Source: Escherichia coli (GTDB lineage Bacteria > Pseudomonadota > Gammaproteobacteria > Enterobacterales > Enterobacteriaceae). From it: a stretch of 64,000 bases of DNA. The notes beneath the pieces are model-generated. The model worked only from the letters and a program-made list of their open reading frames with translations. It ran no database searches and had not been told where the DNA came from. A program made the translations under genes and the position numbers. The stretch is taken from assembly GCF_044324875.1 (NCBI RefSeq), contig NZ_CP172185.1, one strand, 5' to 3'. Below are positions 1 to 64,000 of the stretch, piece after piece; positions within the stretch are counted from its first letter, which is position 1, and each line of letters begins with the position of its first letter.

Positions 1-666
1 ACCTGAGTTATCTCTGGTCTTTAAGCGCATCGTGTTATCGCGTTGATGTGTTCACCTGACGGATTTTCCAGTCCGTCAGGGCGGAACGTCCGTCTTTTAT
101 CCGGAGGTTCCGATGTTTATTCCACTTCTGTTTCGCGCAGAGATGCGCCTGACACCTTTCTTTCAGCGACTCAGACAACGTCTGTGTTATCCGGTGAGTC
201 GTGTTCATACACAACATCCCTGGTCTTCTCCACAGTTGCGGCACCTTTACTGCACGCCGTGGTTTGTTAACGCCACCGGCAATCTGGCAGTCCGTGCCTG
301 CATTGTTTCCATTGACGGTTCTTTGCGACACTGCTTTGAGTTCCGTGAAGGCTCTCACAGCCGTGAATACCGTTTCTGGTTTGAGGCGCTTCCTTTGTCG
401 GTACTGCGTTTTAACGCTTTTACCGGTCGAATATCCGATCGCCGTACACTCTCTGCTGCCTCCCGTATGGCCGCGCAGCTTACTTCCTTTCGCTATCGCT
501 TCGGTTTGCGCTGAAGCTGTTTGAGGTCGTTATGACCGTCATTTTCTCTACGAGCAGCGTTGTCTGATCGCGCCATTCAGAACGCGATGACAAAGCTGAT
601 TTTTCCTTAACCCGTCCGGGAGCGCTTCCGTTCGGGGAACGGTCTCTCTGTTTCTGGAGATTGTTT

Positions 667-1053
667 ATGGGACTCGATATTTTTTTCCTTGGGCGTGATC
701 GTGTTTGTGTTACCGACGCAGTGGTATCGGTACCGGAAACGCGGGAAGTGGGGTACTTTCGCAAGGTTAACCCACTGATTGCCTGGTTTGAGAAGCATTG
801 TGGACCGCTTGAAAATGCCGTGGAGCGTCCGGTTTCCAGAACGAAACTGGAGGCACTACTGAGCGATCTTGAATGCCTTACGCCGGAGAACTGCCGGGAA
901 TTCTTCCCCACAACAGAAGGATTCTTTTTTGGCTCTCAGGAGTATGACCAGTATTACTGGAAGGATGTTGAGGACGTGAAGTCGTGGGTCAGACGCACGC
1001 TTGATTCGTTTGATTTTGAACGAAAAATACTGTTGCTCTGGGCATGGTGGTAA
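667..1053 (+). CDS. hypothetical protein (island cargo, ~128 aa)
   Basis: ORF track 661..1053 (alternative start at 661, ATG at 667); no recognisable motif; lies upstream of ardA. Confidence 0.3.
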   Translation: MGLDIFFLGRDRVCVTDAVVSVPETREVGYFRKVNPLIAWFEKHCGPLENAVERPVSRTKLEALLSDLECLTPENCREFFPTTEGFFFGSQEYDQYYWKDVEDVKSWVRRTLDSFDFERKILLLWAWW

Positions 1054-1471
1054 CTATTTCTCAGTCCTTATTTTTAACCATGTGATTATTCGCAGAGGCC
1101 CGACAGCTCTGGCCTGCTTTTATTCCGGAGAATGAGATTATGCAAATAAGTGCAGAAACTCGCGCTGTTTTACGTCACTACAGACAGATCATTAACGCCA
1201 GACGGCGTGAAGATGGCATGAAAGCTCTCAGCACGCCGCAAATCGTTGATGAGATCTGTGAGTTTATGCTCAGCCAGCCAGCAGTGTATCTGGGGGGGCA
1301 GTTCATCATGCAGAAGGCCAGAACAAGATAGCTGTCTTTGTTCATGGCTTTTCAACAGACCGTTATGCTTTCGCCACCACATGGTAAGGCGGGTCTGATT
1401 TTACTGTTAACCGTACGGTTCACTCTCATACCGTACGGTGGGAGTGAACCCTTTTCATTAAGGACACTCTC

Positions 1472-1682
1472 ATGAAAACGAAAACTTCTGCACCTGCTGT
1501 ATATGTTGGTACCTGGGCTAAATACAACAATGGCAGCATAGAAGGATGCTGGTTTAATGATTTAACCGTTTTTGAAACTGAAAGCGATTTTTTATCTGCG
1601 GCCCGTAAGTTTCATCAGGATGAAAAAGATCCTGAATTTATGTACCAGGATTATGAAAACTTTCCTTCGGGAATGGCTTCAG
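1472..1682 (+). pseudogene. ardA: antirestriction protein ArdA, N-terminal fragment interrupted by an IS
   Basis: Translation ...PAVYVGTWAKYNNGSIEGCWFNDL...DPEFMYQDYENFPSGMAS matches the ArdA N-terminus as I remember it; reading frame runs 6 codons into the IS end and stops. Confidence 0.6.
1676..1682. repeat. candidate target-site duplication GCTTCAG (left copy)
   Basis: Identical 7-mer immediately flanks both ends of the IS21-family element (second copy 4322..4328). Confidence 0.45.
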
Positions 1683-1884
1683 TGCAAAATGGCATCTGAA
1701 TCGATCGCAGTTTGGCATTCGAATCGATCATGATTTGGCATCCATCTCCGATCACAGTTTGGCATCACAATCGATCACGATTTGGCATGCTTCCGATCAT
1801 TGATTGGCATCCTGCCAGTCACTCCGGGAATTAACTCTTTTCACCACAGTCTCCATTGCCGTGTTTAAACCAGTGGAGACGTCA

Positions 1885-3450
1885 ATGTCCAGAAAGAGAA
1901 AATCCAGGAGCACTATGGAAACCTGTTTTAAGATCCTTCAGCTCAAGTTCGACAAGAAGCTGACTAACCGTTGTATCGGACTGACGTTACACATCAGCGC
2001 CTCAACCGTTTTTGAGGTTCTTGCCCGCTTCAAAGCCTCTTCTCTGTCATGGCCATTACCTGCTGATATATCCCATGACACGCTGGAGAAACTCATTTTT
2101 CCGCCCAAAGACACCTTTGCATCAGAGCTTGTAATGCCTGACATGTTGTACTTCGATACGGAAATGAGAAAACCAGGTGTGACGCGGCAACTGTTGTGGA
2201 TGGAATACAAGGCACAGGCGGGTAACAAAGCGATGGGATACTCGCACTTCTGCCGTTGCTACCGGGAGTGGAAAAAAACGCGACGTCTCTCCATGCGCCA
2301 GGAGCATCGTGCCGGCGAAAAGCTTTTTATCGACTTCTGTGGTCCTACGGTTCCTGTTATTAATCCGGACACCGGTGAGATACGCCGCGTGGCAATCTTC
2401 GTGGCCGTAATGGGGGCGTCCAACTATACCTACGTTGAAGCGTGCGAAGGTCAGGACATGATGTCATGGTTAAATGCCCACAGCCGTTGCCTGACCTTCC
2501 TGGGCGGCGTACCGAAGCTGCTCATCCCCGATAACCTCAGAAGCGCAGTGAAAAAGGCCGATCGATATGAGCCTGTCATCAACGACAGTTATCAGGCACT
2601 GGCTGAGCACTATGGCACGGTTATCATCCCGGCCCGACCACGCAAACCTAAAGATAAACCAAAAGCAGAAAACGGCGTCCTCATCGTTGAACGATGGCTT
2701 CTTGCCCGCATCCGTAATGAAACCTTCCACACGCTCAGGGCGCTGAATGCGCGCCTTAGGGAGTTACTGACAGACATGAATAACCGGCCAATGAAGGGGT
2801 ACGGCAATCAAACCCGTGCAGAACGCTTCCGCATACTGGATGCGCCAGCACTCTCTCCGCTGCCTCTGGCACCTTATGAATACACGGAATACAAAGCTGT
2901 GAAGGTTGGCCCTGACTACCACGTTGAATATGCCCGTCACTGGTACTCCGTTCCACACGAACTGGTCGGTCAGCGTCTGTCACTGAAGGCGGGGCAGTCG
3001 GTGGTACAGCTCTGGCACAAGGGGCAGTGTGTGGCGCAACATCCGCGCAGCACACATGAATATAAACACACAACCAATCCGCTTCACATGCCAGAGCGCC
3101 ACCGGCAGCACGGGACATGGACACCGGAACGCCTGATCGAGCAGGGAAAACGTACGGGCCCGTCCACAGGCCGGGTGGTTGAATCCATGCTGAAGGCAAA
3201 ACCCCATCCGGAACTGGCTTATCGTGCAGTTCTGGGGCTGCTGGCACTTCAGAAAAAATACGGCCCGGAACGGCTGGAAAAGGCCTGTTACGTTGCCCTG
3301 CACTATAACGCCCCTGACAGACGCTTTATCGACAATCTGCTGCGTCACCATCGGGAGAACCTGGAGCTTCCATTATCCCGCCAGGGCGAACAACATCCGG
3401 CATATGCTTCAGAGCATGAAAACCTGCGTGGTCCGGGCTACTACCACTGA
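1885..3450 (+). CDS. istA: IS21-family transposase IstA
   Basis: ORF track 1804..3450; N-terminal HTH-like region then integrase-fold region; start at ATG 1885 or 1915 is uncertain. Confidence 0.8.
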   Translation: MSRKRKSRSTMETCFKILQLKFDKKLTNRCIGLTLHISASTVFEVLARFKASSLSWPLPADISHDTLEKLIFPPKDTFASELVMPDMLYFDTEMRKPGVTRQLLWMEYKAQAGNKAMGYSHFCRCYREWKKTRRLSMRQEHRAGEKLFIDFCGPTVPVINPDTGEIRRVAIFVAVMGASNYTYVEACEGQDMMSWLNAHSRCLTFLGGVPKLLIPDNLRSAVKKADRYEPVINDSYQALAEHYGTVIIPARPRKPKDKPKAENGVLIVERWLLARIRNETFHTLRALNARLRELLTDMNNRPMKGYGNQTRAERFRILDAPALSPLPLAPYEYTEYKAVKVGPDYHVEYARHWYSVPHELVGQRLSLKAGQSVVQLWHKGQCVAQHPRSTHEYKHTTNPLHMPERHRQHGTWTPERLIEQGKRTGPSTGRVVESMLKAKPHPELAYRAVLGLLALQKKYGPERLEKACYVALHYNAPDRRFIDNLLRHHRENLELPLSRQGEQHPAYASEHENLRGPGYYH

Positions 3451-3466
3451 CAGAAGGAACAACAGT

Positions 3467-4222
3467 ATGAGTGATAACCTGTTAAACAAACTGACCCAAC
3501 TGAAACTCCCGGCGATGGCCGGGAGCCTGATACGGCAGCGGGAAACGCCTCAGACCTACGACGAACTGTCGTTCGAGGAAAGGCTGACGCTGCTGGTTGA
3601 TGACGAGCTTCTGAGCAGGGAAAACAGCCGTGTGGCACGGTTGAGAAAAAATGCCGGCCTGAAATACCAGGCAACACCGGAAGGGCTGCGCTATCCGGCC
3701 TCAAGAGGTCTGCGGGCTGAACAGATGAGAGAACTGCTGAACGGCCACTACATAACCCACAGGAAAAACCTGCTGATAACCGGTCCGACAGGATGTGGCA
3801 AGAGCTGGATAGCCAATGCGCTGGGCGAACAGGCATGTCGACAGAAACACAGCGTCCGGTACTGTAGAACCGGGCGATTACTGGAACAACTGGCTCAGGG
3901 ACGTGTTGATGGCAGCTGGCTGAAATATCTGAAACAGTTGCAAAAAATACAGGTTCTAATCCTGGACGATCTGGGGCTGGAACAGTTAAGTAACGCCCAG
4001 TGTAATGACCTTCTGGAGCTCATAGAGGATCGTTACGGACAAAGCAGCACGATAGTGGTAAGCCAGTTCCCGGTAGATAAATGGCATGGTCTGATGGAGA
4101 ACCCAACAACAGCAGATGCCATCCTGGACAGACTGGTACATAACTCACACCGAGTGGTCCTTCAGGGAGAGTCACTGAGGAAAAATCCCCCGGTAGTGGA
4201 AAGCAGCGAAAAAACGCGTTAA
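3467..4222 (+). CDS. istB: IS21-family helper ATPase IstB
   Basis: Walker A GPTGCGKS and Walker B LILDD motifs; ATG 3467 lies 17 nt after the istA stop; ORF track 3224..4222 is an N-terminally over-extended version. Confidence 0.85.
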   Translation: MSDNLLNKLTQLKLPAMAGSLIRQRETPQTYDELSFEERLTLLVDDELLSRENSRVARLRKNAGLKYQATPEGLRYPASRGLRAEQMRELLNGHYITHRKNLLITGPTGCGKSWIANALGEQACRQKHSVRYCRTGRLLEQLAQGRVDGSWLKYLKQLQKIQVLILDDLGLEQLSNAQCNDLLELIEDRYGQSSTIVVSQFPVDKWHGLMENPTTADAILDRLVHNSHRVVLQGESLRKNPPVVESSEKTR

Positions 4223-4300
4223 AAAGCGGTAGAAAAAGTTAAGTTCCCGGTTGATCGAATGGATGCGAATCGCTGATCGGACTTCGATGCCAATCCGTGA

Positions 4301-4627
4301 TCGAATAGAGCGGAATACGCAGCTTCAGAATATGGTTTCAACTGGGCTTATGTTGAAGGTTATCGTCTTGCCCGTGAAGAAGGCTGTGAAGATGCATGGT
4401 ATGCATGGGTTTCTAATACCGGTGATACCTGTTTCGAACAGTTCAGGGAGGCGTGGCTTGGTGGTCCTTATGACAGTGAACTCGAGTTCGCCGCGCAGTA
4501 CGTGGATGAATGCGGTTTTCTGTCAGAGGTACCTGATACTGTTGCACGCTATTTTGATTATGAGGCTTTTGCGCGCGATTTGTTCATGGAACTGGATTTT
4601 GTCGACGGACACGTTTTCCATCGGTAA
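4301..4627 (+). pseudogene. ardA: ArdA C-terminal fragment (no start codon)
   Basis: Frame without ATG translates ...EYGFNWAYVEGYRLAREEGCEDAWYAWVSNTGD...VARYFDYEAFARDLFMELDFVDGHVFHR*, matching the ArdA C-terminal region as I remember it; joins the 1472..1682 fragment across the IS. Confidence 0.55.
4322..4328. repeat. candidate target-site duplication GCTTCAG (right copy)
   Basis: Same 7-mer as 1676..1682. Confidence 0.45.
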
Positions 4628-4730
4628 CTCACAGCCATGAGGGCGCATATAAGCCGTGTACTGGCGGATGTGATTTCAGCATACATTCTGCTGGTTTTTT
4701 TACCGTTGTTGACAATTTTAATCATCGCGG

Positions 4731-5183
4731 ATGAACAACCTGAACTCTGTTGTTCACCGCCCGGAGGCATCGTTCCTTCGGACGGTGTGCTCTTTCATCA
4801 GAAAGAATCAGACAGGGGGTTTTATGTATTCGCGTTTTATTACTGGTTACTGGCATCTTCAGACGCAGTCCGCTTTGCTGGCACATCTCTGTCAGCTTGA
4901 AGGTGAACTGACGATACTTCGCGCCTGGCAACGTCTCGGAATTACCCCGGTGCCGGAGGATGAAGATGAGCCTTCACCACTTTACTCAATTTTGTGGGAT
5001 GTTGGTGAGGCTCTGGGCTGGTTGCTGTATGACCTGGAGATGGAAAATGTTCCTGCACCGGGAACGATTTTCCACGAGGTATTCGACAGGGTTATATCTC
5101 TGGGGTATGAGACTGAGCCCGGTATCTGGGCTGAAAGTATCAGTACCGGAAAGCGCTACGCTGCAATGCCTGACGAATTTTAA
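4731..5183 (+). CDS. hypothetical protein
   Basis: ORF track; start ambiguous (an internal Met MYSRF... is possible); followed by a hairpin. Confidence 0.3.
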   Translation: MNNLNSVVHRPEASFLRTVCSFIRKNQTGGFMYSRFITGYWHLQTQSALLAHLCQLEGELTILRAWQRLGITPVPEDEDEPSPLYSILWDVGEALGWLLYDLEMENVPAPGTIFHEVFDRVISLGYETEPGIWAESISTGKRYAAMPDEF

Positions 5184-5196
5184 TGTTTTCCACATT

Positions 5197-5220
5197 CCCA
5201 CAGGGACTCATCCCTGTGGG
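5197..5220 (+). other. GC-rich palindrome CCCACAGGGA-N4-TCCCTGTGGG, followed by GGGACGGGTCCC and a T-run
   Basis: Perfect 10-bp inverted repeat read from sequence; possible terminator or RNA element between small ORFs. Confidence 0.5.
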
Positions 5221-5250
5221 ACGGGTCCCGGCTTTTTCAGGAGAAATTTC

Positions 5251-5589
5251 ATGAGACCCGATTTGAATACTTTACCCGGAGATTCCGGCTGCAGCGTCTG
5301 GTTCTATGACGGAATGTCTCAACCGCGTCTGCTGGCGGGCAGTATTGCCGGGTTACTGACGGATGTTACGATCACATCGAATTACCGTGGTGACGTCACA
5401 TCTGAAATTCATGACGTGGTGCAGGAGTGGCTTGCGACCGGCAGGGGTAACCTGGCGGATTTAAAGGAAGAACTCTGGTACTACAACCTCTACATAAATC
5501 CGTCGGCAGACGAACTTATGAATGCCAACAGGCGGTATGGCCTCGGACATACCACCAGGCTGAAAGGCTTTATCAATAACGCGGCGTGA
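5251..5589 (+). CDS. hypothetical protein (~112 aa)
   Basis: ATG 5251 preceded by AGGAG; internal start of ORF track 4960..5589. Confidence 0.35.
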   Translation: MRPDLNTLPGDSGCSVWFYDGMSQPRLLAGSIAGLLTDVTITSNYRGDVTSEIHDVVQEWLATGRGNLADLKEELWYYNLYINPSADELMNANRRYGLGHTTRLKGFINNAA

Positions 5590-5600
5590 CACACCGCCAT

Positions 5601-5626
5601 CCCGTGAGGGCTCAGCTCCTCACGGG
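5601..5626 (+). other. palindrome CCCGTGAGG-N8-CCTCACGGG
   Basis: 9-bp inverted repeat upstream of the RBS of the 5665 ORF; the same motif recurs at 6148..6173. Confidence 0.5.
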
Positions 5627-5664
5627 GCTGTTCCCTCGGTGATTTTCATACAGAGAGGAGCAGA

Positions 5665-6102
5665 ATGATGAACGTTAAGTCTGTGACTGAGGTTGACGAC
5701 GCTGTGGTTGCCCGTGTCAGTGAAGTTCTGGAATTCGCATTTCCGGGGCAGAAATTTGAAGTGCTGAAGGTATGCGATTCCGGCGTTTACAACATGATTA
5801 ATGTGTACTGGCTGGACGGCCCGACACAGGCTGAAGTGCGGTTTATCACCCGTGCGTTTGAAGGCAAAAACGGGCTGAGGTTTGTGCACGAATCCCGCGA
5901 ATTCAGTAATGAATTTGTGCAGGAGTGCATTGACCGGCTTCGCCAGAAGTACGGGCATCGCAACGTTCCGCCAGAGGTGACCGTGGAGCGTTACTGGAAA
6001 AACGATCTGTGGAAGATTAAAACAGATCGTTTCCCGGGCACTATTGAGGTTGCCATCAACGAAATGGGGATGGAAACCAGTAAATACCGGAAGGTTGTAT
6101 AA
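5665..6102 (+). CDS. hypothetical protein (145 aa)
   Basis: ORF track; GAGGAG RBS upstream. Confidence 0.4.
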   Translation: MMNVKSVTEVDDAVVARVSEVLEFAFPGQKFEVLKVCDSGVYNMINVYWLDGPTQAEVRFITRAFEGKNGLRFVHESREFSNEFVQECIDRLRQKYGHRNVPPEVTVERYWKNDLWKIKTDRFPGTIEVAINEMGMETSKYRKVV

Positions 6103-6123
6103 CCGGCTGGACTTTTGACGATG

Positions 6124-6147
6124 GCGGAATGTGACAATTCCGCTTTT
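6124..6147 (+). terminator. candidate intrinsic terminator (GCGGAAT-N6-ATTCCGC + TTTTCC)
   Basis: Stem-loop followed by T-run 20 nt after the stop of the 5665..6102 ORF. Confidence 0.4.
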
Positions 6148-6182
6148 CCCGTGAGGGCATTGTTCCTCACGGGACAATGCCC
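6148..6182 (+). other. two overlapping alternative palindromes (CCCGTGAGG/CCTCACGGG and GGGCATTGT/ACAATGCCC)
   Basis: Read from sequence; the two stems are partly mutually exclusive; sits just upstream of the RBS of the 6210 ORF. Confidence 0.45.
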
Positions 6183-6209
6183 TCTTCATTTACCAGAGGA
6201 GCATTGATT

Positions 6210-7187
6210 ATGGCTGAATGGTGCAGAAATCGTTTTGAAATCACCGGTAAGTCAGTCTGTCTTGACGTACTGATTCAGTGGATTGAAGGGAATGATGCCC
6301 CCCGGTACCGTCATGCGATCCAGCAGAGCATACTGCTGTTTCTTGCAGGCTGTGCGGGGATACTGAAACCGGTAAGAACGGTGTCATATCCGCCTTATCC
6401 CGGGCTGGTCAGTCACGGTGCCGGCTCAACAACTGTAGCCAGTCAGGCGTTTGAACAATGGCTGGGATTACTGACCAGGGATGCCTTCCTTGATCACGAG
6501 ACGGTGAAGACAATAGATCGTCTTTATCATCAGACAGGGACAGGCGCTATCCGGTGGAGTAATCTGCCTGATACGGCGAAGGAGATAATCGGTGGTGTGC
6601 TTGCACAACAATATGCTGACTGGTTTGGCGTGGCGGATGTGTATGAACGCCCTGATAACGCCTTTCTCTGGGAGTCGTTGTTAACATTTGCGGAGTATTC
6701 GCAACCCTGTGATATGCTGCAGGTGATGCCAACACGACTGGCCACGGAGCTGAACGGAAGTGGTGGTTTGCTGAAAGGCACCGGAACGACCCGCAGTTTT
6801 TACTGCCGCCAGTTTGGTATGGAGTACCCACTGGGGCAGAATGTCCGGTGGAAACGAACCGGGCTGAGTACGTTGATACTGGAGTTTGATACCATCTGGT
6901 GTCCGCCTTCAGGTGTACTGGTGGGGGAGATTTCGGCAGTGTTTGACTGTGAGGTCCGTCACTGGTACAGCGAGCCGAAGAACGGAATCAGAGGCTATGA
7001 CTGTTATGATGGTGGTGAACATACGGACAGCAATATGGAAGCCGAATGGCCACACTCTGACGATGAGGGGGAGGTCGCGGAGCATGAGCAGCCACAACTC
7101 TGTCTGATCAGGGACACGCAGCCAGGTGAACGCGTCATGGCATTAGCATCAGTCGAGTCCCCGGGGCCAGTAGTAAAAATAGTGTAA
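6210..7187 (+). CDS. hypothetical protein (~325 aa)
   Basis: ORF track 6177..7187; ATG 6210 (MAEWCRNRF...) preceded by GAGGAG; acidic C-terminal tail. Confidence 0.45.
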   Translation: MAEWCRNRFEITGKSVCLDVLIQWIEGNDAPRYRHAIQQSILLFLAGCAGILKPVRTVSYPPYPGLVSHGAGSTTVASQAFEQWLGLLTRDAFLDHETVKTIDRLYHQTGTGAIRWSNLPDTAKEIIGGVLAQQYADWFGVADVYERPDNAFLWESLLTFAEYSQPCDMLQVMPTRLATELNGSGGLLKGTGTTRSFYCRQFGMEYPLGQNVRWKRTGLSTLILEFDTIWCPPSGVLVGEISAVFDCEVRHWYSEPKNGIRGYDCYDGGEHTDSNMEAEWPHSDDEGEVAEHEQPQLCLIRDTQPGERVMALASVESPGPVVKIV

Positions 7188-7196
7188 TGAAACAAT

Positions 7197-7221
7197 GCGC
7201 CACATTTTGTGGCGCTTTTTT
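7197..7221 (+). terminator. intrinsic terminator (GCGCCAC-TTTT-GTGGCGC + TTTTTT)
   Basis: Perfect 7-bp stem followed by T6, 10 nt after the stop of the 6210..7187 ORF. Confidence 0.6.
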
Positions 7222-7268
7222 AATAAATCAGTGATGGCAGAGTTGTTATTGTAAATAACTCTCCGTGT

Positions 7269-10184
7269 TTACTGAGTCAGTTTTTTTATCAGGTCGTGAA
7301 TTTTATCACCTGAAAACTGGGTCATGAAAGTTATCTTTATGGATTTACTGATTTGTTCGAAGAGTTTCTGTGCATGTTTTATTTTATCGCGTTCTTCATG
7401 TCTGAGTTCACGTTTGCCATCAACATTTTTGGTTTCAATAATAAGGTTCAGATAATCACCCTTTGACGTGTTTACAACATAAGCGAAGTCAGGGGAGTAA
7501 GTGTATCCTCCCGCTACAGGAATTTTTATTGAATTTTTGGGGATCTTTGTGAAGACAATGACTGACCTGACCTCACCCTCTGTCATATTGAGTTTTTCAA
7601 GTTCTGAATCATAAAATACTTCTTCAAAAAGATAAGAGTCCAGTGGAGGGCTTGTATTATCCTGTAAAACGCCAAGATCACTTGACAATACATCAGCAAG
7701 ATAACCGCCGTCTGCATTGGTGAATTTCGTGGGATGGACAGTTCCTGATATTACATTATACCCAAGGCTGAATTTACTGAACGAGTTATTAAGCAAATAC
7801 TTGCTGAAACCAGATTTAATTTTTCTGATTGTCTGAATGTTAAGGTATTCAGTTATATTTATGATGTCTTTTATATCACAAAAAACCTTATGCATGGTGT
7901 CATGTTTGACAAAAATAGTCTGTGATAATTTATCAAGGAATTCACGATAGCTCATTGTGTTTATTTTGTGAAAATTATCCTCATCAACACTGAGAATGCT
8001 TTTCGACATTGCCGTATCATTATGGATATAAATTCTTTCAATACGAGTATGAGCACCGGATTTGGTAAATCTGTCTGCTTCTTCCAGCATAAACGCTCTG
8101 AAAAGGGATAAAAACTCACGTTCACTTTTTATTTTATACTCAATCACGACCTTTTGATTGATCAAGTCCCATAGTTCTTTCAGCTCACTGAACTTACCAA
8201 CACGCATTTTAGTGCGTCTTTTTCCATCAGAGGCTTTTTTTATTTTGCCTGGTTTCACTCCTGCAGGAAATGCTGCCGGATATCTGGCTTTTAAGCGGCT
8301 ATAGGCATCTGAATCTTTGAAGTTATCATTATCATCAATGATCTCATCATCAAAAATTTCATTCAAGAGTGTTCTGGAGGAAAGCTCCGGATATTGAGAC
8401 AGGATTTTATCCTTAAGTTCCTGAGTAAACTTACCTGGAACAGTCTCTTTGAAAGAACTATCGTTGATCTCTTTGACAAGAGAATCGACAAAATCTTTTT
8501 CTGTAAAATCAACATAATAGTTGAGGGTAAAATTGCGGTCTTTCACACGACACATGTATTCATTCACCGGAAGACGTAAACCACGCCCTACTTCCTGAAG
8601 TTTAGATGTGGTGCTACCGCTCGAACGGAGCTTACAAATCTGAAAGACATTTGGGTTATCCCATCCCTCACGCAACGTCCATTTAGAGAAAATGAAACGG
8701 CGAGGATTTTCTAAAGACAATAGAAGCTCTTTATCATGAAGGATTTCGTTGATTTCCTGCTCAATTTTATCATCTTTATCACTATTATCTTTTGAAAAAT
8801 AACCACCATGAACAGAAGATATATCCTTAACAGTTTTTTCAAGGTAGTTTCTGTAAAACTCATCTTTTTCTGTTTTTAACAGTTCATTTGCTTCTGCCAA
8901 AACGTATTCTTCGAACTTAGTTTTCAGGCTTCCTGCAATATCATTACCATCACGATAGCCTTCAATGTCATCAATGAAGAAAAGAGTAAGAGGTTTTATG
9001 CGTGGCCTTTGTGTCAGATACTCTTTTTCTAACTTAAAGTGTTCTTTGACAGCTTTACGTATCATGTTATCAGCAAGTGTCTGATCGTAAGAATAGGGGT
9101 TTATCGAACTACCAATTTTTAGCTCAATACCATTACTCAACACTGCTGTATTCTTATTTAAAGCATCAAGAGTTAAATCATGGATCGCACTATGCGTCTT
9201 AGATAGTGATTCACCTTTGGCTAACTTAAAAATTTTTTTATTATTATTTTCGTTCAGTTCAAATGTAGCTTCTTTTCCGTCAGATTTGACCAACTTGAGG
9301 TTGGCATTACCATCACCAACTATATCCTCAATGTATGCATCAATACCTTTAACAAGATCTTCATTGAAGGCATCTACGGCTGTAAGACGATAAACTAAGT
9401 TCTTATATCCTTCACTAAAGGTTGCACCATAGCGGATGATATATTGGGCATTAAATTTTTGAATATGTTCCCATGTCTTTTTACCAGTAGGAAATTTATG
9501 AGGCTCATCAATGATAATGAATGGTTTTATCGCACTAAGTGCAGAAAATGGGGTATCAAACTGATTATTAAGCAAGCCAACATCATAAGTGTCAGTTAAA
9601 GACTTAGAGTTAATCATCCCTGAATTGATCACAAGAATGTGTATATATTTCTTATTGAAATTACTTGCTTCAACAAAATCATGGATAGCTTGAGGCATAT
9701 ACGATTTTGTATTTTTACCCGAACGTTTCTGACTTTCAACAACGTAAGTCTTTAGTTCACGCTCGTAATCATCTCGAAAGTGTTCTTTTATAGCATCGCT
9801 TTTTAAAAAGTTAACGGTTCCGGCTTTGATCGATAGGGTAGGAACAATGATGATAAACTTGTTAATACCAAATGATTTGTTCAGGTCAAAAATTGTTTTG
9901 GTGTAAGTATAAGTTTTACCTGTACCTGTCTCCATAGAAACATCAATTACGTTGCTTTTAGCATCGTAATTATCTTTTGAGTGCTCAATACCATTGAACT
10001 CCTGAACATTTTTTATGTTGTTGTAGTATTGTTGTTCAGATAGATTCAGTTCTGGATTAGCTAACAGGCGAATTGCAACATGATCCGTCTGATGAGGTAT
10101 GGCGGATACAAAGACATTCATTACCGAATCAACGCCAGCCTTTTGATGAGGTAAATTTTTTTCGAATGTGAACCCTTTAGACAT
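7269..10184 (-). CDS. res: Type III restriction endonuclease Res subunit (helicase-nuclease)
   Basis: 971 aa; Walker A METGTGKTYT, DExH-like IIIDEPHKF, C-terminal PD-(x)n-ExK-like SPDFAYVV...IIETK; directly downstream of mod with a 2-nt gap; AT-rich. Confidence 0.85.
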   Translation of the reverse strand: MSKGFTFEKNLPHQKAGVDSVMNVFVSAIPHQTDHVAIRLLANPELNLSEQQYYNNIKNVQEFNGIEHSKDNYDAKSNVIDVSMETGTGKTYTYTKTIFDLNKSFGINKFIIIVPTLSIKAGTVNFLKSDAIKEHFRDDYERELKTYVVESQKRSGKNTKSYMPQAIHDFVEASNFNKKYIHILVINSGMINSKSLTDTYDVGLLNNQFDTPFSALSAIKPFIIIDEPHKFPTGKKTWEHIQKFNAQYIIRYGATFSEGYKNLVYRLTAVDAFNEDLVKGIDAYIEDIVGDGNANLKLVKSDGKEATFELNENNNKKIFKLAKGESLSKTHSAIHDLTLDALNKNTAVLSNGIELKIGSSINPYSYDQTLADNMIRKAVKEHFKLEKEYLTQRPRIKPLTLFFIDDIEGYRDGNDIAGSLKTKFEEYVLAEANELLKTEKDEFYRNYLEKTVKDISSVHGGYFSKDNSDKDDKIEQEINEILHDKELLLSLENPRRFIFSKWTLREGWDNPNVFQICKLRSSGSTTSKLQEVGRGLRLPVNEYMCRVKDRNFTLNYYVDFTEKDFVDSLVKEINDSSFKETVPGKFTQELKDKILSQYPELSSRTLLNEIFDDEIIDDNDNFKDSDAYSRLKARYPAAFPAGVKPGKIKKASDGKRRTKMRVGKFSELKELWDLINQKVVIEYKIKSEREFLSLFRAFMLEEADRFTKSGAHTRIERIYIHNDTAMSKSILSVDEDNFHKINTMSYREFLDKLSQTIFVKHDTMHKVFCDIKDIINITEYLNIQTIRKIKSGFSKYLLNNSFSKFSLGYNVISGTVHPTKFTNADGGYLADVLSSDLGVLQDNTSPPLDSYLFEEVFYDSELEKLNMTEGEVRSVIVFTKIPKNSIKIPVAGGYTYSPDFAYVVNTSKGDYLNLIIETKNVDGKRELRHEERDKIKHAQKLFEQISKSIKITFMTQFSGDKIHDLIKKLTQ

Positions 10185-10186
10185 GA

Positions 10187-12223
10187 TTAGTTTCTTACCA
10201 CCAAATCTAAATCAATAGATTTTTTATTAGCATAACTTTTTAGTGCTTCATTGAGTTCCATCTGTTTCGCACTTTCGAAGTTGCTGCCATAAAATACAAC
10301 TTTGTTAGGGGCAAAGTCTTTGTCTGCATCCAGCTTTTGAAGTAAAGCTTTCAAAGCCTCACTTGTGAAATTAGGCGCAATTAGATATAGCCGACCATCG
10401 CACAAGTGTGCTTTGTAGCCATTAAGGTCAATATCTTCAATTGGTGTTGTTAGCAAGCTGCCATCATACACGCACCATGTCGTCAATAGAGTGTCATACT
10501 GCTCTGGTGTCAATACAGCATCGTCAAAGAAACTAAGATTAGAAAGCGTAAGTTCAGACTCATCTTTCACTCGAAAATTATGAACTGTTTCAAATATTTT
10601 AAATCCCAAATCTCCATTATAATTAGGATTATCTTTTTTCAGCTTTTTTCCTGCCTTAATAATTCTGTCTTTTGTTATATTGAAGATGGATTTATACCCT
10701 TCTTTATAGGCTTGTTTCTTTTTATCTGTTTCTTCATCTAATTGAACACAGATGAAGTTTCTTTTCCTGCCGTCTTCAATATTTAACTCCAGAATACCAT
10801 GAGCTGTAGTTCCAGAGCCAGCAAAAAAGTCAAGATAAATGTCTTTATCTTCGGTTTTTACTGAACCAAATAGTGTTTTTATTAAACTTGTTGGCTTCGG
10901 GTAGGAGAAATATCCTTTCCCACCAAAAAGATTTTCAACCTCAACACCACCATCACTTTTAGTTGAAATAATTGATCTTAGTAAAAACTCTTCAACTTCA
11001 TCTAAAAATTTAACCGAACTGGGTTGGGTGTTTTCTGTACTGGCAAACCAAATTCCACCACAAATAACGCTACCATCATGTAGTTTTTTGATATCTGCAT
11101 ACTTTCCATCTATTCTTTTTGCAATATGATTAAAAGTGCCTTCTTTCCAACGCCAGCCTCTGTCTGGGATTTTGACAGGGTTATTAGTCAAAGGGTGCAA
11201 TACTTCATACGTGGGTCCAAATGAATCTGCATTAGGCCAGCTCATATTAATTTTACCCCATGGCCTATAATCTTCGTTCAAACAGTTGTAAAGAGTAATT
11301 CCACGATCATATCCGTTGGAGCTGTAGAATTTTTTGAGTTGCTGCTCTGCTTTATCTAATGGCACCTTCTCCTTTTTTAACTTTTCAATAAACTGATATA
11401 CATCATCAATACCATCTTTCCGCATTAAAAATTCTTTACTTATTTCGTTATTCTTCGCATAAGCAAGGATGTACTCATGGATATTACCAATACCCTTATC
11501 ATTTTTAGGGATACGTTTATTCCATACAATATTTTCTATGAAATTTGCTTCGCCAAAAATTTCATCACAAATAGTTTTAAGTTGATTTAATTCATTTTCG
11601 TCAATCGAAATAAATATCACACCATCTTCACGTAGAAGCTCACGAGCAATATATAAACGAGGATAAATGAACGTTAACCATGCGCTATGGCTGCTTGAAC
11701 CATTCGTGGTAAATTCAAGTATACGTTTAGCCTCATCAAGATCGATACCTGCCAGATCAGAAAGCTGTTCAGGTGTAAACTTGCGATCATCGTTATAGGC
11801 GAATCCATCCTTACCTGTATTGTATGGTGGATCAATGTAAATCATCTTCACCTTTTCAGAGTAAGCATTAACCATATGCTTCAATACTTCGAGGTTATCC
11901 CCTTTGATTAACAGATTCTGACTGTTTTTGTTCTCTTCACGTTGGTTATGGTCTTTATCTTCGGAGAGTAATGTCTTCGGCGGCAAGTTAGCTAACAGAC
12001 GGGCATAGGATTTACCAAGCCAGTTCAGGCTGTATGATTCTTTGGAGAGTTCAACATCCGATGATTTGACGATTTCAAGCAATTTTTCCTGAATGAACGC
12101 TCCATTTTTATCAAAACACTGTGGAAAGTTAGCCTTTAAAATCGCAAGCTGTTTACTGTTTGTGGTTTCAGTTTCAGAGAAAAGAGTTTCTTTTTTCAGT
12201 TGAAATTGGGGTTGTGTATTCAT
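10187..12223 (-). CDS. mod: Type III DNA methyltransferase Mod (N6-adenine)
   Basis: 678 aa; motif IV IYIDPPYNTG before motif I LDFFAGSGTT (beta-class order typical of Type III Mod); strong GGAGG RBS; ATG 12223 overlaps the stop of the upstream leader ORF. Confidence 0.9.
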   Translation of the reverse strand: MNTQPQFQLKKETLFSETETTNSKQLAILKANFPQCFDKNGAFIQEKLLEIVKSSDVELSKESYSLNWLGKSYARLLANLPPKTLLSEDKDHNQREENKNSQNLLIKGDNLEVLKHMVNAYSEKVKMIYIDPPYNTGKDGFAYNDDRKFTPEQLSDLAGIDLDEAKRILEFTTNGSSSHSAWLTFIYPRLYIARELLREDGVIFISIDENELNQLKTICDEIFGEANFIENIVWNKRIPKNDKGIGNIHEYILAYAKNNEISKEFLMRKDGIDDVYQFIEKLKKEKVPLDKAEQQLKKFYSSNGYDRGITLYNCLNEDYRPWGKINMSWPNADSFGPTYEVLHPLTNNPVKIPDRGWRWKEGTFNHIAKRIDGKYADIKKLHDGSVICGGIWFASTENTQPSSVKFLDEVEEFLLRSIISTKSDGGVEVENLFGGKGYFSYPKPTSLIKTLFGSVKTEDKDIYLDFFAGSGTTAHGILELNIEDGRKRNFICVQLDEETDKKKQAYKEGYKSIFNITKDRIIKAGKKLKKDNPNYNGDLGFKIFETVHNFRVKDESELTLSNLSFFDDAVLTPEQYDTLLTTWCVYDGSLLTTPIEDIDLNGYKAHLCDGRLYLIAPNFTSEALKALLQKLDADKDFAPNKVVFYGSNFESAKQMELNEALKSYANKKSIDLDLVVRN

Positions 12224-12432
12224 AACGCACCTCCAGAATGCACGGAGGTACTTGACGCGGAATTTTTATACAGGCATATTGTTGCGTTGCGTTGCGTTGC
12301 GTTGCGTTGCGTTGCGTTGCGTTTCGTTGCGTTGCGTTGCGTTGCGTTGCGTTGCGTTGCGTTGCGTTGCGTTGCGTTGCGTTGCGTTGCGTTGCGTTGC
12401 GTTGCGTTGCGTTGCGTTGCGTTGCGTTTCAT
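12220..12432 (-). CDS. repeat-containing leader ORF, 70 codons, MK(RNATQ)n..., translationally coupled to mod
   Basis: ATG at 12432 with GAGG 7 nt upstream; the whole pentanucleotide tract is inside the ORF; TGA stop overlaps mod ATG (ATGA). Confidence 0.4.
   Translation of the reverse strand: MKRNATQRNATQRNATQRNATQRNATQRNATQRNATKRNATQRNATQRNATICLYKNSASSTSVHSGGAL
12281..12430. repeat. pentanucleotide tandem repeat (GTTGC)n, 30 units, 28 perfect
   Basis: Read directly: 8 perfect units, GTTTC variant at 12321..12325, 20 perfect units 12326..12425, GTTTC variant 12426..12430. Confidence 0.95.
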
Positions 12433-12465
12433 TAAATAGCCTCGAGTTTCGTTTTACAGGTTTTT

Positions 12466-12494
12466 ATTCTAACCTGAATTGTTGATTTTCTGAA
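12466..12494 (-). promoter_or_regulatory. candidate sigma70 promoter for the leader-mod-res transcript (-35 TTCAGA, 17-nt spacer, -10 TAGAAT)
   Basis: Hexamers read on the minus strand upstream of the leader RBS; no experimental support. Confidence 0.25.
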
Positions 12495-12505
12495 TAAGTC
12501 TGACG

Positions 12506-12680
12506 TCAGTTGTTACGGGAAGGTATCAGAGTGGCTAGATGCACTGTGGCACGTCTCATGGCGGTTATGGGGCTTGCCGGCGTTCTCCGGGGGGTAAAGC
12601 TCCGTGCTACTGTCACCTGGAACGCCGTTGCCGCAGGCGACCGCGTAAACCGTCTGTACCGCCCGGGCCCAATATTAAGA
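12506..12680 (+). pseudogene. IS3-family transposase (OrfB-like) internal fragment, degenerate
   Basis: Translation LLREGIRVARCTVARLMAVMGLAGVLRG...AVAAGDRVNR resembles the middle of IS3-family OrfB; no start; homology ends abruptly. Confidence 0.5.
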
Positions 12681-12709
12681 ACTAACGTCATACCAGGGAC
12701 GTTGTCTGA

Positions 12710-13723
12710 ATGGATGAGAAGCTAAAACATGCGGATTTATCGTCTTTGCCAGAGCAGGTGAGGGTTGCCGCTAGGGAGCTTGTTGACCTGAAGTTTCGTA
12801 TCGATATGGCAGCAAGAGGCGGTACGTCAGGGATACCACTTGACCTGCATGGGAGGATGACAGGAGGAGAATGGGGGCCGCATTGCGGGCTGGAATTTTT
12901 CTGCAGCATCATTCCTTTTTTCCCGCGAGATTTTGAAACCTGTTCAGTAACTGAAATGTTGGTTCCTACCTTACATACCTTCGGCTGCAACTGGCGTTGG
13001 TGGCCCGATCGTTATTGTAGCGACAAAGATGAACACTATATACGGCGTCACATTTTTTCTGATTACGGGCTGAAAAGTACGAGCTATACCTTCATTCCTC
13101 AGTTGGGATTGTTCTGCCCGAGTGAAGGTAAAAATCGTGTTAACTTCTGCCGCCATCACGGTATCGAATATATCCCCGCACAGGTTTATTCCCATGATTA
13201 CCCAGAAGCAAATCGAATCTCTGTGTACGTTCAGGATACTGCCGGAGGGCTGGATGTGTGGGCCGTTCTTGATAATCGCTATGTTCAGAAGGTTACTCAC
13301 TATGCCTTTGCGCTCCCACTTTTGTGCGCTTATGGGGTAGAGTTCCCAGGTAAGTGGCCAGCAGGATGGCCATCGATATCGGACCTCCTGGCTAATCAAC
13401 TGTGTTGCACTGATGACACAACCTTTCATAAACCCGTGATCGATATGCAAGCTGTCAGGGATACGCTGGATCGTGATGAGAACAGCAGAGAGGATGGGGA
13501 GATGTATGTCAAAACCAATGTGGTTGAGCTGCCGCTGGCCGGGCTGGTTCGCTTCATTCTGATCGCAATGTTACTGAGTTTAGGTGCGTTGTTCATCCAC
13601 GAGGTACTGGATGAGGGAAGCCTGTCCAGGATTGCACTGGGAATAAGCACTTTCACGGCTGGCGTGGTTGCTTCGTTTTTTATCCCAGCGTTCCGTATCA
13701 AGAAAAAATATCTTCGCAAATAG
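12710..13723 (+). CDS. hypothetical protein with two C-terminal transmembrane helices (337 aa)
   Basis: ORF track; Cys/Trp-rich soluble part, then hydrophobic helices and a KKK tail; no recognised domain. Confidence 0.35.
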   Translation: MDEKLKHADLSSLPEQVRVAARELVDLKFRIDMAARGGTSGIPLDLHGRMTGGEWGPHCGLEFFCSIIPFFPRDFETCSVTEMLVPTLHTFGCNWRWWPDRYCSDKDEHYIRRHIFSDYGLKSTSYTFIPQLGLFCPSEGKNRVNFCRHHGIEYIPAQVYSHDYPEANRISVYVQDTAGGLDVWAVLDNRYVQKVTHYAFALPLLCAYGVEFPGKWPAGWPSISDLLANQLCCTDDTTFHKPVIDMQAVRDTLDRDENSREDGEMYVKTNVVELPLAGLVRFILIAMLLSLGALFIHEVLDEGSLSRIALGISTFTAGVVASFFIPAFRIKKKYLRK

Positions 13724-13725
13724 TT

Positions 13726-13993
13726 GTGGCATTTCTTGAACACTTTTTCGAGACAGGTTCAACCGCAGGCATTCAGGCCAAACATGCGGTTAAACTACGT
13801 ATTCAATTAACTGCCCTAAATATGGCTAAGCGCCCGGACGATATGTCTGTCTGCACCTAGGTGGAAATTACACCCTCTAAAGGGAGCTGATCTTAGAGGT
13901 CATTGGGAAATATCAGTAAACTCTAACTGGCGAATTACCTTTCGATTTGAAGGCGAAGACGCAATTCTGGTTGACTATCAGGATTATCATTGA
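13726..13993 (+). pseudogene. higB: HigB/RelE-family toxin remnant (frameshifted, no start)
   Basis: Two frames together give ...FFETGSTAGIQAKHAVKLRIQLTALN... / ...WKLHPLKGADLRGHWEISVNSNWRITFRFEGEDAILVDYQDYH*, the characteristic HigB C-terminus as I remember it. Confidence 0.5.
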
Positions 13994-13998
13994 GGGAT

Positions 13999-14001
13999 AA
14001 C
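13999..14001. repeat. 3-bp target-site duplication AAC (left)
   Basis: AAC flanks both ends of the IS629-like element (right copy 14747..14749). Confidence 0.45.
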
Positions 14002-14746
14002 TGAACCGCCCCGGGAATCCTGGAGACTAAACTCCCTGATAAAGAGGTAAACAGAATGACTAAAAATACTCGTTTTTCCCCCGAAGTCCGTCAGAGGGCG
14101 ATTCGTATGGTTCTGGAAAGTCAGGGCGAATATGACTCACAGTGGGCGGCAATTTGTTCCATTGCCCCAAAGATTGGCTGTACACCGGAGACTCTGCGTG
14201 TCTGGGTACGCCAGCATGAGCGGGATACCGGAGGCGGTGATGGCGGGCTCACCACCGCTGAACGTCAGCGTCTGAAAGAGCTGGAACGTGAAAATCGTGA
14301 ACTGCGCCGCATCGTCTATGGAAACGACATTCGTGCTGGATGCTCTGGAGCAGGCGTTATGGGCCCGTCGACCGTCCGGCACAGTCCATCACAGTGATAA
14401 AGGTTCTCAGTATGTATCGCTGGCCTACACACAGCGGCTTAAGGAAGCCGGATTACTGGCATCAACAGGAAGTACTGGTGACTCGTATGACAACGCGATG
14501 GCGGAGAGCATCAATGGCCTTTACAAAGCGGAGGTAATACACCGTAAGAGCTGGAAAAACCGGACAGAAGTGGAGCTGGCCACACTCACGTGGGTGGACT
14601 GGTATAACAATCGACGATTGCTGGAAAGGCTGGGCCATATCCCACCGGCAGAAGCAGAAAAAGCTTATTATGCTTCCATCGGAAACGATGATCTGGCAGC
14701 CTGAGTTCACAGATAAAACACTCTCCAGGAAACCCGGGGCGGTTCA
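14002..14746 (+). mobile_element. IS629-like (IS3 family) element with ~565-bp internal deletion
   Basis: Terminal inverted repeats TGAACCGCCCCGGG(A/T)TTCCTGGAGA at both ends; OrfA N-terminus [15 protein letters not shown]...RENRELRR is fused directly to OrfB C-terminal part ...[11 protein letters not shown]...DDLAA; 745 bp against ~1.3 kb expected (from memory). Confidence 0.7.
14056..14704 (+). pseudogene. truncated and fused IS3-family orfA/orfB
   Basis: ORF track 14056..14397 (OrfA 1-87 plus out-of-frame tail) and 14288..14704 (OrfB C-terminal ~130 aa). Confidence 0.6.
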
Positions 14747-14749
14747 AAC
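14747..14749. repeat. 3-bp target-site duplication AAC (right)
   Basis: See 13999..14001. Confidence 0.45.
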
Positions 14750-14767
14750 TATGAGTCGTATTCATAA

Positions 14768-14959
14768 TCCCGCCACTCAGGCGCGGTTCTTCGTGAAGAT
14801 CTGGGAGATATGTCAGTCACAGACGCTGCCACCGCATTGGGCATTACTCGCACGGCGCTTTCCCGGATTCTGAACGAAAAAGCGGGTATTTCTGCGGATA
14901 TGGCGCTCCGTCTGGAATCAGCACTCGGAACCAGCGCCGAAATGTGGACAGGTATGTAA
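14768..14959 (+). pseudogene. higA: HigA-like HTH antitoxin remnant (frameshifted, truncated)
   Basis: Translation HSGAVLREDLGDMSVTDAATALGITRTALSRILNEKAGISADMALRLESALGTSAEMW, an XRE-type HTH; normal start displaced by the IS insertion; C-terminal continuation is in another frame. Confidence 0.45.
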
Positions 14960-15163
14960 TCACAGTATGAGCTTTGGGTTGCTTCGCAAACTGCTCGCCC
15001 AAACATTCGCCCATTATTTCACCATGCCTGACATGCATTCCCCAACATTGGACGGGGAGCCGTCATGGAGGGGGCTACGCAGGAACCGCCGAAAGCACGC
15101 TGTTTTATATTTGTTTTATTGAATATAAGAGGAGGCCATAAAACGGCCCCCTTGTTTTTATCA

Positions 15164-15489
15164 GAAAGAGTAACGGAAGCTGGCGTTCACCGCGTTATCC
15201 ACGTTGTACTTACCAAATGCCGATTTCTCAAACTCCAGACCAAAGCGGAGATTATCGCGAATTTCTGCATTCAGACCAACATTCATGAGCATACGTCCGT
15301 CTTTCTCGCCTTTGATGCGTTTTTCACCAGAGGCATCGCGCGGAACGGTTTCACTGTTTGCCAGAATGTCAAACTGGTAACCGAGGCCGGCACGGGCAGT
15401 GACTTTCCAGTCCTTACCAGAGAAGGTTTTACCGACATCGATACCGGTACGGCCAATCAGCGGGTTGAAGTCCTTTCTGGTGTGAGAAC
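15164..15489 (-). pseudogene. autotransporter beta-domain C-terminal fragment (Ag43/AIDA-I-like), 5'-truncated
   Basis: Minus-strand translation ...GLGYQFDILANSETV...MLMNVGLNAEIRDNLRFGLEFEKSAFGKYNVDNAVNASFRYSF* with terminal aromatic; in-frame stop immediately upstream, no start. Confidence 0.45.
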
Positions 15490-15640
15490 CTTAAGGAAAT
15501 CGTCCGCAGCCCCATTACCGTCTTATATCACTGGCGCTGACATGTATTATCCGGGGAGTTAAGTCTGTCGATGTCCGACAGACTTTTGATAATGGAAACA
15601 ACATGCAGCGATAATGTGCATGCTGTTTTGCAGGTGGAAC

Positions 15641-25797: not shown

Positions 25798-26259
25798 TCA
25801 CGGGAGTAGCGTCTGCCTGTTGCCGTTGTATTCCAGAATCACACTGTCCGGTGTGATTTGTTCCACCATGAACAGTGTACCGGGTAATGCCTGTCCGGCC
25901 CTGACATCAGTTTCAGTTCCTCCGGGGAGTATGACGCGTGCTGAAAGCTGTGGCTGAATACCAAAGATTTCTTTCAGACGGGGGGATGAAAATGCCTGTG
26001 AACCGGAGGAGGTGCCAGCCGCATTTTCCGGCTGATGTCCCGTGACAGAACCGGAAACCGGGGAGATACCCTGTTCCAGTGTCCGCAATTCATGACGAAT
26101 TTTTTCTCTTGCCAGCATCGCTTCATACAGGGCGGTTTCTTCCTGAATCTGCTCAATCTGCAGTTGTTTGTTCTGTGACGCGTCATTTTCGTTGCCGGCC
26201 ACTGCCATTGCCGGTAACAGCAGGGCTGCAATCAGCAGCGCTTTTGTTTTATCGTGCAT
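25798..26259 (-). CDS. pilP: PilP
   Basis: ATG 26259 (MHDKTKALLIAALLLPAMAVAG, signal peptide); position in operon. Confidence 0.6.
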   Translation of the reverse strand: MHDKTKALLIAALLLPAMAVAGNENDASQNKQLQIEQIQEETALYEAMLAREKIRHELRTLEQGISPVSGSVTGHQPENAAGTSSGSQAFSSPRLKEIFGIQPQLSARVILPGGTETDVRAGQALPGTLFMVEQITPDSVILEYNGNRQTLLP

Positions 26260-27535
26260 AATATTTACCTGTGAACTGATAACGGAAACGACCATTTTCC
26301 AGTTGTCTTGTGACAGAGAGAAAACGGACAGATGGCTCGCTGAAGCGCTCTGCCAGCTGGTTAGCCGGGAGTAGCGTCTGTATCTGCAGGTCATACTCTT
26401 TCCACGGTGGCTGGATGATGTTTCCGTTTTCATCAGTGAAGCTGTTATTGACTTCCTGCCAGTCAATCTGCAGTTGAACTGACTGTGCGAGCGTGGTCAG
26501 TCGTTCCTGCAGGTCTCGGGTTTCCGGAAGGGAATCAACCGGGACAGGATTATCCGGGAGCCGGAATGTGACCGGCAGTGCAACGCCGCCAGAGTTCCCT
26601 TCAGGCATAACAATAAACGGCCGGGTGTCTGTGAGTTCAGTGATGCGCCGGATGAAGGCTGTCACTGTCGTGCCTGCTGTATTGGTGTATGAAGAACGCA
26701 GATTACCGCTGTTACCGTCAGAAGAACATTCAGCCAGGGTATAACGCCATCCGGCAGCAGACAGTGGCGTCTGGTTCCATGTTGTGCTGCATTGCCGGAT
26801 AAATTCTCCGCTCTCAGGCTGCCTCGTCCATGGTGGCGTTATACGTGCTTCAGCTGCTTTCCGGGCGCTTTCTTCCCGTTCCGCTTTTTCCGCCTGCCAG
26901 ATTTCATAACGTTGCCAGCCGTACCACGATGCGCCAAGCAGCGTGATGATGAGTAAGGCTGTCATTAACTGTGGGCCTCTGGACACGGGGAGCAGACGCG
27001 CTTCTGCCGGATGCTTTCTGGTGCTGATCAGGTTTGACAGCGGTAGCGGGATACACCGACTGTCTGGTGAAAAACCGTCAGGTTCGTAGCGTACCCAGCC
27101 GTTTTCCGGTTCCGCATTGAGCATCAGGAACGTGTTGCGGGCTTCCGTGATTTCAGTCGGGGTACCGGTAACGTCGTTAACCAGAATGCCATTAATCACC
27201 GATACAAACGCACAGGTGAGTTCAGCGTCGTCGTTCTCGATGATGAAAATGGCATACCCACCTGATTTGAGTAGCGGGCGTATTAACATTGCCAGTGACA
27301 GGCACTGGCGAATGTTACGGGGGATATCTGCATCCTGACGACTGAGCAGGGCAATCATCATTTCATCACCGTTTTCACCGTCGTGGTTGTGGCAGGAAAG
27401 ATACAGTTCTGCGCCCTGTGACCGGGCAAACCGCCGGGCATTCCGGTAACCGGGAGGTATGCTCTTCCAGTCAAGGCCCGCAAGGAATGCCTGTTTACCC
27501 GATATCAGTGAAACCGGACGAATTTTTTTCTGCAT
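26249..27535 (-). CDS. pilO: PilO
   Basis: ATG 27535 (MQKKIRP); single transmembrane segment mid-protein; position in operon. Confidence 0.6.
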   Translation of the reverse strand: MQKKIRPVSLISGKQAFLAGLDWKSIPPGYRNARRFARSQGAELYLSCHNHDGENGDEMMIALLSRQDADIPRNIRQCLSLAMLIRPLLKSGGYAIFIIENDDAELTCAFVSVINGILVNDVTGTPTEITEARNTFLMLNAEPENGWVRYEPDGFSPDSRCIPLPLSNLISTRKHPAEARLLPVSRGPQLMTALLIITLLGASWYGWQRYEIWQAEKAEREESARKAAEARITPPWTRQPESGEFIRQCSTTWNQTPLSAAGWRYTLAECSSDGNSGNLRSSYTNTAGTTVTAFIRRITELTDTRPFIVMPEGNSGGVALPVTFRLPDNPVPVDSLPETRDLQERLTTLAQSVQLQIDWQEVNNSFTDENGNIIQPPWKEYDLQIQTLLPANQLAERFSEPSVRFLSVTRQLENGRFRYQFTGKYYAR

Positions 27536-27558
27536 TGACCCGTTCAAGGGAACCTCCG

Positions 27559-29184
27559 TCAGATTACGTGCGGTGTGATCAGCACAACCAGAATGGTGTC
27601 ATCGTCACCGCTGTCAGTGCCGCCACCCAGCCCGAAGAATGCCGGGCTGCCGACGCCCTGGCGCACGGATTTGCTGCCGGACTGCCGGAATCCGCTGAGA
27701 ATGACGGTCTGACCTGATTTCAGGTCGATGGTCTGGTTGATGGTTTTCAGGTCCACCGTGGGTACCTGTGCCCGGCTGCCGCCGCTCTCGAACACCTCAA
27801 AGGTGGGTTTGTCGGAGAGGTTCATGCTGAAGAGCAGCTGCAGGCTGCGCGCATCCGGCTGAATGAACGGCAGCAGGGTCATGTTGAAGCCGGTGGTGAT
27901 GGTGGCGGCGTTCAGGGAGGTGCTGGTCCCGACGTTGGCCGTGGTGTCGGTGGTGACACCTTCGATATAGCCCTGCTGGCTGGCCACCTGCATGGGCACC
28001 GGCGTCATGTTTTTGGTGACGGCGGAGTTCTGTGTGACCACGCTGACGGTGCCCTGACTGGAGAGCGCCTTCAGGAAGGCCTTCGAGCCGGTGAGCTTAC
28101 CGTCCACAATGGAGACGCCACTGGTGATGATGTCATCGGCGGCACTGCTGAATGCCCCTCCCAGCGTGAGGCCGAGACGTCCGTCGCTGAAGACGGCATT
28201 CCAGTCAATGCCGGCCTGGTCACGGCGGGTTTTTCTGACGCTGAGGACTTCCACGTTCAGCACCACCTGACGTCGCATCTCGCGGTTACGTGCCTCCACA
28301 AAACGGCTGACGGTGTCGAGGACCCGAGGGGTGTCGGTGACGGTGAGAAAGCCGGTGGCAAGCACCATCCGGCCGGTCCCGGGGGTCAGCATGGCACCGA
28401 CGGCATTTTTCAGGTCCTCATAGAGGGTGGACTTCATGTCGACCGTGGTGGTCTGGGTGTTGCTGGCCTCCCCGCTGAGGGTGCCGGCGTTACTGCCGGT
28501 ACTGCTGCCGGATGAGGAGGAGGCGGTGCCACTGACGACTCTGGCATTGTAGGCGACCTGGCTGTCCATGTAGGTGACCGGGAAGGTGCGTGTCTCCAGC
28601 CAGTAAAAGGTGATGGCGCGCCGGTCACTGTCGTAACGGTACGAGATACCGAGCCGGGAGGCGACGGTATCCAGCAGCTGCCGCAGCCCGGTGGCGCTGA
28701 GTTCCGGCAGGACGGCACCGCCGCCCGGGGGGATGACCTGTGCGCCACTGCCGACGGCGGCCAGCGGCACCATGCCGTTCGGGTCAGGTGCGGGGATTGC
28801 GCCTGTCAGCTGCTGTGTGGGGCCGGTGGTGGCCAGCGCCTGCCAGACGTCGGCGGTGATGGTCACGGGGATACCGCAGCTTCCGGTGATGCGCTGGGCT
28901 ATCTGCCGCAGGCTGATATCCCGGCGGGTGTTGATGATGATGGGGCAGCCCGGCAGGCTCTGGTGTGCGGGGCTGACGCTGACAGGAGAGGGGTTGATCC
29001 ACTGTCGCGTGGTCTCCGTGACCACCGGCCGGGATTTACGGAGTTCGCCCGCGTGCCGGCGCGCTTTCTCCAGTGTGGCGGTGGCGTCTTTTTCCGTGTT
29101 GCTGATACGTTCGGCCGTACCGCAGCCTGACAGCAGCAGGGCGACGGCAGTCAGTGGCAGGAGCATGTGTTGTCTTTTTTTCAT
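27559..29184 (-). CDS. pilN: PilN, secretin-family outer-membrane lipoprotein
   Basis: ATG 29184 (MKKRQHMLLPLTAVALLLSGC lipobox); Ser/Thr/Gly-rich beta-domain; GC-rich. Confidence 0.8.
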   Translation of the reverse strand: MKKRQHMLLPLTAVALLLSGCGTAERISNTEKDATATLEKARRHAGELRKSRPVVTETTRQWINPSPVSVSPAHQSLPGCPIIINTRRDISLRQIAQRITGSCGIPVTITADVWQALATTGPTQQLTGAIPAPDPNGMVPLAAVGSGAQVIPPGGGAVLPELSATGLRQLLDTVASRLGISYRYDSDRRAITFYWLETRTFPVTYMDSQVAYNARVVSGTASSSSGSSTGSNAGTLSGEASNTQTTTVDMKSTLYEDLKNAVGAMLTPGTGRMVLATGFLTVTDTPRVLDTVSRFVEARNREMRRQVVLNVEVLSVRKTRRDQAGIDWNAVFSDGRLGLTLGGAFSSAADDIITSGVSIVDGKLTGSKAFLKALSSQGTVSVVTQNSAVTKNMTPVPMQVASQQGYIEGVTTDTTANVGTSTSLNAATITTGFNMTLLPFIQPDARSLQLLFSMNLSDKPTFEVFESGGSRAQVPTVDLKTINQTIDLKSGQTVILSGFRQSGSKSVRQGVGSPAFFGLGGGTDSGDDDTILVVLITPHVI

Positions 29185-29373
29185 GCAGAAATCCTTGTGT
29201 GAAACGTGAAAACAGTGAGCAGAGCAGGGAGGGCAGAAGCGCTTCGGGACTGAAGTCTGCGCGTGATGGCGATATATCCGCGGGACATGACCGCGGCCGG
29301 ATATGCAGACTTCAGTCCACAGGCTCCTCACACTGTGCGGGACAGCGAAGGTTAACGGTGCAGTGATGTCCCG

Positions 29374-29811
29374 CTAGTTGAAATAAACAAATGCGCTGTC
29401 AGGAATGACGGACGGCACGCTGATACCGGTGTCCTGACCTGTGGTGTTCAGCAGTCGCCGCCCCTTCACCCGGCCTGCCAGCGCGGTTTTGTGGGTGATG
29501 TCTGCCAGCGCACCTGCAAGCCCAGGGCGGTCATCCTGCCAGACAAAGACCCGCTGTCCGGCGATGATATGGCGGGTACCGTATACCGGGCGGAAACCCG
29601 TGGCGGTGACGGGGAGCGTGCCACCCCCCGTGCGCTCAGCCGGATGGGTGTACAGCCGGTCGTTAATGCCGTTCATGAGGCGGACCATCTCCCACGCACG
29701 TTCACGCATCTCCGCCTGCTCGCTGTACACGGTGACCCGGTGGGTACTGCTGTTGTGAAACCAGGTCAGCGCCACGGTCAGGGCCATGACCAGGGAGAGC
29801 GACCAGCCCAT
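29374..29811 (-). CDS. pilM: PilM
   Basis: ATG 29811 (MGWSLSLVMAL) directly after the pilL stop; position in operon. Confidence 0.55.
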   Translation of the reverse strand: MGWSLSLVMALTVALTWFHNSSTHRVTVYSEQAEMRERAWEMVRLMNGINDRLYTHPAERTGGGTLPVTATGFRPVYGTRHIIAGQRVFVWQDDRPGLAGALADITHKTALAGRVKGRRLLNTTGQDTGISVPSVIPDSAFVYFN

Positions 29812-29813
29812 GG

Positions 29814-30539
29814 TCAGTCTCCCGGTCTGTCGCTGACGTGCACCACACACTGCGTGCTGTTGATGGCTGCATACAGCGGCGTCTGTGCGTCCTGATAGAG
29901 ACGGAAGAGTTCACTGAGCGCGTGGCGGAACTCGCCGGTGAAATGCAGCGGCGCATCGATGCTGTAATTGAGTCTGGGGTTCTGCCAGGCCAGCTGCCAG
30001 GTGCCACCGGCCTGACAGGGAACGGCGGCCACCCACTGCTCAAGACCGGCACGCAGCAGGGTTCCGCGGGCAAGAGTCCAGGTGGTCCGTGCATGCGCCG
30101 GTTGCGGCATGTTTGCTGATTTTTCCGCGGTTTTTTCCTGCAGACTGGTGGTGCCCGGGGTGGCCTGAGACGGACTGAACAGGGTGTTCCGCTCAATACG
30201 TACATGCTTCTTCTCCGTGTCGGTGATGGCGCGGAGCTGATATTTTTTCAGCATGCGTTCCGTAACGTAATTCCACTGGTCATTTCCCTTCCATGACACC
30301 GTGCGGGGCGGCCTGACATCCGGTGCAATGTCAAATGTCCATCCCGGCGGTATCAGTTGCTGCATGGCTTTTTTCAGTGATAACCCTTTACCGTCCCGGG
30401 GAATAAATTTCAGTGCTCCCGGAGCGCTGCTGACCGTGGACGATGAGGGTGCACTGACCTGAGAAGGTGACGGTGCAGCAAAAAGTGGAACAGAAAATGC
30501 CAGCAGCGGCACAATAAGAAGTGGTTTCAGTGGTGTCAT
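29814..30539 (-). CDS. pilL: PilL, lipoprotein, first gene of the pil operon
   Basis: Signal peptide MTPLKPLLIVPLLAFSVPLFA; position at the head of the pil cluster. Confidence 0.6.
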   Translation of the reverse strand: MTPLKPLLIVPLLAFSVPLFAAPSPSQVSAPSSSTVSSAPGALKFIPRDGKGLSLKKAMQQLIPPGWTFDIAPDVRPPRTVSWKGNDQWNYVTERMLKKYQLRAITDTEKKHVRIERNTLFSPSQATPGTTSLQEKTAEKSANMPQPAHARTTWTLARGTLLRAGLEQWVAAVPCQAGGTWQLAWQNPRLNYSIDAPLHFTGEFRHALSELFRLYQDAQTPLYAAINSTQCVVHVSDRPGD

Positions 30540-30591
30540 ATTATGGTCCTGTATCGCACATTTTTTGTGTTTCCTGAGCCTGTATCCGGTT

Positions 30592-30810
30592 TTATTCCGG
30601 CTGAACTCTGCTGCATGAGAATGCGGTGACGTTCACTTTCACACTGAACGATTTACCGGCCTCTTTTTCTTTTAAAAACAGCCTGACGCATTCAGGCTCA
30701 GTCATCGGTGTGTTCTGAAAACGCACCCAGGATACCGGTGCACCACCAGGCTTCAGGATGGTGGCTTCAATCCGGTATTTATGCGGTGTGGTGTCTGTTG
30801 TTGCTGTCAT
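30592..30810 (-). CDS. small hypothetical protein (72 aa) upstream of pilL
   Basis: ORF track only. Confidence 0.3.
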   Translation of the reverse strand: MTATTDTTPHKYRIEATILKPGGAPVSWVRFQNTPMTEPECVRLFLKEKEAGKSFSVKVNVTAFSCSRVQPE

Positions 30811-31336
30811 TCATGGCTCCTGTTGCCGGTTTCCGGTCCCGGAAAAACAGGCGACATCAGCAACAAGGGGAAAAACGCGATGTCGCCTGAAAGGTACTGG
30901 TGCAGCGGTGCGTTGTACGGACGCAGGTCCGCACAACCGGAAATACACGGGATGATTCGGTCAGTGTATTTTCGTGTTGTGCGCCTGTACTGATACGGCA
31001 GGGTGTGATGAGTGTTACCTGTGGCTGCAGGCGCGGCACGTCACTCATAACGTAGCATTCTGTTTCCTCCTCAGCCCGGCTTCAGGGCGTTGCCGCAATA
31101 CCCGATTGTTAAAGAGCCTTACCGGCATGGTGTCCGGTGTCACCGCGCGGATAACGATACGGCGGTGTCTGAAGGGATGATGCTGCGGCGCTCTGCACAT
31201 GGCGACGATTAATTCTTTTTGTGTTTCTGAAAATTTATTGCCGGGAAATTTCTGGTGTGACAGGGTGAATTAATTCTGGTCAGCGACGCTCCTGAGAAGG
31301 CAGAGTGCGCTGACATTTCGTGAACGGAGGAATGCC

Positions 31337-32845
31337 ATGTCCCTGAATCCCACCGATGAACAGTCAGCCATCATTCACTGGCAGGGGGAAAAACTGGTGG
31401 TGAATGCCTTTGCCGGTACAGGCAAAACCAGCACACTGGTGCAGTTCGCCGCAGCCTGCCCTGAGAGCCGGATGCTGTATCTGGCCTATAACCGCGCGAT
31501 TCGTGATGAGGCGGAGCGCCGGTTTCCCTTTAATGTGGAGTGCAAAACCTCCCATCAGCTGGCGTATTCGCGGTTCGGAAAGCATTTCCGGCATCGTCTG
31601 GTGCCGGGGCTGTCAGTGACGGATGTAGCGAGAAAACTGAACACCCGCTACTGGACGCTTGCCCGTGTTGCCATGACCGCGCTGAATCAGTTCATCTGTT
31701 CGGCGGACGTGGCGCCCGGAATGCAGCATATGCCGCCTCCCGACGAGATGAAGGGCATGTCGCCACAGGATGCGCTGCGTGCCGTGCAGATCCTCTGGCA
31801 TGAAATGAGCAATCCGGATGGCAATTTTCCGGTCACTCACGACACCTATCTGAAGCTCTATCAGCTTTCCTCACCGGATCTGTCACGCAGGTGGGATACG
31901 ATCCTTTTTGATGAGGCCCAGGATGCGAATCCGGTGACGTCCGCACTGGTGCTGGGGCAGCGGTGCAGGGTGGTACTGGTTGGCGACCGTTACCAGCAGA
32001 TTTATCGTTTTCGTGGTGCCAGCAATGCACTGTCGCATCCGGCACTGAACGGGGCGGACCGTCTCTGGCTGACGCAAAGTTTTCGTTTTGGTCCTGCCGT
32101 GGCCGGGGTGGCCAGCCAGTTACTGAAGCGTGCCGGCGAGAGCCGTGAGGTGACCGGCAGGGGCGGGGATGATGAAGTGCTGACGGCAGGTGAAATGCGT
32201 GCGCGCGTGAAGGCAGGGAAGATGACCGGTCACAGGGCGATACTGAGCCGGACGGTGGCCGGTGTGATTGGCACCGCACTGATGGCGGCAATGCGTGGCA
32301 GGAAGGTTTACTGGGTGGGGGGCATTGAAGGCTACAGAACGGAGGCACTGGAAGATCTTTACTGGTTTCAGATGGATATGCCGGAGCGGATGCACAGTGA
32401 CAGACTGCGGAAGGACTACCGGGGTTTTGACGAGTACCGTCATATTGCGAAGGTGACGAAGGATGTGGAAATGAATCAGTCCATTCGTCTGCTGGAGCTG
32501 TGCTTTCCGCTGCCGAAGAAACTCGAACTTCTCAGAAAGCACACCGTCACGAATGAACAGGAGGCGGATATCACGGTCTCAACGGCACACCGCAGTAAGG
32601 GACTGGAGTGGTCACTGGTGGTACTCGATGATGATTTTCAGGATATCACCGACCCGCTGATAAGCGAGCAGGAGCGGCGGGATGAAACCAATCTGCTCTA
32701 TGTGGCGGTCACCCGGGCGCGCAGAACGCTGGTTCTCAATGAACTCATGCAGCAGCTGACGGAAGCTGCCGGCGATGGTGGTGCACCCGGAAACGCGCCG
32801 GTGCAGGGGAAGGAAGACGATGGTGTGGAGGGAGAGGATGTTTAA
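31337..32845 (+). CDS. UvrD/PcrA-like superfamily 1 helicase (502 aa)
   Basis: Walker A AFAGTGKTS, Walker B/DEAQD, motif VI-like VAVTRARR; RBS GGAGG upstream. Confidence 0.75.
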   Translation: MSLNPTDEQSAIIHWQGEKLVVNAFAGTGKTSTLVQFAAACPESRMLYLAYNRAIRDEAERRFPFNVECKTSHQLAYSRFGKHFRHRLVPGLSVTDVARKLNTRYWTLARVAMTALNQFICSADVAPGMQHMPPPDEMKGMSPQDALRAVQILWHEMSNPDGNFPVTHDTYLKLYQLSSPDLSRRWDTILFDEAQDANPVTSALVLGQRCRVVLVGDRYQQIYRFRGASNALSHPALNGADRLWLTQSFRFGPAVAGVASQLLKRAGESREVTGRGGDDEVLTAGEMRARVKAGKMTGHRAILSRTVAGVIGTALMAAMRGRKVYWVGGIEGYRTEALEDLYWFQMDMPERMHSDRLRKDYRGFDEYRHIAKVTKDVEMNQSIRLLELCFPLPKKLELLRKHTVTNEQEADITVSTAHRSKGLEWSLVVLDDDFQDITDPLISEQERRDETNLLYVAVTRARRTLVLNELMQQLTEAAGDGGAPGNAPVQGKEDDGVEGEDV

Positions 32846-34367
32846 GCGGTTCAGACGTATGCTGCCCGGCACAAAGGGCACGGAGCCTGGCGTGGTCGCG
32901 CCGGTGATACCGGCAGGGTTTTATGCGCCGCTCACGGCAGAGGCACTGTTATCACCAGAGCACAGGGAGCTGAGGCTCAGGCAGGTCTGGGATAACAATC
33001 CGATGCCCCGTGATGTATACGACAGGATGTGCCTTGAACCACTCAGCCGGCTGCTGCTGAACACCCAGAACGTCCCGGCAACACGGGAAGGACGGTGGTC
33101 CCGTGCCGGTGGATTTGGTGATCTGACGGTACTGTACACCACGTATGCCGTTCGTCTGGCAAGAGGGTACATGTTTCCACCGGATGCGACCCCGGAAGAC
33201 CAGGCGGCTCAGGCCGCAGTCTGGCATGCGGTGATTTTCTGGTCAGCGCTGTTTTACCACCTGCCCCTGCTGGCGCACCTTGAGGGGGAACTGCTGAGTG
33301 GGCGGGGCTGGCAGCCAGGAATTTCTGTGCCTGACGAACCTTTCCGTTTCCGGTTCAGGAAGACGGCGCCGCAGGGTACGGAAGCGCAACAACTTGCGGC
33401 CCTGACTGCCGGCACGCTGTTACCGGACGGCGCAACGGCCTGGCTTGTGACGGCGCCGGGCGCACTGCAGAATCTGGCCGGGGCGCTCTGGCATCAGCAT
33501 CCCGGGATGGCGCTGATTCGTGATGTGCTGCAGGAAGCGGCAAGGCAGACAGAGAGTCCGCTGAATACCTGCGCTGTCACTGCGCCGGTTACTGCGGAGG
33601 CTTCAGCAGACATCCGTCCTGCTGACCCGGTGGTGACCGGCAGCACGGACAGTGTGGTGGCAGTCACTGAGGTGCAGCCGGCAGAGGAGGTGAAGACTGA
33701 GAGCGTGCAGACAGAGACTGAAGGTGGTGGTGAGTCCGCCGGGGCGTCAGAGGTGCCGTCCGCACAGCAGGAACTGACGGTTCAGACAGCGCCAGTGGTG
33801 ACGGCAGATGATGAAGCGGTCAGTGCTGCTCCTGCGGATCAGGACACAGCAATGCTGCTGAGTCTTTTTTCAGCAGATGAGTCCGAAACTGCTGAACCTG
33901 AAAACAGTATTAAATCGTCAGCCGATCGGGACGGCCAAAGTGACGTACCGGCAGTACAGGGAGAACAAACCAGCGTTATTTATCCGGAGGGCGAAGCAGA
34001 TACGGAAGAGGTGGATTTTATTACTTGGCTGAAATCGGGGTTGTCATCGGGGATGATTGAAATAAATACACCTTCCGCGAGAGTGCATTGTATTGCGGGG
34101 TATGTTTTTTTGTGTGTCCCGGATATTTTTTATCTGTATCAGAAAATGACGGGAAGCCGTCGTGACCGCAGGAGTGTTCAGGCGTTGTTTGAACGTTCCC
34201 GTATTCACAAAATCCGGGAAGGTGAGCGTTTTTTCAGCCTGCATCTGTATAGTGTACCTGACAGAACAGGGAGTTATAAAGCTGTAAGCGGATATCTGGT
34301 TAAAAGCCGTTATCTGTGTGGTTATAACGCAGTGCCCGGGGACAGTGAATACATTGCTTTTCCATAA
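32838..34367 (+). CDS. hypothetical protein with central acidic low-complexity region (~510 aa)
   Basis: ATG 32838 overlaps the helicase stop (ATGTTTAA); acidic Glu/Asp/Thr/Ala-rich linker roughly 33580..33990; structured C-terminal domain. Confidence 0.5.
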   Translation: MFKRFRRMLPGTKGTEPGVVAPVIPAGFYAPLTAEALLSPEHRELRLRQVWDNNPMPRDVYDRMCLEPLSRLLLNTQNVPATREGRWSRAGGFGDLTVLYTTYAVRLARGYMFPPDATPEDQAAQAAVWHAVIFWSALFYHLPLLAHLEGELLSGRGWQPGISVPDEPFRFRFRKTAPQGTEAQQLAALTAGTLLPDGATAWLVTAPGALQNLAGALWHQHPGMALIRDVLQEAARQTESPLNTCAVTAPVTAEASADIRPADPVVTGSTDSVVAVTEVQPAEEVKTESVQTETEGGGESAGASEVPSAQQELTVQTAPVVTADDEAVSAAPADQDTAMLLSLFSADESETAEPENSIKSSADRDGQSDVPAVQGEQTSVIYPEGEADTEEVDFITWLKSGLSSGMIEINTPSARVHCIAGYVFLCVPDIFYLYQKMTGSRRDRRSVQALFERSRIHKIREGERFFSLHLYSVPDRTGSYKAVSGYLVKSRYLCGYNAVPGDSEYIAFP

Positions 34368-34397
34368 CAGCACCGGGTCATTCATCCGTTCAGGGAG

Positions 34398-35510
34398 ATG
34401 TATTCCCCTATGAAGAAAGATGTCGAAAAAATAACGTGGGAGGAATTACTCTTTGAGTACTTCCTTGAGAAAAATCTTAAACCTGATACTGAACACAGCT
34501 ACCGCAAAGTTGTCCGTCTGTTTGATAAGTTCCTGGGCGGTGATTCCTGGCCCGGCGATGTCACACCGAGAGACATTCAGCGATGGCGACGTCATATGCT
34601 TAAAGATCAGGGGCGTTCAGTAAACACCTGGAATAACAGAGTGTCACATCTCCGACCGCTCCTGGCGCTTGGGATCAAGAAAAAGTGGTTACCACAGACG
34701 GAAAATCCGCTTGATGGCACTTCAGTGCCCGGGGCATCAAAACAGAAAAAAACGCTCACTGATAAAGAGATGGTCAGGATTTACCGTACAGTTCAGGCTT
34801 TTGCTGAAGCTGAGGCCAATAAGATGGTGATCTGTGACAGGCGGCGCAATGCGATGTACCCTGCATGGTACTGGCTGATCGTGCTGGATACGCTGCGCTT
34901 CACGGGGATGCGTTTTAACCAGCTGAAACATATCAGGCTGAAGGATATTCATGAGGATGAGGCGGTGATTACCCTTCAGCTGGAAGGGAGTAAAACCCGA
35001 CGTGAATGGCGTGTGCCGATTGTGGAATCGTTACGACTTTCACTGAAACATCTTATTGAGTGCGCCCGTGTCAATGGTGCGTCGGATAATGACTATCTCT
35101 TTGATGTCTGCCTGTACAGCGAGCATTACAGTCCCGGGAAATACCAGTACTGTGCCAAAAGAGCGCATCAGTCGGTCAAATCTTTTTTCCGCAGACTGAG
35201 CCGTGAATGTGGTTTTTTTGTCTCGTCACACAGATTCAGACACACACTGGCAACAAAGCTGATGGCGGCACCGGAGCGTAATCTGCACATGGTCAAATCC
35301 ATTCTGGGGCACAGGAGTGTTGCCACCACCATGGAGTATATTGATTTTTCGGTGGAAGTTGCTGCTGAGGCACTGGAGGCTGAACTCGGTTTATCCACGG
35401 ATGAGGCGACAAAAAGACGGATTAAAGAGGCGAAAAAACGCCGTGAGGCCAGTACCGGGAAAAAGGAAAAACAGGAAAGTTCTGGAGGGGAACTTTCTGA
35501 CAAGGAATAA
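34398..35510 (+). CDS. int: tyrosine recombinase / integrase
   Basis: R...HxxR...Y catalytic pattern (HRFRHTLAT, LGHRSVATTMEYI); ~200 bp from the tRNA 3' end; start at 34398 or 34410. Confidence 0.85.
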   Translation: MYSPMKKDVEKITWEELLFEYFLEKNLKPDTEHSYRKVVRLFDKFLGGDSWPGDVTPRDIQRWRRHMLKDQGRSVNTWNNRVSHLRPLLALGIKKKWLPQTENPLDGTSVPGASKQKKTLTDKEMVRIYRTVQAFAEAEANKMVICDRRRNAMYPAWYWLIVLDTLRFTGMRFNQLKHIRLKDIHEDEAVITLQLEGSKTRREWRVPIVESLRLSLKHLIECARVNGASDNDYLFDVCLYSEHYSPGKYQYCAKRAHQSVKSFFRRLSRECGFFVSSHRFRHTLATKLMAAPERNLHMVKSILGHRSVATTMEYIDFSVEVAAEALEAELGLSTDEATKRRIKEAKKRREASTGKKEKQESSGGELSDKE

Positions 35511-35714
35511 ACATGCTTGACATCGGACCAGAATGGTGTAAGCATTTTTGCGTATGCGAGAGCGTGACACCTGTTACCAGCAGGTGCCACGCTTGAGGAT
35601 ACGATACTGAAACCACAGTGTAACCAGACTTACACGGAGATTTCGTTATGACCGGATCCTGTATTAGACGCCCGTTAAGGATCTCATCCCTTAACCAGCG
35701 TACTTTGATGCGTT

Positions 35715-35790
35715 TGGTGCCCGGAGGCGGAATCGAACCACCGACACGGGGATTTTCAATCCCCTGCTCTACCGACTGAGCTATCCGGGC
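35715..35790 (-). tRNA. pheV: tRNA-Phe (GAA), pheV-type, with variant T-stem
   Basis: 76-nt cloverleaf GCCCGGATAGCTCAGTCGGTAGAGCAGGGGATTGAAAATCCCCGTGTCGGTGGTTCGATTCCGCCTCCGGGCACCA; anticodon GAA; located beside yqgA. Confidence 0.9.
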
Positions 35791-35895
35791 AACGGGGCGC
35801 ATTAAACCTGATTCGCCTCGTCTCGTCAATCAAATTTCTTCAATTTACTGCAGACTGCACAATCTATCATCACTTTGCCGCTAATGCACGCATTG

Positions 35896-36603
35896 TCAGG
35901 CAAACCAGGCGGTCCAGGCGGCGGAAAGCGGCATTGCCAGAAGGAGTGCTGGAAGCATGTTGACCACCGGGAACATTTTAATGCCACAGATGCGTAATCC
36001 GGTTGCCAGCAGCAATAAACCGCCTACGGCGCTGAAGTCTGCCATCATCGACGGTGTGGTCAGCGGTAATATCAGCGCGGCAGCCCACGCCAGCGTTAAC
36101 TGGATGATCAGTAATGGGATACTAATTACCGACACCGCAATACCCAACGAGCAGGCGAAGATCATCGCCGTAAAGAAATCGAGAAATGACTTGGCGATTA
36201 AAATACTCGGATCGCCGGTCATCCCTTCGTTCATCGCCCCGAAGATCCCGGTGCCGCTGGCGCAAAACAGGACAATAATCGCGACATAATTCTGAATAAA
36301 AGATTCATGCGCTGGCTTCTTACGTGAGTGGCGAAACAGATTTTGTGCTTTGGTGACCGCGGTATTGACGCCTTTTTCCAGCAGACAAATTTCGCCGATT
36401 AATGCACCGAGTAAGGTTGCTAACACCATCGCCGGAAGGTTGGCGCATTTCACCACCAGTAAAATACCAATCCCCAGCGATGCCAGACCAAAAATTGATG
36501 TCATGGAGACGCGGATACGTTCCGGTAAGCGTTGGCTAAGGAGTGCACCGAGAACGCCACCCAGTAATACTGCACTTGCGTTGATAAAAGGACCGATGAC
36601 CAC
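35896..36603 (-). CDS. yqgA: YqgA, DUF554 membrane protein
   Basis: ORF track 35896..36624; GTG at 36603 gives the 235-aa product I remember; ATG at 36624 is an alternative. Confidence 0.8.
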   Translation of the reverse strand: MVIGPFINASAVLLGGVLGALLSQRLPERIRVSMTSIFGLASLGIGILLVVKCANLPAMVLATLLGALIGEICLLEKGVNTAVTKAQNLFRHSRKKPAHESFIQNYVAIIVLFCASGTGIFGAMNEGMTGDPSILIAKSFLDFFTAMIFACSLGIAVSVISIPLLIIQLTLAWAAALILPLTTPSMMADFSAVGGLLLLATGLRICGIKMFPVVNMLPALLLAMPLSAAWTAWFA

Positions 36604-36995
36604 AAGAGTTCCTGTTAGCTGCATTGTCTGATTTTCTTATTATGAACGTTTGGCTCCTTCGATGGCTTGTTTGTTCGCAAAGTCCTGGCTTGCACGCTCT
36701 GCTGAAAGGTGCCATGATTGCGCGAATTTTCTCCTCTCTGTACGGAGTTTGCCCGATGCACGCCATCTCCTTACATTCTCTCGCTTATCGCCGTTTCGCG
36801 CGAAACTCCTCGCCTTTTCTGCTCATGCGGTGAAGTTAACGCACGCTCACTGCAGGACAACAGTAAAATCAGAGCGTTTCTGCTTTTACTGATGTCTGGC
36901 GGTCGGAGCTGGTGACCAGTTTGACCCATATCTCGTGGGGCAGGGTTTTTCACCTTGTCCGGTATTCTTACTTCCCCGAAACGGGTTTTGCGCTT

Positions 36996-39131
36996 ATGAA
37001 ATCAATGAATATTGCCGCCAGTAGTGAACTGGTATCCCGACTTTCTACTCATCGCCGCGTGGTGGCGTTGAGAGATACTGATTTTACGGACGTCGCGGCA
37101 GTCGTCATTACCGCTGCGGATAGCCGCAGTGGCATTCTTGCGTTGCTTAAGCGCACCGGTTTTCATCTACCGGTGTTTTTGTATTCCGAACATGTTGTTG
37201 AATTACCTGCGGGCGTTACGGCGGTAATCAACGGCAACGAGCAGCAGTGGCTGGAGCTGGAATCCGCAGCCTGTCAGTATGAAGAGAATTTGCTGCCACC
37301 GTTTTATGACACGCTGACGCAGTACGTTGAGATGGGCAACAGCACTTTTGCTTGCCCTGGACATCAACATGGTGCGTTCTTTAAAAAGCATCCTGCCGGA
37401 CGCCATTTTTACGATTTCTTTGGTGAGAACATCTTTCGCGCCGATATGTGTAACGCTGACGTAAAATTGGGCGATCTGCTTATTCATGAAGGATCGGCGA
37501 AAGATGCGCAGAAATTCGCAGCCAAAGTCTTTCATGCCGATAAAACCTATTTTGTCCTGAACGGCACATCGGCAGCGAATAAAGTGGTGACGAATGCGCT
37601 GTTAACGCGTGGCGATCTGGTGCTCTTCGACCGTAACAACCATAAGTCGAATCATCACGGTGCGCTGATTCAGGCGGGGGCGACGCCGGTTTATCTGGAA
37701 GCTTCACGTAACCCGTTTGGTTTCATTGGCGGTATTGATGCGCACTGTTTTAATGAAGAGTATCTGCGCCAGCAAATTCGCGACGTTGCGCCAGAAAAAG
37801 CTGAGTTGCCGCGCCCGTTTCGCCTGGCGATTATTCAGCTGGGAACCTATGACGGCACTGTCTATAACGCCCGCCAGGTGATCGATACCGTTGGGCATCT
37901 GTGTGATTACATTCTGTTTGATTCCGCGTGGGTCGGTTACGAACAATTTATACCGATGATGGCGGATAGCTCGCCGCTGCTGTTAGAACTTAACGAAAAC
38001 GATCCGGGGATTTTTGTGACCCAGTCGGTGCACAAACAGCAGGCGGGATTCTCACAGACGTCGCAGATCCATAAAAAAGATAACCATATCCGCGGACAGG
38101 CGCGTTTTTGCCCGCATAAGCGGTTGAATAATGCCTTTATGCTCCATGCTTCTACCAGCCCGTTCTATCCGCTGTTTGCTGCACTGGACGTTAACGCCAA
38201 AATTCATGAAGGGGAGAGTGGGCGTCGGCTGTGGGCGGAGTGCGTTGAGATAGGGATTGAAGCGCGCAAGGCTATTCTTGCGCACTGTAAGCTGTTCCGC
38301 CCGTTTATCCCGCCCGTTGTTGATGGCAAATTGTGGCAGGATTATCCGACGTCAGTGTTAGCCAGCGACCGCCGTTTTTTCAGTTTTGAGCCGGGGGCGA
38401 AGTGGCACGGCTTTGAAGGATATGCCGCGGATCAGTATTTTGTTGATCCGTGCAAGCTGTTACTCACTACACCAGGTATTAATGCCGAAACTGGCGAATA
38501 TAGCGACTTTGGCGTTCCGGCGACGATTCTGGCGCACTATCTGCGTGAGAACGGCATTGTGCCGGAGAAGTGCGATCTCAATTCCATTCTGTTCTTATTA
38601 ACGCCGGCGGAAAGCCACGAGAAGCTGGCACAACTGGTGGCGATGCTGGCGCAATTTGAACAGCATATTGAGGATGACTCACCGCTGGCTGAGGTGTTGC
38701 CGAGCGTTTATAACAAATATCCGGTGCGCTATCGCGACTACACCCTGCGCCAGTTGTGTCAGGAGATGCACGATCTGTATGTCAGTTTCGACGTCAAAGA
38801 CCTACAAAAAGCGATGTTCCGCCAGCAGAGTTTCCCGTCAGTGGTGATGAACCCCCAGGATGCGCATAGCGCTTATATTCGCGGTGAAGTGGAGTTGGTG
38901 CGGATTCGTGATGCCGAAGGGCGAATTGCGGCAGAAGGGGCGTTGCCTTATCCACCAGGCGTGCTTTGCGTGGTACCCGGAGAAGTCTGGGGTGGGGCGG
39001 TTCAACGTTATTTCCTTGCGCTGGAAGAAGGGGTGAATTTGTTGCCGGGATTTTCGCCGGAGCTGCAAGGTGTCTATAGCGAAACCGATGCAGATGGCAT
39101 GAAACGATTGTACGGTTATGTGTTGAAGTAA
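36996..39131 (+). CDS. speC: ornithine decarboxylase (constitutive)
   Basis: 711-aa product starting MKSMNIAASSELVSRL; near-identical to E. coli SpeC as I remember it. Confidence 0.92.
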   Translation: MKSMNIAASSELVSRLSTHRRVVALRDTDFTDVAAVVITAADSRSGILALLKRTGFHLPVFLYSEHVVELPAGVTAVINGNEQQWLELESAACQYEENLLPPFYDTLTQYVEMGNSTFACPGHQHGAFFKKHPAGRHFYDFFGENIFRADMCNADVKLGDLLIHEGSAKDAQKFAAKVFHADKTYFVLNGTSAANKVVTNALLTRGDLVLFDRNNHKSNHHGALIQAGATPVYLEASRNPFGFIGGIDAHCFNEEYLRQQIRDVAPEKAELPRPFRLAIIQLGTYDGTVYNARQVIDTVGHLCDYILFDSAWVGYEQFIPMMADSSPLLLELNENDPGIFVTQSVHKQQAGFSQTSQIHKKDNHIRGQARFCPHKRLNNAFMLHASTSPFYPLFAALDVNAKIHEGESGRRLWAECVEIGIEARKAILAHCKLFRPFIPPVVDGKLWQDYPTSVLASDRRFFSFEPGAKWHGFEGYAADQYFVDPCKLLLTTPGINAETGEYSDFGVPATILAHYLRENGIVPEKCDLNSILFLLTPAESHEKLAQLVAMLAQFEQHIEDDSPLAEVLPSVYNKYPVRYRDYTLRQLCQEMHDLYVSFDVKDLQKAMFRQQSFPSVVMNPQDAHSAYIRGEVELVRIRDAEGRIAAEGALPYPPGVLCVVPGEVWGGAVQRYFLALEEGVNLLPGFSPELQGVYSETDADGMKRLYGYVLK

Positions 39132-39134
39132 GAA

Positions 39135-39166
39135 AAAAACGGGTCACCTTCTGGCGACCCGTTTTT
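39135..39166. terminator. bidirectional intrinsic terminator between convergent speC and nupG
   Basis: AAAAACGGGTC-N10-GACCCGTTTTT hairpin flanked by A-run and T-run. Confidence 0.6.
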
Positions 39167-39176
39167 CTTTGCGTAA

Positions 39177-40433
39177 TTAGTGGCTCATCGTCTGTGTGCC
39201 TGTCGGGACACGAACGTGTTTATATTTGAACATCGCCATGAACGCGAAGGCCAGAACCACGGAGTAACCAGCGAAAATCAACCATACGGTCTGCCAGTCG
39301 GTAATGCCGTTTTGGGTGTACATCTCAACAACTTTACCGCTCACGATGCCGCCAAGGATACAGCCGAAGCCGTTAGTCATCATCAGGAACATCCCCTGCG
39401 CACTGGCGCGAATTGCCGGGCTAACTTCTTTTTCGACAAACACCGAACCAGAGATGTTGAAGAAGTCGAATGCGCAACCGTAAACGATCATCGACAGTAC
39501 CAGCAGCACGGTACCGAACGGAGTCGGGTCGCCGTAAGCAAACAGCGCAAAACGCAGGATCCACGCCACAATACTGATCATCATTACGTTCTTAATACCG
39601 TAGCGGCTTAAGAAGAACGGGATAGTCAGAATGAACAGGGTTTCAGAGATCTGCGAAATCGACATGATGATTGACGCATGCTGCACAATAAAGCTGCTGG
39701 CAAACATCGGATCTTTGTCGAAGCTGTGCAGGAAGGTATTACCGAACATGTTGGTAATCTGCAGTTCCGCGCCCAGCAGCATTGAGAAGATGAAGAAGAT
39801 TGCCATACGCTTGTTTTTAAACAGCGCGAATGCATCGAGGCCCAGCAGGGTTGTCCAGCTCTGATTCGCTTGCTGTTTAGCAACCGGAATATGCGGCAGA
39901 GTCAAGGTAAACAGAACCAGAATGGCGGAAAGTGCTGCGCCAATATACAGCTGCATGTGGCTTAATTCGAAGCCAGACAGGCTCACCACCCACATTGCCA
40001 TGATAAAGCCGATGGTGCCCCAGATACGGATTGGCGGGAAGTCAGTAACGATATCCATCCCGGCATTTTGCAGGCGATAGTAAGAGATGGTGTTGATTAA
40101 CCCAAGCGTTGGCATATAAGCAAACGAGTTAATCAATATCACAAGGAACATCGCCTCCGGCGTCGTGACCTGTGCCGCCATGAACAGCGTGATAGCGCCA
40201 ATGGTGTGGCAAATGGCATATACCCATTTCGCACTTAACCATTTGTCGGCCACAATCCCCAGCAGCGCAGGCATAAAGACCGCGGCGATACCCAGTGAAC
40301 TATAAACTGCGCCAATAGAAGCACCGTCAAACTTCAGGGTAACAAACATATAGGAGCCGAGGGTCGTCAGCCAACTTCCCCACAGACAGAACTGCAGAAA
40401 AGAGAGGATTTTCAGCTGCAGCTTAAGATTCAT
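39177..40433 (-). CDS. nupG: nucleoside:H+ symporter
   Basis: 418-aa product starting MNLKLQLKILSF. Confidence 0.92.
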   Translation of the reverse strand: MNLKLQLKILSFLQFCLWGSWLTTLGSYMFVTLKFDGASIGAVYSSLGIAAVFMPALLGIVADKWLSAKWVYAICHTIGAITLFMAAQVTTPEAMFLVILINSFAYMPTLGLINTISYYRLQNAGMDIVTDFPPIRIWGTIGFIMAMWVVSLSGFELSHMQLYIGAALSAILVLFTLTLPHIPVAKQQANQSWTTLLGLDAFALFKNKRMAIFFIFSMLLGAELQITNMFGNTFLHSFDKDPMFASSFIVQHASIIMSISQISETLFILTIPFFLSRYGIKNVMMISIVAWILRFALFAYGDPTPFGTVLLVLSMIVYGCAFDFFNISGSVFVEKEVSPAIRASAQGMFLMMTNGFGCILGGIVSGKVVEMYTQNGITDWQTVWLIFAGYSVVLAFAFMAMFKYKHVRVPTGTQTMSH

Positions 40434-40634
40434 GTTAATTTCCTCACATCGTGATGCGGATGAGTGTTTGAAAAAGCACATTTGACCGTGCGAGATGATG
40501 GGATTCTATCAACTTCGCGGACTGTTTTTTTGTTACCTGCGGCAAATAATTGCAAACATTCCCAATTTGCAAAACGAAATTGTGATGCGGATAACATTTT
40601 TGCCCCTGAGCATCGTCAGGGGCGGTTAGTGGAA

Positions 40635-41741
<1,107 letters not shown>

Positions 41742-41778
41742 TTATGCAAGTTGCCGGAGGCGTGCTCCGGCACTGTTT

Positions 41779-42057
<279 letters not shown>

Positions 42058-42081
42058 TCATCCTCTTTATCGACTCACGCG

Positions 42082-43134
42082 CTAAACCGGCGCGCCAGTG
42101 CGTAACTGCTGTAACAAACGCTCCACGGGAGCCGCCAGGCCAACTGACGGCGGTTGCGCTAAGTTATACCAGAGCGCATTGCCTTCATCCATGCAGCCGG
42201 TGAATGACGACACGGGAAGCCACATAGGCACAATATCTAAGTGGAAATGGCTGAAGGTATGCCGAAACGCAGTCAGCTGCGTCAGGTTATCGGCAGAAAT
42301 CTGTCGTTGCGCCAGCCACTGCCGCAAACTTTCTTCATCGGCAAACTGCGGGAAACAGTATAAACCGCCCCACAATCCGCTCGGCGGACGCTGCGCCAGC
42401 AATACTTCATCTTCGTGCTGTAACAGCAAAAAGTAGCCGGTGCGCTCTGGCAGCGTCTGTTTCGGTTTTTTGCCCGGATAAAGCGACCAGCTATTGTTGG
42501 CGGCGGCAATACATCCGTTTTGTAGCGGACAGAGCGAACATTTCGGCTTAGAGCGCGTACAAATCATCGCGCCCAAATCCATCATCGCCTGATTAAACCG
42601 TTCCACGCCAACCGCGGGCGTCACCTGCTCGCTCAAACTCCATAGTTTATTCTCGACCTCTTTTTTCCCAGGCCAGCCGCTTACAGCATAGCAGCGCGCC
42701 AGCACCCGTTTGACGTTACCGTCGAGAATCGGAAAGTGCTTACCCAGAGAAAGCGAGAGAATCGCGCCGGCGGTGGAACGCCCGACGCCCGGTAACGCCG
42801 CGACTTCTTCAAAGGTTTCCGGGAATTTACCGCTGTGTAAGGTGGCCACTTGCTGTGCCGCTTTATGCAGATTGCGCGCGCGGGCGTAATAGCCAAGCCC
42901 GGTCCACAAGTGGAGAACTTCATCCAGCGGTGCATTGGCGAGATCGGTCACCGTCGGGAAGCGCGCCATAAAGCGTTCAAAATAGGGGATAACGGTCGCA
43001 ACCTGAGTTTGTTGCAACATCACTTCTGAGAGCCATACTTTGTAGGGCGTCTTGTCAATTTGCCAGGGCAGAGTTTTTCGCCCGTATTTACCGTACCAGT
43101 CCAGAACCTGGGCTGAAAATTGCGACGCTTGCAT
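42082..43134 (-). CDS. mutY: adenine DNA glycosylase
   Basis: 350-aa product from [17 protein letters not shown] track start 43164 is over-extended. Confidence 0.92.
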
Positions 43135-43294
43135 GGTCACCGAATTCACTGTTGTTGGGGGCAAGATTGCAGCACAGCGACGGCAGGGTGTAAACCGGAA
43201 CTTTCCGCAGCCACGGCCTTATCATGCTTGCATCCGGCAACTAACTTTGGATAATGCCCGTTTTCAGAACACTTTCACAAGCGACTAAATCTTT

Positions 43295-44014
43295 ATGAAA
43301 AACGACGTCATCTCACCGGAATTTGATGAAAACGGCCGCCCACTGCGCCGTATCCGTAGTTTTGTGCGCCGCCAGGGGCGACTGACCAAAGGCCAGGAAC
43401 ATGCGCTGGAAAACTACTGGCCGGTGATGGGCGTTGAGTTCAGCGAAGATATGCTGGATTTCCCTGCGCTTTTTGGCCGTGAAGCGCCGGTGACGCTTGA
43501 GATTGGTTTCGGCATGGGGGCGTCGCTGGTGGCAATGGCTAAAGATCGCCCCGAGCAGGACTTCCTCGGCATTGAAGTGCATTCACCGGGCGTTGGTGCG
43601 TGCCTGGCTTCTGCGCATGAAGAGGGCTTAAGCAACCTGCGCGTGATGTGTCACGATGCGGTTGAAGTGCTGCATAAAATGATTCCTGACAATTCATTGC
43701 GCATGGTGCAGCTCTTTTTCCCTGACCCGTGGCACAAAGCGCGCCATAATAAACGCCGTATCGTTCAGGTGCCGTTTGCCGAACTGGTAAAAAGCAAACT
43801 GCAACTGGGGGGCGTATTCCATATGGCGACCGACTGGGAACCTTATGCGGAACATATGCTTGAAGTGATGTCTTCTATTGACGGGTATAAAAACCTGTCA
43901 GAGAGCAATGATTACGTACCGCGTCCGGCATCACGTCCGGTGACGAAATTTGAACAACGTGGTCATCGTCTTGGTCACGGAGTATGGGACTTAATGTTCG
44001 AGAGGGTGAAATAA
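43295..44014 (+). CDS. trmB: tRNA (guanine46-N7)-methyltransferase
   Basis: 239 aa. Confidence 0.92.
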
Positions 44015-44340
44015 TGGCAAAGAACCGTAGCCGTCGTCTGCGTAAAAAAATGCACATCGACGAATTCCAGGAATTAGGATTTTCGGTGGCATGGCGATTC
44101 CCGGAAGGTACATCGGAAGAACAGATTGATAAAACCGTTGATGACTTTATTAACGAGGTTATCGAACCGAACAAACTGGCCTTTGACGGCAGCGGTTATC
44201 TGGCCTGGGAAGGTCTAATCTGCATGCAGGAAATCGGCAAATGCACCGAAGAACATCAGGCGATTGTGCGTAAGTGGCTGGAAGAGCGCAAACTGGGCGA
44301 GGTACGCACCAGCGAACTTTTCGACGTTTGGTGGGACTAA
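44014..44340 (+). CDS. yggL: YggL (DUF469)
   Basis: 108 aa from [14 protein letters not shown]; start overlaps the trmB stop. Confidence 0.88.
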   Translation: MAKNRSRRLRKKMHIDEFQELGFSVAWRFPEGTSEEQIDKTVDDFINEVIEPNKLAFDGSGYLAWEGLICMQEIGKCTEEHQAIVRKWLEERKLGEVRTSELFDVWWD

Positions 44341-44375
44341 GAAAGCATACGGGCGATGACAAATGCAAAACTGTC

Positions 44376-44452
<77 letters not shown>

Positions 44453-44523
44453 TGGATGACATGTACTTTGTTATCAATCTGGGGCCAGCAAATGCTGGCC
44501 TGATTTGTTCTTGAGGGAAGACT

Positions 44524-45243
44524 ATGATGCGCAAAATGCTGCTGGCGGCAGCACTTTCAGTGACGGCGATGACCGCTCACGCCGACTACCAGTGCAGCGT
44601 CACGCCGCGTGACGATGTGATTGTCAGCCCGCAAACCGTGCAGGTGAAGGGCGAAAACGGCAATCTGGTGATCACGCCAGACGGCAACGTGATGTATAAC
44701 GGTAAGCAATATTCCCTGAATGCCGCCCAGCGCGAGCAGGCGAAGGATTATCAGGCTGAACTGCGTAGCACGCTGCCGTGGATTGATGAAGGTGCGAAAA
44801 GCCGCGTCGAGAAAGCCCGTATTGCGCTGGATAAAATTATCGTTCAGGAGATGGGCGAAAGCAGCAAAATGCGCAGCCGTCTGACCAAACTTGATGCGCA
44901 GCTGAAAGAGCAGATGAACCGCATTATCGAAACGCGCAGCGATGGCCTGACGTTTCACTATAAAGCCATTGATCAGGTTCGCGCCGAAGGCCAGCAATTA
45001 GTGAATCAGGCAATGGGCGGAATTTTACAGGACAGCATTAATGAAATGGGCGCGAAAGCGGTGCTGAAAAGCGGCGGTAACCCATTACAGAATGTGCTGG
45101 GAAGCCTGGGCGGTCTGCAATCCTCAATCCAAACCGAATGGAAAAAGCAGGAAAAAGATTTCCAACAGTTTGGCAAAGATGTTTGTAGCCGCGTTGTGAC
45201 TCTGGAAGATAGCCGCAAAGCCCTGGTCGGGAATTTAAAATAA
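44524..45243 (+). CDS. yggN: YggN (DUF2884), periplasmic
   Basis: 239 aa with signal peptide. Confidence 0.88.
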   Translation: MMRKMLLAAALSVTAMTAHADYQCSVTPRDDVIVSPQTVQVKGENGNLVITPDGNVMYNGKQYSLNAAQREQAKDYQAELRSTLPWIDEGAKSRVEKARIALDKIIVQEMGESSKMRSRLTKLDAQLKEQMNRIIETRSDGLTFHYKAIDQVRAEGQQLVNQAMGGILQDSINEMGAKAVLKSGGNPLQNVLGSLGGLQSSIQTEWKKQEKDFQQFGKDVCSRVVTLEDSRKALVGNLK

Positions 45244-45258
45244 TCCTCTATTTTAAGA

Positions 45259-45288
45259 CGGCATAATACTTTTTTATGCCGTTTAATT
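45259..45288 (+). terminator. candidate intrinsic terminator after yggN
   Basis: CGGCATAA-N7-TTATGCCG followed by a T-rich run. Confidence 0.45.
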
Positions 45289-45418
45289 CTTCGTTTTGTT
45301 ACCTGCCTCTAACTTTGTAGATCTCCAAAATATATTCACGTTGTAAATTGTTTAACGTCAAATTTCCCATACAAAGCTAAGGGATAATGCGTAGCGTTCA
45401 CGTAACTGGAGGAATGAA

Positions 45419-46465
45419 ATGGAGTTTTTCAAAAAGACGGCACTTGCCGCACTGGTTATGGGTTTTAGTGGTGCAGCATTGGCATTACCCAATATCACCA
45501 TTTTAGCAACCGGCGGGACCATTGCCGGTGGTGGTGACTCCGCAACCAAATCTAACTACACAGCGGGTAAAGTTGGCGTAGAAAATCTGGTTAATGCGGT
45601 GCCGCAACTGAAGGACATTGCGAACGTTAAAGGCGAGCAGGTAGTGAATATCGGCTCCCAGGACATGAACGATAATGTCTGGCTGACACTGGCGAAAAAA
45701 ATTAACACCGACTGCGATAAAACCGACGGCTTCGTCATTACCCACGGTACCGACACGATGGAAGAAACCGCTTACTTCCTCGACCTGACGGTGAAATGCG
45801 ACAAACCGGTGGTGATGGTCGGCGCAATGCGCCCGTCCACGTCCATGAGCGCAGACGGTCCATTCAACCTGTATAACGCGGTAGTGACCGCAGCTGATAA
45901 AGCCTCCGCTAATCGTGGCGTGCTGGTGGTAATGAACGACACCGTACTGGACGGTCGCGATGTCACCAAAACCAATACCACCGACGTAGCGACCTTCAAG
46001 TCTGTTAACTACGGTCCTCTGGGATACATTCACAACGGTAAGATTGACTACCAACGTACCCCGGCACGTAAGCACACCAGCGATACGCCGTTCGATATCT
46101 CTAAGCTGAATGAGCTGCCGAAAGTCGGCATCGTTTATAACTACGCTAACGCATCCGATCTTCCGGCTAAAGCACTGGTAGATGCGGGCTATGATGGCAT
46201 CGTTAGCGCTGGTGTGGGTAATGGTAACCTGTATAAATCCGTGTTCGACACCCTTGCAACCGCCGCGAAAAACGGCACTGCAGTAGTGCGTTCTTCCCGC
46301 GTACCGACGGGCGCTACCACTCAGGATGCCGAAGTGGATGATGCGAAATACGGCTTCGTCGCCTCTGGCACGCTGAACCCGCAAAAAGCGCGCGTCCTGC
46401 TGCAGCTGGCTCTGACGCAAACCAAAGATCCGCAGCAGATCCAGCAGATCTTCAATCAGTACTAA
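45419..46465 (+). CDS. ansB: L-asparaginase 2 (periplasmic)
   Basis: 348 aa; TGGTIAG motif. Confidence 0.93.
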   Translation: MEFFKKTALAALVMGFSGAALALPNITILATGGTIAGGGDSATKSNYTAGKVGVENLVNAVPQLKDIANVKGEQVVNIGSQDMNDNVWLTLAKKINTDCDKTDGFVITHGTDTMEETAYFLDLTVKCDKPVVMVGAMRPSTSMSADGPFNLYNAVVTAADKASANRGVLVVMNDTVLDGRDVTKTNTTDVATFKSVNYGPLGYIHNGKIDYQRTPARKHTSDTPFDISKLNELPKVGIVYNYANASDLPAKALVDAGYDGIVSAGVGNGNLYKSVFDTLATAAKNGTAVVRSSRVPTGATTQDAEVDDAKYGFVASGTLNPQKARVLLQLALTQTKDPQQIQQIFNQY

Positions 46466-46472
46466 TCACCTC

Positions 46473-46498
46473 GCCCCGGTAACGTGCCGGGGCTTTTT
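46473..46498 (+). terminator. intrinsic terminator after ansB
   Basis: GCCCCGG-N7-CCGGGGC followed by TTTTT. Confidence 0.65.
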
Positions 46499-46581
46499 CA
46501 CTTCAGACTTACGTCCATTGCCAATTTTCATCACCCTAATGATAATCACCAGAATAAATTATTCCGCGCGAGGGTTTTCGG

Positions 46582-47589
46582 GTGAAAAAGCAATGGATTG
46601 TTGGCACGGCGCTGATTATGTTGATGACTGGTAATGTCTGGGCAGATGGCGAACCGCCAACTGAAAATATCTTAAAAGATCAATTCAAAAAGCAGTATCA
46701 CGGCATTCTCAAGCTTGATGCTATCAGCTTAAAAAATCTTGATGCTAAGGGTAATCAGGCCACCTGGTCAGCGGAAGGCGATGTCTCTTCCAGTGACGAT
46801 CTCTATACCTGGGTCGGTCAGTTGGCAGATTACGAACTGCTCGAACAGACCTGGACGAAAGATAAACCGGTAAAATTCTCGGCGATGTTAACCAGTAAAG
46901 GAACGCCCGCGTCTGGCTGGTCGGTGAACTTTTACTCTTTTCAGGCGGCAGCCAGCGATCGTGGGCGGGTGGTCGACGATATCAAAACGAATAATAAATA
47001 TCTGATCGTGAATAGCGAAGATTTCAATTATCGCTTTAGTCAGCTTGAGTCTGCGTTGAATAACCAGAAGAACTCGATTCCTGCGCTGGAAAAGGAAGTG
47101 AAAGCGCTTGATAAGCAAATGGTGGCGGCGCAGAAAGCAGCGGATGCATATTGGGGAAAAGATGCAAACGGTAAGCAAATGACCCGCGAAGACGCCTTTA
47201 AAAAAATTCACCAACAGCGTGATGAGTTTAATAAACAGAACGATAGCGAGGCGTTCGCGGTTAAATATGACAAAGAGGTTTATCAACCGGCGATTGCGGC
47301 ATGTCATAAACAGAGTGCAGAGTGTTATGAAGTGCCGATTCAGCAGAAGCGAGATTTCGATATCAACGAACAACGGCGACAGACTTTTCTGCAATCACAA
47401 AAACTTAGCCGTAAATTGCAGGATGACTGGATAACGCTCGAAAAAGGGCAATATCCGTTAACGATGAAAGTTTCAGAAATAAACAGTAAAAAAGTCGCTA
47501 TTTTGATGAAAATTGATGATATCAACCAGGCTAATGAACGCTGGAAAAAAGATACCGAACAACTGCGGCGCAATGGAGTGATTAAGTAA
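46582..47589 (+). CDS. yggM: YggM (DUF1202), periplasmic
   Basis: 335 aa; GTG start; signal peptide. Confidence 0.85.
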   Translation: MKKQWIVGTALIMLMTGNVWADGEPPTENILKDQFKKQYHGILKLDAISLKNLDAKGNQATWSAEGDVSSSDDLYTWVGQLADYELLEQTWTKDKPVKFSAMLTSKGTPASGWSVNFYSFQAAASDRGRVVDDIKTNNKYLIVNSEDFNYRFSQLESALNNQKNSIPALEKEVKALDKQMVAAQKAADAYWGKDANGKQMTREDAFKKIHQQRDEFNKQNDSEAFAVKYDKEVYQPAIAACHKQSAECYEVPIQQKRDFDINEQRRQTFLQSQKLSRKLQDDWITLEKGQYPLTMKVSEINSKKVAILMKIDDINQANERWKKDTEQLRRNGVIK

Positions 47590-47644
47590 CTCATGTTAAG
47601 TACCTTTGCCGGATAATATAAAAAGTTATCCGGCAAATTATTTT

Positions 47645-64000: not shown

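Follow-up and report, generated by a model that had tools for sequence, protein, structure and literature searches.

A predicted divergent control region that separates the pilus genes from the helicase, relaxase and integrase genes in an ICEEc2-type element of Escherichia coli

In the gonococcal genetic island, whose TraI is the prototype MOBH relaxase, the spacer between the yaf-traI and ltgX-traF operons holds the promoters of both operons and the oriT on which the relaxase acts (PMC6736028). The minimal oriT there is a 32-nt inverted repeat, of which the structure and not the sequence matters, and the nick lies 3 nt 5' of this repeat (PMC6736028). In ICEclc, traI faces oppositely oriented ORFs and has a weak promoter that requires element-encoded activators (PMC9286271). 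ICEEc2-type elements are common at pheV and pheU in extraintestinal E. coli of avian and human origin. According to a recent report, they bring about Hfr-like transfer of long segments of the chromosome (PMC13127887). The oriT of ICEEc2-type or ICEKp2-type elements is unmapped, a study of ICEKp2 having sought it without success (PMC6761156). The locus described here resembles that of the gonococcal island in that a divergent spacer, with promoters predicted both ways and a stable inverted repeat, lies directly upstream of a relaxase operon of the TraI_2/TraI_2_C type. The likeness is one of layout.

The window, by which we mean the whole stretch of 64 kb that was analysed, carries a conjugative element of the ICEEc2/PAPI-1/ICEclc family at tRNA-Phe (35715-35790) of E. 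coli. The spacer described here was found in 54 of 5426 complete genomes. The divergent gene layout described in the sequence-only reading of this DNA is borne out by Pfam and RefSeq. On the minus strand, the first pil gene (29814-30539) encodes a TcpQ/PilL-like lipoprotein (Pfam TcpQ, E=7e-14; RefSeq annotation of the identical region). On the plus strand, a UvrD-like helicase gene (31337-32845, with a match to the UvrD-helicase domain) is followed by a TraI relaxase of the PFGI-1 class (ORF 32775-34367; TIGR03760, E=5e-57; Pfam TraI_2 and TraI_2_C) and a tyrosine integrase (ORF 34398-35510; Pfam Phage_integrase). Against the NCBIfam MobH model this TraI scores 74.5 bits, under the cut-off of 200.

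The control region itself is smaller than the ~800 bp first proposed, since the ORF at 30592-30810, previously regarded as small and doubtful, is a real gene. It encodes on the minus strand a DUF1187 protein of 72 amino acids (Pfam PF06688, E=6.8e-23; RefSeq WP_000127557), with an ATG at 30810 and a GGAG ribosome-binding site at 30817-30820. The protein shares about 70% amino acid identity with its counterpart in the sister lineage L004; homologues with 53% identity occur in 545 plasmids, of which the single record examined is IncI2. The non-coding spacer thus shrinks to 526 bp (30811-31336) and a further 52 bp (30540-30591) before the first pil gene. Longer coding sequences within the spacer were considered and rejected: two minus-strand ORFs of 63 and 51 amino acids and a plus-strand ORF of 68 amino acids are lost in L004, with indels that are not multiples of three. 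A hairpin with the look of a terminator inside the DUF1187 gene (30698-30680) is not conserved in L004 and was taken as chance.

The repeated motifs noticed near 31207 and 31273 turned out to be exact plus-strand copies of ATTAATTCT, copy 1 at 31208-31216 and copy 2 at 31269-31277, and they are the only two copies in the whole window. As a repeat alone, the 9-mer is within chance. When the 797 bp were shuffled 2000 times under a first-order Markov model, 72% of the shuffles contained an exact direct repeat of some 9-mer, and 24% had one within 100 bp; at least two copies of ATTAATTCT appeared in 8 of 100 shuffles of the whole window. The words are real and conserved, however, and judged from the alignments it is their conservation that lifts the pair above chance. 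Apart from the window lineage, only L004 has the entire spacer, at about 70% identity; there copy 1 is preserved exactly and copy 2 differs at one base. Copy 1 is also unchanged across five lineages of the helicase module. Lack of conservation in related islands, named at the outset as an argument against functional motifs, was not what we found, as both copies lie in conserved blocks. Another repeat, the 12-mer TTTTTGTGTTTC at 30562 and 31216, is attributed to chance: its second copy is not kept in L004 and its first lies in a segment absent there.

Around the two copies the GC content falls to 0.42-0.46 (31150-31300). From the AT-rich stretch 31170-31285, conserved promoter-like modules point outward both ways, in agreement with the proposed divergent control region. 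We interpret this stretch as a compact promoter region, probably back-to-back, with which the conserved helicase-TraI-integrase module begins on its left side. To the whole explanation, that is two opposing promoters and an attenuated leftward leader, we assign a probability of about 0.5.

The leftward site P2 (minus strand, 31177-31205) consists of a −35 box TCGCCA (31205-31200), a 17-bp spacer and a −10 box CATCAT (31182-31177), with a predicted start near 31170. Its hexamers are weak, with 4/6 consensus matches each, but A at −11, T at −7 and a spacing within 17±1 bp correspond to the sigma70-type pattern. A promoter scan requiring 9/12 matches found no site in the spacer of the window, P2 lying below this threshold; by score P2 ranks within the top six on the minus strand in the window (6.0 bits) and, at the corresponding position, in L004 (6.6 bits). 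The hexamers and the exact 17-bp spacing are kept in five lineages while the sequence of the spacer has diverged. These are observations, whereas promoter activity and start are predictions. In L090 the equivalent site, TTGTCA-17-CATCAT, was the only promoter-like site found by scan. All five lineages with P2 have an adjacent leftward gene, be it for DUF1187, a YadA-like adhesin or a 146-aa ORF, and in the window P2 would drive DUF1187 together with the pil operon. A second, lineage-specific site muddies the prediction of the start: P1 (minus strand, 31232-31261; GTCACA-18-TAAATT; predicted start near 31225) scores highest on the minus strand in the window (7.7 bits), as does its positional counterpart in L004 (8.0 bits). 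Its −10 box lies within a segment of ~23 bp found in the window lineage and L004 alone.

Copy 1 reads AGAATTAAT on the minus strand and occupies positions −46 to −38 of P2. The invariant GAATTAAT sits 2 nt upstream of the leftward −35 box in all five lineages. Copy 1 is an invariant AT-rich element at −38 to −46, just upstream of the predicted leftward −35 box, a place typical for an UP element or a class II activator; the assignment is made by position, and a protein may bind the AT-rich elements. In the lineages L085, L090 and L096 the element lies within GATGA-ttaat-TCATC. We also considered that the shared 9-mer arose by coincidence, the promoter DNA being AT-rich and, for instance, generically curved or bound by H-NS, and that it has no sequence-specific role of its own. 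The low GC content and the frequency of equally close 9-mer pairs in shuffles (24%) both speak for this. In 2007, Lang et al. reportedly described CG(t/a)T(a/t)AATT as the high-affinity consensus of H-NS; copy 1 in the window fits it, and we counted this for coincidence. The CG of this consensus is lost in L004, however, and copy 1 is base-for-base invariant in five lineages although the neighbouring spacer has diverged, which argues for a sequence-specific constraint at copy 1. Coincidence appears to us very unlikely.

For the rightward direction we propose P_hel (plus strand, 31249-31277), with a −35-like TTTCTG (31249-31254), 17 bp, and a −10-like AATTCT (31272-31277), the predicted start being near 31284. 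The hexamers are weak (2/6 and 3/6 matches in the window), with A at −11 and T at −7 kept. P_hel is not among the three top-scoring rightward candidates of the window and is placed by alignment to other lineages. Across 27 helicase upstream regions from many genera there are three conserved blocks overall; AATTT and GTTwwTnnTGG are conserved in these regions, and in most of the 27 the best sigma70-like −10 falls on a conserved block, 62-73 nt before the ATG. Copy 2 aligns with conserved block 2, overlapping the −10-like block of P_hel. The 5' leader of the helicase gene (31300-31339) holds GCAGAGTG (31300-31307), GGAGG (31326-31330) and the ATG (31337), and its CAG..T is conserved in the 27 sequences. 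This weak promoter would drive helicase, traI and int, copy 2 being its −10 region. No convincing match to the sigma54, sigmaE or IHF consensus was seen in the region by eye.

The two copies of ATTAATTCT thus appear to belong to two opposite promoters and not to one repeated operator. The original proposal was that they could be operator sites for a regulator of island functions; in the form considered here, one island-encoded regulator would co-control both operons. A shared regulator is to be expected in a divergent promoter region, and the ICEclc traI promoter indeed belongs to the regulon of the element-encoded BisDC (PMC9286271, PMC12409273). The conservation of both copies in L004 fits such a role, and so does symmetry, since copy 2 lies in the perfect 10-bp palindrome GAATTAATTC (31267-31276) and copy 1, in three sister lineages, within the inverted repeat GATGA-N5-TCATC. 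The proposal nevertheless found no support on comparison, and the 9-mer repeat is not significant alone. In the sister lineages the distal position keeps GATTAATTC, whereas the proximal position reads GTTATTTGT, GTTAATGAT or GTTTTTTAT; the word is absent from the proximal position in lineages of the L085, L087 and L006 type, so that the "repeat" is limited to the two ICEEc2-type lineages. The spacing varies as well: copy 1, about −76 to −68 relative to the helicase promoter, keeps a fixed 2 nt to the leftward −35 box, but its gap to the proximal position at the rightward −10 measures 56 nt in the window and only 41 nt in lineage L085. Further, ATTAATTC occurs in no other intergenic region of the element stretch searched (the window and 48 kb of L002, short of the far left of the element); its other matches in the window are at 21145/21147, in pilV, and at 22280, in a transglycosylase gene, and there is none in the 48 kb of L002. 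Comparison by eye with the published 27-bp BisDC motif of ICEclc gave only two loose resemblances, GCCGGTTTCCGG on the plus strand (30824) and CCGGTTGTGCGGACCTGCG on the minus strand (30945-30927), which were rejected as they are not conserved, or shifted in spacing, in L004. With each copy tied to its own predicted promoter, a single repeated operator is in our view unlikely.

On the preferred reading, the leftward transcript would open with a leader of ~360 nt, of which DUF1187 is the first gene downstream. The leader would contain a central, near-invariant block of 110 bp (31009-31118). Measured over 40 nt at a time, identity is 78-90% in the block and 40-62% in the spacer on either side; in conservation the block equals the helicase coding sequence. 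On the minus strand the block contains AGGAGG (31071-31066) and a mini-ORF of five codons (ATG 31058 to TGA 31041), encoding MLRYE in the window and MLRRE in L004; two 2-bp indels exclude a longer reading frame. A structured RNA was rejected for this block, as it folds no better than shuffles on either strand (z=+1.45 and +1.31) and Rfam 15 gave no match at E<=1 in 29500-32500, with chance-level matches only at E<=5 in 30780-31340. RNAalifold pairs the conserved GGCUCUU (31118-31112) with the Shine-Dalgarno sequence of DUF1187 (30821-30815), with one compensatory change; this modelled pairing could possibly sequester the Shine-Dalgarno sequence.

Two stable hairpins follow on the minus strand. 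H2 (30929-30982) has about 17 pairs and a variable loop, and is supported by folding energy (−23.6 kcal/mol, z=−4.0 in the window; −24.6 kcal/mol, z=−2.8 in L004) and by compensatory pairs. Pairing is kept at 98% over the 17 pairs, 2 of which show compensatory change between the window lineage and L004; covariation in the leader comes from these two lineages, each change being a single event. A hairpin scan gave an alternative structure, GTTGTACGGAC / GTCCGCACAAC (30912-30937, minus strand), partly conserved in L004 by eye, which shares the segment GCACAAC with H2, so that the two are mutually exclusive. H3 (30843-30889) is a perfect 11-bp inverted repeat with its arms at 30848-30858 and 30879-30889. 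On the minus strand the T-run TTTTT (30847-30843) comes directly after it, and H3 ends ~22 nt before the ribosome-binding site of DUF1187. Its folding energy is −22.1 kcal/mol (z=−4.15) in the window and −20.1 kcal/mol (z=−4.84) in L004, and the stem and T-run (T5 and T6, respectively) are conserved while the flanks are not. With a stable, GC-containing stem and a U-run directly after it, H3 corresponds to the pattern of an intrinsic terminator. A terminator scan calls it in L004 (12-bp stem, 8-nt loop, T6) but missed it in the window because the loop there exceeds the 8-nt limit; at 13-20 nt it is large, which is unusual for efficient terminators. Termination at H3 is thus a prediction, by which expression of DUF1187 and pil would depend on read-through past H3, through attenuation or antitermination. 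No hairpin was found that overlaps H3 or competes with it as an antiterminator, the exclusive pair of 30912-30937 and H2 lying upstream.

The same features could also describe a separate small RNA gene of ~330-380 nt ending at H3, in which case DUF1187 and pil would have transcription of their own or be reached by occasional read-through. The non-coding stretch, with indels that are not multiples of three, does lie between a promoter-like site and a terminator-like hairpin, and the invariant, unstructured 110-nt block could serve base-pairing or protein binding. However, the ~22 nt that separate H3 from the ribosome-binding site of DUF1187 leave no room for a promoter-like site. Elsewhere in the element, complementarity did not exceed 12-13 nt, and there was no Rfam family match; we regard a separate RNA gene as unlikely.

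Given the gonococcal precedent of an oriT between the relaxase operon and its divergent neighbour (PMC6736028), it had also to be considered that the spacer holds an oriT, in which the MOBH-like TraI, whose gene lies just downstream, would recognise and nick H2 or the invariant block. As a stable hairpin beside the relaxase operon, with compensatory changes and a variable loop, H2 has features that suit this role, and the oriT of such elements is still to be mapped (PMC6761156). Distribution weakens the idea. The central block, H2 and H3 are confined to the two ICEEc2-type lineages, both with DUF1187 to the left, and are absent upstream of other helicase-TraI-Int modules, although the relaxase domains there still reach 65-67% identity; in L004, which has all three, the figure is 73%. 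The T-run of H3 is, moreover, strand-specific, as in terminators. No further spacer lineage was found in plasmids, viral contigs or 80 genome loci of helicase relatives, nor among individually examined helicase variants of 65-78% identity; one metagenome scan returned the same two spacer lineages and 6 chance matches. A dual oriT was rejected too, as neither the spacer nor the block recurs in the rest of the element, where the search gave chance matches of 10-13 nt only. A far better family-wide candidate is the hairpin between int and tRNA-Phe (35520-35640), which has invariant flanks in about 40 loci and compensatory changes in 9/15 pairs; its observed score was reached by 0/500 shuffles. 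Going by this covariation, we consider the int-proximal hairpin the better candidate for an oriT or att site, and an oriT in the spacer possible but improbable.

Taken together, this is a control region between the pilus and the helicase-relaxase-integrase genes, a finding that is largely ordinary, and the repeated 9-mer itself is a minor feature of it. That the leftward unit is an undescribed cis-acting attenuator or small RNA gating DUF1187 and the conjugative type IV pilus, or alternatively that H2 is part of an oriT, we put forward as a tentative suggestion, held at clearly less than even odds. Coordinates can now be offered for two opposing predicted promoters and for a candidate attenuator ahead of the pil genes. 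The analysis also brought to light the strongly covarying hairpin beside the integrase gene as an oriT or att-site candidate.

Comparison with described systems places the locus among familiar arrangements while setting it apart in several respects. Unlike the structures of the gonococcal island, the hairpins here are lineage-specific and not family-wide, one has a terminator-type T-run, and the relaxase belongs to the PFGI-1/ICEclc class (TIGR03760), below the MobH cut-off. ICEclc is of the same element family, with TIGR03xxx ICE core genes, a PFL_4669-family protein and the same TraI class, but here the helicase gene comes before traI and the integrase after it. Like leader-attenuators, the predicted leftward unit has a 5' leader of some length, a strong Shine-Dalgarno sequence in front of a short ORF, exclusive hairpins and a terminator-like hairpin with a U-run before the first gene. 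It departs from them in that about 150 nt separate the mini-ORF from the terminator-like hairpin downstream, without overlap, no antiterminator competing with H3 was found, and no ligand, tRNA or protein partner is indicated. In its overall arrangement, the AT-rich core resembles back-to-back sigma70 promoters with an UP-like element: the conserved hexamers stand 17 bp apart, the spacer has diverged, and positions −38 to −46 hold an AT-rich word that does not vary. The hexamers are 4/6 matches only, however, and the UP assignment is positional.

The DNA between the pil genes and the helicase gene is best read as a control region in a known conjugative element family, with putative promoters facing both ways and a leader, a real but ordinary feature. 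Positions 30300-31600 of the window were 100% identical to the E. coli chromosome NZ_CP033635, where the RefSeq annotation shows a full PAPI-1/SPI-7/ICEclc-type integrative conjugative element, with TIGR03xxx ICE core genes, TraD, topoisomerase III, ssb, a PFL_4669-family protein and, in the same element, a type IVb pil operon with shufflon. The element belongs to the ICEEc2 type known from avian E. coli (cited in PMC6761156) and is integrated at tRNA-Phe (35715-35790). The spacer was carried by 54 of 5426 complete E. coli genomes, in every case on the chromosome. The divergent gene sets that the sequence-only reading had placed on the two sides were confirmed. Leftward run the DUF1187 gene (30592-30810, minus strand) and the pil operon, up to pilV and with a TcpQ/PilL-like first gene (29814-30539, minus strand); rightward runs a UvrD-like helicase gene (31337-32845), followed by a TraI relaxase of the PFGI-1 class (TIGR03760, E = 5e-57; Pfam TraI_2 and TraI_2_C) and a tyrosine integrase. 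The TraI and integrase ORFs ended off the coordinates expected from NZ_CP033635 (34367 vs 34463 and 35510 vs 35506); since this reference is otherwise identical, the window stems from a different variant of the element.

The ORF at 30592-30810, previously considered small and doubtful, is a genuine gene: it matched DUF1187 (E = 6.8e-23), has a ribosome-binding site (GGAG 8 nt before the ATG) and carries a RefSeq annotation. The spacer proper thus spans only 30811-31336 (526 bp). The gene showed about 70% identity in a sister lineage, and 545 plasmids, of which 525 are typed as conjugative, carry homologues of 53% identity. The one plasmid record examined is IncI2 (locus L115, 1090-1305); there DUF1187 comes right after a CaiF/GrlA-family regulator gene and overlaps it, and the two open a run of genes toward type IV secretion genes. 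Rac-type prophages have a more distant copy, next to ralR. These plasmid and prophage neighbourhoods suggest a regulatory or leading-region role for the protein. In eight genomes (H44-H51, including E. coli EC554) the match was 7 bp longer and two DUF1187 CDSs were annotated, with a spacer 98.9-99.0% identical; in EC554, the single such record examined (L003, 1553-1778), DUF1187 is broken into two short ORFs, both annotated.

Only one other lineage, the sister lineage of 18 E. coli genomes (e.g. L004), shared the whole spacer, at about 70% identity and with a helicase 82% identical to that of the window; no third lineage emerged from an extensive search. The helicase-TraI-integrase module beside tRNA-Phe is itself widespread in Enterobacterales, and the cargo on its left varies (restriction systems, pga genes, YadA-like adhesins, invasin-like proteins and others). 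In islands of E. coli, Salmonella and Klebsiella (L085-L100) it lies beside a yqgA-like (DUF554) gene, the neighbour of tRNA-Phe in the reference record, and its directly adjoining left cargo includes pgaD and a methylase as well as YadA-like adhesins and invasin-like proteins. Two sub-variants, L102 and L103, have the same spacer and a helicase 82% identical, whereas identity to the window was 76% or 35% for the TraI C-terminal domain, 82% or 47% for the integrase and only 42-44% for PilL. These contrasts place recombination breakpoints on both flanks of the helicase-spacer-DUF1187 core, and by such sequence comparison the module is a mosaic.

The ATTAATTCT words reported earlier were exact at 31208 and 31269 and were the sole copies in the 64 kb. 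As a repeat the pair is unremarkable, given that 72% of Markov shuffles of the region contained some exact 9-mer repeat and 24% one within 100 bp. Both copies were indeed conserved in related islands, the check that the sequence-only reading had set for them. Their proposed role as a repeated operator was nevertheless not supported, since other lineages carry different words at the two positions and ATTAATTCT is absent from the other intergenic regions of the searched element stretch. The two copies rather behave as parts of two different predicted promoters, the repeated 9-mer being a by-product of two putative AT-rich promoter elements. Protein may bind at either site. We found no prior characterisation of the repeat or the control region in the searchable literature. 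An exact 12-mer, TTTTTGTGTTTC, also occurs twice, between DUF1187 and pilL (30562-30573) and at 31216-31227, directly following the first ATTAATTCT copy; this second occurrence is not kept in the sister lineage. The gene pilV contains a second perfect copy of the palindrome GAATTAATTC (21145-21154).

On the minus strand, the first ATTAATTCT copy (31208-31216) is followed after 2 nt by TCGCCA and, exactly 17 nt further, by CATCAT (31205-31177), an arrangement kept in five lineages. The hexamers were TCGCCA or TTGTCA and CATCAT, CATTAT or CATCCT, and the 17 nt between them were unrelated among lineages; conserved hexamers at constant spacing around unrelated sequence are the classic footprint of a promoter, here a predicted one. 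This register puts the ATTAATTCT copy at −38 to −46, a usual place for a class II activator or an UP element. From this copy to the rightward −10 block the distance varies (56 nt here vs 41 nt in L085). The leftward site was the sole promoter-like site in a scan of L090 and among the six best-scoring minus-strand candidates in the window and the sister lineage. A leftward gene adjoins in every lineage with such a site, in several of the L085-L100 lineages an adhesin gene that the predicted promoter would drive, whereas lineages whose left neighbour is co-oriented with the helicase are without this part. A second leftward candidate, GTCACA-18-TAAATT (31261-31232), scored highest in both spacer-sharing lineages; its −10 lies within a 23-bp segment exclusive to them.

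Transcribed leftward, the spacer could yield a leader some 360 nt long, possibly carrying an attenuator. Identity between the window and the sister lineage was 40-62% over most of the spacer and 78-90% over 31001-31118, as high as in the helicase gene. Two 2-bp indels ruled out a longer coding sequence in this central block, and folding detected no unusual structure there. Its minus strand carries a perfect AGGAGG, 7 nt and a five-codon ORF (MLRYE; 31041-31071), in the sister lineage MLRRE with a spacing of 9 nt. The MLRYE stop codon falls within the 5' arm of a weak hairpin (31008-31014 / 31042-31048). Further on, hairpin H2 (30929-30982) is stable in the window and the sister lineage (z = −4.0 and −2.8); two of its pairs are compensatory, its loop differs between the two lineages, and it has a segment in common with an alternative hairpin at 30912-30937. 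Hairpin H3 (30848-30889) is highly stable (z = −4.15 and −4.84), is followed by T5 or T6 on the minus strand only and was called a terminator in the sister lineage by a terminator scan. In an RNAalifold model, the Shine-Dalgarno sequence of DUF1187 pairs with a conserved GGCUCUU where the central block begins, a possible interaction with one compensatory change; all covariation in the spacer comes from two lineages and is suggestive only. The leftward unit reads best as either a leader with attenuator or a separate small RNA; about 22 nt separate the end of H3 from the ribosome-binding site of DUF1187, too few for a further promoter.

Could the spacer instead harbour an oriT? ICEEc2-type and ICEKp2-type elements have no known oriT, and in the gonococcal island, which encodes the prototype MOBH relaxase, it sits in a similarly divergent spacer as a 32-nt inverted repeat whose structure matters rather than its sequence (PMC6736028), a role that H2 would suit. 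Yet the spacer hairpins and central block are missing from all other module lineages, although relaxase domains there are 65-67% identical, against 73% in the spacer-sharing lineage. H3, moreover, resembles a terminator, and a much stronger family-wide element lies elsewhere, a hairpin between the integrase stop and tRNA-Phe (35557-35599). For these reasons we rate an oriT in the spacer as improbable. The integrase-proximal hairpin, composed of CGAG, AGCGTGACACCTG, ttaccag, CAGGTGCCACGCT and TGAGGA, has a lineage-specific stem between nearly invariant flanks (GATCGAGAA and CTTGAGG) and occurs in about 40 loci across Enterobacterales, in most 50-175 nt after int. Among 19 sequences, 9 of 15 pairs were compensatory and 92% paired, and 0 of 500 shuffles attained the score observed. 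It has neither a T-run nor an Rfam match, and direct repeats GTGTAAGCA and GTGTAACCA flank it (35535-35543, 35618-35626). It may serve as an oriT, an attP accessory site or a 3' RNA hairpin.

Within the 140 bp upstream of the helicase gene, a conserved three-block module emerged from an alignment of ten sequences, representing five to six lineages of E. coli, Salmonella and Klebsiella, and from one of 27 sequences from many genera: AATTT(C), GTTwwTnnTGG 16-17 nt on, and finally CAGnnT with a T-run and the ribosome-binding site. In most lineages, the best −10 in a scan with a sigma70 weight matrix fell on the second of these blocks, 62-73 nt ahead of the ATG, for example TTTCCA-16-TTTAAT (Pectobacterium), TTTAAT-17-TATAGT (L090) and GTAAAA-17-TAAATT (L004). 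The aligned hexamers of the window, TTTCTG (31249-31254) and AATTCT (31272-31277), the latter being the last six bases of the second ATTAATTCT copy (31269-31277), are weak matches. The proposed mechanism draws on conservation, spacing and folding, and promoter activity in either direction, termination and protein binding are inferred. In Citrobacter braakii (L026, 2158-3070), two ORFs on the minus strand ahead of the helicase look like FlhC and FlhD when their translations are judged by eye, activators of the sort that SXT and ICEclc relatives employ; the examined part of the window's element has no such gene in its annotation. Given its weak hexamers, the predicted helicase promoter probably needs an activator, as does the traI promoter of ICEclc (PMC9286271).

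Follow-up and report, generated by a model that had tools for sequence, protein, structure and literature searches.

Gene content and genomic context of the locus

The window, a stretch of 64,000 nucleotides of Escherichia coli DNA (contig NZ_CP172185.1), contains two overlapping genes on the plus strand beside an integrase gene. The first (31337..32845) codes for a 502-aa SF1A UvrD-like helicase of an FBH1-like subfamily, and the second (32838..34367) codes for a 509-aa MOBH-family relaxase homologue, henceforth the TraI-like protein, which belongs to a motif-less MOBH3/PFL_4751-like clade. Both ORFs, which an earlier note had picked out from the sequence, are real: the RefSeq annotation of identical genomes uses the same start codons and names the identical protein "TraI domain-containing protein," and a GGAGG is located 8 nt 5' of the helicase ATG. 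The TraI-like ORF begins with an ATG at 32838 and the helicase ends with a TAA at 32843-32845, giving an 8-nt stop/start overlap (ATGTTTAA; 32838..32845, plus strand) that is directly preceded by GGAGGGAGAGG. Overlaps of 4 to 8 nt are kept in relatives (7 nt in 11 related loci and a 4-nt ATGA in SGI-4). This conservation points to translational coupling and lends weight to the earlier proposal that the arrangement implies cotranslation of the two genes. Both genes and their family are already annotated, and the novelty of the pair as such is therefore modest.

[quoted passage not shown] It is followed on the minus strand by the tRNA-Phe gene pheV (35715..35790; ARAGORN and the annotation of a matching genome), the attachment site of the ICE, and then by yqgA and speC. 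Read from the annotation of a genome that is 99.4% identical across ~85 kb, the element carries ParA, DnaB-PI, ParB, STY4528/STY4534-family genes, TopoIII, TraD, an MPF-G T4SS, and a type IVb pilus; together with an integrase at tRNA-Phe, this is the gene set of SPI-7/SGI-4/ICEEc2-type ICEs (PAPI/pKLC102 superfamily). The gene pair is probably the module for DNA processing that closes off, on the integrase side, an ICE of this type, ~85 kb in length and residing in tRNA-Phe. Strains differ in where an identical module is inserted, one having it at pheU and others at pheV, which suggests recent mobility of the ICE. ICEs cited as being of the Roche-2010 type, at pheV/pheU, have been described as transferring themselves as well as chromosomal DNA (PMC13127887).

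The 526-nt divergent intergenic region 5' of the helicase contains an imperfect hairpin with a ~23-bp stem (30924..30987, unstranded), which was recovered by an inverted-repeat search. Folded as DNA, it has a dG of -20 kcal/mol (z = -5.07), and 0 of 200 shuffles were equally stable. This hairpin is a candidate for an operator or for an inverted repeat of the oriT kind. A crude scan of related loci did not find a conserved inverted repeat at the equivalent site, and an oriT has been identified neither here nor in SGI-4 nor in ICEKp2.

The helicase

Profile searches with the first protein recovered the Pfam domains UvrD-helicase, UvrD_C, and AAA_19, and its motifs are all intact: AGTGKT (26), DEAQD (192), GDRYQQIY (216), SFRFG (248), TAHRSKGLE (416), and VAVTRA (456). 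It thereby displays the Walker A, Walker B (DEAQD), and III to VI motifs that distinguish SF1A UvrD-like helicases, and its initial description as an SF1 UvrD-like enzyme stands. Its dN/dS of 0.10 across Enterobacterales indicates strong purifying selection.

Of the PDB entries, it matches F-box DNA helicase 1 best (E = 1.9e-57). The eukaryotic FBH1 structure (PDB 9xzj) shares 35.4% identity with it over 463 aligned residues that span the entire helicase core, with common blocks also outside the universal SF1 motifs. Among solved structures, eukaryotic FBH1 is the closest relative of the subfamily, and the helicase is much nearer to it than to UvrD, PcrA, or Rep. The matched part comprises only FBH1 residues 370-873; Pfam recognizes no F-box in the bacterial protein, the N-terminal extension of FBH1 is absent, and the bacterial core begins at residue ~5. 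The setting differs as well, being that of a bacterial mobile element, and the likeness in sequence need not extend to RecA/RAD51 displacement. In the literature searched, we found no link between FBH1 or UvrD-like helicases and MOBH systems.

The helicase subfamily is present in 1,872 plasmid records, and where the sampled ones had a relaxase call it was always MOBH, though the sample was small. Its sites in MOBH-type transfer regions include the IncC backbone, positions beside mobH, and positions after traD.

Domain architecture of the TraI-like protein

The earlier note could not assign the second protein and saw in it a loose resemblance to MobH-type ICE relaxases. Searches with HMM profiles, which matched TraI_2 and TraI_2_C, make that resemblance firm. 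The TraI_2 domain (PF07514) spans residues 30-229 (E = 2.2e-16; model positions 4-216 of 324, the final third of the Pfam model being missing), and TraI_2_C (PF07515) spans residues 393-505 (E = 2.1e-15). TIGR03760, which describes the relaxase domain of PFGI-1-class ICEs, scored 193.1 bits, above its threshold of 161.4, in an alignment that covers positions 2-213 of the 218 in the model, whereas the NCBIfam MobH equivalog NF041494 scored 74.7 bits, far under its cutoff of 200.

The pLDDT profile of an AlphaFold2 model (>94 for residues ~25-245, <50 for ~250-388, and >90 for ~390-509) confirms the three-part layout first read from the sequence. The N-terminal TraI_2 domain (residues 25-245; 32910..33572, plus strand) keeps an HD-superfamily fold, with Foldseek matches to 3kq5, YhaM, and the HD folds of PDEs. 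It is followed by an acidic disordered linker (about residues 246-389; 33573..34004, plus strand), close to where it had been placed at about 33580..33990; residues 243-392 (~150 aa) have a pI of 4.05, with 32 D+E versus 4 K+R. The linker has a dN/dS of 0.45 and contains a mosaic breakpoint near 33897. The C-terminal TraI_2_C domain (residues 390-509; 34005..34364, plus strand) is basic (pI 9.4) and is a winged helix, matching PDB 2ipq in both sequence (E = 7.7e-19) and fold (TM 0.90), in keeping with the published description of TraI_2_C (PMC5862659). Structure searches with the modeled domain also point to a resemblance to TcpK (5vfx), an oriT-binding winged-helix protein. The protein therefore has every element of the MOBH architecture, namely, TraI_2, a disordered middle of variable length, and TraI_2_C, in the published domain order (PMC6736028), and can be classed as a homologue of MOBH-family relaxases.

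Loss of the catalytic motifs under sustained selection

We compared residues across 88 aligned sequences, i.e., the query and 87 representatives of at least 380 aa. Despite the presence of TraI_2 and TraI_2_C, both the 3H motif and the HD motif are missing from 62 of the 88, the query included, which at the level of individual residues vindicates the observation that no HD motif was visible. All 16 positions that are at least 92% conserved in 26 canonical representatives are substituted in the TraI-like protein (S82T, E83R, H85G, H86R, H87W, H96L, E99L, R108A, H140Y, D141H, K to gap, D147H, Y179Q, H183A, D235A, and S238T). The alternative 3H motif S-E-x-H-H-H (canonical frequencies of 1.0 for S, 0.96 for E, and 1.0 for the last H) reads T-R-E-G-R-W in the query. 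The metal ligands of the HD motif (H...HD...K...H...D) are likewise gone (H96L, H140Y, D141H, K to gap, H183A, and D235A). At the Y212 position, where a Tyr or His matters for cleavage in the TraI protein of the gonococcal genetic island (GGI), the canonical Y (0.92) is replaced by Q179, and the Y201 equivalent is F169; positions shown experimentally to be essential in GGI TraI are among those replaced here (PMC6736028).

From the missing motifs and the matches to 2ipq and 3kq5, we infer that the protein falls in the motif-less MOBH3 branch, members of which were suggested by Heilers et al. to "have an alternative function" (PMC6736028). Both folded domains are nevertheless under strong purifying selection, with dN/dS values in Enterobacterales of 0.10 for the N-terminal domain and 0.12 for the C-terminal domain.

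Conservation of the gene order

In a genome scan for related loci that was queried with the motif-less clade only, the helicase lies directly before TraI_2 in 28 of 38 motif-less loci versus 0 of 8 canonical loci. The order helicase-TraI_2-integrase is conserved, with an integrase directly 3' in 44 of 54 related loci. Both ORFs are intact in about 40 species-level loci, and six relatives (L006, L019, L035, L040, L042, and L052) are truncated or frameshifted. Conjugation-related profiles combined with conserved synteny, which the earlier note had regarded as the outcome that would overturn its view of an unassigned pair, are essentially what was obtained.

We also considered whether the upstream helicase compensates for the lost catalytic motifs, an association that had looked exclusive in a small first sample. 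This idea is weakened because the remaining 10 of the 38 motif-less loci, as well as HD-only intermediates, have no adjacent helicase and because the same subfamily occurs on IncC and other plasmids alongside canonical MobH relaxases. Only the adjacent gene order, helicase followed by TraI_2, is a clade-specific trait.

Functional interpretation

We consider it likely that the helicase and the TraI-like protein function together in conjugative DNA processing. After excision, the TraI-like protein would recognize the transfer origin through its basic winged-helix domain and its degenerate HD-fold domain and would then recruit the cotranslated helicase. The latter would unwind the strand for transfer, MOBH relaxases being devoid of a helicase domain of their own, and the complex would be passed to TraD, the coupling protein, and on to the secretion system of the MPF-G type. 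As all canonical catalytic residues are replaced, the nick would be made either by the TraI-like protein via an undescribed active site or by a recruited enzyme, and we lean slightly toward the recruited enzyme. More tentatively, and with less conviction than doubt, we propose that the SPI-7/SGI-4/ICEEc2/HAI2 type, a widespread group of enterobacterial ICEs proficient in transfer, has no relaxase active site of the canonical kind with which to start conjugative DNA processing. Their sole relaxase homologue would be a catalytically dead but strongly conserved origin-recognition and adaptor protein translationally coupled to an FBH1-like helicase, and the nick would come from a new active site or from a recruited enzyme, e.g., the adjacent tyrosine recombinase or the topoisomerase III of the ICE.

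The TraI-like protein could instead be a true relaxase that nicks oriT via a replacement site (e.g., H141, E149/E151, and D95), with the helicase unwinding from the nick. No second relaxase was found in the PGAP annotation of the whole element or in an NCBIfam scan of nine unassigned ORFs in the window, the yield of the two being limited to a shufflon recombinase, genes of IS21, and hypothetical proteins; the lack of any other relaxase-like gene in transfer-proficient elements favors a catalytic role, as do the retained HD fold and the strong constraint on the N-terminal domain. H141 is moreover nearly invariant in the helicase-linked subclade, D95 and E149/E151 are conserved there too, and the conservation of E151 and R106 is specific to the clade. 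Conserved clade-specific polar residues are few overall, however; none of the known metal ligands is left, the equivalents of Y212/H215 are lost too, Y201 of GGI TraI has become Phe, and such a replacement site would be without biochemical precedent. We regard this explanation as a reasonable one that is somewhat more doubtful than not.

The much greater proximity of the helicase to the antirecombinase FBH1 than to UvrD, PcrA, or Rep raises another scenario, in which the pair is an antirecombination or establishment device: the helicase would strip RecA from the ssDNA or the excised circle of the ICE, targeted by a dead TraI-like protein, and other genes would carry out nicking and transfer. 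The loss of the catalytic residues and the alternative function proposed for MOBH3 proteins fit such a role. The ICE has no further recognizable relaxase to take over nicking, however, the helicase sits within transfer gene clusters of MOBH elements, and family-level likeness to FBH1 does not prove the same cellular function; we consider this scenario rather unlikely.

It is very improbable that the two genes are what is left of a once-functional relaxase module that is decaying in a domesticated island, with no present function. The lost motifs, the truncated or frameshifted relatives, and the case of ICEKp2, which excises yet does not transfer itself, would be in line with decay, but the dN/dS values in Enterobacterales, about 0.1 for the helicase as well as for each folded domain, the intact ORFs in about 40 species-level loci, the transfer of SGI-4, and the identical module at two tRNA-Phe sites speak against it. 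Finally, an antiphage defense system carried as ICE cargo (Gabija-like or another helicase-plus-partner pair), an alternative raised at the outset in view of such pairs and one that the frequency of defense islands in ICEs would suit, is scarcely credible and is rejected here, as PADLOC returned only generic, fragmentary GajB matches for the helicase (best, 67.6 bits; all ≤68 bits), weaker than the FBH1 match, and nothing for its neighbor, which is a clear TraI_2/TraI_2_C protein rather than a GajA/OLD nuclease, and the pair occupies a conserved backbone position at the ICE end and not a variable cargo slot.

ICEs of the SPI-7/SGI-4/ICEEc2 type spread capsule, copper/silver/arsenic resistance, and virulence genes among E. 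coli, Salmonella, Klebsiella, and plant pathogens, with Hfr-like chromosome transfer being possible. Standard relaxase typing with MOB-suite came up empty for pSGI4 and for a Pantoea plasmid, both of which bear the gene pair; because replicons with this module are called nonmobilizable, surveys may undercount mobility. If the TraI-like protein is truly catalytically dead, a large ICE family would have its DNA nicked by an undescribed mechanism. The helicase subfamily, which in a small sample was encountered repeatedly in transfer regions of the MOBH type, offers a lead on DNA unwinding in MOBH systems and on the ancestry of FBH1.

Comparison with known systems

The prototype MOBH relaxase, GGI TraI of Neisseria gonorrhoeae (PMC6736028), has the same succession of TraI_2, a long disordered middle, and TraI_2_C. 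The two proteins share a noncatalytic scaffold (Q77, P80, GG91-92, D95, P114, E120, Q122, W129, W158, R170-R172, and W202), whereas the equivalents of the 3H motif, the HD motif, and Y212/H215 plus D267 of GGI TraI are all substituted in the TraI-like protein, D267 being equated with query position 235 by motif order only. The TraI_2 domain is also about 100 residues shorter than that of GGI TraI, and no long N-terminal extension is seen. The MOBH3 proteins STY4665 of SPI-7 (PDB 2ipq) and the Coxiella protein (PDB 3kq5) likewise lack both metal-binding motifs; the TraI-like protein matches the overall fold of the Coxiella protein, and its C-terminal domain matches 2ipq. STY4665 is also located in an SPI-7-type ICE, but the query represents a separate lineage, its C-terminal domain being only ~36% identical to 2ipq.

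The "uvrD" of the IncC (IncA/C2) backbone belongs to the same helicase subfamily (51% identity over the full length) and lies in a MOBH-type transfer region. It is situated between kfrA and traF, however, rather than beside the relaxase gene, and TraI of IncC is a MOBH1 enzyme with the canonical motifs. In ICEBs1, according to what Thomas, Lee & Grossman 2013 are said to have found, NicK, which has no helicase domain, needs a separate SF1A helicase (host PcrA; HelP), and this helicase reportedly unwinds the DNA for both transfer and rolling-circle replication. NicK belongs to another relaxase family (MOBT) and its helicase is host encoded, so that the likeness is in mechanism only.

Close organizational parallels are ORF85/ORF86 of SGI-4 (Salmonella Typhimurium ST34; PMC6543542), ICEEc2, and ICEKp2, which have the same helicase-TraI_2-integrase order at the tRNA-Phe end and are also ICEs with ParA, DnaB-PI, TraD, and MPF-G, the likeness to ICEEc2 being at the level of type. 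SGI-4 differs in cargo and shares 39% identity with the query in TraI and 66% in the helicase. Its TraI is also motif-less, and SGI-4 has been shown experimentally to excise, circularize, and conjugate (PMC6543542).

A coupled helicase-TraI pair at the integrase end of the element

The two genes encode an SF1 UvrD-like helicase and a homologue of the MOBH-family relaxase TraI, and they form a conserved, translationally coupled, and selectively maintained pair at the DNA-processing position of a known type of integrative conjugative element (ICE). The helicase ORF (31337..32845, + strand; 502 aa) has a GGAGG 8 nt before its ATG and ends with a TAA at 32843-32845; the TraI ORF begins on the same strand with an ATG at 32838, and the two ORFs together span 31337..34367. 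[quoted passage not shown] RefSeq gives identical boundaries for both ORFs in 100%-identical E. coli genomes. Downstream of TraI lie a tyrosine recombinase (34398..35510) and a tRNA-Phe (35715..35790, - strand) followed by yqgA and speC, and the attachment site is therefore pheV. Between the divergently oriented DUF1187/pil and helicase operons lies a stable imperfect hairpin (30924..30987; dG -20 kcal/mol, z -5.07), a possible operator or oriT element and a candidate for the oriT-like inverted repeat that the earlier note proposed looking for; a crude scan found no conservation of it in distant relatives.

Domain architecture

Pfam searches recovered the UvrD-helicase, UvrD_C, and AAA_19 domains in the helicase, with the full set of SF1 motifs intact, and TraI_2 (residues 30-229) and TraI_2_C (residues 393-505) in its partner. 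Among NCBIfam models, the latter scores 193.1 bits against TIGR03760, the PFGI-1-class ICE relaxase model (cutoff 161.4), and 74.7 bits against the MobH equivalog, below its cutoff of 200. The loose resemblance of the C-terminal domain to MobH-type ICE relaxases, remarked on from sequence alone, is thereby supported, as is the proposed three-part structure: an AlphaFold2 model built with 71 homologues is confident at residues ~25-245 and ~390-509 and disordered at ~250-388, and the linker (residues 243-392) has a pI of 4.05 versus 9.4 for the C-terminal domain. The latter matches STY4665 of Salmonella SPI-7 (PDB 2ipq; E = 7.7e-19). Foldseek comparisons of the model retrieved 2ipq (TM 0.90), the two-domain Coxiella homologue 3kq5, and HD-superfamily folds, namely, the exonuclease YhaM and phosphodiesterase catalytic domains; the C-terminal domain model also resembles TcpK, an oriT-bound winged-helix protein. 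The same order of relaxase domain, disordered middle region, and TraI_2_C domain makes up the published MOBH architecture (PMC6736028), whose final domain has been described as a four-stranded winged helix (PMC5862659). Several close TraI homologues (P0006, P0015, P0066, P0072, and P0082) bear the database name "heavy metal resistance protein CzcA," which looks like a propagated misannotation.

Loss of catalytic motifs under purifying selection

A HMMER search of the whole set of 1.84 billion representative proteins yielded only 260 clusters of N-terminal domain relatives. The alignment of the query with 87 representatives, each of at least 380 aa, splits into two classes: 26 canonical members, with PASE(S/N)HHH...GGMLDHxLE in the 3H region and AALLHD(I/V)GK in the HD region, and 62 motif-less members, including the query, with VPAxxxGxWS...GGFGDLTL and SALFYHLP-LL at these positions. 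Some 30 noncatalytic scaffold residues are common to both classes, and the query lacks the final third of the TraI_2 Pfam model. At every alignment column where conservation within the canonical class is 92% or higher, the query departs from it (S82T, E83R, H85G, H86R, H87W, H96L, E99L, R108A, H140Y, D141H, K to a gap, D147H, Y179Q, H183A, D235A, and S238T). By this alignment, then, the protein retains no canonical catalytic residue, and the missing HD motif remarked on earlier is a property of the entire 62-member class. In the prototype MOBH relaxase, TraI of the Neisseria gonorrhoeae genetic island, cleavage or metal binding requires the 3H, HD, Y212/H215, and D267 residues (PMC6736028); going by motif order and an alignment of family representatives rather than the gonococcal sequence itself, the substituted positions would include their equivalents.

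Pairwise dN/dS values (NG86; enterobacterial loci, pairs with dS of 0.1 to 1.5) have medians of 0.10 for the TraI N-terminal domain, 0.45 for the linker, 0.12 for the C-terminal domain, and 0.10 for the helicase. The motif-less domain is under constraint equal to that expected of an intact enzyme, and the low values in the folded domains and the helicase disfavor a pseudogene.

Conservation of gene order

We classified by script 54 distinct loci, drawn from species-representative genomes (a scan that gave 48 loci) and from contig look-ups. The helicase lies directly upstream of fully motif-less TraI_2 genes in 28 of 38 informative loci, and of none of the three HD-only intermediates or eight canonical genes (Fisher's exact p = 1.7e-4, a statistic that ignores phylogenetic nonindependence); in one of the 10 motif-less exceptions it is 3.6 kb upstream. 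In 44 of the 54 loci, an integrase gene lies no more than 1.5 kb downstream. Helicase-adjacent loci are nearer the query (mostly 32-42% full-length identity), and the majority of helicase-less motif-less loci show 26-29%, with outliers at 35-48% (two Pectobacterium loci, one Serratia locus, and two truncated Xenorhabdus genes). The coupled order thus belongs to one subclade and does not track motif loss itself.

In some relatives (L004/L005 and L065) the pair is followed by a DnaB-PI, ParB, and DUF2857 replication module in place of an integrase, as expected where an element of this family takes a circular, plasmid-like form. Two single ORFs among the database proteins, one joining helicase residues 1-33 to TraI (P0089) and one running from the helicase C terminus into the TraI N-terminal domain (P0142), probably reflect deletions or frameshifts where the two genes overlap, not natural fusions.

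The helicase subfamily

By tblastn, this helicase subfamily occurs on 1,872 plasmid records, most of them of conjugative plasmids; five were sampled for context. On IncC plasmids it is the backbone gene "uvrD" (51% identity), between ter/kfrA and traFHG; the complete IncC plasmid is typed MOBH, and a 64-kb record carries no relaxase typing. On MOBH-typed Citrobacter and Proteus plasmids a mobH gene is found 1.7-2 kb away, and in a Pseudomonas MPF-G element the helicase gene comes after traD. To our knowledge, MOBH-type relaxases have no helicase domain. This five-record sample suggests that the subfamily serves MOBH-type conjugative systems in general as an accessory, a spread that weakens the idea of the helicase as compensation for the missing catalytic residues.

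Unexpectedly, the top relative of the window's helicase among solved structures is the eukaryotic F-box DNA helicase 1 (FBH1; E = 1.9e-57, 35.4% identity over 463 residues, covering the whole core), with UvrD, PcrA, and Rep reaching only ~1e-5. A literature search found no paper linking FBH1 to helicases of MOBH-type systems, and the closeness raises the question of whether the FBH1 core and the mobile-element subfamily share a specific ancestry.

The host element

In the 99.4%-identical genome TUM1886, an ~85-kb element terminates with the helicase, TraI, and Int at pheV. Its annotation includes ParA, an SPI-7-type DnaB-PI, ParB, and STY4528- and STY4534-family replication proteins; topoisomerase III and SSB; TraD and a complete MPF-G secretion system of TIGR037xx ICE proteins; and a shufflon-containing type IVb pilus operon, ahead of the helicase-TraI-Int module. 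No second relaxase is present in this annotation, nor was one detected by NCBIfam in nine unassigned ORFs of the window. A 100%-identical module (window 31200..35600) lies at pheU, beside dicD and dsbD, in APEC O2:K1:H5 E19035, as against pheV in the window and TUM1886, which suggests recent mobility; the query also matches two places in each of two genomes.

The TraI gene is mosaic. AR_0089 and ~25 further E. coli genomes match the window at 99.85% identity through the helicase and TraI N-terminal domain until ~33897, within the linker; from there to the tRNA-Phe (through position 35714) they carry an unrelated allele of the TraI C-terminal domain and integrase. The winged-helix domain and integrase there appear to have been swapped as a single block. 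Elsewhere, IS21-family transposase and IstB helper ATPase ORFs (1804..4222; NCBIfam, 284 and 257 bits) have no annotated IS21-family gene at the corresponding region of the TUM1886 ICE and may represent an insertion particular to this strain. A type III restriction-modification pair (7269..12223, - strand) has an intact 971-aa res ORF, whose counterpart in TUM1886 is annotated as frameshifted.

Predicted function and relation to known elements

We propose that the TraI-like protein would recognize the transfer origin via its winged-helix and HD-fold domains, bring in the helicase for strand unwinding, and dock on TraD. Somewhat favored is a noncatalytic role in which another enzyme makes the nick. 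Nicking by the TraI-like protein itself through a new active site, with H141, E149/E151, and D95 as candidates, is a tentative second choice. A smaller alternative gives the pair an FBH1-like anti-recombination or establishment role. The phage-defense pairing raised in the earlier note is disfavored: PADLOC returned just generic, fragmentary GajB matches for the helicase and none for its partner.

The helicase, TraI_2, and Int module recurs in the same order in pSGI4, the circular form of SGI-4, whose TraI is likewise motif-less. Excision, circularization, and conjugation of SGI-4 have been demonstrated, and its oriT was not found (PMC6543542). ICEs at pheV and pheU that are cited as being of the Roche-2010 (ICEEc2) type, and that may carry the same TraI, show self-transfer and Hfr-like chromosome transfer (PMC13127887); the related ICEKp2 excises but failed to transfer itself. 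MOB-suite recognizes no relaxase in pSGI4 or a Pantoea plasmid (L065), both with the helicase-TraI pair, and types them as nonmobilizable; in all, 17 of 24 plasmid records with this TraI homologue are typed so via PLSDB, despite their MPF genes. Mobility surveys that rely on relaxases probably miss part of this element family. The element type, both gene annotations, and the absence of the motifs from this relaxase branch are already in the literature or RefSeq. Three points seem not to have been stated before, all testable and of moderate interest: the complete residue-by-residue loss in a protein that transfer-proficient elements keep under strong purifying selection, the coupling of motif-less TraI to a helicase within one clade, and the assignment of this helicase to an FBH1-like subfamily that turns up in transfer regions of MOBH type.

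Follow-up and report, generated by a model that had tools for sequence, protein, structure and literature searches.

Evidence that an integrative conjugative element supplied the 3′ part of the pheV tRNA-Phe gene in Escherichia coli

The tRNA-Phe gene at one edge of an island in an Escherichia coli chromosome carries a T-stem that differs from the canonical one, and the locus thus raises the question of whether the altered part of this gene belongs to the host or to the island. We analysed this question in a stretch of 64,000 nucleotides (contig NZ_CP172185.1), hereafter referred to as the window. The sole tRNA detected by ARAGORN in the window is tRNA-Phe(GAA), located at 35715–35790 on the minus strand, with the sequence GCCCGGATAGCTCAGTCGGTAGAGCAGGGGATTGAAAATCCCCGTGTCGGTGGTTCGATTCCGCCTCCGGGCACCA. 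The genes yqgA and speC are found on its 5′ side, and since at least 80% of the length of this flank is matched in 5,415 complete E. coli genomes, we identify the gene as E. coli pheV. Alignment with the canonical pheV and pheU genes of strains MS1494 and NC101 revealed differences at positions 49, 50, 64 and 65 only, namely, C49 to G (35742), U50 to G (35741), A64 to C (35727) and G65 to C (35726). The 5′ strand of the T-stem is thereby changed from CUUGG to GGUGG and the 3′ strand from CCGAG to CCGCC, so that the pairs C49–G65 and U50–A64 are replaced by G49–C65 and G50–C64 with Watson–Crick pairing kept. This alignment confirmed an earlier note on the same DNA, which had claimed that two T-stem pairs were changed on both strands without loss of pairing. 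Positions 1–26 were identical in every E. coli pheV or pheU copy aligned. The features of the locus are listed in Table 1.

Table 1. Features of the pheV locus and of the adjoining element in the window
Feature	Position	Strand	Basis
Further ICE interior: shufflon recombinase, TraF, type III restriction-modification, cargo	1..20095	.	Match to the ICE of GF43, E19035 and TUM1886
Type IVB pilus operon, pilL/M/N/O/P/Q/R/S/T/U/V type	20096..30539	-	PilN TIGR02520, 416 bits (cut-off 287.65); annotation of the TUM1886 locus, 100% identical
UvrD-like helicase of the int-traI-helicase end module	31337..32845	+	Weak NCBIfam helicase matches; homologous loci annotated as UvrD-helicase domain protein
TraI relaxase, PFGI-1 class (MobH-like)	32775..34367	+	TIGR03760, 193 bits (cut-off 161.4)
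ICE integrase, XerC/XerD-like tyrosine recombinase, convergent with the tRNA	34398..35510	+	NCBIfam hits
P′ arm of the att site, non-coding spacer (204 bp) from tRNA 3′ end to integrase stop	35511..35714	.	
pheV tRNA-Phe(GAA), chimeric: host 5′ part and element-derived 3′ part	35715..35790	-	ARAGORN, Rfam RF00005, cloverleaf fold, yqgA/speC flank
tRNA positions 49–76, necessarily from the element attP; holds all four substitutions	35715..35742	-	Alignments; 2015C-3121 junction; canonical displaced copy
tRNA positions 27–48, anticodon stem-loop and variable loop, 22 nt identical in attP and attB; inferred strand-exchange block	35743..35764	-	Repeat starts; first difference at 49
tRNA positions 1–26, host-only part of pheV	35765..35790	-	Not in the distal repeat or circular attP
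yqgA, first host gene 5′ of pheV (chromosomal backbone)	35896..36624	-	

The element on the 3′ side of pheV is an integrative conjugative element (ICE) of the ICEEc2/SGI-4/SPI-7 type, related to PAPI-1 and pKLC102, as indicated by the combination of the integrase, the PFGI-1-class TraI, the UvrD-like helicase and the type IVB pilus operon. The NCBIfam tyrosine-recombinase matches of the integrase (34398–35510) all fall under the equivalog cut-offs, and the matching ORF in TUM1886 is annotated as a tyrosine-type recombinase. E. coli tRNA-Phe genes are adjoined by at least five DNA classes of this integrase family; at the protein level, the window integrase (class 1) shares 50% identity with the SGI-4 integrase and 47% with the class-5 E. 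coli integrase. Positions 1–20000 of the window correspond at 99.8% identity to the ICE of GF43, APEC E19035, TUM1886 and others, and the GC content of the element is 54–65%, compared with approximately 50% in the backbone. The ICE runs off the window start. In GF43 it extends approximately 78 kb from the tRNA to its far end, and its continuation carries ICE-type conjugation genes, topoisomerase III, the STY4528 and STY4534 replication genes, parB, SPI-7-type dnaB and parA. The ICE-type conjugation genes (the TIGR037xx set, TraD and TraG) and, at the other end, parA, SPI-7-type dnaB and parB are present in the GF43 and E19035 copies, outside the window. Excision to a circular form and conjugative transfer have been shown for relatives, namely, SGI-4 (PMC7716197, PMC6543542) and clinical E. 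coli ICEs at pheV/pheU (PMC13127887), the latter carrying resistance and virulence cargo and being able to mediate Hfr-like chromosome transfer (PMC13127887).

Several further features of the element were noted. A shufflon at 19155–20458 lies between an rci-like recombinase (approximately 17980–19361, minus strand) and the 3′ end of pilV (20096–21385), and contains four copies of a 19–20-nt repeat, GTGCCAATCCGGTNTGTGG, in inverted orientations, with one pair separated by 8 nt (19674–19719); pilV and a shufflon are annotated at the matching TUM1886 locus. Two large minus-strand ORFs of 971 and 678 aa at 7269–12223 represent ICE cargo; in loci matching this region, type III restriction-modification endonuclease and methyltransferase are annotated. 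Within the P′ arm, an imperfect 12-bp inverted repeat, CGCCCGTTAAGG...CCTTAACCAGCG, was found at 35669–35700, 46 bp from the tRNA 3′ end. The P′ arm and this inverted repeat are conserved across the integrase classes, in the attP of pSGI4 and of a Citrobacter plasmid, and in Photorhabdus and Pantoea loci. The repeat might serve as a binding site for the integrase or an accessory protein, or might terminate transcription of int and the tRNA gene, which converge here.

If the 3′ part of pheV had come from the element, the host segment that it replaced should be found at the opposite end of the ICE, as the earlier note had also proposed. A search allowing up to three mismatches detected no second copy of the tRNA 3′ segment within the 64-kb window, because the ICE runs off the window start. 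The displaced copy was thus read in two close relatives of the window's strain, GF43 and APEC E19035, both of which carry the same ICE at 99.8–100% identity. Beside parA at the far end of the ICE in these two genomes, we found a 50-nt copy of tRNA positions 27–76 with the canonical CTTGG/CCGAG T-stem, which in GF43 reads ...CCAATTATGGCAC-GGGGATTGAAAATCCCCGTGTCCTTGGTTCGATTCCGAGTCCGGGCACCA-CTTTCAC.... The end repeats of the ICE in GF43 and E19035 are therefore 50 nt in length, with four mismatches between the two copies, and the displaced fragment is followed by non-ICE DNA, namely, a P4-type pheV-island integrase. The changes in the window had previously been assigned to a 3′ portion of approximately 30 nt; the substitutions indeed lie within positions 49–76, but the segment shared with the element att site is 50 nt (27–76).

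The same segment is present in circular forms of related elements. In pSGI4 and in a 72-kb Citrobacter plasmid, the attP region has the order int, P′ arm, tRNA-Phe 28–76, P arm and parA, and the T-arm of both is canonical. pSGI4 is the plasmid form of the Salmonella ICE SGI-4 and, as demonstrated experimentally, either replicates as a plasmid or integrates at pheV/pheR (PMC7716197). In E. coli 2015C-3121, two ICEs are arranged in tandem, and the attP-like junction between them (L132 1170–1513) consists of parA, the P arm, a 49-nt segment with the variant T-arm, the P′ arm and int. The presence of the variant T-arm at this junction indicates that the variant is element-borne and that the ICE family is polymorphic in this respect.

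In GF43 and E19035, position 27 is the first tRNA position of the repeat, and in the attP-type junctions of pSGI4, Citrobacter and 2015C-3121 the tRNA segment begins at position 28. Since the foreign T-arm lies beside the integrase and the native T-arm is displaced, the crossover would lie 5′ of position 49, with all sequence on its 3′ side contributed by attP; and since the repeat starts at 27 and the first difference is at 49, we infer from this pattern of differences that strand exchange took place within tRNA positions 27–48. The anticodon stem of Photorhabdus differs at positions 28 and 42, and the attP-type junction of its elements holds the host-type stem, so that the crossover was not narrowed further. 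A crossover within the tRNA, as anticipated in the earlier note, was thus upheld, but its site is not inside the last 30 nt; it is located at 27–48, 5′ of the T-arm. The reading of the tRNA 3′ half as island-derived was likewise supported, the label attR or attL being a matter of orientation only. Taken together, these results support the conclusion that the last 28–50 bases of pheV were supplied by the integrative conjugative element.

Based on these observations, it is very probable that the ICE integrated into pheV by means of its own integrase and that the 3′ part supplied by attP rebuilt the gene as a chimera. The ICE would have entered pheV by site-specific recombination via the XerC/D-like tyrosine integrase. 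Its attP would contain a copy of tRNA-Phe positions 27/28–76 placed between a parA-side arm and an integrase-side arm, and strand exchange would occur inside the 22-nt block common to attP and attB (27–48). Everything 3′ of the exchange, that is, the T-stem with both its strands, the T-loop and the 3′ acceptor strand, would then originate from the element, and the original 3′ segment of the host would now lie at the opposite end of the ICE, at a distance of approximately 78 kb. The attP copy of the window ICE would have carried the G49–C65/G50–C64 T-arm typical of Vibrionaceae, Xenorhabdus, Photorhabdus, Marinobacter and similar bacteria, and the rebuilt gene would accordingly differ from native pheV in two compensated base pairs. 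The tRNA remains folded and functional because both strands of the T-stem move together.

Bacteria that carry this T-arm in their own tRNA-Phe were identified by an exact-match scan using one genome per species, in which at least 120 DNA stretches matched. Among the matches listed, the variant 3′ half is the native tRNA-Phe of at least Vibrio, Aliivibrio, Salinivibrio, Photorhabdus, Xenorhabdus, Marinobacter, Alcanivorax, Marinobacterium and Idiomarina, in agreement with the earlier expectation of donor genera with a different tRNA-Phe; and, again among the matches listed, the whole 76-nt sequence of the window chimera is found in several genera, including Xenorhabdus ehlersii, Alcanivorax and Salinivibrio. 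Judged from these comparisons, four changes that hit exactly two base pairs and reproduce the T-arm of other genera are not a product of chance. A relative of the P′ arm is located directly after the tRNA in Photorhabdus and Pantoea stewartii loci, indicating that related elements reside in bacteria with this T-arm in their native tRNA-Phe.

Two observations from the same scan concern other hosts. In Pantoea stewartii CCUG 26359 (L034; tRNA ending at 1488, minus strand), a 5′ half reading GCCCGAA is joined to a 3′ half of the ICE type, after which comes a related P′ arm. An A6–C67 mismatch would arise in the acceptor stem, and the element half may misfit the host half. Partial tRNA-Phe copies starting at approximately 28–33 were found in 10 loci of Marinobacter, Xenorhabdus and others (L008, L037, L050, L064, L065, L069, L075, L109, L111 and L123), which suggests that islands using about the same tRNA-Phe sublocation are widespread in Gammaproteobacteria.

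We then analysed the distribution of the variant among 5,426 complete E. coli genomes. Of the 5,429 matching records, 72 carried the 76-nt variant exactly, and the remaining records showed 94.7% identity, corresponding to canonical tRNA-Phe. With the 76-nt variant as query, no record fell within the band of 95–99% identity, indicating the absence of half-swapped T-stems in genomes without the full variant. The 50-nt variant 3′ segment was detected at 81 places in 73 genomes. These genomes belong to unrelated backgrounds, including STEC, APEC, and human, bovine and poultry isolates, and the variant occurs at pheU (C5, TUM1886) in addition to pheV. The neighbouring integrase was assessed by coordinates for the 60 variant tRNAs listed, compared with the 73 variant genomes, the remaining 13 lying outside this count. 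An integrase of the ICE family adjoined 57 of the 60; two others (OkiPb01714 and strain 48) have several copies each of the tRNA and the integrase and probably adjoin as well; and the last, DSM 103246, has no adjoining ICE integrase.

These frequencies bear on the possibility that this E. coli lineage simply has the variant as its native pheV allele, unrelated to the island. DSM 103246 is the one genome that favours this possibility, since it carries the variant without an adjoining ICE integrase. In this strain (NZ_CP019944.1; L134 3475–3760), the variant pheV is followed by AATTCATATCAACGGACCTCC... and a P4-type integrase, and no class 1–5 ICE integrase was found in the genome. However, the flank is the same as that following the canonical displaced fragment in APEC E19035, which fits the loss of an ICE. 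According to the earlier note, the variant would be the native allele if island-free strains of the lineage carried it; DSM 103246 formally bears on this condition, but its flank reads better as an ICE-loss scar. Moreover, the allele is present in only 73 of 5,426 genomes, it nearly always adjoins an integrase of the family, and the displaced host copy, at the opposite end of the ICE, has the canonical sequence. The spread of the variant over both loci and over unrelated hosts and pathotypes excludes a lineage-specific native allele, in accordance with the earlier proposal that the allele is not native, and we consider this alternative very improbable.

Two compensatory mutations arising in place in pheV, independently of integration, would equally preserve pairing, as compensatory evolution predicts. 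Such an origin would, however, require the same four-base change at two loci in 73 genomes, and would leave unexplained that this change reproduces the native T-arm of many other genera and that the variant sits in the attP-type junction between tandem ICEs. Intermediates with one changed pair or one changed strand, which would be expected under this scheme, are missing among the genomes without the full variant. We therefore attach almost no probability to mutation in place, and return to a T-arm supplied by attP.

The cloverleaf is the minimum-energy fold of both tRNAs, with −37.1 kcal/mol for the variant and −34.1 kcal/mol for the canonical form, and the Rfam tRNA model RF00005 scored the variant at 69.1 bits (measured on the identical sequence of locus L128) and canonical tRNA-Phe at 68.3 bits. 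The stems, the GAA anticodon and the encoded CCA end of the variant are all intact. TUM1886 has two tRNA-Phe genes, both of them variant, pheV being associated with a class-1 (window-type) integrase and pheU with a class-5 integrase, and it has no canonical gene. The chimera must thus be able to serve alone, and the gene content of TUM1886 is indirect evidence that the variant tRNA can sustain Phe decoding in E. coli. The affinity for EF-Tu is set by the T-stem pairs 49–65, 50–64 and 51–63 (PMC3239215). In the additive table of Schrader and Uhlenbeck, the change from CG to GC at 49–65 corresponds to −0.4 kcal/mol and that from UA to GC at 50–64 to 0.0 kcal/mol (PMC3239215, Table 2); the predicted change in EF-Tu binding would therefore be small, about −0.4 kcal/mol in the direction of tighter binding.

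The folding analysis also bears on the position of the crossover. Were the integrase to cross over in the T-loop or at the very 3′ end of the tRNA, as presumed for P4-type integrases, the T-stem change would need some other origin. The P4-type GI-pheV islands inserted at this tRNA do have repeats of 19–23 bp that cover positions 54–76 only (PMC11537424), compared with the ICE repeat of 27–76. In addition, in E24377A (L003, approximately 6125–6160) and on the pheV side of TUM9803 (L131, approximately 1100–1484), a 23-bp attR remnant of a P4-type GI-pheV is joined directly to the P′ arm and integrase of the ICE. The fused attR has the sequence TTCGATTCCGAGTCCGG-CACCA with a 1-nt deletion, and the order is pheV, GI, attR and ICE; a simple exchange near the anticodon loop does not account for such a junction, and no consistent succession of events leading to it was found. 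A crossover in the T-loop would, however, exchange the 3′ strand of the T-stem only, generating a mismatched hybrid, and such hypothetical half-swapped T-stems neither adopted the cloverleaf fold nor occurred among the genomes without the full variant. A crossover at the 3′ end predicts a canonical tRNA next to the integrase and a variant copy at the far end, and the opposite arrangement was found. On the basis of these missing, non-folding half-swapped stems and the orientation of the variant and canonical copies, a T-loop or 3′-end crossover was ruled out as the source of the chimera, and the probability left to it is very small.

The relationship between the integrase and the T-arm is not uniform. 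At pheU of TUM9803, a class-1 integrase and P′ arm, 99.8% identical to those of the window, lie beside a canonical tRNA-Phe (L130 2449–2600). Among the loci with a class-4 integrase, the tRNA is canonical in NC101 and MS1494, and variant in C5. A strict link between integrase class and T-arm allele was therefore rejected. The uncoupling of T-arm and ICE, in TUM9803 pheU on the one hand (canonical, class 1) and in DSM 103246 on the other (variant, no ICE), would agree with placement of an element-supplied T-arm by homologous recombination or gene conversion, for instance in an Hfr-like transfer, instead of by an integrase crossover at 27–48; chromosomal transfer of the Hfr-like type is indeed driven by ICEs at pheV/pheU (PMC13127887). 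Against this, the junctions are precise, the repeat starts at 27 or 28 in every element examined, the circular attP holds exactly this segment, and blocks of identity of 11–22 nt are poor substrates for RecA. We thus regard homologous placement as improbable, and the integrase crossover at 27–48 as very probably the event that formed the chimera.

Integration at 27–48 may also be followed by excision at another position. Judged from its flank, DSM 103246 is probably the scar of an ICE lost by a crossover 3′ of the T-arm. The ICE at pheU of TUM9803 is the kind of product that would be expected from such an excision, and its attP would hold the host-type T-arm. These two loci raise the tentative possibility, to which we give somewhat less than even weight, that host and ICE swap T-arm alleles in both directions, an excision crossover at 66–76 leaving a scar in the chromosome and passing the host T-arm to attP. 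If this is true, the T-arm allele of pheU or pheV would record past ICE occupancy, and ICEs would act as vehicles by which a portion of an essential tRNA is replaced horizontally, EF-Tu affinity being predicted to change only slightly.

That attP rebuilds a tRNA gene, and that the fragment displaced from the 3′ end of this gene forms the distal repeat, is textbook knowledge of integration into tRNA genes. According to Williams (2002, Nucleic Acids Res 30:866), attP reportedly holds the 3′ segment of the tRNA, and the site of the crossover (anticodon loop, T-loop or 3′ end) is said to vary with the integrase subfamily. The same logic applies to the window pheV, with a repeat that reaches back to the anticodon stem. 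The exchange is visible here because attP and attB differ at two base pairs.

ICEs of the ICEEc2/SGI-4/SPI-7 kind are known to insert at pheV/pheU (PMC11537424, PMC6761156, PMC13127887), and this holds for ICEEc2 of E. coli BEN374 (Roche et al. 2010, J Bacteriol 192:5026), a member of the pKLC102/PAGI-2/PAPI-1 family. By description, ICEEc2 is of the same general type as the window ICE, with a XerC-like integrase next to the tRNA, genes for a type IV pilus and a conjugation module of the ICE type. SGI-4 of monophasic Salmonella Typhimurium ST34 and its plasmid form pSGI4 share with the window ICE the end module, in which a UvrD-like helicase, TraI and int are followed by attP and then by parA and SPI-7-type dnaB. 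The similarity of SGI-4 includes the integrase, at the 50% protein identity given above, an attP containing tRNA-Phe 28–76, and integration at either tRNA-Phe gene (PMC7716197, PMC6543542), whereas SGI-4 carries metal-resistance cargo and is only distantly similar in DNA sequence. Since the attP of SGI-4 has the canonical enterobacterial T-arm, its integration leaves the tRNA unmarked, unlike that of the window ICE. The resemblance to SPI-7 of Salmonella Typhi and its relatives at tRNA-Phe, based on the NCBI annotation of the GF43 ICE, includes a SPI-7-type replicative DNA helicase, STY4528, STY4534, a type IVB pilus operon and a shufflon, while cargo and size differ. The P4-type GI-pheV islands use the same tRNA gene and are often found in tandem with the window-type ICE (GF43, E19035), but they are not conjugative and have an integrase of approximately 420 aa that belongs to another family and has the same orientation as the tRNA.

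The integration mechanism, the ICE family and its use of pheV and pheU are thus already known. Part of an essential tRNA is replaceable by a foreign allele without harm, as judged from TUM1886, which has no native tRNA-Phe gene; this introduces no new principle, and the possible scar in DSM 103246 represents a modest lead. The value of the finding is mainly practical. The four-base difference in the T-arm bounds the crossover to tRNA positions 27–48, and provides an exact marker of the junction that this clinically relevant ICE family forms on integrating into pheV or pheU of E. coli.
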